The notes beneath the pieces are model-generated. The model ran no database searches. It saw only the letters and a program-made list of their open reading frames with translations, and was not told the origin of the DNA. The position numbers and the translations under genes are program-made. Shown here one piece after another: positions 1 to 64,000 of a stretch of DNA of 64,000 nucleotides. The DNA is from Candidatus Omnitrophota bacterium. Its GTDB lineage: Bacteria; Omnitrophota; Gorgyraeia; 2-01-FULL-45-10. The stretch lies in NCBI GenBank assembly GCA_028715345.1, contig JAQUSB010000006.1:4096-68095 (forward strand), read 5' to 3'. Every line of letters starts with the position of its first letter. Positions within the stretch are counted from its first letter, which is position 1.

Positions 1-1552
1 GCTTCTCTATTATGACTTTGCCTTTGGCGTAAGCCCTGTCTTTAAAAATGAGCGAGCTGAAAGCGTCGTAAACCTCGCCGTTTATCAGTATGTCCAGTTT
101 TACTATGGTCGTGGGACGGTAGTCAAGCAGTTCGTAATCGAGCGAGCCGTATCCTTTTGTGACGGATTTTATCTTGTCGTAAAAATCGACTATTATCTCG
201 GAAAGAGGTATATCGTAAACTATTTGCGCCCTCGATTCATCCAGATATTCCGTGGAAACGTAAGAACCTCTTCTCGATTCCGACAGTTCCAATATATTAC
301 CTATCGTTTCTTTCGGCGTAATTATGTAAGCCCTGACATAAGGCTCTTCCACCTCTTCTATTTCTGCGGGATTCGGCAGCTTCATCGGATTGTCCACTTC
401 TATTATATCGCCCGATTTTTTCAGTATCCTGTATACGACGCTCGGTGTAGTCACAACAAGGTTAAGGTCAAATTCACGCTCCAGCCGTTCCTCGACTATC
501 TCCATATGTAGAAGGCCCAGGAAGCCGCAGCGGAAACCCATACCCAGAGAAGCGGACTTCTCCGGCTCGAATATGAACGACGCGTCGGAGAGTTTCAGTT
601 TCTCGACGGCCTCTTTCAGGGCGAGAAAATCGGCGGAGCTGGCCGGGTATATCCCGCTGAAGACCATCGGTTGTACTTTTTTGTAGCCGGGCAAAGCCAT
701 AAGCGCGGGATTTTCAGCATCCGTAACCGTATCACCTACGGAAACGTCTTTCGCGTCTCTGATGTTACACGTTATATAGCCTACCTCACCGCAGGAGAGC
801 CCGTTTATAGGCTGAGGCCTCGGGTTGAAGATGCCTACTTCGAGGACGTCATGGACGGTGCCTTTGGCCATCATCATTATCTTCGAGCCTTTTTTTATAA
901 CACCGTTCATCAGCCTTACCATTACGATAACGCCTTTATACGTATCGAATTTCGAATCGAACACAAGCGCCTGAAGAGGGTTCGTCGTCTCGCCTTTAGG
1001 CGGCGGTATTCTTTTTATTACGGCCTCGAGTATGTCCTCGGTCCCTATACCCTGTTTCGCGCTGGCCAGGATTATGTTTTCACTGTCGAGGGCAAGGATA
1101 TCGGATATCTCGTGCTTCACCTTGTCGACCTGCGCGCTCGGCAGGTCTATCTTATTTATGACCGGGATTATCGTAAGGTTGTGCTCCATCGCCAGATAAA
1201 GGTTGGCGACGGTCTGGGCCTCGACGCCCTGCGCGGCGTCGACGACGAGGAGCGCGCCTTCGCACGCCCCGATGGACTTCGACACCTCGTAAGTGAAATC
1301 GACGTGCCCGGGCGTATCGATGAGGTTGAGCTTGTAGGTATTCCCGTCTTTAGCCTTATAGCTGATACGGACGGCGCTCGCCTTTATGGTGATGCCCCGC
1401 TCGCGCTCAAGGTCCATGTCGTCGAGGAGCTGGTCGTGGAATTCCCTGTCGCTTATCGCGCCGGTGAACTGCAGTATCCGGTCGGCGAGCGTGGATTTGC
1501 CGTGGTCTATGTGGGCTATTATAGAGAAATTCCGTATTAAACTTTTGTCCAT
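1..1552 (-). CDS. lepA: Elongation factor 4 (LepA GTPase), C-terminal part cut by window edge
   Basis: Minus-strand ATG at 1550-1552. Translation reads [25 protein letters not shown]... and [17 protein letters not shown], the classic translational GTPase G1/G3 motifs. Plus-strand ORF 671..1540 is its antisense shadow. Confidence 0.9.
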
Positions 1553-1563
1553 GCGTTTTTAAA

Positions 1564-2991
1564 TTAGAGGCTGTACGCCAATTCCTTCCCGAATTCCAGT
1601 ATCGCAAGCGCCTTCTTTTCGGCCGGCGCTTCCGCATAGACTCTGAGTATGGGCTCCGTCCCGGACAACCTCATCATAAGCCATGAGTAATCTTCGCAGA
1701 TGAATTTGTAACCGTCCTTGGTATTCAGGGCTATGACTTTTTTGCCGAGCACTTCTTTTAACGGGTTCGTCTTCAGGTAATCCATCAGTTTCGCTTTTTT
1801 ATCGTCCGGATATTTCAGGTCGAGCCTTTTGTATTCGTATGTGCCGTATTCTTTATCGATCGATTTCAATATATCGAGGATCTTTTTCTTTCTCATCGCC
1901 ATCATCTCGACTATCAATAGGCCGGACAATATGCCGTCCCTTTCGGGGATAGAATTTTTGAACGCGACGCCGCCCGTCTCTTCTCCGCCGATCAGGATGT
2001 CCTCTTTCAGCATCAATTCGCAGATATATTTGAAACCTACGGGCGTCTCATACATCTTGAGCCCGTACTTCTTGCATATTTTGTCTATCAGGAATGTGCC
2101 GCAAAGGGTCTGGACCACTCCGCCCTTCATCTTCTTGTCTTCCAAAAGATGCAGGAATAAAAGCGTCATGACCTTGTGGCCGGTGAGTATCTTGCCGTTC
2201 GGCAGGGCTATGCCCAATCTATCGGCATCACCGTCGGTAGCTATGCCCAGGTCGTATTTGCCCGCTTTAACTTTATCCGCCAATTCTTTCAGGTTCGGCA
2301 ATATCGGTTCGGGATTTATCCCGCCGAAACCCGGATTATTTTCATTATGTATAACGTCTACCTTGCACTTCCCGCCCTTAAGAAGATCGGCGATGTAATC
2401 ATCTCCGGTGCCGTACATGGAATCGACGAGCAATTTCAGGCGCGATTTCTTCAACAAGCCCACGTTGACATATTTTTTGACGAATCCGAGATGTTTAGGG
2501 ATTATATCCTCGACGGTAATCATGCCCGACGCTTTAAGCTCGTCCAGAGAAGCGGTCTTGACCCCGCTCTTACCGAGGTACTCCTCGAATTTTTTGGTTA
2601 TTTCGGGGCCGGCAGAACCGCCGTAATACGCTTTATATTTTATGCCGTTGTACCTTGCAGGGTTATGACTGGCCGTGACCATTACCCCGCCCATAAGCCC
2701 CCTGTCTTTTATCGTGAAGCTTACCGACGGCGTCGGCGTAGGTTTCTCGGCGAGTATCGCCTTTATGCCGTTGGCTGCGATCACACAGGCGATCAGCTCC
2801 GCGTATTTAGCCGACAAGAATCTTGTGTCGTATCCTATGACTATCCTTTTGTCCCCGACTTTGGACGCCGGCCCGTCGTCGATCTTTATGTAATCCGCCA
2901 TCGCCTGCGCCAGTATCCTGACGTTATCGAATGTGAAATCTTCGCTTATTACCGCCCTCCACCCGTCCGTGCCGAATTTGATCCCGCCCAT
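1564..2991 (-). CDS. Phosphoglucomutase/phosphomannomutase family (alpha-D-phosphohexomutase)
   Basis: 475 aa. GTDGWRA N-terminus, active-site TASHNP(A) serine loop and GGEESGG sugar-binding loop typical of PGM/PMM/GlmM-like mutases. Confidence 0.85.
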   Translation of the reverse strand: MGGIKFGTDGWRAVISEDFTFDNVRILAQAMADYIKIDDGPASKVGDKRIVIGYDTRFLSAKYAELIACVIAANGIKAILAEKPTPTPSVSFTIKDRGLMGGVMVTASHNPARYNGIKYKAYYGGSAGPEITKKFEEYLGKSGVKTASLDELKASGMITVEDIIPKHLGFVKKYVNVGLLKKSRLKLLVDSMYGTGDDYIADLLKGGKCKVDVIHNENNPGFGGINPEPILPNLKELADKVKAGKYDLGIATDGDADRLGIALPNGKILTGHKVMTLLFLHLLEDKKMKGGVVQTLCGTFLIDKICKKYGLKMYETPVGFKYICELMLKEDILIGGEETGGVAFKNSIPERDGILSGLLIVEMMAMRKKKILDILKSIDKEYGTYEYKRLDLKYPDDKKAKLMDYLKTNPLKEVLGKKVIALNTKDGYKFICEDYSWLMMRLSGTEPILRVYAEAPAEKKALAILEFGKELAYSL

Positions 2992-3633
2992 TTATCTTCC
3001 CCCTCTTAAATTTTTTATAGCTTCTTTGTAATCTTTCGTACCGAAAACCGCGGTCCCGGCCACTATGACGTTAGCGCCGGCCGCAATCACTTCGGCCGCC
3101 GTGGACGCGTTTATCCCGCCGTCGACCTGTATATCCTTTTTAAAGATCTTGCGCAAGGCTTCTATCTTCGGGAGGCAATCTAGAATAAATTCCTGCCCGG
3201 CAAACCCCGGTTCTACCGTCATAATAAGGACCATGTCCACCATCGGTAGGAAAGGCTCTATGGCCTTCAGGTCCGTCTTAGGCCTGATCGAAACACCCGC
3301 CTTCTTCTTAAAATATTTTATGAGCTTTATCACTTCCCCGGGATCGTCCTCGGCTTCTATGTGAAATGTTATGATATCGGCTCCTGCCTTGGCGAAGCTC
3401 TCCACATATTTTTCGGGATTTTCTATCATCAAATGCACGTCGAACGGCAATCTGGTCACAGGCCTTATCGACTTCACGACGACAGGGCCGATGGTCAGGT
3501 TCGGCACGAAATGGCCGTCCATCACGTCGACGTGTATCCAGTCGGCGCCGCACCTTTCAACATCTTTTATTTCTTCCCCGAGCTCCGAAAAGTCCGCGGA
3601 CAATATACTTGGGGCGATCAAAATTTTATTCAT
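2992..3633 (-). CDS. rpe: Ribulose-phosphate 3-epimerase
   Basis: 213 aa. PSILSADF...HVDVMDGHFVPNLTIGP...GADIITFHIEA motifs of Rpe. Confidence 0.9.
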   Translation of the reverse strand: MNKILIAPSILSADFSELGEEIKDVERCGADWIHVDVMDGHFVPNLTIGPVVVKSIRPVTRLPFDVHLMIENPEKYVESFAKAGADIITFHIEAEDDPGEVIKLIKYFKKKAGVSIRPKTDLKAIEPFLPMVDMVLIMTVEPGFAGQEFILDCLPKIEALRKIFKKDIQVDGGINASTAAEVIAAGANVIVAGTAVFGTKDYKEAIKNLRGGR

Positions 3634-3636
3634 CTT

Positions 3637-4689
3637 TTAACCCTTCTGCGAGGCGATCGCGTATACTCTGCCTATATCCTCTATGGTAATGATACCCACG
3701 ACTTCGTTATCTTTCATAACGGGCAGCGCCCTCATACCTTTTTCGTGCATAATGTGCTGGACTTTGACGAGCGGATCCGTGTCCTTAACCTTGGGAAAAA
3801 CCTTCCGCATAACTTCCCCGACAGACTTCGACGTCCCGTATTGGTGCATCGCGCTCATTATATCATGACGGGTTATGAATCCCACCGGCATTTTACCGTC
3901 GATAACCGGGAAATCTTCCTGGTGCGAATGAAAAATGGCCTCTAGGACTTTTGCCAGGGTGGTGTTGCTCGTCAAAGAAATAAAATCGGGAGGCAGTATA
4001 TCGCGAACTCTGAATTTTTTCAAGGTTTCTTTTATGTCGACCTGCGCCTCTTCGCCGGATGCCGCCATATATATGAAGACCGCTATGACCACAAGTATTA
4101 TATTAAACTTCACGATCCCGAAATAAGCGAATATCACCGCGAAGGCGTGGCCGAAATTGACCGCTATCTTCGTCGCCTTCTGATAGCTGAACCTGGTGGC
4201 CAATAACGCTCTCAGTACCCTTCCGCCGTCCATCGGGAAAGCCGGAATAAGATTGAATGCCGCCAGCATCAGGTTCAACCAGTATAGATAAGCTATCGTG
4301 AGCGGCCAGGTCTGGGCCGAAAGCGGATGGAGCAGGTTTTCGGCGCCTATGAGATACTTGAGCGGGAAGAAAAATACGGCCACTACCGCCAGATTAAATA
4401 GCGGACCCGCTATCGATATGAGAAATTCCTGGACGGGCTTCTCGGGTATTTTCGACATCGAAGCGATGCCGCCTATCGGTAGAAGCGTTATTTCGCGGAC
4501 CGTGATACCGAAACGTTTTGCCATAAGAGAGTGGCACAATTCGTGCATAGTGACGAACGAGAATACGCCGATCACCAGAAATACCCATTTTATCCCGCCG
4601 GGGATGACCAGTAAAAGAAGCAGGAAAAAAGTTATATGTATATTTATCGAGATACCGAATACTTTAAATAATTTTATCGAGCCCCTCAT
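3637..4689 (-). CDS. Site-2 protease family (M50) zinc metalloprotease with C-terminal CBS pair
   Basis: 350 aa. Multi-TM N-terminal part with HELCH (HExxH) zinc motif. C-terminal region has two CBS-like repeats (VRDIL..., VMKDNEVVGIITIEDI). Confidence 0.8.
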   Translation of the reverse strand: MRGSIKLFKVFGISINIHITFFLLLLLVIPGGIKWVFLVIGVFSFVTMHELCHSLMAKRFGITVREITLLPIGGIASMSKIPEKPVQEFLISIAGPLFNLAVVAVFFFPLKYLIGAENLLHPLSAQTWPLTIAYLYWLNLMLAAFNLIPAFPMDGGRVLRALLATRFSYQKATKIAVNFGHAFAVIFAYFGIVKFNIILVVIAVFIYMAASGEEAQVDIKETLKKFRVRDILPPDFISLTSNTTLAKVLEAIFHSHQEDFPVIDGKMPVGFITRHDIMSAMHQYGTSKSVGEVMRKVFPKVKDTDPLVKVQHIMHEKGMRALPVMKDNEVVGIITIEDIGRVYAIASQKG

Positions 4690-5951
4690 GATATCTTAAG
4701 CACCTTCCTGACCTCTTTCTCGTCTTTGACAGGCCCTATCACCGCCAGGTTCATAGCTTCATTCTTTAACATCCCGCCTGCCGCGCGGATCAGGTCTTCA
4801 GGCTTCACGGCATCCACTTTGGACAGGATACTCTTCACGCTGAAATCTTTTTCGTTCGATATGACCTTCTCGCCCAGCCACAGCATGTGGCTCATGGTGT
4901 CTTCCAAAGCAAAGAGCAATTGACCTTTATAATATTCTTTCGCGCGCCTCAGCTCTTCGGCCCCTACAGGCTCCCTCTTCATCCTGGCGAGTTCCCGCAA
5001 TATGATTTCAAGCGCTTTTACCAATTTTTTATTATCGACCCCCCCGCTCACAATAAAAACTCCGCAATCTTCATACCGCCTGAGGCTGGAAGATATCTCG
5101 TAACAAAGGGCCATCTCGTCGCGGACTATGTGAAAAAGACGCGAAGACATATTCGCCCCCAGGATGACATTTATAAGGCTCAAGACATGCCTATCGGGAT
5201 GGAACCTGTCGATAGCGTGAAAACCCAGGGCAACGTGCGTCTGCTCCGTATCTTTGGTGATAAGCCTAAATTCCGGATTTTTCTGTTCGAGGACGACCTT
5301 TTGGAATTTCGATATCGGCCCGGGAGGCGAGGACCTGAAATATTTCTGCGAAAGGCCGGCCAGCGCATCCTCTTCGATCTTCCCCGTAGCGGCAACGAGT
5401 ATATTTTTGGGGTTATAATGCGTTTCTTTATATTTTACGATATCATCCTTCGTTATTGCCCTGACCGATTCGACGGTGCCGGCCAGAGGAAGGCCCAGCG
5501 GCTGGCCCGGCCACATCATTTCGGCCAATATCTCATGGACGTAATGAGAAGGCATATCTTTATACATATTGATCTCTTCTATTATCACGTCCTTCTCTTT
5601 TGCTATCTCATCCTCATCAAGTTTCGGGTGAAGCACCATGTCGCTTAAGATATCAAGCCCGAGCTCCGCGTCTTTCGAAAGGACTTTTACGAGATAGCAG
5701 GTATGTTCTTCCGAAGTGAATCCGTTGAAACTGCCGCCGCGCCCTTCTATCTCCTGCTTTATCGTCATCATATCGCGGTTAGCGGTGCCCTTGAAGAGAA
5801 GATGTTCCAGAAGATGGCTTATGCCGCTATTCTTCGCGTTTTCGAACCTCCCGCCGGCCTTTATCCATATTCCTATGGCGACCGATTCCATGTGGTTCAT
5901 CGGAAGCGTAGCTATCCTTAAACCATTCTCGAGCGTCTTTATCTTATGCAT
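4686..5951 (-). CDS. M16 family (pitrilysin/insulinase-like) zinc peptidase
   Basis: 421 aa. Inverted zinc-binding motif HLLEH..F.G near the N-terminus. ATGA-type overlap with the downstream M50 gene. Confidence 0.85.
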   Translation of the reverse strand: MHKIKTLENGLRIATLPMNHMESVAIGIWIKAGGRFENAKNSGISHLLEHLLFKGTANRDMMTIKQEIEGRGGSFNGFTSEEHTCYLVKVLSKDAELGLDILSDMVLHPKLDEDEIAKEKDVIIEEINMYKDMPSHYVHEILAEMMWPGQPLGLPLAGTVESVRAITKDDIVKYKETHYNPKNILVAATGKIEEDALAGLSQKYFRSSPPGPISKFQKVVLEQKNPEFRLITKDTEQTHVALGFHAIDRFHPDRHVLSLINVILGANMSSRLFHIVRDEMALCYEISSSLRRYEDCGVFIVSGGVDNKKLVKALEIILRELARMKREPVGAEELRRAKEYYKGQLLFALEDTMSHMLWLGEKVISNEKDFSVKSILSKVDAVKPEDLIRAAGGMLKNEAMNLAVIGPVKDEKEVRKVLKIS

Positions 5952-6374
5952 CTACTTTTGGCCTCTCTTTTGTGAATCTAAATAGTTCTGCAATATTATC
6001 TGGGCGGCAACCATGTCTATCGCCATTCTTCTCTTACCGCGGCTCATATTCGCTTCCAGGAGCGCTCGCTCCGCCTGGACAGTCGTCAGGCGCTCATCCC
6101 ACGTCTTAACGGGGATACTCACCGCTTTCGCCAGCCCATCCGCGAACTCCAGGACCTCTTTTGTCTTCGCGCTGTGCGTCCCGTTCATACTGATGGGAAG
6201 GCCGACGATTATCTCGCTCACGCCATTCTCCTCGGCCGTCTTTTTTATCCCGGCCATATCTGCCGCGGTGTTCGCGCGGTATATGGTTTCGGAGCCCTGC
6301 GCGGTCAGTAAAAGTTCGTCGCTCATCGCGACCCCTATGCGCTTGGTCCCTACGTCGAGCGCCATTATCCTCAT
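5952..6374 (-). CDS. ruvX: Putative pre-16S rRNA nuclease / Holliday-junction resolvase-like YqgF
   Basis: MRIMALDVGTKRIGVAMSD N-terminus characteristic of YqgF/RuvX. Start placed at the ATG 6372-6374, which forms an ATGA overlap with the upstream gene. The ORF-finder's longer version (to 6470) is an N-terminal over-extension. Confidence 0.8.
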   Translation of the reverse strand: MRIMALDVGTKRIGVAMSDELLLTAQGSETIYRANTAADMAGIKKTAEENGVSEIIVGLPISMNGTHSAKTKEVLEFADGLAKAVSIPVKTWDERLTTVQAERALLEANMSRGKRRMAIDMVAAQIILQNYLDSQKRGQK

Positions 6375-7264
6375 CTTATTTTCACTACCTTTCCGCCCCT
6401 CATCTCGAAGCCCCTTCCTTCGCGCGTCAATATCTTTATGAGGCTCTCGAAACCGCCGAGGTCGTGCCATTCATACGACGCTTCGACGCAATATATATTG
6501 CGGGCCTTTTCCATTATCGCGTAATCGATCGATATGTCCGGCGCGGTCCTGTACCCTGCTCTTACTCCGGACGGATGTGTAACCGCTTTGTATATTCTTG
6601 GCGACAATTTTTTGATCAAACCGAGCAGCGTACCTGCCTTAAAAATGAAAGCACCGGTATTCCACAGGTATTGCCCGCTCTTTATATATTTTTGCGCAAG
6701 CTTCCTGTCGGGTTTCTCCACGAATTTCTTAACTTTCAACATACCGCCGCGGCCTTTGCCTGCGGCGCGTCTATCGATCTTGATATATCCGAAATGCGCG
6801 GACGGGTATCTCGGCTTTACGCCCATGACCACTATGGCATCCGGATTACGTTTAATAAAATTTATCCCGCTCTTTACCGGGGCGACGAATTTCTCCTCTT
6901 CCTTAATATACTGGTCCGTGGGAAGCACGGCCATTATCGCGCCGGGGCTCATCTTTTCTACCGTTGCCGCGGCCAACGCTATGGCCGGAGCGGTATTTCT
7001 CGAGGCCGGCTCCAGGAGCAGGTTCTGCGGCGCTATTTCCGGAAAATCTTTCCTGACCAATTTCGCGTGCGCTTTGTTCGCGACTACGACTATATCCTTA
7101 TCCTTGGCGAAGGCGCGGACCCTGTCAAGGGTCCTGCGGAACATCGTCCTGCGGTCTTTAGTGATGGATAAAAATGCTTTCGGCAGAGCGGCCGTGGATA
7201 AAGGCATCAAACGTTTACCTTTACCGCCGACCAGAACTACCGCGTAAACTTTATTATTCACCAT
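6371..7264 (-). CDS. Nucleotidyltransferase, mannose-1-phosphate guanylyltransferase-like (ManC N-terminal domain type)
   Basis: 297 aa. VVLVGGKGKRLMPLS...PKAF signature of sugar-1-phosphate nucleotidyltransferases. Together with the phosphohexomutase this suggests GDP-mannose supply. Confidence 0.75.
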   Translation of the reverse strand: MVNNKVYAVVLVGGKGKRLMPLSTAALPKAFLSITKDRRTMFRRTLDRVRAFAKDKDIVVVANKAHAKLVRKDFPEIAPQNLLLEPASRNTAPAIALAAATVEKMSPGAIMAVLPTDQYIKEEEKFVAPVKSGINFIKRNPDAIVVMGVKPRYPSAHFGYIKIDRRAAGKGRGGMLKVKKFVEKPDRKLAQKYIKSGQYLWNTGAFIFKAGTLLGLIKKLSPRIYKAVTHPSGVRAGYRTAPDISIDYAIMEKARNIYCVEASYEWHDLGGFESLIKILTREGRGFEMRGGKVVKIR

Positions 7265-8060
7265 GTATGGCCCGCGCCAGGCTTTCGGCTAACTTCACAG
7301 TTTTACCGAGGGCGCCTTTCGTGCCGGCGCCCATCATCTTTACTATTGCGCTTCCGACAATAACACCATCCGCGCATTTCGCGATCGTGCGCGCCTGAGC
7401 CGCATCCGATATCCCGAACCCTACCGCGACAGGTTTATCGGTAATAGATTTTATGGCTTTCACGTTCGCCGCAACTTCCGGAGGAAGCTTCGTTCTCGCG
7501 CCCGTAACGCCGGTAAGCGAAACATAATAAATAAATCCCCTGGACTTGGCGGCGATCTCTTTTATTCTTTTGCGGGGTGATGTCGGCGCGGCCAAAAATA
7601 TCGTCGCTACGACGTTCTTTCTGCCCAAAGCGATAGTTTCACCGGCTTCTTCTATCGACAGGTCGGGGATTATGACGCCGTCTACACCGGCTTCGCGGCA
7701 TGTTTTAAAAAATTTCACAAGGCCGAACTTAAAGACCGGGTTAAAGTAGGTCATAAAAACGAGGGGCATTTCCGTCTTGCGCCTGAGCGCGCGCACCATG
7801 GCGAATATCTTTTTGAGGCTCGCCCCTTTTTTAAGCGCCCTCTGCGAAGCCGCCTGTATCGTAGGCCCGTCGGCAACTGGATCGGAGAACGGGATCCCCA
7901 GCTCGATGATATCGACGCCCGCGCCTTCCAGCGCGAGAACCGCCCTCTCGGTCATCGCGAGCGCGGGATCGCCCGCCGTAATATAAGCGATGAACGCTTT
8001 TTTGCCCTCTTTCTTCAGCTTTTTAAACTTTTTATCTACCCTGTTCATTTTTTGCCTCAT
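7254..8060 (-). CDS. trpA: Tryptophan synthase alpha subunit
   Basis: 268 aa. AFIAYITAGDP...IELGIPFSDPVADGPTIQ TrpA motifs. True start may be the internal MNRVDKK (8048). Confidence 0.9.
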   Translation of the reverse strand: MRQKMNRVDKKFKKLKKEGKKAFIAYITAGDPALAMTERAVLALEGAGVDIIELGIPFSDPVADGPTIQAASQRALKKGASLKKIFAMVRALRRKTEMPLVFMTYFNPVFKFGLVKFFKTCREAGVDGVIIPDLSIEEAGETIALGRKNVVATIFLAAPTSPRKRIKEIAAKSRGFIYYVSLTGVTGARTKLPPEVAANVKAIKSITDKPVAVGFGISDAAQARTIAKCADGVIVGSAIVKMMGAGTKGALGKTVKLAESLARAIHGE

Positions 8061-8436
8061 TCAGAATTATAGGATAATTTATGACCAACTCGTTATCGAG
8101 CAATATCTCGACCCAATATTTTCCCGGCCCCGGGAAAACAAGATTATTGAACCTGGAGATGAGCGTATGATGCCTGTCGATATCGGCAAGCTCGAATGCC
8201 TGCTCGTCCGTCTGGAATATCGGCTGGTTATTTTTGGGGTTCACGATACGTATCTTCTGCGTGAACGCCCCCTCGCCCTTGCACCATCTGTTTGCGACGA
8301 ATAGAGCGGCGTGCGTAGCCGGGAATTTCTTGGCGTTTATCGCTTCGAATAACCCGATGAGCATGAATTTACCGTTGTCCTCGCGTCTAACGTCGTCGCA
8401 CAATACCGAAAATTGCAGGTTTGGTTTTATCTTCAT
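8032..8436 (-). CDS. Hypothetical protein inserted between trpB and trpA
   Basis: 134 aa ORF exactly filling the trpB-trpA gap (TGAtATG junction with trpB, 29-nt overlap with trpA). GGGGAG upstream of the ATG. No motif I recognise. Confidence 0.5.
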   Translation of the reverse strand: MKIKPNLQFSVLCDDVRREDNGKFMLIGLFEAINAKKFPATHAALFVANRWCKGEGAFTQKIRIVNPKNNQPIFQTDEQAFELADIDRHHTLISRFNNLVFPGPGKYWVEILLDNELVINYPIILNEAKNEQGR

Positions 8437-8437
8437 A

Positions 8438-9610
8438 TCACAGCGCTCCCCTGACTATATCTATGTCTTTGTCGCCTCGTCCTGACAGGCAGACGATTAT
8501 AATTTTCTTCTTGGACAATTTTTTTGCCAGCCTCGTCGCATAATAGAGCGCGTGCGACGATTCCAGCGCCGGGATGATGCCTTCTATCTCGGTCAGCATC
8601 CTGAAACCTTCGAGGGCCTGCTTGTCGGTAACCGCGACATATTCTGCCCTGCCTGACTCTTTCAAGTACGAATGTTCAGGACCCACCCCGGGATAATCGA
8701 GCCCGGCCGATATCGAGTGCGCTATCTTTATCTGGCCGTCCTCGTTCTGTAAAAGATAACTCTTCGAGCCGTGCAGGACACCTACGGAACCTTTGCACAA
8801 AGTGGCCGCGTGTTTGTCCGTATTCATGCCGAGTCCCGCCGCCTCGACGCCTACCATTTTTACTTTGTCGTTCATGAACGGATAAAACAGGCCCATAGCG
8901 TTGGATCCTCCGCCCACGCACGCCACGAGATAATCGGGCAGCTTGTTCTCTCTGGCAATGATCTGGCGCCTGGCTTCCTTACCTATTATAGACTGGAAAT
9001 CCCTCACTATCATAGGATACGGGTGCGGCCCGGCAACGGTGCCTATCACATAATACGTATCGCGGACATTCGCCACCCAATCGCGTATCGTCTCGTTCAT
9101 CGCGTCTTTAAGCGTTTTAGACCCTGCGGAAACGCTCGTCACTTTAGCGCCCAAAAGCTTCATCTTGAATACGTTCACGGACTGGCGCCTTATATCTTCC
9201 TCGCCCATGAATATCTCGCACTCAAGGCCGAACAATGCGGCGATAGTGGCGGTAGATACGCCGTGCTGTCCGGCACCCGTCTCGGCTATCACGCGCTTCT
9301 TGCCCATGCGCCTGGCGAGCAGGACCTGTCCGAGCGTATTATTTATCTTATGCGCGCCCGTATGCAAAAGGTCTTCTCTCTTCAGGTATATGCGCGCGCC
9401 GCCCATCATTTCTGTAAGCCTTTTGGCAAAATATAAAGGCGTCTGCCTGCCGGCGTATTCTTTCAGGTAATATTCGTATTCTTTTTTGAACGCATTATCG
9501 GACATGGCCTTCTTATATTCATCCGAAAGTTCATAAAGCACCGGCATGAGCGTCTCCGGCATGAACCTGCCGCCAAAACCGTCAAAGTATCCTTTTTTAT
9601 CGGGTAACAT
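8438..9610 (-). CDS. trpB: Tryptophan synthase beta subunit
   Basis: 390 aa. [14 protein letters not shown]-lysine motif; typical TrpB length. Confidence 0.95.
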
Positions 9611-10233
9611 TATTCAGCCTTTCTCACATTTTCGACAAATTTTTTCAGAAGCTTCGCGTCTTTTTTACCGGGTGCGGATTCGACGCCGCTCGATACATCG
9701 ACCGCGAAGGGCGAAACTTCCTTTATGGCGTGCTTCACGTTATCGGGGTCGAGGCCGCCCGACAGGATCACCGGTTTCAATAACTCGAAATCTTTAAGCA
9801 TCGTCCAGTCGAACCTCTTCCCTGTCCCGCCGATGCAATCGCTCTGGTATGTATCGAATAGGTAATAATCGACGTCGTAATCGTTCACTTTTTTAAGGTC
9901 TGCCTTTGTTTTAAGCCTGAACGCTTTTATCACTTTATATTTCGGCCTGAAATAACTGCAATATTCCGGGGTTTCGTCGCCGTGAAATTGGAGCGTGTCC
10001 AGAAGCGCGTCCTCCGCTATTTTTATCACGTTATTTTTGTCTTCGTTCACGAATACGCCGACCTTCGAAACCTTCGGAGAGAGTTCGTTTATTATATCCT
10101 CGACTTCGGAAGGGTCCACATAACGCTTGGATTTGTTGTAAAGGACAAAACCGAGCATATCGACGCCGAGCCCGGACGCGGTAATAGCATCGACTTTATT
10201 CGTTACCCCGCATATCTTTATCTTTGTCATCAA
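9610..10233 (-). CDS. trpF: Phosphoribosylanthranilate isomerase
   Basis: 207 aa. KICGVT...GVDMLGFV TrpF-type TIM barrel N-terminus; position within the trp operon. Confidence 0.85.
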
Positions 10234-11006
10234 TACCTCATTATCTCGCGCATCTTCGCGGCTATATCACCGGCTTCCATGAACGTCTCTCCTATCAGGA
10301 CGGCGTTCACGCCCAGCGACTTTAAGAACATCACGTCTTCGTATGTCCGTATCCCGCTCTCGGAAACCCTTACTTTATTCTGCGGTATCAGCCGTATCAA
10401 TTTCTGCGTCACGGCCAGGTCCACTTTGAAAGTGTGGAGATCGCGGTTATTGATGCCTATGATGCTGCCGCCCGCGGCCAACGCCTTCTCCACGTCTTCC
10501 TCATTATGCGTCTCCATCAGGACATCCAGCCCGAGCGACGAAGCCGTATTATAAAGGCCTGTCATCTCGTTCGACGACAAGAGCTCGGCTATGAGCAGTA
10601 TGGCGTCCGCTCCGGCCGCGACCGATTCATATACCTGGTATTCATCGATGATAAAATCTTTCCTTAGTATAGGGAGCGAAACATTCTCTTTTACTTTCTT
10701 TATATACTCGAGTTTGCCTTCGAAGAACCGTTCGTCCGTAAGTATCGATATCGCGCTGGCGCCGTGCGCCTGGTAAGTGACGCCGATCTTCACGGGATTG
10801 AAATCGCCGCGTATTATACCTTTGGAAGGCGATGCCTTTTTTATCTCCGCTATCAGATTTATATGGTGCGGCCTCGAAATATTTTTCTTAAAAGAGCTTT
10901 TGACGCATATATTCTTAGTTTCGTTTATAAGCTCTTCTATGGGCTTAATACGTTTGGCCTCTTCGATCTCGCGCCGCTTCTCTTCTATTATCCGTGATAA
11001 TATCAT
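10230..11006 (-). CDS. trpC: Indole-3-glycerol phosphate synthase
   Basis: 258 aa. [12 protein letters not shown]...[10 protein letters not shown]...[11 protein letters not shown] TrpC motifs. Confidence 0.9.
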
Positions 11007-12055
11007 TTATTTGTGATCTCGATAAGCCGCAACAATTTTTCCAAAGCCCGCCCGGAATCTATGGATCCGGCGGCCATTTTTACGCCCGTCTTAAAGTCCT
11101 TCGCCTTGAAGCCGCTCACTAAAGCGGCGCTCGCGTTCATTAAAACCACGTCCCTGCACGGGCCCCGCTCGCCTTTTAGCACCGACATGATTATCGCCGC
11201 GTTCTCTTTGGCGTCACCGCCTTCGATATCTTCGAGTCTTGCTCTCTGCAAGCCGAAGTTTTTCGGAGTAATATAATAAGTCCTTATCCTCCCGGCTTTG
11301 AGTTCGGTGACGCGCGTTTTGCCCGTGACGGTTATCTCGTCGAGAGTATCCATGCCGTGTACCACAAATGCCCGCTTAACCCCCAGCCTTTTCAAAGCCA
11401 CAGCCATGACTTCCGTAAGCTTGGCGTCATATACGCCGAGAACCTGGCTGGTAGCGTTAGCCGGATTCGCAAGAGGCCCCAGAATATTGAATATCGTCCT
11501 TATACCTATCTCTTTTCTGGGTTCTACGGCATATTTCATGGCGTTATGGAATAACGGCGCATATAAAAAACCTATTCCGATCTCGATGAGGCAGCGCTGG
11601 ACGAGGTCAGGGGCCACATCCACCCTCACTCCAAGCTCTTCCAGCACATCTGCCGAACCGCAGACACTGGACGCGGCGCGATTGCCGTGCTTGGCGACTT
11701 TAAGGCCGCAGCCTGCCACAACGAACGCGGCCGCAGTCGATATATTAAAGGTATTCGTCCCGCTTCCGCCTGTCCCGCAAGTATCTACGATCGTTTCGCG
11801 ATCGATGTTTATATCTTCCCTGTCCATATCTACGGCTGATCTGCCCGAAGAAATGCGCAGAGACTTCTCCCGCATCGCTTTGGCCGCTCCGGTTATCTCA
11901 TCGGCAGTCTCGCCTTTCATCCTGAGCGCTGTCACGAACGCGCCTATCTGCGCGCCCGTCGCTTTGCCCGACATTATCTCGCCGAATGCCGTGTACATTT
12001 CATTTTCGGTCAGATCGATCCGTTTTACGGCTTTCTCTATGGCTTCGCGTATCAT
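11003..12055 (-). CDS. trpD: Anthranilate phosphoribosyltransferase
   Basis: 350 aa. [24 protein letters not shown]...AKHGNRA TrpD motifs. Confidence 0.9.
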
Positions 12056-12619
12056 TTATAGCTCCAGGAAATTTTTTAACAGCATTTTGCCTTCTGCGGT
12101 CAATATAGATTCGGGGTGGAACTGGACGCCGTATATAGGATACGTCTTGTGCTCCAGCCCCATTATCTCTTTTTCCTTCGTTTGGGCCGTTATCGACAGG
12201 CATTTGGGAAAACTTTTACGCTCGACCAGAAGAGAATGGTACCGGGTCGCGTTGAAAGGGTTTTTAATGCCTTTGAATATGCCTTTGCCGTTGTGGAATA
12301 TTTTCGACGTCTTGCCGTGCATGAGTTTTTTCGCGCCCACTATCCTGCCGCCGAACACTTCGCCTATCGCCTGGTGGCCGAGACAGACGCCGAGTATCGG
12401 CGTTTGCTTACCGAATTGTCGTATGACGTCTTCGGATATCCCCGCGTCTTTAGGCACGCCGGGGCCGGGCGAGATCAGTATCTTGGCAGGTTTCAACTTC
12501 TTTATCTGCGCTATCGTTATCTTGTCATTCCGGAAAATTTTAAGGTCCGCGCCGAGCTCGCCCAGATACTGGACGAGGTTATATGTGAACGAATCGTAAT
12601 TATCTATGACTAAGATCAT
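12056..12619 (-). CDS. trpG: Anthranilate synthase component II (class-I glutamine amidotransferase)
   Basis: 187 aa. GVCLGHQAIG catalytic Cys motif and HPES His motif. Confidence 0.9.
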   Translation of the reverse strand: MILVIDNYDSFTYNLVQYLGELGADLKIFRNDKITIAQIKKLKPAKILISPGPGVPKDAGISEDVIRQFGKQTPILGVCLGHQAIGEVFGGRIVGAKKLMHGKTSKIFHNGKGIFKGIKNPFNATRYHSLLVERKSFPKCLSITAQTKEKEIMGLEHKTYPIYGVQFHPESILTAEGKMLLKNFLEL

Positions 12620-14118
12620 TCTATCCCCCGCTCCGCCATCTCTATGGCCCTTACAAGCGCCTTGGCTTTATTCACGGTCTCCTCATATTCCCGTGCCGGC
12701 ACGGAATCGGCAACCAGCCCGCCGCCCGCCTGGATATACGCGGTATTATTTTTTATGAGGACCGTCCTTATCGTGATACAGCAATCCATATTACCGGAGA
12801 AACTGAAATATCCGACGCTGCCGGCGTAAGATTTGCGCTTTCTATTCTCGAGCTCGTCTATGATCTCCATCGCCCGGACTTTAGGCGCGCCGCTCACCGT
12901 CCCTGCCGGGAAAGTAGCGCGTATGACGTCAAAGGCGTCCTTGCCTTTGGAGAGACGGCCCGAAACGTCGCTTACGATATGCATCACGTGCGAATACTTT
13001 TCGATCGTCATCAGCTCCGAGACCTTCACCGTCCTGAAATCGCAGACGCGGCCTACGTCGTTGCGGCCGAGATCGACGAGCATTATGTGCTCGGCCCGCT
13101 CTTTAGGGTCTGCCAACAGGTTCTTTACGAGGCGCTCGTCTTCCTCGTCGGTCTTGCCGCGGCGGCGCGTCCCGGCGATCGGCCTGAGCTCGACCTTGCC
13201 GTCCTCGCAGCGCACCATGACCTCGGGCGACGACCCGACGAGCGAGAAATCGCCCAACTTCAGGTAGTACATGTAAGGCGACGGGTTTATAGAGCGCAGC
13301 GCCCTGTATATCTGGAAAGGATGGCTTCTTACAGGCGTTTCGAATCTCTGCGACAGGACTACCTGTATTATGTCGCCCGCCCTGATATATTCTTTCGCTT
13401 TCTTCACCGCGGCCTCGTATCCTTTTTTCGTGAAGTTCGACCTGAATTTCAAAGGGCCTGCCTTGCGCTTCGAAGCTCTATTTCCTTTTTCAGGCGGCGG
13501 CTGTTTTAACTTTTTGACTATCTTATCGATCTTACTCGTCGCAGCGTCATATGCTGCAGACGGGTCTCCTTTAATATGCGCGTTCGACACGACCTTTATC
13601 TTATGATCGACGTGGTCGAATATCAGTATCGTGTCGGTCATCATAAAAACAGAATCGGGGATATTCAGGTCGTCTCTATTTTTATCGGGCAATCTTTCCA
13701 TGAACCTGACCATGTCATAACCCATGAATCCCACGAACCCGCCGTAGAACCTGGGAAGGCCCGGCACATCCACCACCTTATATGCGCCGAGCAGTTTCTT
13801 AAGCTCGTCTATCGGATCGGCCGCGACGAAATTTTTTACGGACTTGCCTTCGCGCAGCGTAACTTTATTGCCGCAGCTCGAAAATATGAGCGCAGGCTCG
13901 GCGCCGAGGAACGAATACCGCGCGATCCTTTCGCCGCCTTCGACGGATTCGAGTAAAAAAGAATACGCGCTCCTGTCGATCTTCGTGTAACAGGATAGCG
14001 GCGTCTCAAAGTCCGCCATGATCTCCGTATAAACGGGTATCAGGTTCCCTTTTTTCGCCAACGCTATGAACTCTTTTTTATCCGGGTGATACATATATAC
14101 CTTATTTTTTATAGACAT
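12616..14118 (-). CDS. trpE: Anthranilate synthase component I
   Basis: 500 aa. Chorismate-binding domain motifs (GAGGGLVADS...E near the C-terminus). First gene of the trp block. Confidence 0.9.
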   Translation of the reverse strand: MSIKNKVYMYHPDKKEFIALAKKGNLIPVYTEIMADFETPLSCYTKIDRSAYSFLLESVEGGERIARYSFLGAEPALIFSSCGNKVTLREGKSVKNFVAADPIDELKKLLGAYKVVDVPGLPRFYGGFVGFMGYDMVRFMERLPDKNRDDLNIPDSVFMMTDTILIFDHVDHKIKVVSNAHIKGDPSAAYDAATSKIDKIVKKLKQPPPEKGNRASKRKAGPLKFRSNFTKKGYEAAVKKAKEYIRAGDIIQVVLSQRFETPVRSHPFQIYRALRSINPSPYMYYLKLGDFSLVGSSPEVMVRCEDGKVELRPIAGTRRRGKTDEEDERLVKNLLADPKERAEHIMLVDLGRNDVGRVCDFRTVKVSELMTIEKYSHVMHIVSDVSGRLSKGKDAFDVIRATFPAGTVSGAPKVRAMEIIDELENRKRKSYAGSVGYFSFSGNMDCCITIRTVLIKNNTAYIQAGGGLVADSVPAREYEETVNKAKALVRAIEMAERGIE

Positions 14119-14488
14119 CGGACGGGTCGAAAATACGCTTGCCTATCGCTTCGAACGTCCCATCCTTCTTAAGTTTCCTGAAATAACAGGTAAAATACCC
14201 TTCGTGGCAGGCCGCGCGTTCCTGATCGACTAAGAATAATAAAGAATTGCCTTCGCAATCTATGCTCATGCTCTTCACCGCCTGCGTGCAGCCGCTCGTC
14301 TCGCCCTTAAGCATCAGGCGTCCCTTCGAGCGCCTGAAGACGTGCACCTTGCCCTCTTCGAGAGTTTTCAGGAGGGCGTCCCGGTTCATGTAGCAAAGGG
14401 TAAGCACTTCTTTCGTCTTCTCGTCCTGGATTATCGCGGGGATCAGCCCCTTGTCGTTAAATTTCAATACATCGAATATTTTTTTCAT
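14102..14488 (-). CDS. hisI: Phosphoribosyl-AMP cyclohydrolase (monofunctional HisI)
   Basis: 128 aa. LIPAIIQD...[12 protein letters not shown]...[10 protein letters not shown] motifs. No fused HisE domain. Confidence 0.85.
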
Positions 14489-15255
14489 ATTCTCACCGAT
14501 ACTTTCCTTTTTTTAAGGTAATTTTTAGCTTCCCCGACCGAGTATTCCCTGAAATGGAATATCGACGCGGCCAGGACAGCGTCCGCCTTCCCGTCAGTCA
14601 ACGCCTCATACAGGTGCTCGAGCGACCCCGCTCCTCCGGACGCTATCACCGGTATCTTCACCGACTCGCTGATCCTGCTCGTCAGAGGAATATCATAACC
14701 TTCCTTCGTGCCGTCGTAGTCCATGCTCGTCAGCAGTATCTCGCCCGCGCCCAGCCTCTCCACCTTCTTCGCCCACTTCACCGCGTCGAGCCCGGTCGGC
14801 GTCCTGCCGCCGTTGACGAACACCTCCCACTCATTTCTCGAGCGCGTCTTCGCCCTGCAGCGCGCGTCGATCGCGACGACGATGCACTGGCTGCCGAACC
14901 TCGACGACGCCTTCGCGATAAAACCCGGATCCTTCACAGCCGACGTATTTATCGACACCTTGTCGCATCCGGCATTAAGGAGCGCCCTTATGTCCTCGAT
15001 GGTGCCGATGCCGCCGCCTACCGTGAACGGCAGGAATACGCTCTCCGCCACTTTCCGGGCAAGCTCAAGCGTAGTCTTGCGTTTTTCGTGGCTGGCCGTT
15101 ATATCGAGGAATACGAGTTCGTCGGCGCCTTCTTTATCGTAATATTTCGCGTTCTCGACCGGGTCGCCGGCGTCGCGCAGATTGATGAAATTTATCCCTT
15201 TTACGACCCTGCCGTCTTTTATATCCAAACACGGTATTATGCGTTTCGTGAGCAT
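14485..15255 (-). CDS. hisF: Imidazole glycerol phosphate synthase cyclase subunit
   Basis: 256 aa. [16 protein letters not shown]...GGGIG TIM-barrel HisF motifs. Confidence 0.9.
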
Positions 15256-15968
15256 ATATCTATAGCTTCTTTCAGATCGATCCTGCCTTCATACAGCGCT
15301 TTTCCTATTATCATGCCTTTCAGGCCTTCTTTAGCCAGCGATTTCAGCTTTTTCACGTCCTCGATAGTCGTTACCCCGCCGGCCGCTATTATGTCGGCTT
15401 TTGATATCTCCAGAAGTTCTTTGAGGCTGTGTATATTCGGCCCTTCCATCATCCCGTCTTTCGAGATATCCGTGTAGTTTACCGTTTTGATACCGAACTC
15501 ACCTACCTCTTTCACAAGGTCCGCGGCCCTTATTCCCGTCTTCTCGACCCAGCCTTTCGTGCGGACGAACCCGTCTTTCGCATCCACGCTTATTACGACC
15601 ATCTCGCGGAAATCGCTTTTGGATATGGCCGCTAAAAATTTCTTATCGAGCGCTTTGGTACCGACGCAGACTTTTTCTACGCCGGCATCGAGAACCCGCT
15701 CTATGGTCTCGATATCCCTTATGCCGCCGCCCAGCTCTATACTCGGCTTCACGGCCTTCACTATCTCGCTGACTATCTTAAGGTTTTTCAGTTCACCGCC
15801 TAAGGCGCCGTCGAGATCGACGATATGTAAAAGGCCCACACCGAACGACGCCCATTTCTCGGCCATTTCGACGGGAGATCCGGGATAGACCGTCTCCTTA
15901 TCCGCCCGGCCTTGCTCCAGACGCACCACCTTACCGCCTTTTATGTCGATCGCAGGTATTACAAGCAT
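15237..15968 (-). CDS. hisA: ProFAR isomerase (HisA)
   Basis: 243 aa. [18 protein letters not shown]-terminus; paralogous to HisF. Confidence 0.9.
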
Positions 15969-16591
15969 TAAACCCTCACGAAATTCTTAAGTATCGCCAA
16001 TCCTGTCCCCTGGCTCTTCTCGGGGTGGAACTGAAAACCGTAAATATTGCCCTTACATACGCCCGAAACAAAATCGATCCCGTAACCGGTGGTCGTCAAT
16101 ATCACGTCCTTGTCTTCCGGCTTAACATAATACGAGTGGACAAAATACATGTATGACCCGTCCGGTATGCCTTTTAACAATTTCGAACCACGGGCCCCCG
16201 CCCCGGAATTTTTATTTATGTTATTCCAGCCCATATGCGGCACTTTAAGGGCGTTTCCTTTAAATTTAAACCTCTTCGATTCGCCCTTTAATACGCACAA
16301 CCCTTTTACGCCCGGGTTTTCCCCGCTCCTCTCGAATAAAAGCTGGAGCCCGAGGCATAACCCGAGAAACGGTTTACCGGCGGCAATAGCGTCTTTGATC
16401 GGGCCGGCAAGTTTTAAACGCTTTAGCTCTTTCATCGCTTCGCCGAACGCGCCGACGCCAGGGAATACGATCTTATCGCACTTCCCGATGTCTTTAGGGT
16501 TCGATGTGACCTTTGCTTTACCCCCGGCGACTTCGAGCGCCTTCTGGACACTGCGCAAATTTCCCATCCCGTAATCTATTACCGCTATCAT
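15968..16591 (-). CDS. hisH: Imidazole glycerol phosphate synthase glutaminase subunit
   Basis: 207 aa. MIAVIDYGMGNLRSV...LGLCLGLQ catalytic Cys; FHPEKS. Confidence 0.9.
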   Translation of the reverse strand: MIAVIDYGMGNLRSVQKALEVAGGKAKVTSNPKDIGKCDKIVFPGVGAFGEAMKELKRLKLAGPIKDAIAAGKPFLGLCLGLQLLFERSGENPGVKGLCVLKGESKRFKFKGNALKVPHMGWNNINKNSGAGARGSKLLKGIPDGSYMYFVHSYYVKPEDKDVILTTTGYGIDFVSGVCKGNIYGFQFHPEKSQGTGLAILKNFVRV

Positions 16592-16598
16592 ATCTTTC

Positions 16599-17204
16599 CT
16601 AATCTATCGTTCCTTTTGTCGACGGCACGCCTTTGCGGCGGGCATCTATCTGCGTCGCCTCGTCGAGCGCTATACCCAGCGCTTTGAACGAAGCTTCAAG
16701 CACGTGGTGCGTATCCTGCCCCGAATATATCTCAACATGCAGGTTTATATTCGCGTTCTTGGCGAACGTGTCGAGGAAATCTTTCCCATCCTCTATAGTA
16801 TAACCTTCGGACGCGAGCGTATTTCCGTACGGCGGCATCTTCCATAGGAAAGCGTACCTGCCGCCGATGTCTATCATCACTTTGGCCGCGGCAAGGTCCA
16901 TCGGCACTTCCTTCGACCCGTAACGCCTGATGCCTTTGCAGTCGCCGAGCGCTTCTTTGAAAGCTTTGCCCAGACATATAGCCGCATCTTCGTTCGTGTG
17001 ATGCGCGTCGACCTTCAGGTCGCCTTTAACTTTGAGAGTAAGATCGAACAGGCCGTGAAAAGCGAATAAATTCAGCATGTGATCGAGGAACCCTATACCT
17101 GTATCGATATCTGTCTTACCGGTACCATCGACTACAAGCTTGCCCGATATGTCGGTCTCCGTAGTCTTGCGTTTTATCGTTGCGCTGCGTAATTTTTTAG
17201 CCAT
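16599..17204 (-). CDS. hisB: Imidazoleglycerol-phosphate dehydratase
   Basis: 201 aa. TTETDI...GIGFLDHML...HHxxE motifs of IGPD. Confidence 0.9.
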   Translation of the reverse strand: MAKKLRSATIKRKTTETDISGKLVVDGTGKTDIDTGIGFLDHMLNLFAFHGLFDLTLKVKGDLKVDAHHTNEDAAICLGKAFKEALGDCKGIRRYGSKEVPMDLAAAKVMIDIGGRYAFLWKMPPYGNTLASEGYTIEDGKDFLDTFAKNANINLHVEIYSGQDTHHVLEASFKALGIALDEATQIDARRKGVPSTKGTID

Positions 17205-17217
17205 TTTATCGCTCCTC

Positions 17218-18438
17218 TTATTCGAATCTCGCCCTCACCGAATCCAAATGCTTCGTCAATTTCTCTATCCCCGCCACCTTTTCGAGCGGTTCGCGCACTT
17301 TCTCGAGCGCTTTCTTCGTATATGAAATTATATGCGAACTTTTGTAGAAATCGGACACCCCGAGCCCCGAGAAGAATCTGGCGCTCCCGCCCGTCGGCAG
17401 GACGTGGCTCGGCCCCGCCACGTAATCGCCAACAGCCACCGGCGTGTACGGCCCTAAAAATATAGCTCCTGCGTGCATTATGCGCTTTGCGACCTTTTTG
17501 GGGTTATTCGTCAATATCTGCAGATGTTCGGGCGCGAGCATATTCGCGACATCAGCCGCTTCGTCCATATTTTTCACTAAAATTATGTAGCCGTGTATAT
17601 TTTCTTTTTTAAGAGCCTGCGCCAATTTCCTGGAATTGGTTATGAGTATCGACAGTCCCATGAAATGTTCCGCCTGCGCCTCGAGGTCCGCCCGTATGAA
17701 ATTTATATTAGACTGCTGGTTCGCTATTATGGCGACCTCGGTCGGGCCGGCCAGCATATCGATATCGCAATACCCGAACACCTGCCTCTTCGCTTCGGTA
17801 ACGTACGCGTTGCCGGGGCCTACTATCTTGTCGACCTTCGGCACGCTCTTCGTCCCGAACGCGAGCGCGGCTATCGCCTGGGCGCCGCCTATCTTGTAGA
17901 TCTCATCCACTTTCAGAAGGTCCGCCACCACTAGGATATGCGGATCCACCGACCTGTACTGGTTCGGCGGAGTAACGAGCACTATCTTTTTTACGCCGGC
18001 CATTTTCGCAGGTATCACGGTCATATAAACGCTCGATACGAGCGGGACGGTGCCGCTCGGCACGTAAACGCCTACCCGTTCGAGCGGCGTTACCTGCTCA
18101 CCCAGGAGCACGCCGTCCTCGTCCTTTATCTTCCATGACTTTTTCAGCTGTTTCTTGTAAAATTTCTGGACGTTCTCGAGGACGACTTTTAAGGTAGAGA
18201 CAAATTCCGGTTTTATGTCCTGGTATGCGCCGGAGGCCTCGCACTCCGATACCCGCAAGTCTTTGGCCGTGAGCTTCACACCGTCGAATTTTTTCGTATA
18301 TTTCAGGACGGCGTCGTCCCCTGAAAGTTTGACGTTATCTATGATATTGCGCACGCTCTCCGTCACGCGTTTATTGCGCCCGGAATTGCGCTGACAAAGT
18401 TTCTTGAAGCTGTTACTGCCGACCCTGACGAGTTTCAT
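17218..18438 (-). CDS. hisD: Histidinol dehydrogenase
   Basis: Start placed at ATG 18436-18438 (MKLVRV...) with GGGAGA 6 nt upstream. The ORF-finder's extension to 18465 is unsupported. HisD-length protein with a conserved C-terminal His/Glu region. Confidence 0.85.
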   Translation of the reverse strand: MKLVRVGSNSFKKLCQRNSGRNKRVTESVRNIIDNVKLSGDDAVLKYTKKFDGVKLTAKDLRVSECEASGAYQDIKPEFVSTLKVVLENVQKFYKKQLKKSWKIKDEDGVLLGEQVTPLERVGVYVPSGTVPLVSSVYMTVIPAKMAGVKKIVLVTPPNQYRSVDPHILVVADLLKVDEIYKIGGAQAIAALAFGTKSVPKVDKIVGPGNAYVTEAKRQVFGYCDIDMLAGPTEVAIIANQQSNINFIRADLEAQAEHFMGLSILITNSRKLAQALKKENIHGYIILVKNMDEAADVANMLAPEHLQILTNNPKKVAKRIMHAGAIFLGPYTPVAVGDYVAGPSHVLPTGGSARFFSGLGVSDFYKSSHIISYTKKALEKVREPLEKVAGIEKLTKHLDSVRARFE

Positions 18439-18466
18439 AGCCGATCTCCCTAAAGTTATCCACAAT

Positions 18467-18492
18467 GTAGGTCACCCTTAAGGGTGACCTAC
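18467..18492. repeat. Perfect 26-bp palindrome GTAGGTCACCCTT|AAGGGTGACCTAC in the alaS-hisD junction
   Basis: 13-bp arms with no spacer. It overlaps the alaS stop codon (18489-18491) and sits 29 nt upstream of the hisD ATG. Confidence 0.8.
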
Positions 18493-21038
18493 TTAAGCTT
18501 CTTCGCGATAATTTCCGCTATATTCTTTAACGCGCCGTCCAGCTTCGCGGGGTCTTTACCGCCGCCCTGCGCAAAGGCAGGCTTGCCTCCGCCCGAGCCT
18601 CCCAGTAGAGCGGCAAATTCTTTTGCCACGTCCCCGGCGTTCAGGCCTTTTTTATTCAATGCCTCCGTGATCGAAACCACGAAGGAGACTTTGCCGTCGC
18701 TTTTCGCGGCTAAGACCACCGCCGCGAGGTTTTCTTTAGCTTTTATCATGTCGCTCAATGCCCTCAACCCTTCCGCGTTCAAGTCTTCGATGGCCTCGGC
18801 GACTATCTTTACACCGCCCGCATTTTTAGCCTTTGCCAGCAGTCCGTCGATCCCGGACGCAGCTTTATCCAGGCGTTCCCGGCTAGCCTTCTTCTCTTTT
18901 TCTCTGAGCTCTTCGGCTTCCAGCCTCTTCTTCACCTCTTCCGCGCGCATGGCGATCCATTCATCCGCCGCACGGCCGGTAACTGCCTCTATGCGCCGGA
19001 TCCCCGACGCGATCGAACTTTCGCTCGTTATCTTGAATAAGCCTATCTCTTTAGTGTTATCGACGTGCGTGCCGCCGCAAAGTTCTTTAGATACGTCCTT
19101 TATCGAAACGACCCGCACTTTATCCTCGTATTTTTCGCCGAATAGCGCCATTGCGCCTTCGCGCCTGGCCGATGCCAGGTCTTCTATCTTTTTATGCACC
19201 GCGACGGAAGCTTTCACCCATTCGTTCACAAGCTCCTCTACGCGGGCGATCTCGCGATCTTCCATCTTCTTCATATGCGTAAAATCGAATCTCAGGTGTT
19301 CGGTGTCGACGAGCGAGCCGGTCTGATGAACGTGCTCGCCCAGCACTTTACGTAAGGCCGCCTGCAACAGATGCGTAGCTGTGTGATTTGCGGCGGTTTT
19401 CTTTCGCGCTTCTTCGTTTATCGAAACCTTTGCCGTCTCGCCTTTCGCTATCTTACCGCGTAAGATCTTGCCTATATGAACAATGGTATTGCCTATCTTT
19501 TTCGCGTCCTCGACTTCCAGAGCGCCGGACGGCGTCTCAATCTTGCCCCAATCCCCTGCCTGCCCGCCCGACTCGCCGTAAAACGGCGTCCTGTCGAGTA
19601 TCACCTCGCCGCCTTCGAGGACGGCAACGACTTTAGCTTCGGCGTGCGCCTTCTCGTATCCTAAAAATTCCGTCTTCAGGCCGAGCGCTTCGACCTTCTT
19701 GGCGAATGTCTCGGAAAATATCTCGCCTTTTATTTTGGTCTTCGCGCGCGAGCGCTCCCTCTGACTTTCCAACAGTTTTTCGAACGCGCCCCTGTCGATC
19801 TTCAGATCAAATTTTTCGGCGATGTCCTCGAGCATATCGTAAGGCATACCGTAAGTATCGTAAAAATTGAATGCCATACCGGCAAGCGCGCCGGACGAGG
19901 AGTCCTTCGCCATCTTCCCGAAAGCCTCTTCGACTTTCGGCAGCTGGGTCGAGATGACCGAAAAGAAGCTCTCCTCTTCGCGCTTTATTATCTGCGCGAT
20001 CTCTTCCCGCTTCTCTTTCACTTCGGGATAGGCGCCGCCCATTACTTCGCAAACCGTACTTACAAGTTTATACAAAAAATGTTCTTTTATGCCGATGTCC
20101 TGGCCGTGCACCATCGCCCGCCGGATGAGCTTGCGCACCACATAACCATGCTCTTCGTTCGACGGCATAACGCCGTCTGCAATACAAAAAGTCACCGCCC
20201 TGATGTGGTCCGCGATGGCTTTAACTTTCGCCTCCGACCCCGCGCCGAGGCCCTTCGCCATCTTTCGTATCTCGCCCGTTATCGGCGTAAATATGTCTAT
20301 CTCGAAATTCGTCTTAACGCCCTGCATAACGGATGCGAGCCGCTCGAGCCCCATTCCCGTATCGATATTCTTCGCGGGTAAAGGCTTCAATTTACCGTCT
20401 GGCTGGCGGTCGAATTGAGTAAAGACCATGTTCCAGACCTCAACGAACCTGCCGCAATTGCAGGCGGGCGTGCACTCCTGTTTTTTACACCCGACATCCT
20501 TGCCGTAATCATAAAATATTTCCGAGCAGGGCCCGCACGGCCCGTTAGGCCCTTTTGTCGGAGCCTCCGAAGGCCAGAAATTGTCCTTTTCGCCGAAGCG
20601 CATTATCTTCCGCTCGGGCATCTTTACAACATCCCGCCATATCGCGTATGCCTCATCGTCGTCTTTATAAACCGATGCCCATAACCTTTCGGGATCGATC
20701 TTCAGGACTTTGGTAAAATATTCCCACGCCCATTGTATCGCTTCTTTTTTGAAGTAATCGCCGAAAGAGAAATTGCCCAGCATTTCGAAGAACGTGTGAT
20801 GGCCGGAAGTTTTCCCGACATTGTCGAGATCGCCCGTGCGGAGGCACTTCTGGCTCGACGTTGCGCGCCGATAGGTAACGTTGCGCCCGAGGAATTTCTC
20901 TTTGAACTGGTTCATTCCCGCGCCGGTAAAAAGGAGCGTCGGGTCATCTTTAGGCACAAGCGAATCGCTCGGCACTATCGTATGGCCTTTAGATTTGAAG
21001 AAATCCAGGTAACTTTTTCTTATGTCGTCAGTCCGCAT
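18489..21038 (-). CDS. alaS: Alanine--tRNA ligase
   Basis: 849 aa. MRTDDIRKSYLDFFKSKGH...FTGAGMNQF class-II motif; editing-domain HxxxH and C-terminal DHHA1-like region. Confidence 0.95.
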   Translation of the reverse strand: MRTDDIRKSYLDFFKSKGHTIVPSDSLVPKDDPTLLFTGAGMNQFKEKFLGRNVTYRRATSSQKCLRTGDLDNVGKTSGHHTFFEMLGNFSFGDYFKKEAIQWAWEYFTKVLKIDPERLWASVYKDDDEAYAIWRDVVKMPERKIMRFGEKDNFWPSEAPTKGPNGPCGPCSEIFYDYGKDVGCKKQECTPACNCGRFVEVWNMVFTQFDRQPDGKLKPLPAKNIDTGMGLERLASVMQGVKTNFEIDIFTPITGEIRKMAKGLGAGSEAKVKAIADHIRAVTFCIADGVMPSNEEHGYVVRKLIRRAMVHGQDIGIKEHFLYKLVSTVCEVMGGAYPEVKEKREEIAQIIKREEESFFSVISTQLPKVEEAFGKMAKDSSSGALAGMAFNFYDTYGMPYDMLEDIAEKFDLKIDRGAFEKLLESQRERSRAKTKIKGEIFSETFAKKVEALGLKTEFLGYEKAHAEAKVVAVLEGGEVILDRTPFYGESGGQAGDWGKIETPSGALEVEDAKKIGNTIVHIGKILRGKIAKGETAKVSINEEARKKTAANHTATHLLQAALRKVLGEHVHQTGSLVDTEHLRFDFTHMKKMEDREIARVEELVNEWVKASVAVHKKIEDLASARREGAMALFGEKYEDKVRVVSIKDVSKELCGGTHVDNTKEIGLFKITSESSIASGIRRIEAVTGRAADEWIAMRAEEVKKRLEAEELREKEKKASRERLDKAASGIDGLLAKAKNAGGVKIVAEAIEDLNAEGLRALSDMIKAKENLAAVVLAAKSDGKVSFVVSITEALNKKGLNAGDVAKEFAALLGGSGGGKPAFAQGGGKDPAKLDGALKNIAEIIAKKLK

Positions 21039-21504
21039 CGGTTAAATTTTCGACTATCTTTCGCACCGTTTCGTATTTGAAGCCGCGGCGCAGTAAAAAA
21101 TCGTATACACGCTTAAGCGCCTTCCGGCGGTCGATCTTTTTGAGGCGGGCGAATTGCTCGCGCGCCATGTTAAGAGCGATCGCATACTCGTCGTATTCAT
21201 CAGCCTTCTTACTGAGGGCGTCTTCAATGAGCGGATCGGCCACGCCCTTTTCTTTAAGCTCATGGCGCAGGACGACGTCGCCGACCGGGTTTAAATGCAT
21301 CCGGCTTTCGATCCACAGTTTCGCAAATCGCGCGTCGTCGATCTCACCGATCCGTCTTAAGGATCCGACGACGAAGTCTATGACTTCGCCGCCGTAACCC
21401 TTCATCTTCAGGCGGTTACGTATCTCGAATTCGCTCCTCGGGCGCTGGCGCAGGAGCGCATAAGCGTTATTCCTCGCCCTTGTCTTTATCTTGTCGAGGT
21501 CCAA
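21028..21504 (-). CDS. recX: RecA regulator RecX
   Basis: 158 aa three-helix-repeat protein immediately downstream of recA. Overlaps the alaS start by 11 nt. Confidence 0.8.
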   Translation of the reverse strand: MDLDKIKTRARNNAYALLRQRPRSEFEIRNRLKMKGYGGEVIDFVVGSLRRIGEIDDARFAKLWIESRMHLNPVGDVVLRHELKEKGVADPLIEDALSKKADEYDEYAIALNMAREQFARLKKIDRRKALKRVYDFLLRRGFKYETVRKIVENLTDAD

Positions 21505-21505
21505 A

Positions 21506-22612
21506 CTATTTCAGTGCCTTCTCGAGCACTTCCTTCTCGATCTTGGCCATAACTTTAGGGTTCTCTTTCAGGAATACGCGGGCGTTCTCTTTACCCTGGC
21601 CTATTTTTTCTTCTCCGTAGATCACCCAAGCGCCGCTCTTCTGTGTCACGCCGTAAGTTTCTGCCATATCGAGCACGCTGCCGGATTTCGAGATACCTTC
21701 GTCGAACATTATATCGAATTCGGCTTTCCGGAACGGCGGCGCTACTTTATTTTTCACTATCGACGCCCTGACGCGGTTACCGACGGCGACTTCGCCTTTT
21801 TTAAGCGACGCTATGCGGCGCAGGTCGATCCTCACCGACGCGTAGAATTTCAGCGCCCTGCCGCCCGGCGTAGTTTCGGGATTACCGAACATCACACCTA
21901 TCTTCTCGCGTACCTGGTTAATGAATATGACGCAGGTCTTCGACTTTGCGATAGCACCTGAGAGCTTCCTTAAAGCATGGCTCATAAGGCGCGCTTGCAG
22001 GCCCATATGCGACTGCCCCATCTCGCCCTCTATTTCCGCCTTCGGAGTGAGCGCAGCGACGGAGTCTATGACGAGCACGTCTATCGCGTTCGATTTGACG
22101 AGCGTCTCCGCTATCTCGAGCGCCTGCTCGCCGGTATCCGGCTGTGACATCAGGAGATTATCGAGGTTTACGCCGATGATCTTGGCATAGCCCGGATCGA
22201 ACGCGTGTTCAGCGTCTATGAACGCGGCCTGCCCGCCCAGCTTCTGCGCGTTCGCGATTATGCTCAAAGTCAGCGTAGTCTTTCCGCTCGATTCGGGGCC
22301 GAATATCTCGATGACCCTTCCGCGGGGCACCCCGCCCACGCCGAGCGCTATATCGATAGCGGCCGAGCCCGTAGAAATGGCCGGCACGTCGAGCTTAAAG
22401 TCCTGTCCCAGCTTCATTATAGAGCCTTTACCGAACTGCTTCTCTATATGTTCAAGCGCCAGATCGAGCGCCTTCGTCTTCTGTTCCGTTACTTTTGCCT
22501 TCAATTCCGCGGCTGTGTCTTTATCCTGCTTAACGTTTTCCTTTTTAATGTCTTCTTTTTCCTTCCCGCCGGCGGCGGATCCGCTTTTGGCGGAAGTCTT
22601 TGCTTTTACCAT
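21506..22612 (-). CDS. recA: Recombinase RecA (with ~30-aa Lys/Glu-rich N-terminal extension)
   Basis: 368 aa. [12 protein letters not shown] Walker A, L1/L2 loops. AAGGAGA RBS 8 nt upstream of ATG 22610-22612 supports the extended start. Confidence 0.95.
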
Positions 22613-22642
22613 TGCACCTTCTCCTTGTTGGTTTTAATCAGT

Positions 22643-22703
22643 TAATAGTATTATTAGCTTATTTGGAGCATATATTATACATTTATCACCTCCTTTATGT
22701 AAA
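22643..22703 (-). promoter_or_regulatory. Candidate recA promoter (-35 TTTACA / 18 nt / -10 TATAAT) with downstream TAATAgTATTA palindrome
   Basis: On the minus strand: TTTACA (22698-22703), TATAAT (22674-22679), an 11-bp palindrome at 22643-22653, then the AAGGAGA RBS. Confidence 0.45.
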
Positions 22704-22717
22704 GGCAATTTGTGCTT

Positions 22718-23254
22718 CTATGGGTGAAATCCTATCCTGCCCTTTGGTTTTTCTTGCGGCGGCGCCATTAACTGGCGGATCGCTTCGAATATAAGGCCTA
22801 TATCGGCATCGTGCTTGCCTATTTTCTGCTCAAGTTCCGCTAGCTTATGGGCAAGCTCCTTATGAGTCGCGAGAATCTCCCGCAATTTCACAAAGGCGCG
22901 CATAATAGCTATATTGACTTGCGCAGCTCTTTCACTATTAAGAACGCTAGATAGCATAGCTACCCCTTGCTCTGTAAAGACATAAGGAAGGTACTTAATA
23001 TTTTTACCTTTCTTCAAGGTCGCAATTTGCGACCTTGAACCTGATGTTCCATATTGAGAAATCAAGGCTTCTTCCTTTGTTAGTTGAAACATGAAATCAA
23101 CCGGAAAACGCATTATATTCCGCTTTACCTGTTCGTTAAGCCTTTTCGTCGGTACTCCATAAAGCCGGGATAGATCTCTATCAATCATTACCCTGTGACC
23201 GCGAATCATGAAAATTTTATTTTCCACAGTCTCAACTACAGCAACTCCCTTCAT
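22718..23254 (-). CDS. ORF6N/KilA-N-like domain protein (paralog 1)
   Basis: Start placed at ATG 23252-23254 (MKGVAVVE...) with GGAGGG 4 nt upstream. Conserved core IRGxxVMIDRDLxxLYGVxTKxLNxQVKRNIxRFPxxFMFQLTKxE...FTEQGVAMLSSVLNSExA...IMxxFVKLRE recalled as the ORF6N domain family. Confidence 0.75.
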   Translation of the reverse strand: MKGVAVVETVENKIFMIRGHRVMIDRDLSRLYGVPTKRLNEQVKRNIMRFPVDFMFQLTKEEALISQYGTSGSRSQIATLKKGKNIKYLPYVFTEQGVAMLSSVLNSERAAQVNIAIMRAFVKLREILATHKELAHKLAELEQKIGKHDADIGLIFEAIRQLMAPPQEKPKGRIGFHP

Positions 23255-23371
23255 TTTACCCTCCAATCTTGAAGTCACAACTTGTGACATCCTCCCATCT
23301 ATAAAGACGGTTTTCGCCCCGATTTGTTGCAGCCGATTTTAAAATAATTTTGGCGTCTATTTTTCCGGATG

Positions 23372-23380
23372 TGGTATAAT
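23372..23380 (+). promoter_or_regulatory. Extended -10 promoter element (TGgTATAAT) 7 nt upstream of the cinA ATG
   Basis: TGG TATAAT at 23372-23380; cinA ATG at 23388-23390; no SD between them. This implies a leaderless or near-leaderless transcript. Confidence 0.5.
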
Positions 23381-23387
23381 TCGAAAT

Positions 23388-24620
23388 ATGACCGCAGAAA
23401 TAATATCGATAGGCACCGAACTACTGCTTGGCCATATCATAAACACCAATACAGCCTTCCTATCCCAGAAACTCGCTGAAGCAGGCATCGACGTATATCA
23501 TACTTCGGTAGTCGGCGATAATCCTAAACGCCTGGTCGAGTCATTGAAACAGGCGCTCGCGCGCGCCGATATCATCATCACCACCGGCGGCCTCGGCCCG
23601 ACAGTAGACGACATCACGATCGAAACGATAGCGAAATTTTTCGGCAGGAAACTCGTCCGCAATAAAATGGTCGTGAAATGCCTTCGGGATTATTTCAAAC
23701 TGCGCGGAACGAAAATACTTTCAGCAACTATGCGGCAGGCCTATACGCCGGAAGGCGTAAAGTGCATCCGCAATAACGTCGGCACCGCTCCGGGCCTTCT
23801 GATAGATCATAATAAGAAACTCGTTGTCTGCCTGCCCGGCCCGCCCAGAGAATTGAACCCGATGTTCGAGAATGCCATCCTACCCCGCCTTAGAAAAATG
23901 TCAAAAGCGGCATGGGTGATAAAGTCACGTACCATAAAAATATCGGGCGGAGCGGAATCGCAGGTAAATAAGGCGGTAAAGAAACTCCTCGAATTGAAGC
24001 CGCCGACCACTGTGGGAATTTACGCGAAACTCGGCCATGTCGAATTAAGGATAATGACGAAAGCAAAGAATGAAAAACTCGCGCAGGCCGCGATAGATAG
24101 AATAGAAAAGAAGGTCCGCGCAAAATTGGGCGGTTATATATTCGGCGCGGACGACGAAACGCTGGAAGGCGCCGTCGCCGGGCTTCTGGCTGGAAAGAAA
24201 ATGACGATAGCGGCCGCCGAATCCTGCACCGGCGGGCTCTTGTCCGACAGGCTCACAAATATAAGCGGCAGTTCGCGTTATTTCGTTATGGGGCTTGTCG
24301 CCTACTCGAATTCCGTCAAAGAAAACGTACTCGGCGTTTCGAAATATACCTTACGGGATCACGGGGCAGTTTCCGAAGAAGTCGCGCTGGAGATGGCCAA
24401 ACGGATAAGATCGCTCGGCGGAACGGACATTGGCATAGGGATAACAGGCATTGCCGGCCCCAAGGGCGGGACGAAGAAAAAACCTGTTGGCCTCGTCTAT
24501 ATAGCGCTCGTCCTGCCGCGTAAAAAAGTGGTAAAAGAATTCCGTTTCAAAGGTTCGCGTGATGAGATAAAATTTTTATCCACGCAAGTAGCGCTCGACC
24601 TCATTCGAAAAAATATATAA
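23388..24620 (+). CDS. cinA: Competence/damage-inducible protein CinA (MoeA-like N-domain + CinA C-domain)
   Basis: 410 aa. IISIGTELLLGHIINTN...TTGGLGPTVDDIT N-terminal motifs. C-terminal CinA domain (ESCTGG). Confidence 0.9.
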   Translation: MTAEIISIGTELLLGHIINTNTAFLSQKLAEAGIDVYHTSVVGDNPKRLVESLKQALARADIIITTGGLGPTVDDITIETIAKFFGRKLVRNKMVVKCLRDYFKLRGTKILSATMRQAYTPEGVKCIRNNVGTAPGLLIDHNKKLVVCLPGPPRELNPMFENAILPRLRKMSKAAWVIKSRTIKISGGAESQVNKAVKKLLELKPPTTVGIYAKLGHVELRIMTKAKNEKLAQAAIDRIEKKVRAKLGGYIFGADDETLEGAVAGLLAGKKMTIAAAESCTGGLLSDRLTNISGSSRYFVMGLVAYSNSVKENVLGVSKYTLRDHGAVSEEVALEMAKRIRSLGGTDIGIGITGIAGPKGGTKKKPVGLVYIALVLPRKKVVKEFRFKGSRDEIKFLSTQVALDLIRKNI

Positions 24621-24630
24621 TTCGGTCCTT

Positions 24631-25194
24631 ATGAGAACTTTTGTTGCCATAGAACTTTCCGAAGATATCAAATCGGCTCTCGACCAGGTCGAATCGCACC
24701 TGAAATATTCCGGCGCCGATGTTAAATGGGTTGCTAAAGAAAATATCCATCTCACTCTGAAATTCTTGGGCGAGATCGACGAGGCAAAGTGCGAAAAGGT
24801 AAAGTCGATCCTCGATACGATCGCTAAATCGACCAAACCCTTCGAAATTTCGTTAAAGGATATCGGCGCGTTCCCGAATATCGATCACCCTAAAGTGATC
24901 TGGGTGGGCCTCGATAAAGGCGCTGTTGAGTCGATCGAGCTTGCGGGTAAAATAGATTCCGAGCTCGCGAAGATCGGATTCGAAAAAGAGACCCGCCCGT
25001 TTACTGCGCACCTGACCATCGGCCGTGTCCGTTCTCCGAAAAATAAGCAAGCGATGAAAGAGAAAATTACGGGTTACCAATTGCCAGCGGCTAGCACCCC
25101 GCACTTTAGCGCGGGCACTCTTACGCTCTTTCAGAGCAAACTTACTCCTTCCGGCTCGATCTACACAAAACTTCACGAGGCAAAACTCGCTTAA
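24631..25194 (+). CDS. thpR: RNA 2',3'-cyclic phosphodiesterase (2H family, ThpR/LigT)
   Basis: 187 aa. Two HxT/S-x motifs (HLTLKF and HLTIGR) about 80 aa apart. Confidence 0.85.
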   Translation: MRTFVAIELSEDIKSALDQVESHLKYSGADVKWVAKENIHLTLKFLGEIDEAKCEKVKSILDTIAKSTKPFEISLKDIGAFPNIDHPKVIWVGLDKGAVESIELAGKIDSELAKIGFEKETRPFTAHLTIGRVRSPKNKQAMKEKITGYQLPAASTPHFSAGTLTLFQSKLTPSGSIYTKLHEAKLA

Positions 25195-25703
25195 GGGTGA
25201 AACCCTATCTGCCGCTTCGCTTTTTCCGGCGGCGCCATTAATTGCCTTATAGCTTCAAATATTAACCCTATGTCAGAATCATGCTTATCTATTTTTCTTT
25301 CAAGCTCAGCCAATTTGTACGCAAGTTCTTTATGCGCACTTATAACCTCGCGCAACTTCATGAACGTTTTTATTATGCCTATATTTATGTTTATCGCTTT
25401 TTCGCTGTTCAAAACACTTGAAAGCATCGCTACACCATGTTCGGTAAAAGCATGCGGCAGTACATACGAATGCTTCATTCTTGTGAACTGGTGCCAATTT
25501 GGCACCAGTTCACCCATCTCTTTTTTGGTTAACTGAAACATAAATTCTCCAGGAAAGCGTTGAATATTACGCTTAACCTGCCTATTAAGATGCTTAGTTT
25601 TTACACCATATAATTCGGCTAAGTCTCTATCTATCATAACTTTAACACCTCTTATTACAAATATTTTCTTCTCGATAACTTCCTGTGGTACAAATACTTT
25701 CAT
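25191..25703 (-). CDS. ORF6N/KilA-N-like domain protein (paralog 2)
   Basis: Start placed at ATG 25701-25703 (MKVFVPQE...) with GGAGG 5 nt upstream. The ORF-finder's TTG start at 25757 is rejected. About 55-60% identical to paralog 1 over the core; last ~45 aa nearly identical. Its stop codon overlaps the thpR stop codon (convergent). Confidence 0.75.
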   Translation of the reverse strand: MKVFVPQEVIEKKIFVIRGVKVMIDRDLAELYGVKTKHLNRQVKRNIQRFPGEFMFQLTKKEMGELVPNWHQFTRMKHSYVLPHAFTEHGVAMLSSVLNSEKAININIGIIKTFMKLREVISAHKELAYKLAELERKIDKHDSDIGLIFEAIRQLMAPPEKAKRQIGFHP

Positions 25704-25802
25704 CTTTTCCTCCATTTTTTCTAAGGCAAAACTTGATGTTCCAATTTGGCACTTCAAGATGTCTTCACATATAAAGACGATTTTTCCGGTAGATTTATTG
25801 CG

Positions 25803-25888
25803 AAATATTTTAAAATAAAATGCCCGGGCGCGGGATTTAGGTACGCTAACTCGGGGGGAAGCGCCCTAAATCCCGTTTAACCCGGGCA
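25803..25888 (-). terminator. Rho-independent terminator of the giant gene
   Basis: On the minus strand, a GC-rich imperfect hairpin (GCCCGGG...GGGAUUUAGG / CCUAAAUCCC...CCCGGGC, about 19 bp paired; 25821-25888) is followed by UUUUAUUUUAAAAUAUUU (25803-25820). It lies 16 nt after the giant-ORF stop (25904-25906). Confidence 0.8.
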
Positions 25889-25903
25889 TAAATTTGTCTT
25901 CGA

Positions 25904-28900
25904 TTACGCGGCCATTAGCGCGTCTTCGACCATCTTCTTGTAATGATTCAGCCTGTCCTCTACGTCGATCTTTGTAACAGGTTTAAATCTGAGTATTACG
26001 CTAAGCGCTAATGCCAGCGAATCCGTAAGGATCTCGTCGGTAACCTGCACATCGCCGAAGAGGAAATTCATCCCCATCTTTATACGGGCAGTGTCTTTCT
26101 CCATCATCGCTTTCGCAAGGTCTGCCACCGCTTCAAGGTAAAGGTAGTTGGTCCCCTCGAGTTTGCTTATGACAAGTATCGTCGCCTTCAACTTCTCAGG
26201 ATTCTGCTCGAGACCGCGCTGTTTGCATAATCTTGTAAATTCATCGCGCGTCATTATGCAGGCCGCCGTCCCCTCGCCCGCCGTCCTGTCTACATCTTCC
26301 CTCGACGCTATCTCTTTTATCTCATCGAAGGACCCGACCCTGACCGGCTTATCGTTACCGACGAGTCCTCTGAGATGCTCGGCGTCCTCTGTTTCGAAGA
26401 GCCTTTCCGAAAATACTATCTGCGCGCCGGCGGGAAGAGGGGTTGCCGCGAGGCTCTCCCTGAACCTTCTATCTGCCGCGGTTATCATATCGCTTACCTC
26501 ATCACCCGCATTCGCGCCGGCGGCATCGGTGACTATTTGCGTCTCATCGGCCAAATCGTCTTCGCCATCCGAACTTCGGCGCTCCGACGCGGCGCTTGGC
26601 TCTTGCTCGGGTGACGGTTCGACCGGGTAAAAGCTTTTCATAAAACTATCGACTTTGGCCATTGCCTTCTTGATAAATTCTTCAGCTTCGGGACTTGAAC
26701 GTATGTGTCTGTATGCATTATCAAGCTGATCCCTGAAGTTTATAATCCATGCTGAGCTTTGCCAGACACCTGTAGATTCTGCATTAGCCGCACCGTATTT
26801 TTTGATTATCGCCCTTGATAATGTCAAATAAACTTCCGTCCCGATATCCATGAGGTCGCACAAGGCGTTAAAATCTACTTCTGCGCTATTTGAATAACCT
26901 CTGCTGATATTACCCGAAATCGCATCGGGATCGCCTATCTCTTTCTGCAATTCATCAGGGGTCATGACACCCCAGAAAAGCCAGTTAATATTCCCGTTTA
27001 CTATATCGCGCGTAGATTGGTTTAAAACGGGATGGCGTTTATTCACAGTGTCCTGTATAAGCTTGGCAATAAAACGATATGCCGTTACTTGTTTTTCATT
27101 TCCTATAGCCTTATTATATTCAAAGCGGCCGCCTTCTACCATTTCCGCAAGCGTTTGTTCCGTAACATTTTCATTCCAGATAAGCTCCTCCGCCCCGGCG
27201 CTTGGCGCAGGCGACGGTGCGGCGGGAGCAATGCCAGTATTGTCTACAAAACTTATTCCTAATAAGTGCGCTAAAGATCCGAGCTTTTCGCAAATAATAG
27301 GCAGGGTTTTACGCAGAGGATGAAGATCAGGGATAGCTGACCTTGATTCCAACCTTATGCCTTTACTTTTTTGCGCTAAAGATATTCCGGCAACTAAGCT
27401 AGGCATATTGTCTTGTGTTGATAATTCGTTTGTATCATAAAACTCTATCCTCCATTCGTCATAACTGGCTGAAATTGTCCAGGCAATACTAGGACATTCA
27501 CTGGATAATGGTTTTCCAACTCCAAAATGTAGCTCAATATAAGAAAATGGATCTCTCGTATACCTAGCCCTTGCAAATTTAACCACGCCTGGGATGCCCG
27601 AAGCTTCTTCCGGCTTTTCAGGCATACCGCTGGCAAATCTCAGCGCTCCGCCCGACCTCAAAGGACTCTGCATTTCTCTTAGCGCCTGCGTATCGGGCGC
27701 GGTCGGGCCTCCGGCCTGCGGAAATATAGCGCGGTGTTTCGCGCCATCGTCTCTACGCATCGCACCGTCTACTTTATGCGCTTCACTTATTTTCGTCGTG
27801 TCGTCTCCGACCTGCGAGCTTCCGCGCCCGAGAGCAGCGGCAGGCATAGATGCGTCGATATCAAAAAGTAATTTTCCGTCCTGGTTAAAGACTCTAAGGG
27901 ATCTATCAGGGAATTCTTTTACGAAGAAATCCCTGAACTCTTCCGCATATTGGTCGTATACTATTACCCCGACAATAGCTTCAGGGGGGACATATTTTGT
28001 ATGCACCTCATCATGGGTAGGATCCTTTACTAAATGCGCTTCTTCGTATCTTATATTGCTATATATACTACCGGTTTCATCCCTGTAATTTGAAGACATA
28101 ACATGCGTATCTTTAAAAAATTCGCCGCAAGCTGTAAAGTCATTGATATGCTGCCGCAGGTAATACGGGCTGATTATCAGCGCTAAATCAAATTTATGAT
28201 CTTTCCAAAGCTCGTCGCTGTCTATACGCCATTTCAGAGCCGGATCTGGGGCGCCCCAAATGCTATTGCATGCAGATGTAGAGGAATAACCCAACTTGCC
28301 CACCATAGATAGCGACACCTTGCTGGGATCACCGCGCCCGACAAAATCATATTTTTTGAATCTAGGAGGAAGGTCATTCCACGGTTTAATGCCTTCCCTG
28401 AATATCGATAATAAACTATCTACTCGATCTTCAGGATCAAGGTGAGCTGCAACATGCCCATGGATAAGAAGCCCCGGCGTATTAATATCGGTTACTGTCG
28501 TAAATAGCGCAACGTAAGTTCGTCTTAGCAGCGCCTTGTTTTTATACAATACCGGCGTTGCGTTCGGCAGCATATTCTTACGCCAGTCTATCTGACTACT
28601 GGCGTCAAGAAGATTTCTATCGCCCATAGCCGCCCGCATTGCGCTCGTCTGCGTTCCATGGCCAAATGCCACTACTGTACGATTTTTGTATTGCGAATTA
28701 AGTTTTATCATGAGGTCTCGGCTGCGTTTTATCATATCGATAAAACTCTGCCCGCCCTTAGGCCGGATCGTCGCGTCTAATCCTTTGCGATACCTTGTTG
28801 CTAATGCCGCCTCTTCCGCGCTTAATTGATCTTCTCTTTTATTATCCCATATGCCGAAATTGATCTCGTTTAAAAGCTCGTCCGGGGCCGTCTCTACAAC

Positions 28901-31900
28901 TACGCCCGTTCTCTCTTTGACTAGATCTACGAAGGCCTTTGCCGTATCCTTTGCGCGGCTAAGCTGGCTTGTAAGAATTACTATCTTTTCGCCGGATATT
29001 ATCCTGACTTCCAGCTGCCTGAACAATTCTATAGCTGCCGAGCCGGCCTGCTCCAGGCCTCTTTTATTCAGTTTATTTATCGGCTCATCGAGCATTCCCT
29101 GGAATATGCCTTCTGCGTTCCCGTACGTTTCTCCGTGCCTGACCATCCATAGGTCGAATTCGGGCTCTATGAACCCGGCCTCGCCGAATCTTATTCTGCC
29201 CGTACTGTCATCTACGAGAATGCTGCCCCCCATATCCTCCGGCCGCACTGCAGCGTAAGGATCGGTACCGGTTTTCCTTTGGGGCACGGATTTTTTCGGC
29301 GGCACAATCACAACTTCTTCGACAATCTTGTCTATACCCCCCTTGCGGTAGATCTCTGCTCTTACATCCAAATCGAACTCGCTTAACATTATGGCAATGT
29401 TTTTAACTAAAATAGACCGCTGTGAAATAGCCCGCGCCAATTCGTTCTTAAGGTTATCTTTACCTGTATCTATGCCTACGGCCTGCAGAAGAGCTTTAAC
29501 GTGGGGGTTATCCAAACAGACCTCTGCAAACATTCTCTCATCCAGCGTAGTCAGCCTTGTTAATGTCCTCATCGTTGCGTCTATTTCTGAAACGACATCT
29601 CCGCTGGCATTCGTGGCCATATGGTCTATCTCATGCGGTATGCTGAAATGTTCAAACTTTGCCCTGCGCGCGCTCGTAGCCCTGCCGGTAATAATATCGC
29701 TCACTTCTTTCTCCGAAACATAAATAATAAATCTGCCGTTAATAAGCCTTATGATGGAATCCGTAGGCAAATCGGGACTGATTGCGAATCCTATATCCCT
29801 GCCCGTCCCCGCCGCGTCATGCACAGCTTTAATATTGACTAAGTAGGACAATTCTTCCGGAGTAGGCTGCCTGTTTTTTACTGAATCCGCAAAAGCGCTG
29901 CTGCCTACCGAGACGACAAATGGTGAGCGGGATTCCCGCCTATGAAGGCTCACACCCACGAACAGGCATCTTATCTCATCTTCCGTATATGGAAATTTCA
30001 TAATTGATTTTTCCGGATCGTATTCCGAGCCAAATAGGTCATTACCGTTATCGATGAAATCCTCTCTTCGGAAAGGATTTTTCATGAAATGTCCGGCGAT
30101 CCTTTCATCAAGAAATACGCCTTCTATTTCGGTAAAAGAATCGGCGATACGCTTGTTAAATGAATCGATATTATCGACAAACTCCCTGGCAGCATCCGCT
30201 GATTCGGAAATATCTCCCACGTCAAAAATAGTCAAATCATCGTCTGATTTTCTTATCCCGTAATTTCCCACGATATTATGAGTATCGATGTCGACGACAC
30301 CTCTCTTATACATCGCGATAACGAGCCGTTTGAATTTATCGACATAACTTATCGCGCGCTTCAATTCATCGTCACTGCACCCTTTCCGCCCCAATGGTTT
30401 TAAATAATCTATAAGAGGCAAAACCTTTCTTTGCACGATCGCTACTTTGCTCTCAACGCGTCCCTGGGTTTCAGTATAAAAAACGAACGGTTTTTGCTGT
30501 GCGGCGCGCGTATCTATTATCATGAGATCCGCGGCAGGGCCCTGACCCAATCTCTTCATCGCTATCTTCGCGCCATCCAGCGAATAGATATCGGCATACG
30601 CCATCGCATGTTCACCGTTCGGCACTTTAGCCACAAACCCGTCTGCCGGATCTTCGTCTTTGTAGCAAATCAAGTATCTGCCGACACCTCCATAGCTAAG
30701 CATATCTGTCCATACAACGGCTTTCCCGGAGGTTTCAGCGGACGGTTTTAAATTTTCATGAACTTTCCTTATAGCGCTTACAAGGTATGCTGCATCTACT
30801 TCCAGCGCTTCTTCTATTCCTATCCGATTAAGAATATCTCTCTTCTCTCCGATATTCTTGGCCGTCTCCGCCTTTTCTATAACTTCGAAATCGACAGTAT
30901 TTAACTTCCTAATAAACCTGTCAAATACATCCCACCTGCTTTCCTTGCGATCCGATCGCCTTCTCGGGCGACCGCCAAAAGGCGAAGATGCCGGCCTGTC
31001 ATTATTGAGAAACTCGTCCCCACCCAGCGAGCTTCCGTGCTCCGCCGCCACGTCCGGTTCTGTTTTCGTCGCAGCCGGCTTTGTTGCGCTATATTCATCT
31101 GTCTTCTTTACAAAAACCATACTCGGGAAGGAAGGTACCATTGAATTCGGAACTTTGTAACCGGTAAATCGCGCCGCAGGAAAGAACTTTTCGAAGTAAT
31201 TATCGGCCGTTGTAAGATTAAGAATGATAAACATTGCGCCGGGCTTAGCCTGACCGGCAAAGTTCCTGTAAAGGGTCTCCTGTTCACGCGGAAAAGCGCC
31301 CCTATCCACATAGACGACTATATCGTATCCGCTCAGATCCTTCTTTGTAAAATCATTATCGTTGCGTTCAGCCGGAATATTAACTATGCCTTTACCGATA
31401 ATGTTTTCACCCTCGAGGGCCGTCCTGATTTTAGCGGTCAAACCCCTTAGTTTATCATCCAATTCCGATCCGTCGGCCAGACCGGCTCCGCAGACAGCCG
31501 CCGTAAATAGAACGTCACCTCTTCCCGAGCCGGCATCGAATAACTTCTTACCCTTTATGCTGACGGGCTGTAAATTCTCATCACACAGATTGGCGAACAA
31601 CTCCCGGAGAGCGTAGATATCCGAACCGACATAAATGCCGACATCGCCGTCGACGCCTGTCGCATCGCCTTGTTGATACGGAGACTGATATTCCGGTCTT
31701 GAAAGGACACTGGAAAGGCGGGCTATTTTTCCATCTTCGATCCTAGAAGCCGCTTTGGCCTCTTCGCCCTGCGTGTTTCGAGGCAGCGGTATTTGAATCT
31801 TAATAATGTGTCCTCCGGGTTTCGGCCCTTCATGCAAAATATCGTCCTGCCAGCCTACTGTAATAGACGCTCCTTCCGGCATTGCTATAGATTCCTCGAT

Positions 31901-34900
31901 CGTTTCCAGCGCATAAAACATCGCGGATACACCTCCGCCGGCTCCCGTTTTTACGCCTCTTGCCGAGTTGGGCGCTTTTTCACCGGGCCACGGCCTGTCT
32001 TTTGTCGTAAACCATTCTTTTGCGGTCAATTCTTCGGGCAATTTGTTAGAACCAGGACCCCATATTTCAAGACGAATCCCGTCATAAGGCTCATTGCATG
32101 GATAAATTCTGGCCACAACATAATTACTAGCCGTCCCTCCTCCGCCGAATGAATAGCGATATTCATGATGCTTTAAATTTGCGATTATGTTCATCAGTAC
32201 ATGTTTAAGGAATAATTCCATCGCCTCCGGCGCGCTCGCTTCGACTCCGGCATCCTTACGTAATTGAACGCTGAAATTATTTTCTTCAGCCGCTTTCATT
32301 ACTTTTTCCGCAAGCGGCTTACCGGTATCTATTTTAAACAGATCAACTTTGGTAAGGTCTATTTCTGTTTCGGCAAAAGCAGGCACAGGCCCTGTCTTGC
32401 GAGAGGTATGCACAGGAATGCCTGCGGCATCCGGCTCAATACGCGCATATTTACCGGGCTTCGGTATCGCCGTGTCTTTGCCTTCTGCCACAGCGGTTTG
32501 TTGCGGCGTTGCCGCCTCGGCTGGCTTCTCCGACACTGCGGCATCTTCCCGCAAAACAGCCTGCTTGGCCTCTTGCCATGCCTGTCTCCATACGGCCCTT
32601 TCTTTGCTCCAGTAAGCGTTAAATGCCTGGGCGCCTTTACTTTGGAAAATCATACTACGCATATCATCCGGCAGAACTCTGCCCAGGACACGCATCACGC
32701 CTGAAAGTTTTTCACTCGCATAGCCGAAACGCTTTTCTACATCCGTATACACCAGCCGCGCCCATATTTTACGTTCAGATGTCTTGAAGCGAACAATGCG
32801 AGCCTCGGGTATACCCATGATTATGATGTCTCTACCTGTCATAGGGGTAACCTTAAATATCGCCTTAGTAAGCTCCTCAAATGCCGCCGATGATGCCTCC
32901 TGATCAAGCTCCAGAGCTCTTTTGATACGACGCGCCACCTCATCTGGGCCTTTATAAAACATGTCTTCCAACCATCTTAATAAAAGTATTTCTTTCCTGC
33001 TATTAAGCGACAATTCGCCTTGCAACGCTTCTGTTATCGTTCCGCGGAAATCTCTATCTGCGAACATAGGCTCAGCCTGCAGGCATATATCATTTACCAT
33101 ACTGTTAAGTTTCGCGTCAGCTTCCTGCATAGATATGGCGGGAGCAGCCTTATCGTGGAATGCTTCATCCAAAGACACATCTTCAGGGACTGAATCTGTC
33201 CAATCTTTAGAGTCAGTCGGCAATAGTTTATATTGGATCACCCCTCTGCCTAACCCCGCCTCAGCCATTCTCACCTTATAAATAGCTTCCATCACTACTT
33301 GACCATACTGCCTGCGTATAAAGCCCGGTATATCAGGATATAGCCGAGCTACATTAAGTTCTGTTCTTAGTCTCGTAAATAAAGTCGGATTCTGTGAAAA
33401 TACATAGACTATGCGCGCCCAATCTTTATTTGCCTCGGGAGTGCCGAGGTTTTCCATAGATTTAAAAGCGGCGATAACACCTTCTCCGTCGGGTACGGCC
33501 AGGCCTTTCGCCATGGCTGCCGTCCATTTCATAAAATCGCGCCTTGAAACCTGCGGCTGCCAGACGCCCCTCGCTTCAGACGGCAGAGGATGCAGAGGGT
33601 TACCGCCGAAATCATCCAAAGCCTTAATTCGGCCTCGCATGGCTTGCGGAACAGCAGTTTTAGCTACGCTTAGCTGATTTGCGGCGCCTCCCTGCGGCTT
33701 CGCGGGTTCGGCCGAGGCAGCTATGGCCATATCTACGGCAGCTCTCATCTCCTTGAAACTTTTATACATACCACTTTTTATTTGGCTGATCATTTCGGCA
33801 AAAGGCAGCCAATCTCCTGAGCCGGATCCTGTTATATATTCTTTAAGCTTGTCAGGGTTTTCCACTCCGCCCGGAATATTCACCTCGCCGGTAGCGAGAA
33901 CCGCAAGTGTATCACCTATCTTCCATTGATATGTTTCAAAAACATTCTGTCTATCGCCTGAAATGAACCATGAACCAAAATCCGTAAGCCTGAACCCTCC
34001 CTCGGCCGTTACAAGCATATGGCTGATCTTATAATCACTATAAACAATGCCCTCTTCCGAAAGCTTATCGGCGGCATCGATAAACTCTTTCACAGCCCCC
34101 AGCACCGTTTCAGGTTTTTTGCCCCTCGACCAAGTCAGTATGTCTTCGCCTTCGATCCATTCCATGGCATACCAACTGTTGTCCGGCGCCGCGTCTATAA
34201 AACGCGGAATAAATTTATATCCGCGCGTGCTGAGTCTTTTGGCCATAGCTATTTCATTAATAAAATCGGCTTCTATCAGTTTGACATTATATTTAATCGC
34301 TACTTTTGAGCTAGCCCCTATATCTTCCGCTTCATATATATTAGACATGGCATGCTGCCTGGGGCCCAAGCCGGTTATAACGAAAGAACGAGCCTGGCCT
34401 TTGACAGTTTGGCCGGGAATAAATTTTTCGCCTTTACCTTCACCCGGCATCTGCGCCCGGACGACTGCATTATCGCCGGATGGAACCGGAGCAGCCTCTT
34501 TATTTTGCACAGCAGCGCCAGATCTCGATAAGCGGTTAGCGATAAATTCACCCCACTTTTCTCCGTAGATCGGCGCGTTGGCCCTGATATTTGTCTTAAA
34601 TATTTCGACGGCCCCGTGATAGTGTTTAATACGCTCATCACATAATTTTATTATTGTTTCACGCTGCGCGTCGTCTGTATGTTTTGCGAATTCCCTTAAC
34701 GCAGCTATCGCTTTTTCATTTTGCACGATCCTTTCCCTCAATGATCGCTCTAAATTTTCATATTCTTCCCCGCCTTCTTTAGCTTTCCGGATCTTCTCAA
34801 GAAGCTCATTTTCAGTGTCAATTGAGTCCATCCTTCTGGCTATTAAATAATCCACCTGCCTGCCAAGGTCTAGTTTATTCTGTGCCGCGTTCTTTCTTGT

Positions 34901-37900
34901 AGAATCATAAATGGTATTCCCTGTCAATCTATCTAGCAGTATGGGATATAGCTCTATAGGCCCTTCCCCGGACGCGACTATATCGCGATATCTCTTTATC
35001 TTCGCAATAAGAGCATCCCCTCTCGACAGCAAGCGTCTGGCTATATATGCCGAGATCGACTCACCGATCGATCTTCCGGTTTCTTTTTGAAGCTTAGCTA
35101 TCTCGGCAGGGTAAGCATCTACATACGCATATGCATGATCTTCCTGGATCCTATCCCAGTATTCCACGGTGGTTTCAGGTAAACATTTTCCGAATAGATC
35201 GGTATATACCGCTTCGATCGCTTCGGCGGGTATACCGCTACTAGAGGCCACTTTTCCCACAATAATATGTCCAAGCGGCGATATTTGGAACGGGGACATC
35301 AAGCCTGCTTCCAGAAATGCCCGTCTATCCATTCCTTCTTTTCCCGGCTGCATTTCCGGCTTATCGGGCACACCTGCAGCTGCCGCTTGCGCCTTTTCAA
35401 CTTGCGGCTTCGCATCTCTATCCGGGGCGGGCAGGCTTTCGCGGCCTGTCTTTTCCTTGATATGCAAAGACCTTATTTCTTCCTGCAGCACACTTAACTC
35501 TATCTCTTCTCCCACAGCATCGATACGGGCCGGGGCAAGCTCCAGTTTTGCGGGTTGCTGGCTTATAATACCGCGGTTGATCGTGCAAGGTATGATATTA
35601 CCTGCCGTATCAACTCCGCCGACATAACGAGCGGGTGCGCGCAAAGAAGCCTCAAGCCATATCGCGGCGTCTTCTATATTCTTTTGTTTTATTTCGTCAA
35701 AACCAACCGTATCGTTAAAACCCGGTATATCGAGATTTGCGTCAGGATGCCGTGCAAATAAAATACAATTTTTGTTTCTCTCGAGGGGGGCAAAACGCCC
35801 GGGATACAAAATTTCAAGATATTCATTCAACCTATCGATCGCATGCCCATCCCACATGACATCTACCATCCGGGCATGCCGCTCGTCATTACCTACTATA
35901 TTTTTATTTTTCCGGAGATAGCTCAATATCCCATCTTTCGGGCTTCTTTCGTAAATAGTCCTGGGAAAATCGAGATATTTTATATCTGCATCGGGATCCA
36001 GCCCAAAGTCCGGAGCTAAAAACCTCGCTAACACATAAAGTTTGTATCCCGCCCCACCGATAAATACCATATACTCTTGTTTGGCATCGAGCCTACGCAT
36101 CTCGCTTGCAAGAAACTCATAAATAATCGATGCATGCTTTTTAGCCTCCGTCTTTATCCAGTCATACTCCGCACCCGGCGCGGATGCATTCTCGGTCTTC
36201 GGCGCTGGGCGCGGCGTGTTCGTCCTACCGATATCCGACTCGCCCCACGGGTCCGTCTCTTCGGGCGGATTACCTACGACGATCCTCACCTGCTCCTCGG
36301 GTCCGACATCCATAGTATCGCCGATCCCGAATGTCCACACCGCTCCGGACGAAGTTTTATACGGAGATATCTGCCTGCCAGCCGGATAAGTTCTCATAAG
36401 GGCGTTTTTACCGTAAGACGGCGCGGGCAAACGCACCATACCGATCGAGTCAAGATATCCCGATAGCTGTTTTATTATCCTGCCGGAACTTGTAACAGCC
36501 GCGGAAGAATCGGGCAAGAACGGCAGTTCGGATATCATGCTCCTTATTTCCGCGGTTAATCTTTTCACATCATCATTTTCGCCGTAAGCCTGGTACGCCT
36601 CCTTCGCGACGCACTCCGCTATGCCAAGCAGCGCCCGCAGATCGCCATACAGGCACATACGATAATCCCGCTCGCCGTCGCGGTATGGTATCTCATAATC
36701 TACGATATGCGGTAACCCGCTCGAGTAGAGTATATGAGGCCTTTCCGCGTCTACAGCGCCGTGAGCGATGCCCTTAGAGTGCATCTCGCTTACGGCTTCA
36801 TACAGCCAGATGATCTCATTGACCCTCGCGCTCAGATATTCTCTTAGAGGCATGCCTTCGAGAGCGCTGTAACGTATATGTTCGGCAAGGGACAGGGTCC
36901 CGTAATCGGGCATTAAATAGACGCCTTCATCCTTATACACGGCGTGCACTTTAGCGTGGCACGGGTGCTTTAAAAAGCCGCCGCACAGCTCTATCTCTTT
37001 TTCCCGGCCCTCTATTGGTTCGATAATAAATCGCAGACCCGTATCGACTTCCACGACTAACTTTTTATCGTCGCCGCCATGAGCAAAATTGCGTTTTTCT
37101 ACTTCATATTCTTTGCCGCCGAGGATAATTGCTTGACCAGTATTGAGACGGCTTATATCGATCTTCGCCGGGGCCCGGGTTATTTTTGGCTGTCCGCCTT
37201 TATCATTAGATATTACCCGCAGTACTTGCTCAAGATACGCATGAAGGTCGGAGGCTCTGACAACAGCACTGCCGTAAGGCGCGGGTTCGGAGATTAGCGG
37301 GGAATCCGGATAAAGGGCTCTGATCGCTTCCTGAAGATTATCTATACACCACAATAAGGAAAAGTCTTCGTTAAGTATGCCTATATTTAACGGCGGGGTA
37401 AGCTTTTCTTTAAGAGGCAACTCCCCGATCCGCAAACGCTCCGCGGCCGCCGCAACCACCGCGAGAGTATTATAGTACGATTCGACCCTGCCTTTATTTA
37501 CCTCCGGGTCAAGTCTCGCTTTCTGCCATGCCTCGGAAGCCCACCTCAAATAATAGTCGCCCAGCATATTCCATGCCAATATACCTGCGAACGCCGCTGT
37601 CATTACTGCGGCCGCCGGCACTAAACCATAGTTATAATACACGGCGAGTGCAACAAGCGCTAACGGCAGTATCTTAATAATGTTAAAAATCGGAGCGCTT
37701 CCCGATTCGCCCAATCCGTCCAAACCCTTATTTTCCGCAGTAACGCTTTGCGATAACTCACCTTCGAGACCATAAGCGGCGATTATTTTCTTTTTAACGG
37801 CCGCATTCTTTTCCGCGGCTGCTTCACTGACTCTTTTCGCAAGCGCATTGTAATGATCGTTGCGTATGTGCCTGCCATCGGGAGTAATACTCTGCCCAAA

Positions 37901-40900
37901 TCCATAAGCAGAAACATCGGAAATGTAGAATATCGTAAGTATCTTAAAGAAATTTTCCAGGCCTACGCCCGATTTTATCGCCATATCCTTGATCTCGGCA
38001 AAAGCTTCGTCGACGCTTTTTATGCCGCGCACCATCAGACCTATAGAGTCTTTCTCGATTAATGAGACCACAAAATCTATCTCCGCCGGGGTAAATTTCA
38101 GCCTATTCATCAGCTTTCGTATTATCTGAGGAGTGTAAGTATATTGGCGGTTTTTATCTCCTTCATCTTCGGCCATAGGTTTACCTATATCGTGCAGCAT
38201 AAGGGTCAGCCTGAAGAGCGCCGGCACATCGAGGTTGGGTATTTTCGGCAGATCGCCCGCCATGCCCGACCGCTCGAAATTTCTGGCTACTATCAGTGTG
38301 TGCCCGTATAGTTTTCGGCCGGCCGCGGTAAACGCCTTCGCGTATCCGAGCCTGTCACTACTAACAAAATCGAGCGTTTTCCTTATATCATACTGCCCTC
38401 CCCTGCCTCCCCATAAAAGGAGCTCATTTAGAGATTCCCGCAAAGCCGTGCTTTCGCTGTCCGGGCCGGGAAGCGCTTCTTCCAATAGCCTACTGACTTC
38501 ATTTACGTCTTCGAAACCGAGCACCGAGGCTATCTTTTGGCTGTCAGGCAACGGGAAATCCGGAGATATGAATGACAAGGCCACCAAAGCCTTTATCAAT
38601 TCCTTTTTCGAATCATCCGTCAATGCCGACAGCGGGACAGCTTTATTACTGATGACGCCGAAATCCGGGGAAAAAGATATGCCTAAATCTACTAATTTTT
38701 TGGCATCGAAAGCGAGAGCTATAGAGGGTGTCTCTAAAATTTTTCTTCCAAGGCCCATGCCTTTGGCCACCTCTAAAAGAGGGACGCGATTCAGGAACCA
38801 CGTGGGGCGTCTAAGAGATACCTCATTACGGCTTAATATCAACCATATAACGCCGATCCAGGTGCGGTGATAAAGCCATCCTTTATTGGAAGGATTTTCC
38901 TGAAGATATCGGTTAAGGAATCCGGACGATGTATATGCCACCGGAATTAACGGCGCGGGGCGGGATACGGGCGCCATACTTGCGGTATCGGCAAGCAAAT
39001 CGCTGTGCGCCGGCGCGCGTATCCTGTAAGAACCTAATCCTATAGAGCTTCTGACATTAATATGGCGGTTGCCCGACGAGGCCGCGCAAAGCTGAGGAAA
39101 AACTTTTACGGGAAAATCATCCTGCAGGAAATACAACGCCGAGCCTACACAACCGCTCAAATCCTCATCCGCAACGCGCACGCCGCCGGAAGATGAAAAT
39201 TCGGCCAGCTCTCCGCCGAAAGGCGATATCTCTTCCACTCCCATCTCTCTCATTGCAACAACCAGCTTCTTCCAGGCAGGCCTGCAGCCTTCCGTAGTAT
39301 CAAGATCGACCCGCACTCCTATCGAAGGCGTAGGGTTATATGGCGTAACTGACGGCACATCCACGATAACCGCTCTCGTCTCCACGTCCTGCAAATTCTC
39401 ATAATCTCCGCCTATGACAAAAACTACGCCTGTCTCTTCACGTAACGCAGTCTTCAGGTTGGCAAGATAAACCTCTCTTTCATGCGGATCCGCAACGTAC
39501 TTACCTCCTATATGCACGTACAGAGCCGCCCTGCCCTCATGACGCGATATTATCTTAAGCAGATCATTTTTGCGCGCAAGCGCCTCCTGCCAGCTTATCC
39601 TGCGCGACGATATCGGGCCCGGCATAACCTTGCCACCTGATGCGAATAAATCCCGCGGCGCCGGCATTGCAAGCCGCTTTTTCAAGCGCTCTATCAAGTC
39701 TCTTTCGGCAGTCCCGGACGGGAATAACGCCTCTCCCCTTCTCATAGATTCGGCGCGCAGATATTCTTTATAAGCAGCAACGATTCTCTGTTCGGTGCGC
39801 CGCCCTTGAGGCATACCGGACAAGGCCTCGGCGTCGGCTATACTCATCCCCAGCTCCGTCAATATTTCCGTAAAAAAGGTTCTCATATCTTTAAGGTGTC
39901 TGTCCTTCTTCGAATACGGCCCGACTATTATCGTATCTTTATATTCGGATCCAAACCGGCCGAATGCGGCGTCGATATACAAGGCGGGTTTTTCGTTCCC
40001 TGTATACACGGCTGCCCACGCATGATATATATCAGGGGCATCTTTATTTTTGTATAGCCCCGGGGTAACTTCTATTCTCACCTCATCGTTTCCGCCTATC
40101 GGAACATTAAACCGTTCGGACAATAATTCCGCCAAGAGAACGGATATTACGCCAGATTCCCGGGATTGAAGATCGGACACCCCTTCTTCTTTCAGCGCGG
40201 CAAAGAGATCGCCCTCGATACTCTTAATGAAATCGCTTATTTCCGCGTGGCTGACACCCGGATCTGCCCGGTATCCATCCTGCAGTTCTTTCATATCATT
40301 CCGCTCCGTTGGATGCAGCCAATGCTTATAATTCGGCTGGACGTGATAGCGAGCTATGTCTACTCCTTCTTTTTTTAATGCCTCTATAAAGGTCCCATTA
40401 CTTTCTGCCAGGGCTATGACCGTGCCTTTCACAGGGACAGCGTCAAAGAGCCCTTCTTCTTTATATAATGCCGCTGCCGCAGCTATATGATCCGCTATAA
40501 CCTGGCAGGCCCTTGAGGAAAGTTTATTGCTATTTACGAAAATTTTTATACGCGCTCCCGGAACAAGATCGGATGTATTTAACATAATACCACCCGCGTC
40601 AAACCTGTTTTTTATCGGTGAAACCCCTCCGCCTCTTTCGATCATACTATATTCTATTTTAAGATCTTCCCGGAAATTCAAGCCTGCGCTTAACAATATC
40701 GAGGCCATCGCGCCAGCCGGTTTCCCGTGCATATCAACATTCAGCGTCGCAATGGCGCTGGCTTCCCCGTAAGCAGGTGCGCCGCCGCCCTGCAAGTCCT
40801 CAACTGAACGAAATGCCCTTGCGCCGAAATTGCGCGCGGTTCGGATCATTTCGTTTCCGATCTCACGGCCAAGCGTACCGAGAATGTCACCCTTGATCAC

Positions 40901-43900
40901 CGCACTGGCAGCTGCCGCGGCCCACTGGGCACCGTGCCTGCCCGGCCACGGCCTTTGTCTTCCCCCTCCGACTGCCGCTTTCCGGCCTTCCGTCTTCACC
41001 TGCGCCCGGGAGTCCGCCCTAATAACCTTTAACTCATAAACGCGCTTGTCATATTCAAAGATGCGGCCCGTTTCTTTTATTTCGTATCCGCACATCTTGC
41101 CGATCCTTATCAGCGATCCGATCATTTGCGGTTCTTTGTCCCGGGAAAGCGCTGACAACAAAATTACTCCGTCCGGCTTGGACAATGGTAAGACCGCCGC
41201 GATCAGATCATTTCTTTCGCTATCGCCTAATTCATCTAATACGTTCAACAGGAATATCTTAGAGTAATGATTTTTAGGCAAATCAACATCCTGAACGCGG
41301 CCTCGATATGTTCCCGTATCTATGCGCTCGCCTATCATGTCGTAGCCGAATATTTTTTCCATGAGCCTTTTGTAAAAATTTACTTTTCCTTCAAAGCATT
41401 TCGTCTGTTCTATAGCCCCTATATCACGTATTTCATAATATGGCGGCTGACATAAGTCCACTCTTGCACCTTTTATTGCAGAAAAAACGGCATGATCCGC
41501 AAGGGGGCCGCTGCCGATACACAATACGTCATCATCCTGCCCAATGCCGATCCCATCGATCATATAGGCTGTATTAGAACGCATCCAATCATATGTACCT
41601 AACTCCCGATCCATAGCATCGGCTATCACTGAAGCAGTTATGGGCTTAGTCACGGTTGGGCCGGTTTGCCGGTTTTCAGGCGCCATTTTTATATGCACAT
41701 AGGCTGTCTCTTCCACCGTTCCACTAATATCATCAATATAAGGGACATTCAGGCTGAACTTTCCGACAAACCGCACGAAGGGGTCTTCCGGATATCTCGT
41801 AATCGCAAAAGGCTCTACCGAAATATGTATACCGCCGGGTTTAAGGATACGCCCGATCTCTTTCCGCGCTTGAGCGGCCTGGCCGCGGTCAAAGGGCATC
41901 GCCTTTACCGTATCGAAAATGCACCTCTCCGTTACAATGTCCATCATACCGGTAAACTCTTCAGGCAATTCAAGAACGTTCATGCGATATCCGTATATCT
42001 TGGGTGTCGGTTTTCCATGAAATTGCTCGTCGAGGAAATAGTCTAATGCGTAGAAAACGTCCCAACTGACGTCAACAAGATGTATGGCGCCTATCTCCGG
42101 GTATTGCTTGATCAATCTGGTAATTGCTTTAGGATTCGTTCCCGGCCCTATAAAAAGAACGTTAGCGCCTTTAAGGTCCGGCTTGAAAGAATAGGGCCCC
42201 GTATCGGTTTTCATGGCTTCTTCGATAAAATTACCGACGAAATGATATCTGGTGTTCTCCTGCGGGGCAATACTTGTAGAAACATACGCATCTTCTGTAT
42301 TAAAATCGGGTGAAGTGACTCTGTATTTCATCCCGGCTTCCATAATTTGCTGCGCAGTTAACCATTCACGCAGTTCTATAACTTTTAATTTGGGCATTTT
42401 ATCATTTTCTAGTTCACCCAGGCGCTTCTCTATTCTTATTGCTTTCTTCGCGGGGCCATACATACCTATTGCGTTAACGGCCATACCAGGACGCGATTCT
42501 TCTCTCCTGGGGAATACGCGGTCTTCTCCGTTATCCGGCGAGCGCCTGATATCTAAATAGGGGTCGGGATTTGATTTCGATGCCGTTTTTTGTTTATCCG
42601 GCAACGGTACACTAGCCATGAAAACTAATCGCCCGCCCTCGAGTTTAATCCCTATATTTAGTCTTTTAGCGATCTTCGCATACGCTTTAATCTCTTTCTT
42701 GACTATACTGGGCATAACAACATCTTTTTTATATCCCTTGGCATCCTCTAATACCAATTTCATTAAACGGAACCGCACGTCCTCTTTACGCGTTTCATCA
42801 TATACATATAAATAATTTACGTATATTTTGCCCGGGTAATTTACGGGGTCGAGATCATATTTAATATCTCCTAGTCTATGAGGGCCGGACTTTATGGTAA
42901 AATAAACTTTGTGATGCCCTTCCTGATATCGCTCATGTTCGATTTTGAGACTTGCGGGCATAAGGGGTTCTTTGGGGAAAAGTTTGTTATATACCATTAT
43001 GATAATGTTGACTATAACATGGGTAATAACATACCCGGCATAAAGACATATAGCAGGCGCGCCGGGAGATTTAAATGTCCACCAGAGGCTTATAAGCATT
43101 ACCGCAATAGGAGCGGTAAAAACACCCTGGATCGTATCGCTTGCAGAGGGTTCCTTATTATTATTGGCTTTATATAACGAGACATACCTTGGGACATTTA
43201 CATCATGCAATAAAACCAATAGCAGCGACGCGAAGATCACTCCTGCTAACCCGCCAATAATACCGCCAACCCCTTCACCCATATTATGCCCCATGACTCT
43301 GACGCCCTCTTCCAGTAACGGCATTATGATCAAACTGCTGAACCAACTTATACCGGAACTAGAGCTCAACGCTATCGAGCCTGACGGGCGGTCATCATCC
43401 ATATCTTCCAGAGATACAACCGGGGCCTTATCTATTTTCCCGCTGAGAAGGTTCGCTGATTCCCCATCCTCTTTTACCCGCGACCCGGGAAGCCGATCCT
43501 GCGGCGCCGGACGCGGAGTGCCGCCGCCCAGATCTTCCGGCATACCGTCCGACGTTAACCAGTCACCGGCGGGTTTTAAATAGCTTCGCGGGCCATCCGT
43601 GCTTTTCAATGGATTCTGCGGCACGCGGCCTGCGGCCATCTTCTTCACCGCGCCCTGCGGCCGTGCCTCGGACGGAGCCGTTGTGCTCGTTAGAACCTTC
43701 AAATTATTCTCTAAACGCCCTATTTCAGTTTCTATGAGCAAATAATCTATGACATCGCCTCTTATTCCGTTAAAATATTTACCATCCCGCATATCAGCCA
43801 GAAAAACCTTTAATCTCACGATATCTTTTTCTAATTGCCTGAGGGCCTTTCGCTTTATTTCCGGCAGGTTCAACCCCTCGCCTCTTCCTATTCTCGCATC

Positions 43901-46900
43901 AAGCTCTGCCAGATCTTGATGTGGCATGGAGCCGAGCGCCCTTTCTACCTCAAGTTGTTGCGGAAGTATCTTGGCTATGACTTCGTTAAAGCACCCTGTT
44001 TCTGTCAATTCTCTTCTTGTTTCTTTATTGACAAAGCCTATCTGTATATAAGGCAAAAATTTCCTTCTTTCAGAAATGGAAATACCTGATTCATTTAATT
44101 CAGCGGCCAAATACCTCTGCCAGGAAGGATGGCGCTTCCTTACTTTGTCCCGCGCCTTCTCTTCCGCTGCCGCTACCTTATCCTTAAGGGATTTATTTTC
44201 AGGCAGATCTATTATCCTGTGCCATTCTTTAAGAAGCATCCCCTGAGAAACCAGAAATATATTTATCATTTGATTATTGAGCGGGACCCGCACATTACCC
44301 GATTCCGCCTGCGCCCTGAATGCCCTATCTATCGCATCGTAACCTTCTATGTTAGTACGAGCCCTGATCGGCATCGGCTCATCTAAAAGTGTGCTATCCG
44401 TTCTGCTTTCTGCGTACGTTTTTATAACCTCACCCATAGGACGCAGTAAAGAAAAACGCGATAACATACTGCCCGCGCCATACATTACGTTCATCGCGGT
44501 AAAATCAAATTGCCTTCGGGTTACGTCAAGCCGGGACGGCGCCAGCCGTTTCGCGAAAATCTCTTGTTCGTACTTAAAATATTTCAGGTTTTGTTCATGG
44601 TGGATGCCGGAGGTGCGGTAATAGATCAGCGCGGCTAATATTACGGCGGCGGCAAGAGGCAGGACCGCGGCAAGGTAAAGAATAGATACTACAAACAAAG
44701 GAACCGCGTTCAATAAAGCTATCGCTAACGCGTCGGACAGCGGGGGCCCTCTTACTCCCGGAGCAGATATGGCATGAGCGGCGAAGAATAAGGTCCAGGT
44801 GACTGCGATAGAACCGCACAGGGCAAGTAAAAGGTTATAATCCGAAAAATACGCCAAAGCGGCCGAAAGCAATAGATTGCCTATGCCAAACCACTTCTGC
44901 TCGAAGCGGGATTGCCCCCTCTTGTCCCATCCCTTCTTATCGAAAAGATAACTCACCCACGGGATCATTCCGACTATATCGCGTCCTGTTTCCGTTTTGC
45001 GCAGTAAAGTATTTACCGCCTCTGCCGAAAGTTCATACACACCCAGACATTTCTTGACTTCGTAATGTTTCAGATAGCCCAGGATGGTTAAACTGCCGCT
45101 ATCCGGAGACACCGTTAACCCAAAAACTTTACCGAAAGGTACGGGAATATAACCGGCTTCCCTGAAGCCTTCTGCGGTCTCGGTATATAAATGTATGCGC
45201 GCCGGAGACGAAACTGTCTCTTCCGCTATATAAAACCTGGTCCCCGTCCCGTCCCGCCCGTGCATAATACCGACAGGCTGGTTAATAATATAGTTGAATA
45301 CGGCCGCAGCAGGGTTGGCCGCTCCTTCCGCCGATGCTTTTTTGTCATTTACGAACGCTTTCCTGTCAATATCGAAAAAATTGACTATGCTCACCGGCAT
45401 GACGTAGACTTCAGGATGGCCGGCCACTATAAGTATGCGGTTCACCCGATCGATACTCAGGTGCACCTCCATGCATTCCGTGCGGTCATAACCATTACCT
45501 CCGTAAAGCGAAGACCCGACCCTCTCCTTTTCACCGCTCGTAAGATCCATGACCATTATCGATTGCCGGGCATAGTCCCAGTAATATAACTTCCTTTCGA
45601 AAACGGCCATAGACGCAGGCTCCGCCTCCATCTCTTTATCGGCTGTATCGTATTCTTTTATGAAACGACCGTCCGGACCGTATTCAAATACCCGCCCGTC
45701 CCCGGCCGCAGCAAATATGGACTCTTTCTCGTCCACAGTAATGCAATTCGCGTTACTAATATAGTTGCCTTCACCGTCCGCAAGAGAAACGTAAGCGCCC
45801 GTATCCATATTGCGTATCTGCGGGCGGCCCCTTACTACAAATACGATGTTGCCGTTCGCAAGCCTTTCGGCGGAATTTGTCTCGTTGTCGCTTGTCGAAG
45901 TCAATAGCTCGAAAGAATCGGAATATTCGGGGTAATCATAAATTATCGCGCGGGCCCTGAGAGAACCGTCTTTAAGCAATCCTGCCGTCTTAGCTCCGAT
46001 ACCTTTTACTCTATTCGCATATCTGCGCATATCGGCCCCGGCCTGGATATTCAGCGGGATCGCTCTCCACTTTCCGGCTATAGCAGCCTGATCTTTACGG
46101 CTTTTTATCGCATCAGCCTCTTTACGCAGTCTTTTAGCCGCCGCATTCTCTATCTTTTTCCTGTGGTTACTAGCCTCGCGCCATGCCTTTTCCTGTTCAT
46201 CTACCAGCGCTTCATCTTCCGAGTCCATATTCACAAAATATGTGTCAGATGCGGCATACTGTTTATCGCGCCCGACGGCCAGCCGTTTTACCATCCTTCT
46301 TACATAAGAGACAGGTAATGCGTTTAAACCTTCCTTATAACACCGCAGGCTCTCTCTTGCCGCGTCAAGCACATCTAACACTCTGTACAAAACAGCCGGG
46401 GTCAGCTTCCTGTCCCAGCCGGGCATAGAGCTTTTTAACCGGTCTGCAAGTTCGTCCCATACCCTCGCTCGCATCTCTTCGCCCGGCGGCACTATACCGT
46501 CTTTGCATATTCTATCGTAAAAAACTTTCGGGGCGAACATGTCCGCTTTTTCACGCATAGCTTTTAATATCTTTCCGGCCGTATCGGAGTTTAACTCTCC
46601 GGGTTCCAGCCGCCTTAAAGCGGATAGTCTATTAAGAGCGTCGCTCCTATTTCCGTCAAGAAGCATCTTTTCTAACAATGTCTCTGCGCCGAAATCAACT
46701 CTGTCCGCACCCCAATTGGCCTTCACTATACCTACTATTCGAGCCTCTTCATTTATAGCCGCGATAAGCCACTCTCTGCCTTCCGTTATTTCGGTTTCGG
46801 AGATCGAGGCCGGCGGGACGCTTCTTATGGTATATCCCTGGCTTCTCATGAATCTCTCTTCCGCGCCGTATTCTTTTATCATCCGACGTATCTCATGAAT

Positions 46901-49900
46901 ATACAAAATTTCATCGGGGATCCTATCCAGCGACGTTATCCCGAATTGTTCCCGCATCATAACCAGGAATTTTTCTTCCGGCAGTTCAGCTTGCTCCATC
47001 AATGCGCGAAGCTTCGCTATCTGCTCTCCGGATATGGGTGTGCGGAAAAGCTGGGGGCTTGCCGGCATAAGCGGCGTTTTCGGGAAAATTTTATTGTGCA
47101 GTATAACTATGATGTTCGCAAGGACATGATAGATCAAATATTCTTTATAAAGGAATGAAGCAGGCGCCGCGGCATATACATACGTCAACCACAGACTGAT
47201 CAGCGCGACGACCGAAGGCATTATGAAAACAGCCATAGCTGTACCGGCGGCAGAAGGCGCCTTACCGTTATGGTATTTATATATTTCTACATACCTCTTC
47301 GTATTAACATCGTGCAATAGGATCAAGATGGCCGAAGCCGCTATAAGGCCTATCCATCCTCCGGCAAGGCCTCCGATCCCCTTACCCATCTCATACCAGC
47401 ATACCCTGACCCATGCTTCTAAAGGCGGTAATAATGCCAAAGAATAAAACCACCCTATCCCGGAAGGAGGCCTTGACGCAAATCCGCTCTCGCTTTCAGC
47501 ATTCCTTTTAACGGGAACAGCGGCATGTTTGATCTTTTTTACCCGCGCCTTCAAAACATCCGCGATCTTGCGCGAGCCGACCGCGCCCAGCACGCCCTCC
47601 TGCTCCCATTCGCTTTTATTCAAATAAAGAGGCGTATATCCGTTTCCGATCAATAGATAATTCATTAAAAACCATGCCAGGCGATGGTGGCCGCTTGCGG
47701 GATGCGTATTGCCGCCCGAAAGATCCGGTATCGTATCGAATCCCCGTAATAGCACATCCTCTCCGGAAAAATCTGCTCTCCGCCCGCCGCCTATAAATAT
47801 CTCCCGCTGAATGATGTGCGCATAGATATCGCCGGCGTAAGCAATAACATTCTCGCCATTGGCGTATTTATGGTTTACCAGTTCTAGAATATAGCCCAGG
47901 CTTTCTTCGGCTGAACTTATCCTTTGCTGTTTTATTTCATCAGTATATTCCGGATTTTGCCTGTCGCCGCGGTATAATTCGAAGAGAGTGATGATCTTAG
48001 GCCATGTAAGCGGCTCGCCAGATACTGAATTAAAATACTCTGCCGCCTCTATAAAATGGCTATCGCATCCGAGTTTCCGCAAAATATCTATGTCAAGTTT
48101 ACCTATTTGCCGGTCATCCGCCGTTACTGCAAGCGACTGATTTCCCGGGATACGATAATGGCAGATATATGTAGGAGGCAGCTTTCCGGCCGGACGGCAA
48201 TCTACGATATTAACTTCCGGTTCGCTTACCGGCTCCATCTCAGGGAATGAGACCTCCGGATAAAGGTTATCTATACGCAAATTGTACATCTTCCGGCCAC
48301 TGCCTTGGGCTTCATAATGCCTGTATTGGGGTTTTTCCGAAGCGGCATTCAGCCAGTCGCAAAGCTCGCCCGGATCCATAACCCTGCCGGATCCGTCACA
48401 GACGTCAAAACACTCTACGCCTTCGATAAAAGCGATGCCGCCTTTCTTTAGAACCCGTTTGCACTCACGCAGGATCATATTCTTTTGCCGCATATATCGC
48501 AAAGACTCGAACGTAATTATCAGCACATCGAACGAGCCGTCCGGGAAAGGCAGCCCCCGGTCGACATCATGCTCCCTGATATTTTTAAAGAAATAATCGG
48601 TAAATTCCTGATAGTCGGGGCCGAGAAGCCTGTAATGCCTCTCATGCAGCCTTATATTATTTTTATTTATAAAATCGAGCGATAATTCCGGAAATTGCTT
48701 CCTCATATCATAGATATAATGGCCTGCTCCGGCGCCTATGACCAGTCCCCTGGGAGAATGCCCTGCGCTGCGCGCCTCCTGCATTACACCGCGTATAGCC
48801 GGCGCGGCCTCACCGCCGAACATCTCTTCTGTTTTACTGAACCGCCTGCTAACCCAGATAAGCGCAAGGAACTCGTTTTGCTCGGTATTTACTTCAGCTT
48901 CTTTATCATTTTGCAGGACCTCATTTCCCGTATCTGTTCGCCCCTGTCCGGAGATCTCGTCCATGCGCAGGAATGCCTTCGCGCCGAATCTTTGCGCGGT
49001 GCGGGCCATCTCGCGGCCGATCTCGAACCCGGGAGCGCCTATAAGAGCACCTGCCGCCGCATCATAGACGGCTGCCGGGACCCATTGCGCGCCTCGCCTG
49101 CCCGACCACCACGCCGGCCTGCTCTTGCCGCCGCCGGCCTTCCGCCTCTGGCCTGTCTTACCTTTTTTAACCGTGACGGGTTCAGATGGGCCAATATTTT
49201 CATTTTCATCACCGTATTCGTCGTCTTCGTCATCTCCATCCATTTCGTCATCATCGGGCTTCCCTGCAACGGCTTTCCTTAAAAAGTCAGTATCCGATAT
49301 CTGCAGGTCTCCGGCGGAGATGGTCCCGCTTATAATAAGTTTTTTCAGCTTATATTGGGCGGTGGTAAGCAGCATCTTACGGTCATTGGACCTTCTAAGG
49401 TTGAGTCTTTCGACTACGTCTTTTAAGGCCGGCTTCCTTATATAGCCGCTCTCCATATATAATTCAAACGCTGTAGAAATAATCTCCTCAACAGGGAAAA
49501 GAGGTTCCGGATCCATAATAACAGCTTCTTTTCTCCCCATATCTCGCTGCATTTGAACGACATCTAATTCATCTTCAGGATCCATTATTTTCATGAATTT
49601 TTTCGCAGCGGCAGGCGATGGGGCGATAGACCGGCTGAGAGCTTTCAATACCATAAGCGGAAGCGTTTTCGCCAGCGCGTCATTTCCTTTCTCGGGATCC
49701 AGGATATAACTGCACACATATAATCCGCGCTCATCGCAAAAAATAAGCTTCGGCGCTTTCCCGCGTTCCCGTATCTTTTGCGCTTCGAATTCGTACAACA
49801 ATCCATCTTTAAGATATGCTTCCATACGTTCATATGAAGCATTTAAGATTCTCGATATTTCTCCGGAAGATATACCATTGTGCCGGGCGAGCTCCTCTAT

Positions 49901-52900
49901 AAGCCCCCTATTGTCGATCATATCTTTGACTTTCCCTATGGCAACCCTTATAGCCGTCCCTACCTTATCGTATGAGGAATAATCCTTATGCATTTTTTTA
50001 ATCGCGCCGCCCAGCACATAATAGCCTGCGCTGTTCATCTCGGCCATGCGTACCGTTTGAACACCATCCCTGGAACGCGTAAAAATACACTCGATCATTT
50101 CGGTCGCGGAATTTAAACGCATTTCTATTATGAGAGGAGAATAAGAGCTGCCGCCTGTTTCGATTTCGTGCTGAACGCCCCATACCTCGTATTTATATTT
50201 ACCCTTATCATCAGTGAAATCCCGGAATTTAATGCCGTTACGTTTTAAAGGATTGTTGGTATCGACATCCGCGAGGACGGCGCTCAAAATATGTCTGCCG
50301 GCTTCTAGTTCGACATTCACGATTGCCGGCGATGTCGCGCCGGCTTCGGCGGCCTGCGGTTTTGCGCCGGATTTTTTACTTAGCTCAATAATATGCGCCG
50401 GGGCGCTGCGATATTCCTCATCTTTTAAGGAATAATACCTCCACCCGAAAGATTCCTTACTGCCTTTTATATCAAATATATCGCCGCAAACAGCCTTGCG
50501 GAATTCCGCATCTATATCCGGCTCGGCAGGACCTGCCATATTATAATAGATCTTTCCGCCGTCTTTATTCAAAGAGCTTTTGATTATATTCACCAGCGAG
50601 ATCAGGCCGGCCCTTCCCGTTATCCCCGGCGCTTTATCCACCCAGCCCTCAGACTTATACGATCTCGGATTGATGATGTTAACGCAAACTATCCTGTCAA
50701 ATTGAGAACCTATATTCGCGGTTTTAACAGTATCGGATATGCTGCCGGCATGGATAGAAAGCGCTTCTTCCAGGTCGATGCCTGACCGGCCGAAAAATCT
50801 CCTATGGGTCGATACGACCCCTTTCCACTCTTCGATAATATAGCGATTCCCTATATCATATACGACTACCTGTCGCGCCCCTGTCGCAAGCATAAACAGC
50901 GGAATTAAATCCGGGCCTTCGGCTATATAAAGGACGCTCTTGCCTTTCACATCAAGCTCGTCGATTGCCGCGCTTAGGTCGTCCCAATCCATACCCCTTT
51001 TAAATATTGTCCCGTTTTCGAGAATTAAATGCTGATGCCCTCTATTAACCGCTATATCGATAAAGTCTGCCAGAGCGCTATACCCTGTTTCATGCACGGT
51101 ATTTTCGGCCGGCTCTTTTTCCTGTTCCGGTCCAGCCTGATCTAAACTATCTGCCGCCTTGCCCTTTTTCTTTATTGCCGCCTTCTCGATCCTAAATTTG
51201 ATACCGAGAGATTTCAGTTTCTGATTTATATCCGGGACGAGCATATTAATGGCCGAGTGGATAAGCATAGCCACAAGCACGGCTGATACGTTCGCGGCTA
51301 TGGCGGATACGCCTGTGGCATTTATGGCTATAATGGCGGGCAGGGTTACTATGACTGATATGAGGCTAGGGATCGCGGTCTTCTCGATAAATTGTGCAGG
51401 ACTTCTTGCGCTGAATAGGTGCAGTGCGATAAACGCCAATCTGAACAAAATGAAAACGCCGAATGAATTCGGATAGAGAGCCAGAGGCAGTCCCGTAAAT
51501 ATGCCTTCCTCTATTATCGGAGCGATCTCGTCATCGTATTCGTCATCGTCGATCTGCTTACCCAGCTTCCCGGCCAGCCATATTACAGGACGCTTTAATA
51601 TCCATAGAACGCCTTTGGCCGCCGCTGCATTATCAGACATCGTCTTTTCATTCAGATAATTAATGAATTTTTCGACCTTTGCAAGCGGCGGAATGCCTAT
51701 ATCCGGCTGTATTTCTATAATAGTGTGAGAGCTTACTGCGTGCCCACGTCCGAAGCTGCGGCTGATGCCGATATATCCGCATTTATTTTCTCCGTCATAT
51801 ATATCAAGCTGTCCTTCTGCCTTATCTTTTTCATGCTTAAGCATTAAACCGGCAGCCGCGGCCGCCTCTTCTATAAGTTTAATATTAAAAAGGTATTTAA
51901 AGCGTATATGATTGTGCATTACATATTCAACTGCAGGAATTTTTTCTACGCGCTCCGAAAATTTATCTACATGGTTGGATACAAAATAAGCGCTATGAGG
52001 CCTTTGGGACGCGATATGCAGAAGTTCAGCGATAACGGATTTTTCCTCATCGGAAATAGAATATTTTCTCAGCAGAGGGTGCCCGGGATGAAAATACAGC
52101 ATCATGCTATCGCATAATTCATGCCTTGGGTCACTCGCCCCTGAGCGGCTTATTCTCTCCAGACTTTTCTTTTCCCTGTATAAAAAGACAGTTTTAAACC
52201 AGGCGTCTAAATGCGGATACATCGCATGCGAAAAAACTTCCCCTACCTCGTGCGCGATCACCAGTTTATACGTTTCCCTCAAAAATTCTACCTGGTCCGC
52301 TTCGGAAAGTAACGGCCTGGACGGCGCAACCTCTGTGTCGATCATTGCCTGCACCGCGCTAGCTAAAAGATCGCGCGGTATATCCGGTATAGCGATCTCA
52401 CCCCTGTATATAACCCCATCGGGAAGTTGATCCTGAAAGGATATAGCGCCAATATCGCCTTCCATGGGGTCGATCCTGCGGTAAGTGATATCTTTTAGCA
52501 GGAAATCCGGCAAAGGCGCCACCGCATCCTGGATGTCCTTATCACTGAGTATCCGGATAAACCCTTCTCTGGGCCCTTCGACAGGAGCAGTCCTGCCATA
52601 TTTTTTATACTCCTCATTAATATCCCTTTTGATCTCTTCCGGATCCATTTTTTGCGCGCGCGCGGCTTCCCGTACTCCTTTAAAATAATTACGAAGCACG
52701 TACAGCGGAGTTCCGTACATTTCGGCCGAGGAAAGCAATCTGCGCCGCGCCTTTGCATCGGCCATTACCAGATCCGGATATTCTACATCCGCAACCGCGC
52801 CGGCTCTATTGGGATCCGCTATCCTGAGGATGTCATCTGCCCTGGCATAAACGTCGGGATCAAGGTATGGTATCATGACTATATCTTTTGCCACATTTGC

Positions 52901-55900
52901 CGCTTCACTCAAAATACGTGATCCGTATTTTTTATCGCCCACTATACCGGCGGTCCGATGCGTTTCCTCACATAATCGCAAATAGGCATTGAGTACATAT
53001 CTGGCTCCATCCTTTACATTCCGGGTAACGGGGTCGTCTTTGTATTCTTTAAATAGCTGATACGATCTGGACAATGTGACCGATGCGTTATAGTATTTAC
53101 CTGCCCTGACGAATGAGAGGGCTATTTTATTTTGGATATTCATCATCGGCTTTACCTGTGCTTTTAGATTTGTAGTAGCAGGCTTTAATTCATTCAATAA
53201 ACGGCAGGCGCGGCCAAGCATCTTATCCGCCTTATAAAGCATATCCAGCCGCGCTTTATCTTTCATATTCATTTCCCAAAAAATATTACCCAGATTATTA
53301 TGAGTAATTATGAAGTGATGGGCGTTTGACCTAATGGCTTCGAATGCTTCCTTGTTAGGCTTCGATCCTTCGTATATTTCACAGGCTGTGTCAAGAGCCG
53401 CTTCGGCGCCTTCAGGGTCTGTCTGGGCAAGCGTAACCGCGATATTCTGGTACCCGGCCATTACAAATGCCGCTTCCTTATTCATACCCACTGCCGCAGG
53501 GTCATCCTTATACAGGTCGAATATCCTGCGGGCTTTCTCAACCATCAATCGCGCCGTCTTTATATCTTTGCCTTTGATAATGGTAGCCAGATCGCAATAA
53601 CAGCCTTCGATATATTGAAGCTGCGGCTTGATCTCTTCCACCAGGGCATCCTCTTTTCTGATCTTTAAAAATAAGAATATTCGATACGCTCTGTCGAGAA
53701 GCTCTTTTGTTTCCGGATAATTCTCACCGCCCCTTGCCCTCATAAGATCATTTGCCAGGAGAGAAGACGCCTTGGCAATAAGCGGCCCTTTCGCCCTCGT
53801 GATATCGTTGTAAAGCCCTATCCTGAATTCCGCGAACAACCTGTACATCCTGTCGACAACGATCTTTTCTCTGTCAAGCTGTCCTTTTTTACTAAGGCGG
53901 ATTAATAAACTCCTAAGGGTGTCTATAACGTGACCGACCTCTTTTCTTACATCGGCAGTTTCCGGGTCGTCTTTATTCTTATCCAATATAGAACAGGCCT
54001 CTTCTATAGCGGCGTATGCCTCATCAAATTTACCCGGCGCAATAAGGGCTATCGCTTTTTTGTTTAATGCAACGATGGCTTTCCTCGGGGCAGAATGCCT
54101 GGGCGATGTTTTCTTTACCGGCTCGGTCAAGAGGTTCCCGCTTATTGATACACCTGCAACAACGGCAAGCCACGGTACGGCCTCTTTTAGAAATTCATTA
54201 AATCCAGGGATGAGGCCCAATGCTATCAATATTTTTATGATACTTACGCCCAGGATCGCAAACACCAGCACCGCTTTCGCTGTCATACCTATGCCTAAAG
54301 CCGCGCTCTCGGATTTGATAAAGTCGGTAAGGTTCCCCCGCTTCGTCTTGAGCCAATCGAAAAGTCTCGGGAATGCGATAACAGGAACAATGCCTACCAT
54401 AATGACGGGCGTAGGGCCTTTTTTGGGGGTTACCGGCAGACGAAATGTAAAGGTAGTGCCTCTTTCGGGTCCGTCATATACAGCGCTCGCCTTAACACTG
54501 CCTCTTTTTTGTATCATTTCTCTTATAATATTTAAACCGCTGCCTATGCGATCCGGGGCTTTATCTGATCCTACTATGGCGTCTTCGTTGAAAAGCCTGA
54601 CTTTTTCCGGTTCCATTCCGGGGCCGTTATCCGATATAGTCAACACGATCTCATTCCCGTCCATAACCGCATCTATGGTTACACGGCCGCCGTCTATTTC
54701 GGCTACTTTCTCGCGGGCATTGCGCAATACATTGAGCACCGCCCTGAATATCTCGCTCTTAACGCCAAATGCGGCAATATTGCCGGATGATATTTCACAC
54801 CTGATATTATGACGGCGAAGCTCCCAATGAACAGCCACATCCAGTATCTCATTGATATCGAATTCATAGGGTTGATCTGCAGTACCAAGTATCCACGCTA
54901 CTGTCTTTACGCTATATTCGAAGTCGCGCGGGTCTACAGGTTTTTCCTCACCGGGATATTGAGAATCATATTCGTTCAATAGCCTGCCGATGTTATCGTC
55001 CGACAGGAGAGGCAGAAGTCCCCGGCACGATCCCGTAAAATTACGTATATCAGATTCCATCTTCTCCCTGTTCTCTCCCGTCGCGTTGTACCAGCCTGCG
55101 TCTATACTTATAAGGCGCAGGCAGTCGCAATATGCTGTAATGGCACTGCAATATGCGAGGATTTCCCTATTTTGCGTCTTACTCATCTGGACAAATTCGG
55201 CCAATGTAAGAATGGTCCTCATGCAGGAGTCGAAATCGTGGCCGAATTCTTTTACTTTCTCAACCATAATGCCATAATCATCCCCGCGTTGACCGTGTGG
55301 CCTGCTTATGATGGCGGCGATAAAATCGATGCAAGCTCTCAGCTTCCTATCTAGCAAATCTTTCAGTCCCGGGAAAAGTGTCAGCACTATAAGCCCCAGC
55401 ATAAGCGGCCCGGAACGCATCCTCTTTTTGCTCAGTACATCCCACACAGAATCTATGTCGGAACGATTGGATGCTATGTCATCACGGAAGACCGAAGCGT
55501 CCTGAGAAGCAACCACTTTACACCTGTCGAAATCGAAGCGTTGACCCAGCTCCTTTACGCTGAATCCGCTGCGTGTAAGCTGGTCGGGATTGGCGGCATA
55601 AGACAGGTACACGCCGCCGGTTCTCATTACACGCTTCGTCTCTTCCAGCCATAACGGTATCGTGTGATTTATAAAACCGGCATTGGTTATCCCGCCCAGT
55701 GAATCGTCGATCACATAATTAGACATTTCCGCATCGAACCGTCCGCCGTCAAAACATGACATTCTATCGAAACTTGTATGCGCAAGAACTATTTTATCCT
55801 TTCCTCGTATATCCCGGCGCGCCTCCAGCATATTTTTTATTTCGAAAAGGTTGTTCCAGTTAATATCGGCTACGGTAATTTCTGCATCGGGGAAAACATG

Positions 55901-58048
55901 CCTCAAAGCTACTATCTCCTGGATGTGCCTGCCGGGCCCTCTTAATAATATCCTGCCGCTATTTATCCTCCTTACTACATCCGGTTTCAGGGCATCGACC
56001 AAGATCTCTGTATACGCGATCGCCAATTCTTCGCTTATCTCAAAACCAAAGATAACAGCCTCGGCATTAGTATCTTTAACTATAGTCTCATAGTAAGGCC
56101 GGGGCGATAATCCAGGATCATAGCCTGTTATGATCTTAATATCTCCGGAGTCGACATATCCTTTAGCCGCGGAAGTAAATACTGCTTCGCAGGCATTGTA
56201 GATCAGGCTCGCCCATTCCTGCTTCGCACTTATTACCTGCACAATAAGAGTCTCCGGCTTCATTTGTAATTCGGACATTGTATCCTTAAGCCATGCCGAC
56301 CTATCGCAGTTATCCAGCAGGTCCCTCGCCAAAGCGGGTATGCCCACTTTTGGCCCATCATCATACTCCCATAAATACAGGCGTTTCATGGCCCCGGCAT
56401 GGTTTCCTTCCGCTACCATTTGCTGTAAAGGCGTTATTAAACGTTCAACCGCCGCCTCGACATAACCGGCCTGAAAAGACTTTATGTAATCAAAAACTTC
56501 TTTAAATGCCTGCTTTCTCCATTTCAATATTTCATCCAAATGTTCTATCCAGCCTTCAGGGGGTTGGCAGGATTCGAATATGCCGGGACGAATACCGGAA
56601 AGATATTTATACAACTCCTCGGTCGATTTAAAAGAAGGGTGATCTATATTTAACGTATCATGAATAAATTTATCCGCCTCGGCAACTGTCCATTGAGTTT
56701 TATTGTCGGGATCATCCGGTTTAGGAGCATTACTGAAATACGCCGTCGCCGCAATACCTGAAAATATACCTATGAGAATAGCTCCTATGGCAAGAACACT
56801 GCTCCCTGACAATTTGCCTCCCGCGGCGCCGAGCGTAGCCGCGAGAAGATCGCTCTGCAAGATCAGCACAAGGGCTGTGGCAAATATACCGTAAAGCGTA
56901 AATCTATTAAGTATGGCCGCGGCTATTCTTCTCCAGAAAGGAGACGCGCTTACGGCCGTGTCAGGTTTCTGAACTTCAGGCGCCGGAGAAGATGCGGCGT
57001 TAATTGCAGGCGAAAATTTTTGTAGCGCAGGGGCATCGAACGCGGAAATTATTTCTCCGTAGTAATGGTTCCCCTTACCCCACACGCCTTTTATTTGCGC
57101 TTCACGTCTTTTCAAATAGTTTTTATGCGACGCTACTGCATCTTTTACGCTTACAAACCAGAATTTCGCGATGCCCGCTCTCCATAATTCCATAAGAGCA
57201 AGGTCCATAAGGAGAGTGCCTGTGCGCTCTTCTCTATAAGCAGGCAATACCGCCCTGTAAGCTATATACCCTACCTCTCCGGTGTCGCCTTTATCGATAG
57301 TATAGGCCGTAAAACCTATCACACGGCCGCCCTTGTCGACAGCAAGTACCACGGTATTATTTTTAAGCATAGAAAGGAATTTTTCTCTTAAGCCTCTATC
57401 CGCACCTTCCCTGGAGAGATACCATATATTAAACAGCTTCGTGGTGAGATTATCGACATCGTCCTCATATTGCTTCATATAGTCGCCGGGACGATAGTAG
57501 GAAATGTCGTGCTTCCGGGCGGGTTCTGTTTGTTCATGCGGCGGCGTAGCTTTTTTAGGCGCCGGCAATTTCCCGGTCTTGAGATATTGTATCCGGATGG
57601 GACTTCCCTCAGGCATTTCTAGCTCTTTGATGGGCTCGGTCGAATATTTGGACGGCCCGGCATTGCGGTCGTAGAACCTGAGCATATTTCCGCCGGCTAA
57701 CGTCACGAATATTTCGGTTTCACCTTCGGAGTAAGGCGTGGCCCTGAAATTCTCATTTTCGAGCTTATTCAGGACGCTCCTTACGGCAGGCAATTGGACA
57801 GTGGCAAGAGGTAATCTCGATTTTATTATTTGATAAAGATATGCGGCATAAGCATCATCTGAGGCATGCTTAAATAAAGATTCGGGAGCGAGTTTACTAT
57901 TTTCGGACCTCGAGCATGAGATCGGATCGGGATGGGCCCAGGCAATATCCTGAGCAAGGAAAGTCACGACCAGGATCGACGCTATGATCCTGACCGCTTT
58001 CGGAAACCTGCGTGGTAGTGGTTTTTCTGCGCTCGCTTCGCTATTCAT
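25904..58048 (-). CDS. Giant multidomain secreted/membrane protein (~10,714 aa from ATG 58048)
   Basis: Single uninterrupted reading frame of 32.2 kb. The ORF-finder extends it to a TTG at 58108.
Domains (plus-strand nt): signal peptide (~57950-58020); GNAT fold (~57050-57400); SAM-MTase folds (~55560-55990, 50480-50960, 48400-48780, 41800-42180, 41140-41560, 31220-31570); GHKL ATPase (~54430-54880); HD domain (~38060-38400); kinase-like domains (~36600-37100, 33750-34400, 30000-30600); histidine phosphatase RHGETYGN (~28560-29170).
TM clusters (plus-strand nt): 56720-56930, 54180-54420, 51250-51520, 47040-47470, 44590-44900, 43030-43470, 37560-37720. Confidence 0.85.
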   Translation of the reverse strand: MNSEASAEKPLPRRFPKAVRIIASILVVTFLAQDIAWAHPDPISCSRSENSKLAPESLFKHASDDAYAAYLYQIIKSRLPLATVQLPAVRSVLNKLENENFRATPYSEGETEIFVTLAGGNMLRFYDRNAGPSKYSTEPIKELEMPEGSPIRIQYLKTGKLPAPKKATPPHEQTEPARKHDISYYRPGDYMKQYEDDVDNLTTKLFNIWYLSREGADRGLREKFLSMLKNNTVVLAVDKGGRVIGFTAYTIDKGDTGEVGYIAYRAVLPAYREERTGTLLMDLALMELWRAGIAKFWFVSVKDAVASHKNYLKRREAQIKGVWGKGNHYYGEIISAFDAPALQKFSPAINAASSPAPEVQKPDTAVSASPFWRRIAAAILNRFTLYGIFATALVLILQSDLLAATLGAAGGKLSGSSVLAIGAILIGIFSGIAATAYFSNAPKPDDPDNKTQWTVAEADKFIHDTLNIDHPSFKSTEELYKYLSGIRPGIFESCQPPEGWIEHLDEILKWRKQAFKEVFDYIKSFQAGYVEAAVERLITPLQQMVAEGNHAGAMKRLYLWEYDDGPKVGIPALARDLLDNCDRSAWLKDTMSELQMKPETLIVQVISAKQEWASLIYNACEAVFTSAAKGYVDSGDIKIITGYDPGLSPRPYYETIVKDTNAEAVIFGFEISEELAIAYTEILVDALKPDVVRRINSGRILLRGPGRHIQEIVALRHVFPDAEITVADINWNNLFEIKNMLEARRDIRGKDKIVLAHTSFDRMSCFDGGRFDAEMSNYVIDDSLGGITNAGFINHTIPLWLEETKRVMRTGGVYLSYAANPDQLTRSGFSVKELGQRFDFDRCKVVASQDASVFRDDIASNRSDIDSVWDVLSKKRMRSGPLMLGLIVLTLFPGLKDLLDRKLRACIDFIAAIISRPHGQRGDDYGIMVEKVKEFGHDFDSCMRTILTLAEFVQMSKTQNREILAYCSAITAYCDCLRLISIDAGWYNATGENREKMESDIRNFTGSCRGLLPLLSDDNIGRLLNEYDSQYPGEEKPVDPRDFEYSVKTVAWILGTADQPYEFDINEILDVAVHWELRRHNIRCEISSGNIAAFGVKSEIFRAVLNVLRNAREKVAEIDGGRVTIDAVMDGNEIVLTISDNGPGMEPEKVRLFNEDAIVGSDKAPDRIGSGLNIIREMIQKRGSVKASAVYDGPERGTTFTFRLPVTPKKGPTPVIMVGIVPVIAFPRLFDWLKTKRGNLTDFIKSESAALGIGMTAKAVLVFAILGVSIIKILIALGLIPGFNEFLKEAVPWLAVVAGVSISGNLLTEPVKKTSPRHSAPRKAIVALNKKAIALIAPGKFDEAYAAIEEACSILDKNKDDPETADVRKEVGHVIDTLRSLLIRLSKKGQLDREKIVVDRMYRLFAEFRIGLYNDITRAKGPLIAKASSLLANDLMRARGGENYPETKELLDRAYRIFLFLKIRKEDALVEEIKPQLQYIEGCYCDLATIIKGKDIKTARLMVEKARRIFDLYKDDPAAVGMNKEAAFVMAGYQNIAVTLAQTDPEGAEAALDTACEIYEGSKPNKEAFEAIRSNAHHFIITHNNLGNIFWEMNMKDKARLDMLYKADKMLGRACRLLNELKPATTNLKAQVKPMMNIQNKIALSFVRAGKYYNASVTLSRSYQLFKEYKDDPVTRNVKDGARYVLNAYLRLCEETHRTAGIVGDKKYGSRILSEAANVAKDIVMIPYLDPDVYARADDILRIADPNRAGAVADVEYPDLVMADAKARRRLLSSAEMYGTPLYVLRNYFKGVREAARAQKMDPEEIKRDINEEYKKYGRTAPVEGPREGFIRILSDKDIQDAVAPLPDFLLKDITYRRIDPMEGDIGAISFQDQLPDGVIYRGEIAIPDIPRDLLASAVQAMIDTEVAPSRPLLSEADQVEFLRETYKLVIAHEVGEVFSHAMYPHLDAWFKTVFLYREKKSLERISRSGASDPRHELCDSMMLYFHPGHPLLRKYSISDEEKSVIAELLHIASQRPHSAYFVSNHVDKFSERVEKIPAVEYVMHNHIRFKYLFNIKLIEEAAAAAGLMLKHEKDKAEGQLDIYDGENKCGYIGISRSFGRGHAVSSHTIIEIQPDIGIPPLAKVEKFINYLNEKTMSDNAAAAKGVLWILKRPVIWLAGKLGKQIDDDEYDDEIAPIIEEGIFTGLPLALYPNSFGVFILFRLAFIALHLFSARSPAQFIEKTAIPSLISVIVTLPAIIAINATGVSAIAANVSAVLVAMLIHSAINMLVPDINQKLKSLGIKFRIEKAAIKKKGKAADSLDQAGPEQEKEPAENTVHETGYSALADFIDIAVNRGHQHLILENGTIFKRGMDWDDLSAAIDELDVKGKSVLYIAEGPDLIPLFMLATGARQVVVYDIGNRYIIEEWKGVVSTHRRFFGRSGIDLEEALSIHAGSISDTVKTANIGSQFDRIVCVNIINPRSYKSEGWVDKAPGITGRAGLISLVNIIKSSLNKDGGKIYYNMAGPAEPDIDAEFRKAVCGDIFDIKGSKESFGWRYYSLKDEEYRSAPAHIIELSKKSGAKPQAAEAGATSPAIVNVELEAGRHILSAVLADVDTNNPLKRNGIKFRDFTDDKGKYKYEVWGVQHEIETGGSSYSPLIIEMRLNSATEMIECIFTRSRDGVQTVRMAEMNSAGYYVLGGAIKKMHKDYSSYDKVGTAIRVAIGKVKDMIDNRGLIEELARHNGISSGEISRILNASYERMEAYLKDGLLYEFEAQKIRERGKAPKLIFCDERGLYVCSYILDPEKGNDALAKTLPLMVLKALSRSIAPSPAAAKKFMKIMDPEDELDVVQMQRDMGRKEAVIMDPEPLFPVEEIISTAFELYMESGYIRKPALKDVVERLNLRRSNDRKMLLTTAQYKLKKLIISGTISAGDLQISDTDFLRKAVAGKPDDDEMDGDDEDDEYGDENENIGPSEPVTVKKGKTGQRRKAGGGKSRPAWWSGRRGAQWVPAAVYDAAAGALIGAPGFEIGREMARTAQRFGAKAFLRMDEISGQGRTDTGNEVLQNDKEAEVNTEQNEFLALIWVSRRFSKTEEMFGGEAAPAIRGVMQEARSAGHSPRGLVIGAGAGHYIYDMRKQFPELSLDFINKNNIRLHERHYRLLGPDYQEFTDYFFKNIREHDVDRGLPFPDGSFDVLIITFESLRYMRQKNMILRECKRVLKKGGIAFIEGVECFDVCDGSGRVMDPGELCDWLNAASEKPQYRHYEAQGSGRKMYNLRIDNLYPEVSFPEMEPVSEPEVNIVDCRPAGKLPPTYICHYRIPGNQSLAVTADDRQIGKLDIDILRKLGCDSHFIEAAEYFNSVSGEPLTWPKIITLFELYRGDRQNPEYTDEIKQQRISSAEESLGYILELVNHKYANGENVIAYAGDIYAHIIQREIFIGGGRRADFSGEDVLLRGFDTIPDLSGGNTHPASGHHRLAWFLMNYLLIGNGYTPLYLNKSEWEQEGVLGAVGSRKIADVLKARVKKIKHAAVPVKRNAESESGFASRPPSGIGWFYSLALLPPLEAWVRVCWYEMGKGIGGLAGGWIGLIAASAILILLHDVNTKRYVEIYKYHNGKAPSAAGTAMAVFIMPSVVALISLWLTYVYAAAPASFLYKEYLIYHVLANIIVILHNKIFPKTPLMPASPQLFRTPISGEQIAKLRALMEQAELPEEKFLVMMREQFGITSLDRIPDEILYIHEIRRMIKEYGAEERFMRSQGYTIRSVPPASISETEITEGREWLIAAINEEARIVGIVKANWGADRVDFGAETLLEKMLLDGNRSDALNRLSALRRLEPGELNSDTAGKILKAMREKADMFAPKVFYDRICKDGIVPPGEEMRARVWDELADRLKSSMPGWDRKLTPAVLYRVLDVLDAARESLRCYKEGLNALPVSYVRRMVKRLAVGRDKQYAASDTYFVNMDSEDEALVDEQEKAWREASNHRKKIENAAAKRLRKEADAIKSRKDQAAIAGKWRAIPLNIQAGADMRRYANRVKGIGAKTAGLLKDGSLRARAIIYDYPEYSDSFELLTSTSDNETNSAERLANGNIVFVVRGRPQIRNMDTGAYVSLADGEGNYISNANCITVDEKESIFAAAGDGRVFEYGPDGRFIKEYDTADKEMEAEPASMAVFERKLYYWDYARQSIMVMDLTSGEKERVGSSLYGGNGYDRTECMEVHLSIDRVNRILIVAGHPEVYVMPVSIVNFFDIDRKAFVNDKKASAEGAANPAAAVFNYIINQPVGIMHGRDGTGTRFYIAEETVSSPARIHLYTETAEGFREAGYIPVPFGKVFGLTVSPDSGSLTILGYLKHYEVKKCLGVYELSAEAVNTLLRKTETGRDIVGMIPWVSYLFDKKGWDKRGQSRFEQKWFGIGNLLLSAALAYFSDYNLLLALCGSIAVTWTLFFAAHAISAPGVRGPPLSDALAIALLNAVPLFVVSILYLAAVLPLAAAVILAALIYYRTSGIHHEQNLKYFKYEQEIFAKRLAPSRLDVTRRQFDFTAMNVMYGAGSMLSRFSLLRPMGEVIKTYAESRTDSTLLDEPMPIRARTNIEGYDAIDRAFRAQAESGNVRVPLNNQMINIFLVSQGMLLKEWHRIIDLPENKSLKDKVAAAEEKARDKVRKRHPSWQRYLAAELNESGISISERRKFLPYIQIGFVNKETRRELTETGCFNEVIAKILPQQLEVERALGSMPHQDLAELDARIGRGEGLNLPEIKRKALRQLEKDIVRLKVFLADMRDGKYFNGIRGDVIDYLLIETEIGRLENNLKVLTSTTAPSEARPQGAVKKMAAGRVPQNPLKSTDGPRSYLKPAGDWLTSDGMPEDLGGGTPRPAPQDRLPGSRVKEDGESANLLSGKIDKAPVVSLEDMDDDRPSGSIALSSSSGISWFSSLIIMPLLEEGVRVMGHNMGEGVGGIIGGLAGVIFASLLLVLLHDVNVPRYVSLYKANNNKEPSASDTIQGVFTAPIAVMLISLWWTFKSPGAPAICLYAGYVITHVIVNIIIMVYNKLFPKEPLMPASLKIEHERYQEGHHKVYFTIKSGPHRLGDIKYDLDPVNYPGKIYVNYLYVYDETRKEDVRFRLMKLVLEDAKGYKKDVVMPSIVKKEIKAYAKIAKRLNIGIKLEGGRLVFMASVPLPDKQKTASKSNPDPYLDIRRSPDNGEDRVFPRREESRPGMAVNAIGMYGPAKKAIRIEKRLGELENDKMPKLKVIELREWLTAQQIMEAGMKYRVTSPDFNTEDAYVSTSIAPQENTRYHFVGNFIEEAMKTDTGPYSFKPDLKGANVLFIGPGTNPKAITRLIKQYPEIGAIHLVDVSWDVFYALDYFLDEQFHGKPTPKIYGYRMNVLELPEEFTGMMDIVTERCIFDTVKAMPFDRGQAAQARKEIGRILKPGGIHISVEPFAITRYPEDPFVRFVGKFSLNVPYIDDISGTVEETAYVHIKMAPENRQTGPTVTKPITASVIADAMDRELGTYDWMRSNTAYMIDGIGIGQDDDVLCIGSGPLADHAVFSAIKGARVDLCQPPYYEIRDIGAIEQTKCFEGKVNFYKRLMEKIFGYDMIGERIDTGTYRGRVQDVDLPKNHYSKIFLLNVLDELGDSERNDLIAAVLPLSKPDGVILLSALSRDKEPQMIGSLIRIGKMCGYEIKETGRIFEYDKRVYELKVIRADSRAQVKTEGRKAAVGGGRQRPWPGRHGAQWAAAAASAVIKGDILGTLGREIGNEMIRTARNFGARAFRSVEDLQGGGAPAYGEASAIATLNVDMHGKPAGAMASILLSAGLNFREDLKIEYSMIERGGGVSPIKNRFDAGGIMLNTSDLVPGARIKIFVNSNKLSSRACQVIADHIAAAAALYKEEGLFDAVPVKGTVIALAESNGTFIEALKKEGVDIARYHVQPNYKHWLHPTERNDMKELQDGYRADPGVSHAEISDFIKSIEGDLFAALKEEGVSDLQSRESGVISVLLAELLSERFNVPIGGNDEVRIEVTPGLYKNKDAPDIYHAWAAVYTGNEKPALYIDAAFGRFGSEYKDTIIVGPYSKKDRHLKDMRTFFTEILTELGMSIADAEALSGMPQGRRTEQRIVAAYKEYLRAESMRRGEALFPSGTAERDLIERLKKRLAMPAPRDLFASGGKVMPGPISSRRISWQEALARKNDLLKIISRHEGRAALYVHIGGKYVADPHEREVYLANLKTALREETGVVFVIGGDYENLQDVETRAVIVDVPSVTPYNPTPSIGVRVDLDTTEGCRPAWKKLVVAMREMGVEEISPFGGELAEFSSSGGVRVADEDLSGCVGSALYFLQDDFPVKVFPQLCAASSGNRHINVRSSIGLGSYRIRAPAHSDLLADTASMAPVSRPAPLIPVAYTSSGFLNRYLQENPSNKGWLYHRTWIGVIWLILSRNEVSLRRPTWFLNRVPLLEVAKGMGLGRKILETPSIALAFDAKKLVDLGISFSPDFGVISNKAVPLSALTDDSKKELIKALVALSFISPDFPLPDSQKIASVLGFEDVNEVSRLLEEALPGPDSESTALRESLNELLLWGGRGGQYDIRKTLDFVSSDRLGYAKAFTAAGRKLYGHTLIVARNFERSGMAGDLPKIPNLDVPALFRLTLMLHDIGKPMAEDEGDKNRQYTYTPQIIRKLMNRLKFTPAEIDFVVSLIEKDSIGLMVRGIKSVDEAFAEIKDMAIKSGVGLENFFKILTIFYISDVSAYGFGQSITPDGRHIRNDHYNALAKRVSEAAAEKNAAVKKKIIAAYGLEGELSQSVTAENKGLDGLGESGSAPIFNIIKILPLALVALAVYYNYGLVPAAAVMTAAFAGILAWNMLGDYYLRWASEAWQKARLDPEVNKGRVESYYNTLAVVAAAAERLRIGELPLKEKLTPPLNIGILNEDFSLLWCIDNLQEAIRALYPDSPLISEPAPYGSAVVRASDLHAYLEQVLRVISNDKGGQPKITRAPAKIDISRLNTGQAIILGGKEYEVEKRNFAHGGDDKKLVVEVDTGLRFIIEPIEGREKEIELCGGFLKHPCHAKVHAVYKDEGVYLMPDYGTLSLAEHIRYSALEGMPLREYLSARVNEIIWLYEAVSEMHSKGIAHGAVDAERPHILYSSGLPHIVDYEIPYRDGERDYRMCLYGDLRALLGIAECVAKEAYQAYGENDDVKRLTAEIRSMISELPFLPDSSAAVTSSGRIIKQLSGYLDSIGMVRLPAPSYGKNALMRTYPAGRQISPYKTSSGAVWTFGIGDTMDVGPEEQVRIVVGNPPEETDPWGESDIGRTNTPRPAPKTENASAPGAEYDWIKTEAKKHASIIYEFLASEMRRLDAKQEYMVFIGGAGYKLYVLARFLAPDFGLDPDADIKYLDFPRTIYERSPKDGILSYLRKNKNIVGNDERHARMVDVMWDGHAIDRLNEYLEILYPGRFAPLERNKNCILFARHPDANLDIPGFNDTVGFDEIKQKNIEDAAIWLEASLRAPARYVGGVDTAGNIIPCTINRGIISQQPAKLELAPARIDAVGEEIELSVLQEEIRSLHIKEKTGRESLPAPDRDAKPQVEKAQAAAAGVPDKPEMQPGKEGMDRRAFLEAGLMSPFQISPLGHIIVGKVASSSGIPAEAIEAVYTDLFGKCLPETTVEYWDRIQEDHAYAYVDAYPAEIAKLQKETGRSIGESISAYIARRLLSRGDALIAKIKRYRDIVASGEGPIELYPILLDRLTGNTIYDSTRKNAAQNKLDLGRQVDYLIARRMDSIDTENELLEKIRKAKEGGEEYENLERSLRERIVQNEKAIAALREFAKHTDDAQRETIIKLCDERIKHYHGAVEIFKTNIRANAPIYGEKWGEFIANRLSRSGAAVQNKEAAPVPSGDNAVVRAQMPGEGKGEKFIPGQTVKGQARSFVITGLGPRQHAMSNIYEAEDIGASSKVAIKYNVKLIEADFINEIAMAKRLSTRGYKFIPRFIDAAPDNSWYAMEWIEGEDILTWSRGKKPETVLGAVKEFIDAADKLSEEGIVYSDYKISHMLVTAEGGFRLTDFGSWFISGDRQNVFETYQWKIGDTLAVLATGEVNIPGGVENPDKLKEYITGSGSGDWLPFAEMISQIKSGMYKSFKEMRAAVDMAIAASAEPAKPQGGAANQLSVAKTAVPQAMRGRIKALDDFGGNPLHPLPSEARGVWQPQVSRRDFMKWTAAMAKGLAVPDGEGVIAAFKSMENLGTPEANKDWARIVYVFSQNPTLFTRLRTELNVARLYPDIPGFIRRQYGQVVMEAIYKVRMAEAGLGRGVIQYKLLPTDSKDWTDSVPEDVSLDEAFHDKAAPAISMQEADAKLNSMVNDICLQAEPMFADRDFRGTITEALQGELSLNSRKEILLLRWLEDMFYKGPDEVARRIKRALELDQEASSAAFEELTKAIFKVTPMTGRDIIIMGIPEARIVRFKTSERKIWARLVYTDVEKRFGYASEKLSGVMRVLGRVLPDDMRSMIFQSKGAQAFNAYWSKERAVWRQAWQEAKQAVLREDAAVSEKPAEAATPQQTAVAEGKDTAIPKPGKYARIEPDAAGIPVHTSRKTGPVPAFAETEIDLTKVDLFKIDTGKPLAEKVMKAAEENNFSVQLRKDAGVEASAPEAMELFLKHVLMNIIANLKHHEYRYSFGGGGTASNYVVARIYPCNEPYDGIRLEIWGPGSNKLPEELTAKEWFTTKDRPWPGEKAPNSARGVKTGAGGGVSAMFYALETIEESIAMPEGASITVGWQDDILHEGPKPGGHIIKIQIPLPRNTQGEEAKAASRIEDGKIARLSSVLSRPEYQSPYQQGDATGVDGDVGIYVGSDIYALRELFANLCDENLQPVSIKGKKLFDAGSGRGDVLFTAAVCGAGLADGSELDDKLRGLTAKIRTALEGENIIGKGIVNIPAERNDNDFTKKDLSGYDIVVYVDRGAFPREQETLYRNFAGQAKPGAMFIILNLTTADNYFEKFFPAARFTGYKVPNSMVPSFPSMVFVKKTDEYSATKPAATKTEPDVAAEHGSSLGGDEFLNNDRPASSPFGGRPRRRSDRKESRWDVFDRFIRKLNTVDFEVIEKAETAKNIGEKRDILNRIGIEEALEVDAAYLVSAIRKVHENLKPSAETSGKAVVWTDMLSYGGVGRYLICYKDEDPADGFVAKVPNGEHAMAYADIYSLDGAKIAMKRLGQGPAADLMIIDTRAAQQKPFVFYTETQGRVESKVAIVQRKVLPLIDYLKPLGRKGCSDDELKRAISYVDKFKRLVIAMYKRGVVDIDTHNIVGNYGIRKSDDDLTIFDVGDISESADAAREFVDNIDSFNKRIADSFTEIEGVFLDERIAGHFMKNPFRREDFIDNGNDLFGSEYDPEKSIMKFPYTEDEIRCLFVGVSLHRRESRSPFVVSVGSSAFADSVKNRQPTPEELSYLVNIKAVHDAAGTGRDIGFAISPDLPTDSIIRLINGRFIIYVSEKEVSDIITGRATSARRAKFEHFSIPHEIDHMATNASGDVVSEIDATMRTLTRLTTLDERMFAEVCLDNPHVKALLQAVGIDTGKDNLKNELARAISQRSILVKNIAIMLSEFDLDVRAEIYRKGGIDKIVEEVVIVPPKKSVPQRKTGTDPYAAVRPEDMGGSILVDDSTGRIRFGEAGFIEPEFDLWMVRHGETYGNAEGIFQGMLDEPINKLNKRGLEQAGSAAIELFRQLEVRIISGEKIVILTSQLSRAKDTAKAFVDLVKERTGVVVETAPDELLNEINFGIWDNKREDQLSAEEAALATRYRKGLDATIRPKGGQSFIDMIKRSRDLMIKLNSQYKNRTVVAFGHGTQTSAMRAAMGDRNLLDASSQIDWRKNMLPNATPVLYKNKALLRRTYVALFTTVTDINTPGLLIHGHVAAHLDPEDRVDSLLSIFREGIKPWNDLPPRFKKYDFVGRGDPSKVSLSMVGKLGYSSTSACNSIWGAPDPALKWRIDSDELWKDHKFDLALIISPYYLRQHINDFTACGEFFKDTHVMSSNYRDETGSIYSNIRYEEAHLVKDPTHDEVHTKYVPPEAIVGVIVYDQYAEEFRDFFVKEFPDRSLRVFNQDGKLLFDIDASMPAAALGRGSSQVGDDTTKISEAHKVDGAMRRDDGAKHRAIFPQAGGPTAPDTQALREMQSPLRSGGALRFASGMPEKPEEASGIPGVVKFARARYTRDPFSYIELHFGVGKPLSSECPSIAWTISASYDEWRIEFYDTNELSTQDNMPSLVAGISLAQKSKGIRLESRSAIPDLHPLRKTLPIICEKLGSLAHLLGISFVDNTGIAPAAPSPAPSAGAEELIWNENVTEQTLAEMVEGGRFEYNKAIGNEKQVTAYRFIAKLIQDTVNKRHPVLNQSTRDIVNGNINWLFWGVMTPDELQKEIGDPDAISGNISRGYSNSAEVDFNALCDLMDIGTEVYLTLSRAIIKKYGAANAESTGVWQSSAWIINFRDQLDNAYRHIRSSPEAEEFIKKAMAKVDSFMKSFYPVEPSPEQEPSAASERRSSDGEDDLADETQIVTDAAGANAGDEVSDMITAADRRFRESLAATPLPAGAQIVFSERLFETEDAEHLRGLVGNDKPVRVGSFDEIKEIASREDVDRTAGEGTAACIMTRDEFTRLCKQRGLEQNPEKLKATILVISKLEGTNYLYLEAVADLAKAMMEKDTARIKMGMNFLFGDVQVTDEILTDSLALALSVILRFKPVTKIDVEDRLNHYKKMVEDALMAA

Positions 58049-58092
58049 TTGCCCTATATAATGTTTTATTCTTTTAACAAGACAAAAATAAA

Positions 58093-58131
58093 AAGACCAG
58101 ATCGCCAAGCGTCTCTAGGCTATCTGGTCTT
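58093..58131 (-). other. Perfect 10-bp inverted repeat hairpin plus T-tract in the giant-gene leader (terminator/attenuator-like)
   Basis: AAGACCAGAT (58093-58102) and ATCTGGTCTT (58122-58131) flank a 19-nt loop. On the minus strand the hairpin is followed directly by UUUAUUUUUGUCUUGUU (58072-58092), about 25 nt upstream of ATG 58046-58048. Confidence 0.5.
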
Positions 58132-58293
58132 ATATTAAGATATATTTATCGTAAAATGTAGCTAAATATATTTTTCTTAAGACCCTCAACTCCCCCGAGT
58201 TTTTTAGCGGGGATCCTAGAAAATATGTATTGTAAGAATACCATATTCCAGGATATGAGTCAAGTGCTTAAAGCTAACTTTTTTTACTTTAAC

Positions 58294-58482
58294 CTATTCC
58301 TCGCCCTTTTTGAAGAATTTTGTCCTGATACCGCTGAAATCCTCGATGAATATTCTGCAGAGGTAATTGATCACTTCGCTCACTTCCCTGTTATTCTCGG
58401 TGCACATTCCTTTTATCTTCTCTTCGATAGATTTACTCGTCCTGCACCCCAGGAACCCATCGCATCTCTTTAACTTTTTCAT
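58294..58482 (-). CDS. Small Lys-rich, 4-Cys protein (62 aa) directly upstream of the giant gene
   Basis: ATG 58480-58482 preceded by perfect AGGAGG (58486-58491) at 3-nt spacing. MKKLKRCDGFLGCRTSK...GMCTENN...YLCRIF. The ORF-finder's longer TTG-initiated version is rejected. Same strand as the giant gene. Confidence 0.45.
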   Translation of the reverse strand: MKKLKRCDGFLGCRTSKSIEEKIKGMCTENNREVSEVINYLCRIFIEDFSGIRTKFFKKGEE

Positions 58483-58593
58483 ACGCCTCCTAAACTTGTA
58501 TATCAAATATTATACACATAAATACCTATCTTGGCAAGTTTATTCTGCCACGAGCTAGCTAAGTGCCGCGAGTTCTACGAGCGGCCAAGTTTA

Positions 58594-59046
58594 TTATAGG
58601 CGGATAATAAACCTGAATATCACCTGGAGTATAAGGTTCGTGTATATCGCGGCTACGATATCGTCGAACATTACGCCGAGCGAGCCGGTCAATTTTTCCA
58701 TCCTCTTCGCGGGCGGCGGTTTCAATATATCGAATATCCTGAACAGGAAAAACCCGAGTATCACAGCCAAAGCGCTGAACGGCACGAAGAAAAGAGCAAG
58801 CAGCATCCCGCACGCCTCGTCTATCACTATCATGTTGGCGTCTTTTCTCTTGTATATCTTTTCGGCTTCGCCGGAGAATATTATTCCCAGCACGAAAAGG
58901 AACAGGATGGAAAAACCGTACAGTACGTCTACGTTCCTTACAAGAAAATACACCGCTAACCCGCCGAGAGAACCTACCGTCCCCGGCATAAAAGGAGAAT
59001 GGCCGAGGTAGAAAAAACTTGTGATCATCTTAATCCGTTTTTTCAT
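58594..59046 (-). CDS. pgpA: Phosphatidylglycerophosphatase A
   Basis: 150 aa. GTVGSLGG...IDEACGM...FRIFDILKPPPA PgpA family motifs. Confidence 0.85.
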   Translation of the reverse strand: MKKRIKMITSFFYLGHSPFMPGTVGSLGGLAVYFLVRNVDVLYGFSILFLFVLGIIFSGEAEKIYKRKDANMIVIDEACGMLLALFFVPFSALAVILGFFLFRIFDILKPPPAKRMEKLTGSLGVMFDDIVAAIYTNLILQVIFRFIIRL

Positions 59047-59620
59047 TAGAGTATACCTCCCTGTTTTTTATAAGATATGCCAGCCCGCTCGTCAAGGTAA
59101 AGGTAACCGCTATTAACATTATAACGAATATGAAATCCTTGTAAAGAAATTCCAAACGCGTGTTCCAGAATCCGAATCGGGCAGCGCCGCCTTCCTTCAA
59201 TATGAAAAATACCAGTATCGCCATAATGGTCAAAAGCTGCCATACGGTCTTATGCTTCCCGCCGCCGTCCGCCTGCAGCACTTTGCCCTTACTGAGAGCA
59301 AAAAGGCGCAAACCGGTAACCGCCACCTCCCTGAAAATTATTATTACGACCATCCAGGCGGGAACGACGCCGCGCTCCACAAAAGCCAGGAACGCAGCCA
59401 GGACGAGCACCTTGTCGGCTATCGGGTCCATAAGCCTGCCGAAATCGGTTATCTCGTTATTTTTTTTGGCCAGGTACCCGTCGAGCGCGTCGGTCAATGA
59501 GGCAACGAGGAACACAAGGAGCGCCGCCGTTTTTGCAAGGACGCCGTGCATATAAAAAAATGCCATGAATACGAAGGTCAGCGCTATCCGTAATACGGTA
59601 AGCTTATTCGGAAGGTTCAT
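59030..59620 (-). CDS. pgsA: CDP-diacylglycerol--glycerol-3-phosphate 3-phosphatidyltransferase
   Basis: 196 aa. CDP-alcohol phosphotransferase motif DALDGYLAKK...GRLMDPIADK. Confidence 0.9.
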   Translation of the reverse strand: MNLPNKLTVLRIALTFVFMAFFYMHGVLAKTAALLVFLVASLTDALDGYLAKKNNEITDFGRLMDPIADKVLVLAAFLAFVERGVVPAWMVVIIIFREVAVTGLRLFALSKGKVLQADGGGKHKTVWQLLTIMAILVFFILKEGGAARFGFWNTRLEFLYKDFIFVIMLIAVTFTLTSGLAYLIKNREVYSNEKTD

Positions 59621-60975
59621 ATCTTATTCCCCACGAGGTCGTATTCAAGAGTGTCTTTTATCCTGACATCACAGATCTGCCCCACCCTTATCCCCTTTCC
59701 CGTGACATAAACTATCCCGTCGACTTCGGGCGCATCGCCTCCGGTGCGGCCGAGGAATTTTTCTTTCTCGCCTTCGCATTTCTCGTCTATCAGTACCCCG
59801 AGCGTCCTGCCCAGGTAACGCTTATTTATGCCGAGCGATATGCGCTTCTGTTCTTCCATTATAGCGTCGAGTCTTTGCCGCTTTACTTTTTCAGGCACCT
59901 GTTTTTCAAATCTTGCCGCGGGAGTCCCTTCTTCCCTGGAATAAACGAAAGCCCCCAAACGCTCGAACCTTGTATCCCGCAGAAATTTCACAAGCTCGTT
60001 AAAGTCTTTATCGGTTTCGCCGGGGAAACCCGTTATTACCGATGTCCTGAGGACAAGCCCCGGTATCTTCCTGCGCAATTTTTCTATAAGGGTTATTATA
60101 TCTCTTTTCGTGACGCACCTGTTCATTTTTTTGAGGATGCGGTCGGAGATATGCTGGATGGGCAGGTCGAGGTATTTGCAGATCTTTTTCTCCCGTCTTA
60201 TTACGGATATGAGCTCGTCGGTGTAATGGGCCGGGTGCGTATACAGTATCCTGAACCATTCTACGCTCGTTTCGATCCCGCAAAGCCTGCGCAAAAGTTC
60301 GCCCAACATCATCCTTCCGTACCGGTCGACGCCGAATAATGTAGTATCCTGCCCTATTAGATTTATTTCTTTTAGCCGGCCTGAACGCGATAAACTTTTT
60401 GTTTCTTTGGTCACCGACTCTATCGACCGGCTCCTGAAAACACCGCGCAGGCGCGATATTATGCAGTAACTGCAGAAATTACTGCAGCCTTCCGAGATCT
60501 TAAGGTAAGCGTAATGCGGCGGCGTGAAACTTATCCTGGGCGAGCGTTCATCGTACAAATAGTCCGGCACGGCCGATACCACGGAACGCGCGCCGGGCTT
60601 GCGTATATTCTTTAAAAGGCGCGGCAATTCCGGAAAATCACTCGTCCCGATCATGAGATCCGCTTCGCTCAATTCCGACGCCAATTTTTCTTTGTATAAC
60701 TGAGGCAGGCACCCGCATACTACAAGATACCCGATCTTGCCCCCTTTCTTGAGCTCGGCCGCCTCAAGGATGGAATCGACGGACTCTTCCCTCGCACTCT
60801 TTATAAAAGCGCAGGTATTTATCACACATATATCGGCTCCGCCGGTCATGTCGACTATGGAGAAACCGGCTTTTTTGAGAGAGCCTGCGATCACTTCCGA
60901 ATCGAGCTGATTGCGCGGGCATCCCAGGGATATGATACCGACAGTGGAATTGGAATTGCGGTTTTTCTTAGACAT
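59617..60975 (-). CDS. rimO: MiaB-family radical-SAM methylthiotransferase, RimO-like
   Basis: 452 aa. N-terminal MTTase domain Cys triad (LGCPRNQ...INTCAF...VCGC). Radical-SAM CSNFCSYC. C-terminal TRAM-like region. Adjacency to pgsA favours RimO over MiaB. Confidence 0.7.
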   Translation of the reverse strand: MSKKNRNSNSTVGIISLGCPRNQLDSEVIAGSLKKAGFSIVDMTGGADICVINTCAFIKSAREESVDSILEAAELKKGGKIGYLVVCGCLPQLYKEKLASELSEADLMIGTSDFPELPRLLKNIRKPGARSVVSAVPDYLYDERSPRISFTPPHYAYLKISEGCSNFCSYCIISRLRGVFRSRSIESVTKETKSLSRSGRLKEINLIGQDTTLFGVDRYGRMMLGELLRRLCGIETSVEWFRILYTHPAHYTDELISVIRREKKICKYLDLPIQHISDRILKKMNRCVTKRDIITLIEKLRRKIPGLVLRTSVITGFPGETDKDFNELVKFLRDTRFERLGAFVYSREEGTPAARFEKQVPEKVKRQRLDAIMEEQKRISLGINKRYLGRTLGVLIDEKCEGEKEKFLGRTGGDAPEVDGIVYVTGKGIRVGQICDVRIKDTLEYDLVGNKI

Positions 60976-60989
60976 TGGTTCCTAAAAGG

Positions 60990-61811
60990 CTACCTGACCC
61001 TGAAACCGTTCGAGGTGACTTCGATATTCCGGATAACGCCTCTGCCCGGGGCGCCCAGAGATTTGCCGTTCACGATGATCTCTACGGATTCCGCCCTGCC
61101 TACGAACATGTTGACGGAATTATTTACCGAGAAGGTTTCTTCTATCCCCTTCGGCAGGACCCTTTTAAATATGAGAACGCCGTCTTTCTTTAACTGGACC
61201 ATGACGGGATTTTTGATCTTCAGGGTCATGGTGAACGGGACGTTCCTGGACGGCAGCGCCAGGCGCGCGGGCGCTTTCTCGCCTACGGATTTTGACGCGG
61301 CGGCCTTTGACGCAGATGCCTTTGCCACGCGCGATGATGCTTTAATGGCTTTGTCCGGCCGGATCTTTTTGGATGGGCCCAGATTTTTAAAATGACCGAC
61401 GGCCTTGGATCCGACAAATACCGCTAACGCTATGAGAACGATAAAGATCAGCACGCTTCTCGCGACTCGTATGGTCCGTGAAATGTCCGCGGAAGCTTTT
61501 ATGTCCGATGGGTTAATGCCTCTATTAATATGCCCGCTCTTCAGCTCCGGGTGGAGGGTAAGGTATTCGGCAATTATGGCCCGGTGGTCGAACCCGAGAT
61601 AATTCGAGTACTCTTTAAGGAAGCTTTTGACATAGTTAGGCGTAAGGATATCATCGCACCGCCCGTTCTCCATGGCGCTTAAAACCGTCGAATGTATATG
61701 GGTCTGCTTCTGCGCCTGGTCGAGCGTAAGGCCTTTCTTCTCCCTGGCCTGGCGCAGCCTGTCGCCTATCTCCGTTACCGATACGGCCTTTTCCTCAGGT
61801 GGGTTGGGCAT
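60990..61811 (-). CDS. rodZ: RodZ-like cytoskeleton protein (HTH-XRE, single TM, C-terminal DUF4115-like)
   Basis: 273 aa. N-terminal LRQAREKKGLTLDQAQKQTHIHSTVLSAMENG HTH, central TM helix (VLIFIVLIALAVFVG), Lys/Ala-rich linker, C-terminal beta-rich domain. Lies in the ftsK-rodZ-pgsA synteny. Confidence 0.7.
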   Translation of the reverse strand: MPNPPEEKAVSVTEIGDRLRQAREKKGLTLDQAQKQTHIHSTVLSAMENGRCDDILTPNYVKSFLKEYSNYLGFDHRAIIAEYLTLHPELKSGHINRGINPSDIKASADISRTIRVARSVLIFIVLIALAVFVGSKAVGHFKNLGPSKKIRPDKAIKASSRVAKASASKAAASKSVGEKAPARLALPSRNVPFTMTLKIKNPVMVQLKKDGVLIFKRVLPKGIEETFSVNNSVNMFVGRAESVEIIVNGKSLGAPGRGVIRNIEVTSNGFRVR

Positions 61812-64000
61812 TTTTAGATTCGTACTCCTCTACGCTCATAAGTATATCGCGCGGTTTCGAGCCCTGATACGGTCCGACGAGCCCCTCGTCTTCCATCATG
61901 TCTATGAGCCGCGCGGCCCTCGTGTAGCCTAAGCCCAGCCGCCTCTGCAGAACAGAAACGGAAGCCTGGCGCGATTCCAATATCAATTTGACGGCCTCGT
62001 CGTAAACTTCGTCTTTATCGAACTTTTTGAAAGAGGTCTTTTTCTGTATGTCGAGTATCCCGTTCACATACTCCGGGCCGCGCTGGGCTTTTATGAAATT
62101 CGTTATCCGCTCTATCTCTTTGTCGCTTATCAGGCTGCACTGCGCCCTGACAGGCTTCGACGCGCCCGGCTCAACGAACAACATATCGCCCCTGCCCAAA
62201 AGCTTGTCCGCGCCGTTTATGTCGAGAACCGTGCGCGAATCGACTTTCGAGGCGACCTTAAAAGATATCCTCGCCGGGAAATTGGCTTTGATGACGCCCG
62301 TTATGACGTCTACCGACGGCCTCTGGGTCGCTATGATGATGTGTATGCCGACAGCTCTGGACAGCTGGGCAAGCCGCGTGATCGCGCCTTCGACGTCATT
62401 CTGCGCCACCATCATGAGATCGGCCAGCTCGTCTATGACTATGACTATGTACGGCAGCCCGCCGCTCGGTTCTTTGCCGAATTTTTCGTTGTAAAGCGCG
62501 ATATTCCTGACCCCGGACTTGGCGAAAAGCTCATATCTTGAATCCATTTCGCTCACTACCCAGTCGAGCGTACTGGCGACTTTCTTCGCATCGGTAACTA
62601 CCGGCGACAACAGGTGCGGCATATCATTAAAAACTGCCAGCTCGACCCTCTTCGGGTCTATCATGATAAATTTGACCTCGTCGGGTGTGGCATTATAAAG
62701 AATGGTCGTGATTATAGTGTTAACGCAGACGGTTTTGCCTGAACCGGTAGCGCCGGCTATCAAAAGGTGCGGCATCGAAGCCAGATCGGCTATCACCGGG
62801 GTGCCCGCGATGTCTTTGCCGAGAGCGAGCTTCAGTTTCGATTGCGGCTGGCGATACTCTTTCGAATCGAGCACGTCTTTCAAGTAAACGAGCGAGCTGG
62901 ACGAATTCGGGACCTCGAATCCTATCGTGCCTTTGCCGGGTATCGGGGCGACTATCCTGACCGACTGCGCTTTCATCGCGAGCGCAATATTGTCGCTTAA
63001 AGAAGTGATCCTGTGTATCTTTACCCCCGGGGCCGGCTCAAGCTCATACCTCGTTATCACGGGGCCCTTGTTTATTTCGACGACTTTGCCTTCTATGTCG
63101 AAGTCCATTAAAGTCTCTTCGAGGATACGCGCGTTGCCTTCGAGGTCATCCTTTATGCGCCTGGACTCCATCGGCGGAGGATTGTCGAGAAGGTCGAGCC
63201 CTGGCAGAGTGAATTTATCAGATTTGGCCTGGTCTGTCCTCAGGACTTCCTGTGGCTGCGTCTTAACCTGGGCCGTCTGAGCCTCCTGCCTCTTAACCAC
63301 AGGCGCTTCCTTCTTAGGTTCTCTGGTCTCTTCCGAGGAGAATATCTTTATCGGATCGCGCTTTTCTACCTTCGCAAGCGCTTTTACGGGTTTTTGTTCT
63401 ACGAACGGAAGCTTTATGGCAGGTTTTTTCAGCGCAAGCTGCGCACTGGGCCTCTTCGGCCGTTCTTCGCGTGCCGGCTTTTTAGCGTCTTTCAATCCTT
63501 TTATCTTACCGAATAAATTCGCAAGGAACGGCAGGAGCAAAAACTCAGTCGCCAACAGGACTGATAGAAGGAACAGGACAACTATCACAAGTATCGCGCC
63601 GCCGCGGCCGAGATATTTTATCAGAAAATCGGAAAATATAAGGCCGGTGATGCCGCCGAGAGAAAAACGGAAAGAGTTATCGCCTTTACCGATAATAGAA
63701 AAGATCGAGCTGGACGCGAGTATGAGGAAGAACGTGCCAAATAATTTGAAATGTATCTTCTGCGGGGTTATGCCGTAAAGCCGCGCCACCGCCCAGCTTA
63801 TGACAAGGAGCGGTATGACGTATGAACTGAGTCCCATAAGGAAAAATAACGCCGCGCCCAGGTAAACACCGACGAGCCCGGCTAGATTTTTCACCGGGAC
63901 ATTAGGCTTTGACGTGAACATGGACAGGTCCGAGAAACTGAATGTGATGAGGCTTGTGAAGATGAGGATAGCTATAGCAAAGAGAATTATTGCCTGTATT
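61795..64000 (-). CDS. ftsK: DNA translocase FtsK/SpoIIIE, N-terminus beyond window edge
   Basis: Walker A GATGSGKTVCVN, IDPKRVEL..., C-terminal gamma winged-helix. The in-frame minus-strand reading continues without a stop past 64000 (...QAIILFAIAILIFTSLITFSFSDLS-MFTSKP), so the MFTSKP start listed at 63921 is internal. Confidence 0.9.
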   Translation of the reverse strand, partial: IQAIILFAIAILIFTSLITFSFSDLSMFTSKPNVPVKNLAGLVGVYLGAALFFLMGLSSYVIPLLVISWAVARLYGITPQKIHFKLFGTFFLILASSSIFSIIGKGDNSFRFSLGGITGLIFSDFLIKYLGRGGAILVIVVLFLLSVLLATEFLLLPFLANLFGKIKGLKDAKKPAREERPKRPSAQLALKKPAIKLPFVEQKPVKALAKVEKRDPIKIFSSEETREPKKEAPVVKRQEAQTAQVKTQPQEVLRTDQAKSDKFTLPGLDLLDNPPPMESRRIKDDLEGNARILEETLMDFDIEGKVVEINKGPVITRYELEPAPGVKIHRITSLSDNIALAMKAQSVRIVAPIPGKGTIGFEVPNSSSSLVYLKDVLDSKEYRQPQSKLKLALGKDIAGTPVIADLASMPHLLIAGATGSGKTVCVNTIITTILYNATPDEVKFIMIDPKRVELAVFNDMPHLLSPVVTDAKKVASTLDWVVSEMDSRYELFAKSGVRNIALYNEKFGKEPSGGLPYIVIVIDELADLMMVAQNDVEGAITRLAQLSRAVGIHIIIATQRPSVDVITGVIKANFPARISFKVASKVDSRTVLDINGADKLLGRGDMLFVEPGASKPVRAQCSLISDKEIERITNFIKAQRGPEYVNGILDIQKKTSFKKFDKDEVYDEAVKLILESRQASVSVLQRRLGLGYTRAARLIDMMEDEGLVGPYQGSKPRDILMSVEEYESKNAQPT

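Follow-up and report, generated by a model that had tools for sequence, protein, structure and literature searches.

A giant protein from a Candidatus Omnitrophota bacterium carries two paralogous copies of what is probably a highly diverged, minimal relative of the Rce1/CPBP–PrsW–APH-1 superfamily of intramembrane proteases and their kin, embedded twice in the same polypeptide; we put the probability of this joint reading at about 0.5. The window, that is, the whole stretch of DNA analysed, spans 64,000 nt (contig JAQUSB010000006.1, positions 4,096–68,095, forward strand) and contains the following features:

25904–58108, minus strand: giant open reading frame (ORF) of 10,734 aa, host of both copies
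47057–47464, minus strand: copy A, four-helix module, aa 3549–3684
42950–43357, minus strand: copy B, four-helix module, aa 4918–5053

Two anciently duplicated copies in one giant protein

The likely true start of the giant ORF is the ATG at 58048 (MNSEAS...). Pfam domains along its length include GNAT, HATPase_c, TPR, SAM methyltransferase, protein kinase and histidine phosphatase (PF08241, PF02518 and PF00583 among the matches), interspersed with nine transmembrane (TM) clusters. The ORF is flanked by recA, alaS, cinA, pgpA, pgsA and ftsK, and the AlaRS of the window shares 66–78% identity with that of Omnitrophota metagenome-assembled genomes. In length (at least 10,000 aa), abundance of TM helices, possession of methyltransferase, HATPase_c and GNAT domains and origin in an Omnitrophota genome, it matches the class of Omnitrophota multi-enzyme giant membrane proteins with a signalling/regulatory Pfam module (Nielsen & Lui 2026), so that, judged by its domains and predicted helices, it is an Omnitrophota multi-enzyme protein threaded through the membrane.

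An initial annotation of this DNA had proposed that a polytopic module was duplicated here, with an identity of roughly 45% between copies. The duplication is real and the identity higher: 75 of 136 residues (55%) are identical in an ungapped alignment over the full 136 residues, and BLASTP with composition-based statistics aligned 128 aa without gaps at 54% identity and 70% positives (E 4e-36). Windowed self-BLAST of the whole giant protein recovered the same pair (E 2.7e-32). The Smith-Waterman score between copies was 388, compared with 31 ± 5 (maximum 55) for 1000 shuffles of copy B (z ~70), and five other TM clusters of the giant protein scored only 24–36 against either copy; the similarity is thus no product of TM compositional bias, the outcome that the annotation had named as fatal to its proposal. 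Its range for copy A (~47040–47470) was correct, while that for copy B (43030–43470) lay ~100 nt too high. The LLHDVN, RYV and NK-FPK-PLMPAS blocks were found as quoted, and the module proved as discrete as described: similarity begins at SGI(G/S)WF and ends directly after PLMPAS, with unrelated flanks. No third copy was detected in a six-frame translation of the window with an HMM built from the two copies.

The copies share 60% nucleotide identity, with saturated synonymous sites (pS 0.74), dN 0.38 and dN/dS ~0.11; the duplication is therefore ancient, and purifying selection acts on each copy. Either copy is closer to its partner (55% identity) than to any other family member (29–40%), and the two have in common an eight-residue insertion and the loss of an N-terminal border motif, which indicates that the duplication arose in this lineage. 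The earlier view of a dedicated module duplicated within the gene holds as regards duplication in the lineage, but not as regards dedication, as the module also occurs in four other large multidomain proteins. As to origin, the sequence fits either an intragenic duplication or a fusion of two paralogous genes, and these cannot be told apart.

AlphaFold2 modelling of a 161-aa extract predicted four helices (16–44, 46–79, 85–109 and 115–139; pLDDT 80, pTM 0.75). The three to four TM helices originally suggested are hence best read as four in the models, although a strict hydropathy cut-off is passed by two or three only. Helix 1 is only weakly hydrophobic, a point against the superfamily assignment discussed below.

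A rare module with invariant polar residues

When 1.84 billion representatives were searched exhaustively with an HMM, relatives of the module turned up in only four other proteins (P0001, P0002, P0003 and P0005; E 7e-13 to 2e-7), all of them large multidomain proteins (1,764–6,107 aa) with one module in each; BLASTP among family members gave E values of 1e-9 to 1e-42. All four fall into singleton database clusters, one of which is named Ca. Omnitrophota. A DNA pattern scan of JGI metagenomes returned 57 matches, of which only two were true loci; the HMM and metagenome search recommended in the annotation thus finds the module elsewhere, but sparsely. Among ~15 billion proteins, it is known from five host proteins, with no free-standing gene. 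The module is the sole element common to all five hosts (some pairs share further domains) and its neighbours differ from one host to another. Its occurrence in four other large multidomain proteins marks it as a shuffled domain, and it is a very rare, self-contained four-helix membrane domain. This rarity limits its generality.

The description of the module as unnamed also stands: searches of the six copies against Pfam (including PF02517 and PF13367) and NCBIfam gave no match at E ≤ 10, and a family profile found no match among PDB sequences, Rce1 included.

Sixteen positions are invariant (G15, L22, P26, E29, R33, H64, N67, Y75, K76, P83, P96, H126, N130, M146, P147 and A148); they include E-x3-R (helix 1), a His (end of helix 2), H-x3-N (helix 4) and M-P-A (C-terminal border). 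In the two copies, these motifs lie as follows:

43298–43312, minus strand: copy B motif 1, EEGVR (E4933, E4934, R4937), helix 1; E and R in 6/6 copies, aligned to the EE of CPBP EExxxR
47405–47419, minus strand: copy A motif 1, EAWVR (E3564, R3568), second Glu replaced by Ala
43196–43207, minus strand: copy B motif 2, HDVN (H4968, N4971), end of helix 2; H and N invariant, His aligned to that of CPBP FxxxH
47303–47314, minus strand: copy A motif 2, HDVN (H3599, N3602)
43007–43021, minus strand: copy B motif 3, HVIVN (H5030, N5034), middle of helix 4; HxxxN in 6/6 copies
47114–47128, minus strand: copy A motif 3, HVLAN (H3661, N3665)
42950–42979, minus strand: copy B C-terminal border, FPKEPLMPAS (aa 5044–5053); M-P-A invariant, homology stops here
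47057–47086, minus strand: copy A C-terminal border, FPKTPLMPAS (aa 3675–3684)

Both AlphaFold2 models place E29/E30, H64, H126 and N130 between 9 and 18 residues from the outer helix ends, so that the invariant polar residues share the same membrane depth in the predictions.

Probable kinship with Rce1, CPBP and PrsW

The Rce1/CPBP–PrsW–APH-1 superfamily is characterised by four core TM helices bearing EExxxR (or EExxR, EExxK or QExxR), conserved His residues and HxxxN/D (PMC6588880; PMC4602095). Rce1/CPBP proteins (PF02517; M. maripaludis Rce1, 4CAD) and the module would have in common a four-helix catalytic core, in which core helix 1 carries Glu-Glu...Arg, core helix 2 a His at its end and core helix 4 HxxxN. 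The correspondence is imperfect: motif 1 of the module is EExxR, one residue shorter than the EExxxR of CPBP; in motif 2 the invariant His aligns with that of CPBP, but the Phe of FxxxH is replaced by Leu, Ile or Ala; only motif 3, HxxxN on the fourth helix (6/6 copies), agrees in full. None of the six copies reaches the PF02517 gathering threshold, and the fold did not superpose on TM4–7 of 4CAD.

Profile comparison gave a suggestive signal. Using hhalign, profile A2 aligned with 37 real PF02517 proteins at a probability of only 54% (P 1.3e-4, score 31.4; the family alignment is shallow, with Neff 2.8), and EE, H and HxxxN all fell in register; 150 local column shuffles scored 13.5 ± 2.7 (maximum 23.1; z 6.5). 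A second, independent PF02517 set of 54 sequences gave P 8.9e-4, a score reached by 0/200 shuffles. Other TM clusters of the giant protein gave P 0.003–0.54. As a control, the PF02517 reference alignment matched Rce1 4CAD (E 3e-10) and also LyrA 6U0O. Since the motifs follow the order of the four-helix catalytic core and the PF02517 similarity is weak but reproducible, the module is probably not an orphan fold, and we hold with moderate confidence, on motifs and profile similarity, that it is a new minimal Rce1-like protease module.

The giant protein contains a further candidate of this kind:

51221–51532, minus strand: type-2 TM module, aa 2193–2296 (EIAPIIEEG ... FIALHLF ... IHSAINM), Rce1/CPBP-like

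PF02517 was its sole Pfam match (E 0.0066; 17.1 bits, where the gathering score is 22.4). Against real CPBP proteins, hhalign gave P 7e-5 (z 6.5), and against the type-1 profile P 0.0015 over its full length (112 columns).

Several features set the module apart from each known branch. Rce1 has 8 TM helices, whereas the module has four and lacks the extra ones; it adds to the CPBP pattern an invariant Y-K/N-G-x-x-P loop and MP(A/G)(S/N) borders, and it lies inside hosts thousands of residues long, while Rce1/CPBP proteins are free-standing. Judged by the PrsW definition (EExxK/R on the first core helix, HxxxD/N on the fourth), the module has EExxR and HxxxN, but it consists of four helices only, the third lacks an invariant His, and PF13367 gave no match; PrsW itself has about eight TM helices and an additional conserved His on the third core helix, where the module has its His on the second. 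APH-1, a gamma-secretase subunit, and LyrA/SpdC belong to the same superfamily as scaffolds or regulators. The QExxR spacing of APH-1 is comparable with the EExxR of the module, yet these proteins are free-standing, with seven to eight or more TM helices, whereas the module keeps the full set of putative catalytic residues in both copies. If correctly placed, it would add a new family to the superfamily with Rce1, PrsW and APH-1 and, irrespective of any cleavage, would rank, with its four helices, as the smallest Rce1/CPBP-like unit seen inside another protein.

Candidate cleavage sites and competing functions

If the module worked like M. maripaludis Rce1, water would be activated by its first Glu together with the helix-2 His, and the oxyanion would be stabilised by the His and Asn of helix 4; with these roles, copies A and B would both be putatively catalytically competent. 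A strict count of MP[AG][SN] in 25,261 aa gave nine occurrences (0.44 expected), all nine at module borders, and in 4/5 host proteins the motif flanks the module on both sides at equal spacing from the catalytic residues. The preferred substrate could be the giant protein itself, cut at the conserved MPA|S border, a candidate site 18 residues downstream of the Asn of HxxxN; in the relatives, a second candidate cut would fall at an MPG|S border that precedes the catalytic Glu by 18 residues, and modules with both motifs would excise themselves. Because conservation extends to the catalytic residues as well as to the MPA-S border motif, exact candidate scissile bonds can be predicted, namely A3683|S3684 and A5052|S5053, with three membrane-anchored fragments as predicted products (~aa 1–3683, 3684–5052 and 5053–10734). 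There are precedents in PrsW, which cleaves RsiW at Ala168|Ser169 (PMC8767453), an Ala|Ser bond like that of the MPA-S border, and for which autoproteolytic release has been predicted when it is fused to polymorphic toxins (PMC3482391), although there the domain is N-terminal, while the module is internal. That the module cuts its own polyprotein at these candidate border sites is speculative, and the full proposal, a self-processing intramembrane protease cassette that recognises its own MP(A/G)|(S/N) borders and dices the polyprotein into membrane-anchored enzymes, we consider tentative and rather unlikely.

The same homology evidence would serve equally for a Rce1/CPBP-like protease, or a derived binding module, that acts in trans on other membrane or secreted proteins (for example in peptide maturation or immunity, or partner/prey processing), with borders that are structural. 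Known enzymes of this type do cleave other proteins (Rce1 acts on CAAX proteins, PrsW on RsiW), and the N-terminal border motif is absent from copies A and B. In AlphaFold2 model 1 the border block of copy B (141–150) is placed confidently (pLDDT 86; 54–61 in model 2), so a role as structural cap could be envisaged; the missing motif and the possible cap both count against self-cleavage. Action in trans nevertheless seems fairly improbable to us: among ~15 billion proteins the module has been seen only inside large multidomain ones, and its border motif is conserved as strongly as the catalytic residues, on two sides at equal spacing in four of five hosts. A non-catalytic role, as a pseudo-protease like APH-1 or LyrA/SpdC or a topogenic double hairpin that threads the giant polypeptide through the membrane and returns both flanks to the same side, would suit the uniform density of TM helices in Omnitrophota giants (~2% of residues), the nine TM clusters of this one and the variable neighbours expected of a generic anchor, and APH-1 is an example of this fold without catalysis. 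We judge it unlikely, however, because within the membrane five polar or charged side chains (E, R, H, H and N) stay invariant at 28–55% overall identity with dN/dS 0.11, which a plain anchor would not require, and because such conservation or duplication is absent from the remaining TM clusters of the giant protein.

Distinctly unlikely, in our view, is a new fold unrelated to Rce1/CPBP, whose E/H/H/N cluster would either hold a metal or proton, for instance in a sensor, channel or small transporter, or catalyse a lipid-directed reaction. Foldseek found no structural neighbour for the module models; this accords with a new fold, as do the lack of Pfam, NCBIfam and PDB sequence matches, the frequency of His/His/Glu clusters in metal sites and the invariant Y-K and N-G-x-x-P loop without CPBP counterpart. 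Against it stand the three motifs in register with real PF02517 profiles (z 6.5), a property that composition-matched TM clusters lack, and the fact that the three pairwise similarities among type 1, type 2 and PF02517 form a consistent triangle.

Omnitrophota giant proteins range from 10,000 to 147,000 aa; whether and where they are cleaved has been posed as a question, and the papers describing them report no known cleavage points (10.1101/2023.11.21.568195). For their C39 and S8 peptidase domains, a role in cutting the giants into pieces has been suggested without proof (West-Roberts et al. 2023); a Pfam scan detected neither in this ORF. Like those domains, the module is a protease-type domain within a giant that may cut it, but C39 and S8 are soluble Cys/Ser peptidase folds, whereas the module would be intramembrane and is itself bordered by a candidate cleavage motif. 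As a minimal protease-like domain of ~135 aa, it offers a concrete candidate bearing on whether giants act as single chains or are cut. Were the cassette proposal true, Omnitrophota giants would for the first time have a defined protease and cleavage signal, and the module would be a membrane-embedded analogue of viral polyprotein proteases. That this protein also holds a different, CPBP-like type-2 module suggests that giants of this kind may more widely contain embedded intramembrane proteases.

The giant ORF and its duplicated module

Both copies of the membrane module lie in one minus-strand frame, which is coding over its full length, has its likely true start at the ATG at 58048, carries Pfam domains scattered all along it and contains nine clusters of transmembrane (TM) segments by hydropathy analysis. 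The size of the ORF, its threading through the membrane and its methyltransferase, HATPase_c and GNAT domains all fit the membrane-anchored "multi-enzyme" giant proteins of a recent Omnitrophota catalogue (Nielsen & Lui, 10.64898/2026.06.07.730766), which includes 5,761 proteins of >=10 kaa.

Features of the giant ORF (window coordinates where given; aa, residues of the ORF)
25904..58108, minus strand: giant ORF hosting both copies, a single open frame of 10,734 codons
aa 247-331, minus strand: GNAT domain (Pfam)
aa 1117-1227, minus strand: HATPase_c domain (Pfam)
51221-51532 (aa 2193-2296), minus strand: type-2 four-helix TM module (EIAPIIEEG ... FIALHLF ... IHSAINM), PF02517 sub-threshold
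48941-49153 (aa 2986-3056) and 40781-40987 (aa 5708-5776), minus strand: second internal repeat, 46% identity over ~70 aa, E 6e-11
aa 3124-3228, minus strand: SAM methyltransferase domain (Pfam)
47534-48067 (aa 3348-3525), minus strand: region directly upstream of copy A, homologous to aa 625-830 of the large protein P0001 (35% identity, E 5e-27)
47057-47464 (aa 3549-3684), minus strand: copy A, four-helix module
42950-43357 (aa 4918-5053), minus strand: copy B, four-helix module
near aa 7920-8050, minus strand: protein-kinase-like domain (Pfam)
near aa 9650-9830, minus strand: histidine phosphatase domain (Pfam)
minus strand: TPR (Pfam)

The two copies align without gaps, at 54% identity over 128 residues by BLASTP (E 4e-36) and 55% across the full 136 residues. 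Their Smith-Waterman score of 388 stands against 31 +/- 5 for shuffled copies and 24-36 for the other TM clusters of the giant protein, which excludes TM compositional bias and confirms the internal duplication proposed in the initial annotation, although copy B really lies ~100 nt below the range given there. The similarity opens at SGI(G/S)WF and stops exactly behind PLMPAS, with unrelated low-complexity linkers on the flanks. Nucleotide identity is 60%, with saturated synonymous differences (pS 0.74), dN 0.38 and dN/dS of ~0.11; on these sequence measures the duplication is old, with both copies under purifying selection. No third copy occurs in the window. Each copy is the other's nearest relative (identity to other family members is 29-40%) and in both the turn between helices 1 and 2 is 8 residues longer through a shared insertion, so that the duplication is specific to the lineage of the giant ORF; it may have occurred within the gene or resulted from a fusion of two paralogous genes.

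In the second internal repeat, an Arg/Gly-rich stretch (GGGKSRP..GRRGAQW) precedes an amphipathic segment (EIGxEMxRTAxxFGAxAF), and one unit lies ~500 aa ahead of module A, the other ~650 aa past module B. The repeat has no Pfam match, and none of the four homologous large proteins described below contains an equivalent. By eye, HPASGHHRLAW, in the region upstream of copy A, is a degenerate Fic-like HPxxGxxR motif, which Pfam does not recognise as Fic; a recognised Fic domain is present in P0002, another of these proteins.

The N-terminal hydrophobic anchor of the giant ORF (57934-58048, minus strand) ends DIAWA-H and the N-terminus of P0002 (locus L081) ends DIAQA-A, which suggests that the two proteins have a leader of signal-anchor or signal-peptide-like type in common. 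The anchor is followed first by the GNAT acetyltransferase domain, for which a cytoplasmic location would be expected. The ORF is surrounded by typical chromosomal genes (recA, alaS, cinA, ligT, pgpA, pgsA, a MiaB/RimO-like gene and ftsK), and the AlaRS of the window shows 66-78% identity to AlaRS of Omnitrophota MAGs, against <=47% for other phyla. No database record carries a RecA identical to that of the window by exact look-up. Two paralogous ORF6N-domain genes (22718-23290 and 25191-25757, both minus strand) flank cinA and the LigT-like 2'-5' RNA ligase gene, and the pair directly adjoins the giant gene at its 3' end. Scans of the whole 64-kb window for tRNAs and against Rfam gave no match. 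GC skew is negative throughout, which fits the near-total placement of genes on the minus strand.

Anatomy and distribution of the module

AlphaFold2, run on an extract of copy B with a six-sequence alignment (A, B and one module from each of the four large proteins), predicted a four-helix bundle (pLDDT 80, pTM 0.75; helices 16-44, 46-79, 85-109 and 115-139), and a second model targeting P0002 agreed (pLDDT 76). Sixteen positions are invariant across all six copies.

Invariant positions of the module (6/6 copies)
G15, L22, P26: invariant
E29, R33: helix 1, motif EExxR (EAxxR in copy A)
H64, N67: end of helix 2
Y75, K76, P83: helix 2-3 loop
P96: helix 3
H126, N130: helix 4, motif HxxxN
M146, P147, A148: directly past helix 4

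Because turns 1-2 and 3-4 are very short, the helix limits give a measure of depth: in both models E29/E30, H64, H126 and N130 are 9-18 residues away from the outer ends of the helices and, from these positions, we infer that they form one polar cluster at about equal depth.

No Pfam or NCBIfam model matches the module, even at E<=10, and the family profile finds no match among PDB sequences. An exhaustive HMMER search covering 1.84 billion cluster representatives (~15 billion proteins) returned five matches, of which four were genuine (P0001, P0002, P0003 and P0005; E 7e-13 to 2e-7); P0004, a repetitive soluble protein covering only part of the profile, was rejected as a repeat artefact. The four genuine relatives are long multidomain proteins or fragments thereof (1,764 to 6,107 aa) with one module each, all from singleton clusters and one of them annotated as Candidatus Omnitrophota. 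The host proteins differ in their domains (phosphorylase; Fic, HATPase_c and HPr; SNF2 helicase). P0001 and the giant protein have two further domains in common, as P0002 and P0003 have two other regions, and the module is the sole element common to all five. By sequence comparison it is a rare, shuffled domain of a handful of large multidomain proteins; it is discrete, unnamed and anciently duplicated, in line with the outline first given, but not dedicated to this gene.

A degenerate DNA pattern built from the invariant residues, which retrieves both window copies, gave 57 matches in JGI metagenome contigs, just two of them real and both from already-known lineages. In GTDB species genomes, patterns derived from copies A and B matched 92 times and yielded no relative, and tblastn searches of plasmids, with the module or a synthetic CPBP consensus as query, gave nothing useful. 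Word-indexed protein searches with two-copy and six-copy alignments found nothing in an index that seems not to return very long proteins.

Probable relation to the Rce1/CPBP/PrsW superfamily

Members of the Rce1/CPBP-PrsW-APH-1 superfamily have four core TM helices, with EExxxR (CPBP) or EExxK/EExxR/QExxR (PrsW, APH-1) on the first, a conserved His (in CPBP, FxxxH on the second) and HxxxN/D on the fourth (PMC6588880, PMC4602095); the order of motifs in the module matches exactly. The reference alignment for PF02517 (Rce1/CPBP) was built from real proteins, a synthetic consensus having served solely as bait, and is valid in that it retrieves both Rce1 4CAD (E 3e-10) and LyrA 6U0O (E 0.005). 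Aligned by hhalign with 37 PF02517 proteins, the six copies scored 31.4 (probability 54%, P 1.3e-4), with EE, the helix-2 His and HxxxN all in register, against 13.5 +/- 2.7 (maximum 23.1) when the query columns were shuffled locally 150 times with the hydropathy profile preserved. A separate 54-sequence alignment gave P 8.9e-4, a score attained by none of 200 shuffles (reversed query, 15.8), and the other TM clusters of the giant protein gave P 0.003-0.54.

Set against these in-register profile matches, an HMM of real CPBP proteins found nothing significant in the five host proteins, its best local matches nonetheless falling at the three motifs, and Foldseek of both models against the PDB found no structural neighbour. 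Accordingly, we regard the module as probably a very divergent relative of the superfamily, with a probability of roughly 0.6. It is outside PF02517 and PF13367 (PrsW) as those families are defined, and most likely represents a new minimal family of the protease superfamily with its own border motifs. Inspection by eye disfavoured other candidates: PAP2 phosphatase (the K-x6-P loop resembles KxxxxxxRP, but PSGH and SRxxxxxHxxxD are absent) and, for want of HExxH, GxSG and an invariant Cys respectively, site-2 protease, rhomboid and exosortase or archaeosortase.

The type-2 module has PF02517 as its only Pfam match (E 0.0066, below threshold) and aligns with PF02517 at P 7e-5. Its match to the profile of type 1, the module of copies A and B and the relatives, extends over 112 columns (P 0.0015); a direct hhalign comparison between type 1 and a three-sequence type-2 alignment is weak (P 0.033). 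The matches of type 2 to PF02517, by Pfam and by profile, and of type 1 to type 2 are mutually consistent. Since the type-2 module is PF02517-like, the giant may hold three protease-like membrane modules. P0001 has two type-2 copies, the second directly upstream of its type-1 module. Between A and B, a TM cluster (aa 4395-4500; 44609-44926, minus strand) carries RFEQKWFG, FFAAHAIS and IHHEQN; it matches the CPBP profile weakly (hhalign P 0.003-0.013) and may be a related module of this kind that has decayed.

Border motifs and a candidate cleavage site

In the four relatives the module is bordered by (V/I)MPGS, or LFPAS in one, on its N side and by (L/M/F)MPA(S/N) on its C side; copies A and B retain the C-side motif only, as PLMPAS. 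Across the five host proteins (25,261 residues in total), strict MP[AG][SN] is seen nine times where composition would predict 0.44, and all nine lie at module borders. The Gly of MPGS lies 18 residues ahead of the catalytic-type Glu and the Ala of MPAS 18 residues past the Asn of HxxxN, a spacing that we read as symmetrical about the module.

Because the border motif lies outside the helices yet is conserved like the putative catalytic residues, it needs a function, and the simplest one consistent with a protease would be as substrate of the module's own predicted activity. Such cleavage would be analogous to that by PrsW, whose cut in RsiW falls between Ala and Ser (PMC8767453) and whose domains, when fused to polymorphic toxins, are predicted to mediate autoproteolytic release (PMC3482391). 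Instead of serving as a substrate, the motif might cap the helix bundle; its pLDDT is 86 in one AlphaFold2 model and 54-61 in the other. We put the border motif forward as a speculative cleavage site. Signal-peptidase sites were considered by eye and dropped.

Cleavage of Omnitrophota giants has been suspected, with the cleavage points not known and C39 and S8 domains the sole candidate proteases proposed so far (10.1101/2023.11.21.568195); by Pfam, both domains are absent from the giant protein. The module turns the question of whether, and where, giant proteins are cut into a residue-level prediction, with the candidate bonds in this protein being A3683|S3684 and A5052|S5053.

Elsewhere in the giant protein (10,734 aa), the looser pattern [MFL]P[AG][SN], with 1.3 matches expected, fits just RLPGS, 45 residues upstream of copy B (aa 4873-4876; 43490-43501, minus strand), which could be a relic of that copy's missing N-border motif or a chance occurrence.

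Follow-up and report, generated by a model that had tools for sequence, protein, structure and literature searches.

A conserved promoter, a terminator-containing leader and a small regulator-like gene upstream of a 32-kb Omnitrophota gene for which a leaderless promoter is unlikely

How transcription enters a 32-kb gene is the question raised by the giant gene of an Omnitrophota bacterium found in the window, the 64,000-nucleotide stretch of DNA that was analysed. The initial annotation described a small ORF, a terminator-like hairpin and a TATATA hexamer near the giant-gene ATG, and all of these features were found where it had placed them (Table 1; all coordinates of this 5' region refer to the minus strand). 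Its interpretation can be retained for the small ORF, the hairpin, the ATG start and plausible read-through, but not for a dedicated leaderless promoter.

Table 1. Sequence features upstream of the giant gene
Feature	Position	Strand	Details
AGGAGG	58491-58486	minus	followed by 3 nt, then ATG 58482 of the 62-aa ORF
62-aa ORF	58482-58294	minus	ATG 58482; Cys7, Cys13, Cys27 and Cys42; 9 Lys
Promoter P2	58263-58235	minus	TTGACT-17-TG.TATTCT; second promoter
Perfect 10-bp stem	58131-58122 with 58102-58093	minus	AAGACCAGAT with ATCTGGTCTT; 163 nt 3' of the 62-aa ORF
TATATA	58060-58055	minus	followed by GGGCAA, then ATG 58048

The start codon of the giant gene is, by comparison of orthologues, ATG 58048 and not TTG 58108, which sits within the terminator hairpin and had already been suspected to be unused. 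In 11 of the 13 orthologues the reading frame is closed by a stop 9-39 nt before the conserved ATG and offers no alternative start codon, which rules out the TTG.

The proximity of TATATA to this ATG had suggested a dedicated promoter producing a leaderless mRNA. Such a layout is reasonable for the lineage, because leaderless-like arrangements occur both at the window's cinA-like gene (TGgTATAAT, 7 nt, then ATG) and in one relative (L019), where 8 nt separate the P2 -10 box TATTAT from the ATG. However, it does not fit the giant gene in this genome. As a -10 box, TATATA is unconvincing: the T at the final -10 position is missing, there is no -35 partner, and a consensus promoter scan did not call it. 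In orthologues its place is taken by TAGATA, TACTTA, ATAATA and similar hexamers, whose distance from the ATG varies. Expression of the giant gene from a leaderless promoter is therefore improbable.

The more likely source of transcription is P2, which was overlooked in the initial annotation, as was the strongly conserved leader between it and the terminator. P2 lies about 186 nt upstream of ATG 58048 and is conserved in each of the 14 lineages compared; within the locus, conservation is highest in the 5' hairpin domain of its leader and in the terminator. Among P2 loci, the distance from the -10 box to the ATG is 186-245, 152, 65 or 8 nt, the last being leaderless-like; these natural variants retain P2 while the leader is shortened. 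Given this retention and the conservation of both elements, P2 is most likely the giant-gene promoter, and the leader, which had no match in an Rfam search, is most likely a terminator-containing attenuator module.

The hairpin itself is, by its fold and conservation, a conserved intrinsic terminator. Its 19-nt "loop" contains an inner stem (GCCUAG/CUUGGC), the folding energy of the whole hairpin (58131-58093) is -20.6 kcal/mol, and UUUAUUUUUGUCUUGUU follows it. RNA from 58040-58300 folds more stably than shuffled sequences (z = -4.5), and the hairpin is retained in 11 lineages with compensated pairs, so these features exceed chance. The giant gene could plausibly be expressed by read-through of this terminator, as had been proposed.

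The small ORF upstream has 28 homologues, and synonymous differences from the window sequence (21-30 of 56 codons) far outnumber amino acid changes (2-10); even the closest relative (L015) has 11 synonymous codon differences across the 56. This pattern indicates that the ORF is a genuine gene on which purifying selection acts strongly. The protein belongs to a narrow Omnitrophota family that is probably ribbon-helix-helix-like. A small conserved regulator-like gene, a conserved promoter and a conserved leader of about 180 nt containing a terminator all precede the giant gene, and their combination resembles a gate that transcription must pass to enter it. The four cysteines do not constitute a conserved motif: relatives carry Y, F or S in place of Cys7, and distant ones F or S in place of Cys13. 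In more distant genomes, genes for TPS-domain exoproteins lie directly downstream of the small gene.

On the minus strand of the window, a 62-aa ORF and, beyond it, a giant ORF of 10.7 thousand codons come after the genes encoding FtsK, a RodZ-like protein, a MiaB/RimO-type radical-SAM enzyme, PgsA and PgpA. The nearest public relatives are metagenome-assembled Candidatus Omnitrophota genomes, in which the gene order is identical. The sequence elements that the initial annotation listed in front of the giant ORF are all present at the positions assigned to them, and the 261-nt stretch 58040-58300 folds much better than its shuffles (z = -4.5). Comparison with related loci (orthologous contigs, labelled L001-L039) suggests that the region is a cassette of a promoter, a leader and a terminator, and that both the leader RNA, which has no Rfam match, and the small, regulator-like protein family encoded just upstream are undescribed. 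Two papers on giant genes of the Omnitrophota (bioRxiv 10.1101/2023.11.21.568195 and 10.64898/2026.06.07.730766) do not mention promoters, terminators or leaderless transcripts. The locus offers a concrete layout in which the regulation of a giant gene can be tested, comprising a conserved promoter, a terminator-containing leader RNA, and a small, phylum-specific, regulator-like protein that recurs upstream of genes for very large secreted proteins.

Features of the region upstream of the giant ORF, in window coordinates (P1 and P2, predicted promoters of the small gene and the giant gene)
Feature	Position	Strand	Characteristics
P1, predicted small-gene promoter	58509..58537	-	TTGCCA, 17 nt, TATAAT; 11/12 consensus matches; from promoter scan
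Inverted repeat, candidate autoregulation operator	58497..58516	.	TGTATA-N8-TATACA; overlaps P1 -10 box and predicted start site
Shine-Dalgarno sequence of small ORF	58486..58491	-	AGGAGG; 3 nt before ATG 58482
62-aa gene	58294..58482	-	Omnitrophota-specific family, putative ribbon-helix-helix-like DNA-binding protein; homologues, codon changes, AF2 model
P2, predicted giant-gene promoter	58235..58263	-	TTGACT, 17 nt, TATTCT; TG at -15/-14; predicted start ~58228
Leader domain 1	58172..58223	-	UUUUCUAGGA pairs with UCUU.AGAAAA around inner CCCCG/CGGGG hairpin; 9-nt asymmetric internal loop
Variable hairpin	58141..58170	-	AU-rich in window, GC-rich in other lineages
Predicted intrinsic terminator hairpin	58093..58131	-	10-bp outer stem (58131-58122 with 58102-58093) and inner stem GCCUAG/CUUGGC
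U-rich tract after terminator stem	58081..58092	-	U in 9/10 bases; 7-9/10 in orthologues
A-rich block UGUUAAAAGAAUAAAA	58064..58079	-	Nearly invariant; between terminator and start codon
TATATA, initially proposed as -10 box	58055..58060	-	6 nt before ATG; not conserved
Giant ORF	25904..58048	-	10,714 aa from ATG 58048; ATG conserved in alignment
Coding hairpin in giant ORF	57966..57997	-	Codons ~18-27; 12-bp; core CAGGATC...GATCCTG; in hydrophobic core of putative signal peptide

The start codon of the giant gene is corrected by the present analysis. The conserved ATG has an in-frame stop codon 9-39 nt in front of it in 11 of 13 orthologues, and no other start codon is available in these. These stops establish ATG 58048 as the start, and the extension to TTG 58108, a codon that falls inside a hairpin and had already been considered an improbable start, is an artefact of the open frame. 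By eye, the N-terminus of the protein (RRFPKAVRIIASILVVTFLAQDIAWA) has the look of a signal peptide or membrane anchor. A GNAT domain occupies residues 227-311, and a homologue search with the first 200 amino acids returned only three matches. The hairpin within the first codons of the ORF is preserved in L003, where two Ile codons have changed synonymously, and L007 retains a hairpin although its peptide differs; some other lineages have one mismatch.

In front of the giant-gene ATG, most lineages have an AGGR that is poorly placed, at a distance of 3-4 nt, and since about one third of the genes in the window have no Shine-Dalgarno sequence, its lack here is not unusual for the organism. The A-rich block is probably part of the translation initiation region; it is kept with two substitutions in L035, a lineage in which the leader hairpins have been lost, and is absent only in L019.

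The initial annotation had proposed that the TATATA close to the start codon is the -10 box of a leaderless promoter, and this proposal is not borne out. The hexamer lacks the terminal T required by TANNNT, has no -35 partner and is neither conserved nor called as a promoter; no sigma-70-like site was found in a consensus scan of the stretch from the terminator to the ATG, under E. coli-type promoter and terminator rules that are assumed to be valid for Omnitrophota. Of the other hexamers near ATG 58048, TTATAT has no A at its second position and CATTAT is 9 nt off. Start-proximal hexamers and their distances from the ATG vary among the orthologues: AT-rich, -10-like hexamers are found 6-9 nt before the ATG in about half (for example TAGAAT followed by 6 nt in L009), and the only good box, TATTAT at 8 nt from the ATG in L019, is that of P2 itself. 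A weak start-proximal promoter is conceivable in such AT-rich DNA, but it is not what selection has kept.

The cinA-like gene with which the giant gene had been compared does have a textbook leaderless-type layout, with TGgTATAAT, 7 nt and an ATG at 23388 (plus strand, 23363-23390) and no Shine-Dalgarno sequence. A possible leaderless or near-leaderless start is also seen at the minus-strand gene 8060-7254, where TATAAT precedes the ATG by 5 nt (8060-8076). Leaderless mRNAs are common in Actinobacteria, Deinococcus and archaea, and the cinA-like gene (7 nt) and the L019 locus (8 nt from the P2 -10 box) resemble them; the giant gene of the window, unlike these, has a conserved promoter 186 nt upstream of its ATG.

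That promoter, P2, was overlooked in the initial annotation. It is called by the consensus scan and lies 31 nt past the stop codon of the small gene. The -35 box, the TG and the -10 box of P2 have been maintained in every one of the 14 lineages in which the small gene precedes a homologue of the giant gene (the window, L015, L007, L032, L001, L009, L003, L004, L027, L033, L036, L020, L035 and L019, of which L003 and L004 encode an identical small protein), whereas the sequence of the spacer varies. In the 10 lineages with a measurable full leader, the -10 box is 186-245 nt from the ATG and all three leader elements described below are present. The L036 contig ends inside the leader and terminator, so that a leader of the full type is visible but the giant gene itself is not, and this distance is not measurable there.

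The remaining three lineages have shortened leaders. In L020 the distance is 152 nt, with a truncated first domain and a preserved terminator; in L035 it is 65 nt, the hairpins and terminator being gone and the A-rich tail retained; and in L019 it is 8 nt, with no leader, although the ORF is still 49% identical to the N-terminus of that in the window. P2 and the start codon of the giant gene are retained in all three despite these losses, which argues that P2 serves the giant gene and not an independent RNA, and that the leader is a modular addition. Judged by its sequence and its persistence, P2 is probably the promoter of the giant gene. The series of distances (186-245, 152, 65 and 8 nt) amounts to a natural deletion experiment that could be carried into reporter assays or in vitro transcription, for which the organism need not be cultured.

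RNAalifold and single-sequence folds divide the leader into three elements, namely a 5' hairpin domain (domain 1), a variable hairpin and a terminator. Pair identity reaches its maximum for the locus at 58222-58178 (0.83-0.98) and is 0.87-0.89 over the terminator. The coding sequences of pgpA (about 0.4-0.7) and of the small gene (mostly 0.75-0.87) are both less conserved than the leader blocks and the terminator. Domain 1 appears in the RNAalifold consensus and is 98-100% pairable, and its changes are confined to loops or are compatible with pairing (U.G to U-A, C-G to U.G). No doubly compensated pairs were found in domain 1 among the available lineages, which are closely alike, the pairs being invariant or changed on one side; this is because the domain hardly varies. 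An RNA structure is therefore compatible with the data rather than proven, and the conservation could instead come from binding sites at the DNA level. The variable hairpin is formed at the same position in each orthologue from unrelated sequence.

The hairpin after it had been described as terminator-like, and this description is supported. The predicted fold energy is -20.6 kcal/mol in the window and ranges from -13 to -24 kcal/mol across 11 lineages, a U-rich tract follows the stem, and compensatory changes are found in its pairs (U-A/A-U/C-G and A-U/G-C, with G-C/A-U in L020). By these features the hairpin is very likely a working terminator. In Rfam (Rfam 15), neither the window region nor any of four orthologous loci came close to a gathering score. 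With a covariance model of the leader, each locus yields exactly one copy, which in every case precedes a gene of this giant-gene family; the L020 copy, absent from model building, is recovered as well.

A search for a conserved alternative pairing of the 5' arm of the terminator, as expected of an antiterminator, yielded only GGUCU/AGACC, which is 5-7 bp long and lost in L020; read-through could consequently be constitutive. Two further pairings were considered and rejected: that of the U-tract with the A-rich tail, in which L001 and L032 show non-compensatory changes, and that of the 5' arm of the terminator with the coding hairpin, which fits L003 but not L033 or L007. A leader peptide was likewise discarded. 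The leader contains no AUG, the UUG that follows GGGGGAG is UCG or CUG in orthologues, and the frames that open at ATG 58244 have 13, 19 or 32 codons in three hand-checked lineages. An extra inverted repeat lies between the A-rich tail and the ATG in L027 (5492-5546) and L033 (1673-1723); it is a perfect GC-rich hairpin in the former (GTAGCGCACCC..GGGTGCGCTAC) and shorter and mostly AT-rich in the latter.

The small ORF is a real gene, as is evident from 28 homologues of the protein, which are 61-94% identical and come exclusively from Omnitrophota or from metagenome contigs without assignment, and from codon changes in which synonymous differences far exceed non-synonymous ones. Synonymous differences from the window affect 21-30 of 56 codons (11 in L015, the closest relative), and amino-acid changes number only 2-10. 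A GGAGG-type motif precedes the ORF at variable spacing in most orthologues. An exact look-up of the window protein found no record, and an exhaustive profile search among 1.84 billion representative proteins found only seven cluster representatives, from which it follows that the family is narrow. The four cysteines of the window protein are not conserved as a set, and a metal-binding role based on them was rejected.

The AlphaFold (AF2) model of the monomer, with a pLDDT of 79, has an extended N-terminus and helices at residues 17-30, 34-47 and 49-60. The best Foldseek matches in the PDB are nearly all ribbon-helix-helix (RHH) proteins (CopG, Arc, CdbA, AmrZ and antitoxins), but the E-values of about 2 are non-significant. 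Pfam and PDB sequence searches with the window protein, the family profile and the most distant members gave no RHH match, and returned only spurious IL-10 matches. With only moderate confidence, the protein is probably an RHH-like DNA-binding protein.

The small gene has its own predicted promoter, P1, whose -10 box and flank, GTGTATAATATTTGATATACA, are identical in most close orthologues and different in L033 and L027. The inverted repeat over the -10 box is also identical in most close relatives, with the exception of these same two lineages. The small-gene promoters of distant homologues contain a related element with the consensus TTGTTAAACATATGTTATACT, inside which lies the palindrome AACATATGTT. 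When a matrix was built from the distant promoters only, the P1 repeat ranked first and third among 127,960 window positions. This arrangement resembles that of an autoregulated repressor gene, and the small protein may bind to the repeat. Some lineages carry additional sequences here. The stretch AATAAACTTG overlaps the P1 -35 box and is repeated 51 nt upstream, flanking a short insert (58529-58597, minus strand). A small insertion or a duplicated promoter may have given rise to this arrangement, and like duplications with direct repeats of 15-19 bp occur in L007 and L027 and are absent from other lineages. In L019 only, P1 and the Shine-Dalgarno sequence of the small ORF are separated by an inserted palindrome (777-847), roughly 70 nt long, whose arms measure 20 nt each (TTAATCAACCCCGGGGTTAAC ... 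GTTAACCCCGGGGTTGATTAA).

The RHH autorepressors CopG, Arc, Mnt, MetJ, AmrZ and the type II antitoxins share several features with this protein, including its small size, the inverted repeat over its own -10 box, a predicted extended N-terminus followed by two helices, and an S-E-V motif where helix 2 begins; RHH proteins are also its best, though non-significant, fold matches. The 62-aa protein differs from them in having an extra C-terminal helix, in being restricted to Omnitrophota, and in lacking a significant sequence or fold score. Its partners are also giant or TPS-type secreted proteins and not toxins or plasmid replication genes.

The explanation of the locus that we prefer, with a confidence slightly short of even, is terminator-based attenuation, in which the giant gene is made by read-through tuned by the conserved 5' domain. 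Two transcription units would share one common terminator. P1 would drive the 62-aa gene, whose RHH-type product would repress its own promoter through the inverted repeat over the -10 box. P2 would drive the giant gene, and its transcript, starting near 58228, would contain in order the 5' hairpin domain, the variable hairpin, the strong intrinsic terminator, an A-rich region poor in Shine-Dalgarno sequence and the AUG at 58048. Most transcripts from both promoters would end at 58090-58084, the 32-kb gene would be transcribed only upon read-through, and the 5' domain would set the frequency of read-through by binding a factor or ligand.

A promoter, a conserved leader and a terminator are indeed found, in this order, upstream of the gene that would be regulated. 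The same order of promoter, structured leader, intrinsic terminator and gene is seen in known terminator-based 5' attenuators (riboswitches, T-box leaders and the PyrR, TRAP and LicT leaders), and in these the leader is likewise more conserved than the neighboring coding sequence. The locus departs from them in that it has no Rfam match, no mutually exclusive antiterminator helix was found, and a variable hairpin stands between the sensing domain and the terminator. Attenuation is also contradicted to some extent by L019 and L035, which lack the leader and show it to be dispensable. It is a more speculative and rather unlikely extension that 58223-58172 is the sensor of an undescribed class of riboswitch or protein-dependent attenuator that licenses the 32-kb gene, and that, with the small RHH-like protein, it makes up a system devoted to controlling giant proteins, surface-bound or secreted, in this phylum.

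The same layout can be read without sensing. The terminator would then be a constitutive damper or insulator past which a fixed small fraction of transcripts proceeds, uncoupling a well-expressed small gene from the giant gene, and the 5' hairpin would mainly guard a long mRNA from decay that depends on the 5' end. Such a reading would account for the failure to find an antiterminator alternative and for the lineages in which the leader is absent, and the distance between the predicted start site and the 5' hairpin is just 5 nt or so. A 5'-proximal stem-loop is typical of stabilisers such as the ompA 5' UTR. However, ordinary terminators and stabilisers drift, and the near-invariance of about 50 nt including an unpaired internal loop, as well as that of the inner terminator stem, would be left unexplained, which makes a damper without sensing unlikely. 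The stretch from P2 to the terminator also has the anatomy of an sRNA gene, with a promoter, a conserved structured RNA and a terminator, and could be a free-standing gene of about 145 nt if the giant gene had its own weak promoter, possibly the leaderless TATATA, in the 45 nt past the terminator. The frequency of genes without a Shine-Dalgarno sequence, the -10-like hexamers before the ATG in about half of the orthologues and the leaderless-type layouts of the cinA-like gene and L019 are all in keeping with this. Against it, P2 persists with the right spacing in L035 and L019, two lineages that have lost the RNA in part or entirely and in which the giant gene directly follows P2; the RNA is found only upstream of this giant-gene family; and the defects of TATATA as a promoter apply here as well. 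An independent sRNA is therefore quite improbable.

It has also to be considered that the conserved blocks past P2 are DNA operators at which the RHH-like protein or another repressor blocks initiation or elongation, with the hairpin merely ending the small-gene transcript. RHH repressors commonly act on adjacent genes, and the small gene is repeatedly found just upstream of very large secreted-protein genes. The blocks include the palindromes CTAG, GGATCC and CTTAAG, ATATG-N14-CATAT flanks the P2 -10 box in every full-leader lineage with sequence, and when the P2 -10 region is compared by eye with the small-gene promoter motif, 13 of 18 positions in the right half of the motif agree. Yet neither P2 nor the leader scores notably with the 21-nt motif matrix, the variation in the leader tracks RNA helices and loops, and the variable hairpin conserves structure and not sequence. 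A terminator meant for the small gene only would moreover be expected before P2 and not after it, and operators of this kind are hardly likely.

Regulated read-through, the preferred explanation, may also be compared with the processive-antitermination elements of long operons, which include the put RNA of phage HK022, the Bacillus EAR RNA, LoaP-dependent leaders and RfaH/ops. These systems likewise have a conserved RNA or DNA element where a transcription unit of exceptional length begins, and a terminator follows closely. The present locus is unlike them in having no EAR or other Rfam match and no adjacent gene for a NusG paralogue. In the scanned part of the giant ORF, its 5' 20 kb, sites resembling promoters or terminators are no more frequent than expected by chance, and no special need for antitermination is therefore evident in this part of the gene.

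The initial annotation had suggested a search for homologues of the 62-aa protein beside other giant genes, and these are indeed found. Beyond the 14 lineages with a giant-gene homologue (window included), the small gene of six more distant lineages (L018, L022, L029, L030, L011 and L025) has a gene with a TPS secretion domain (PF05860) directly downstream or overlapping. In three lineages its neighbors are ordinary, encoding ROK, TGT and an uncharacterised 157-aa protein. The synteny of pgsA, pgpA and the small gene is retained in L018, where a gene for a TPS-domain exoprotein replaces the giant gene. This repeated pairing with very large secreted-protein genes suggests that the small protein is a dedicated regulator for them. 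Upstream of the TPS gene of L018 (6187-6392) lie a hairpin followed by a run of T and GTGTATTATATATGTTATACT, in which the P1-like element occurs for a second time.

Many of the metagenome contigs (L035, L036-L039, L002, L012 and L014) stop within a few hundred bases past the small gene. Assembly thus seems to fail frequently where the giant gene begins, and such loci are probably under-counted. Finally, a paralogous copy of the small-protein domain is present in the C-terminal part of a 578-aa ORF with no Pfam match (L010, 8035-9771, on the same contig as L021), which sits just upstream of a stand-alone small gene.
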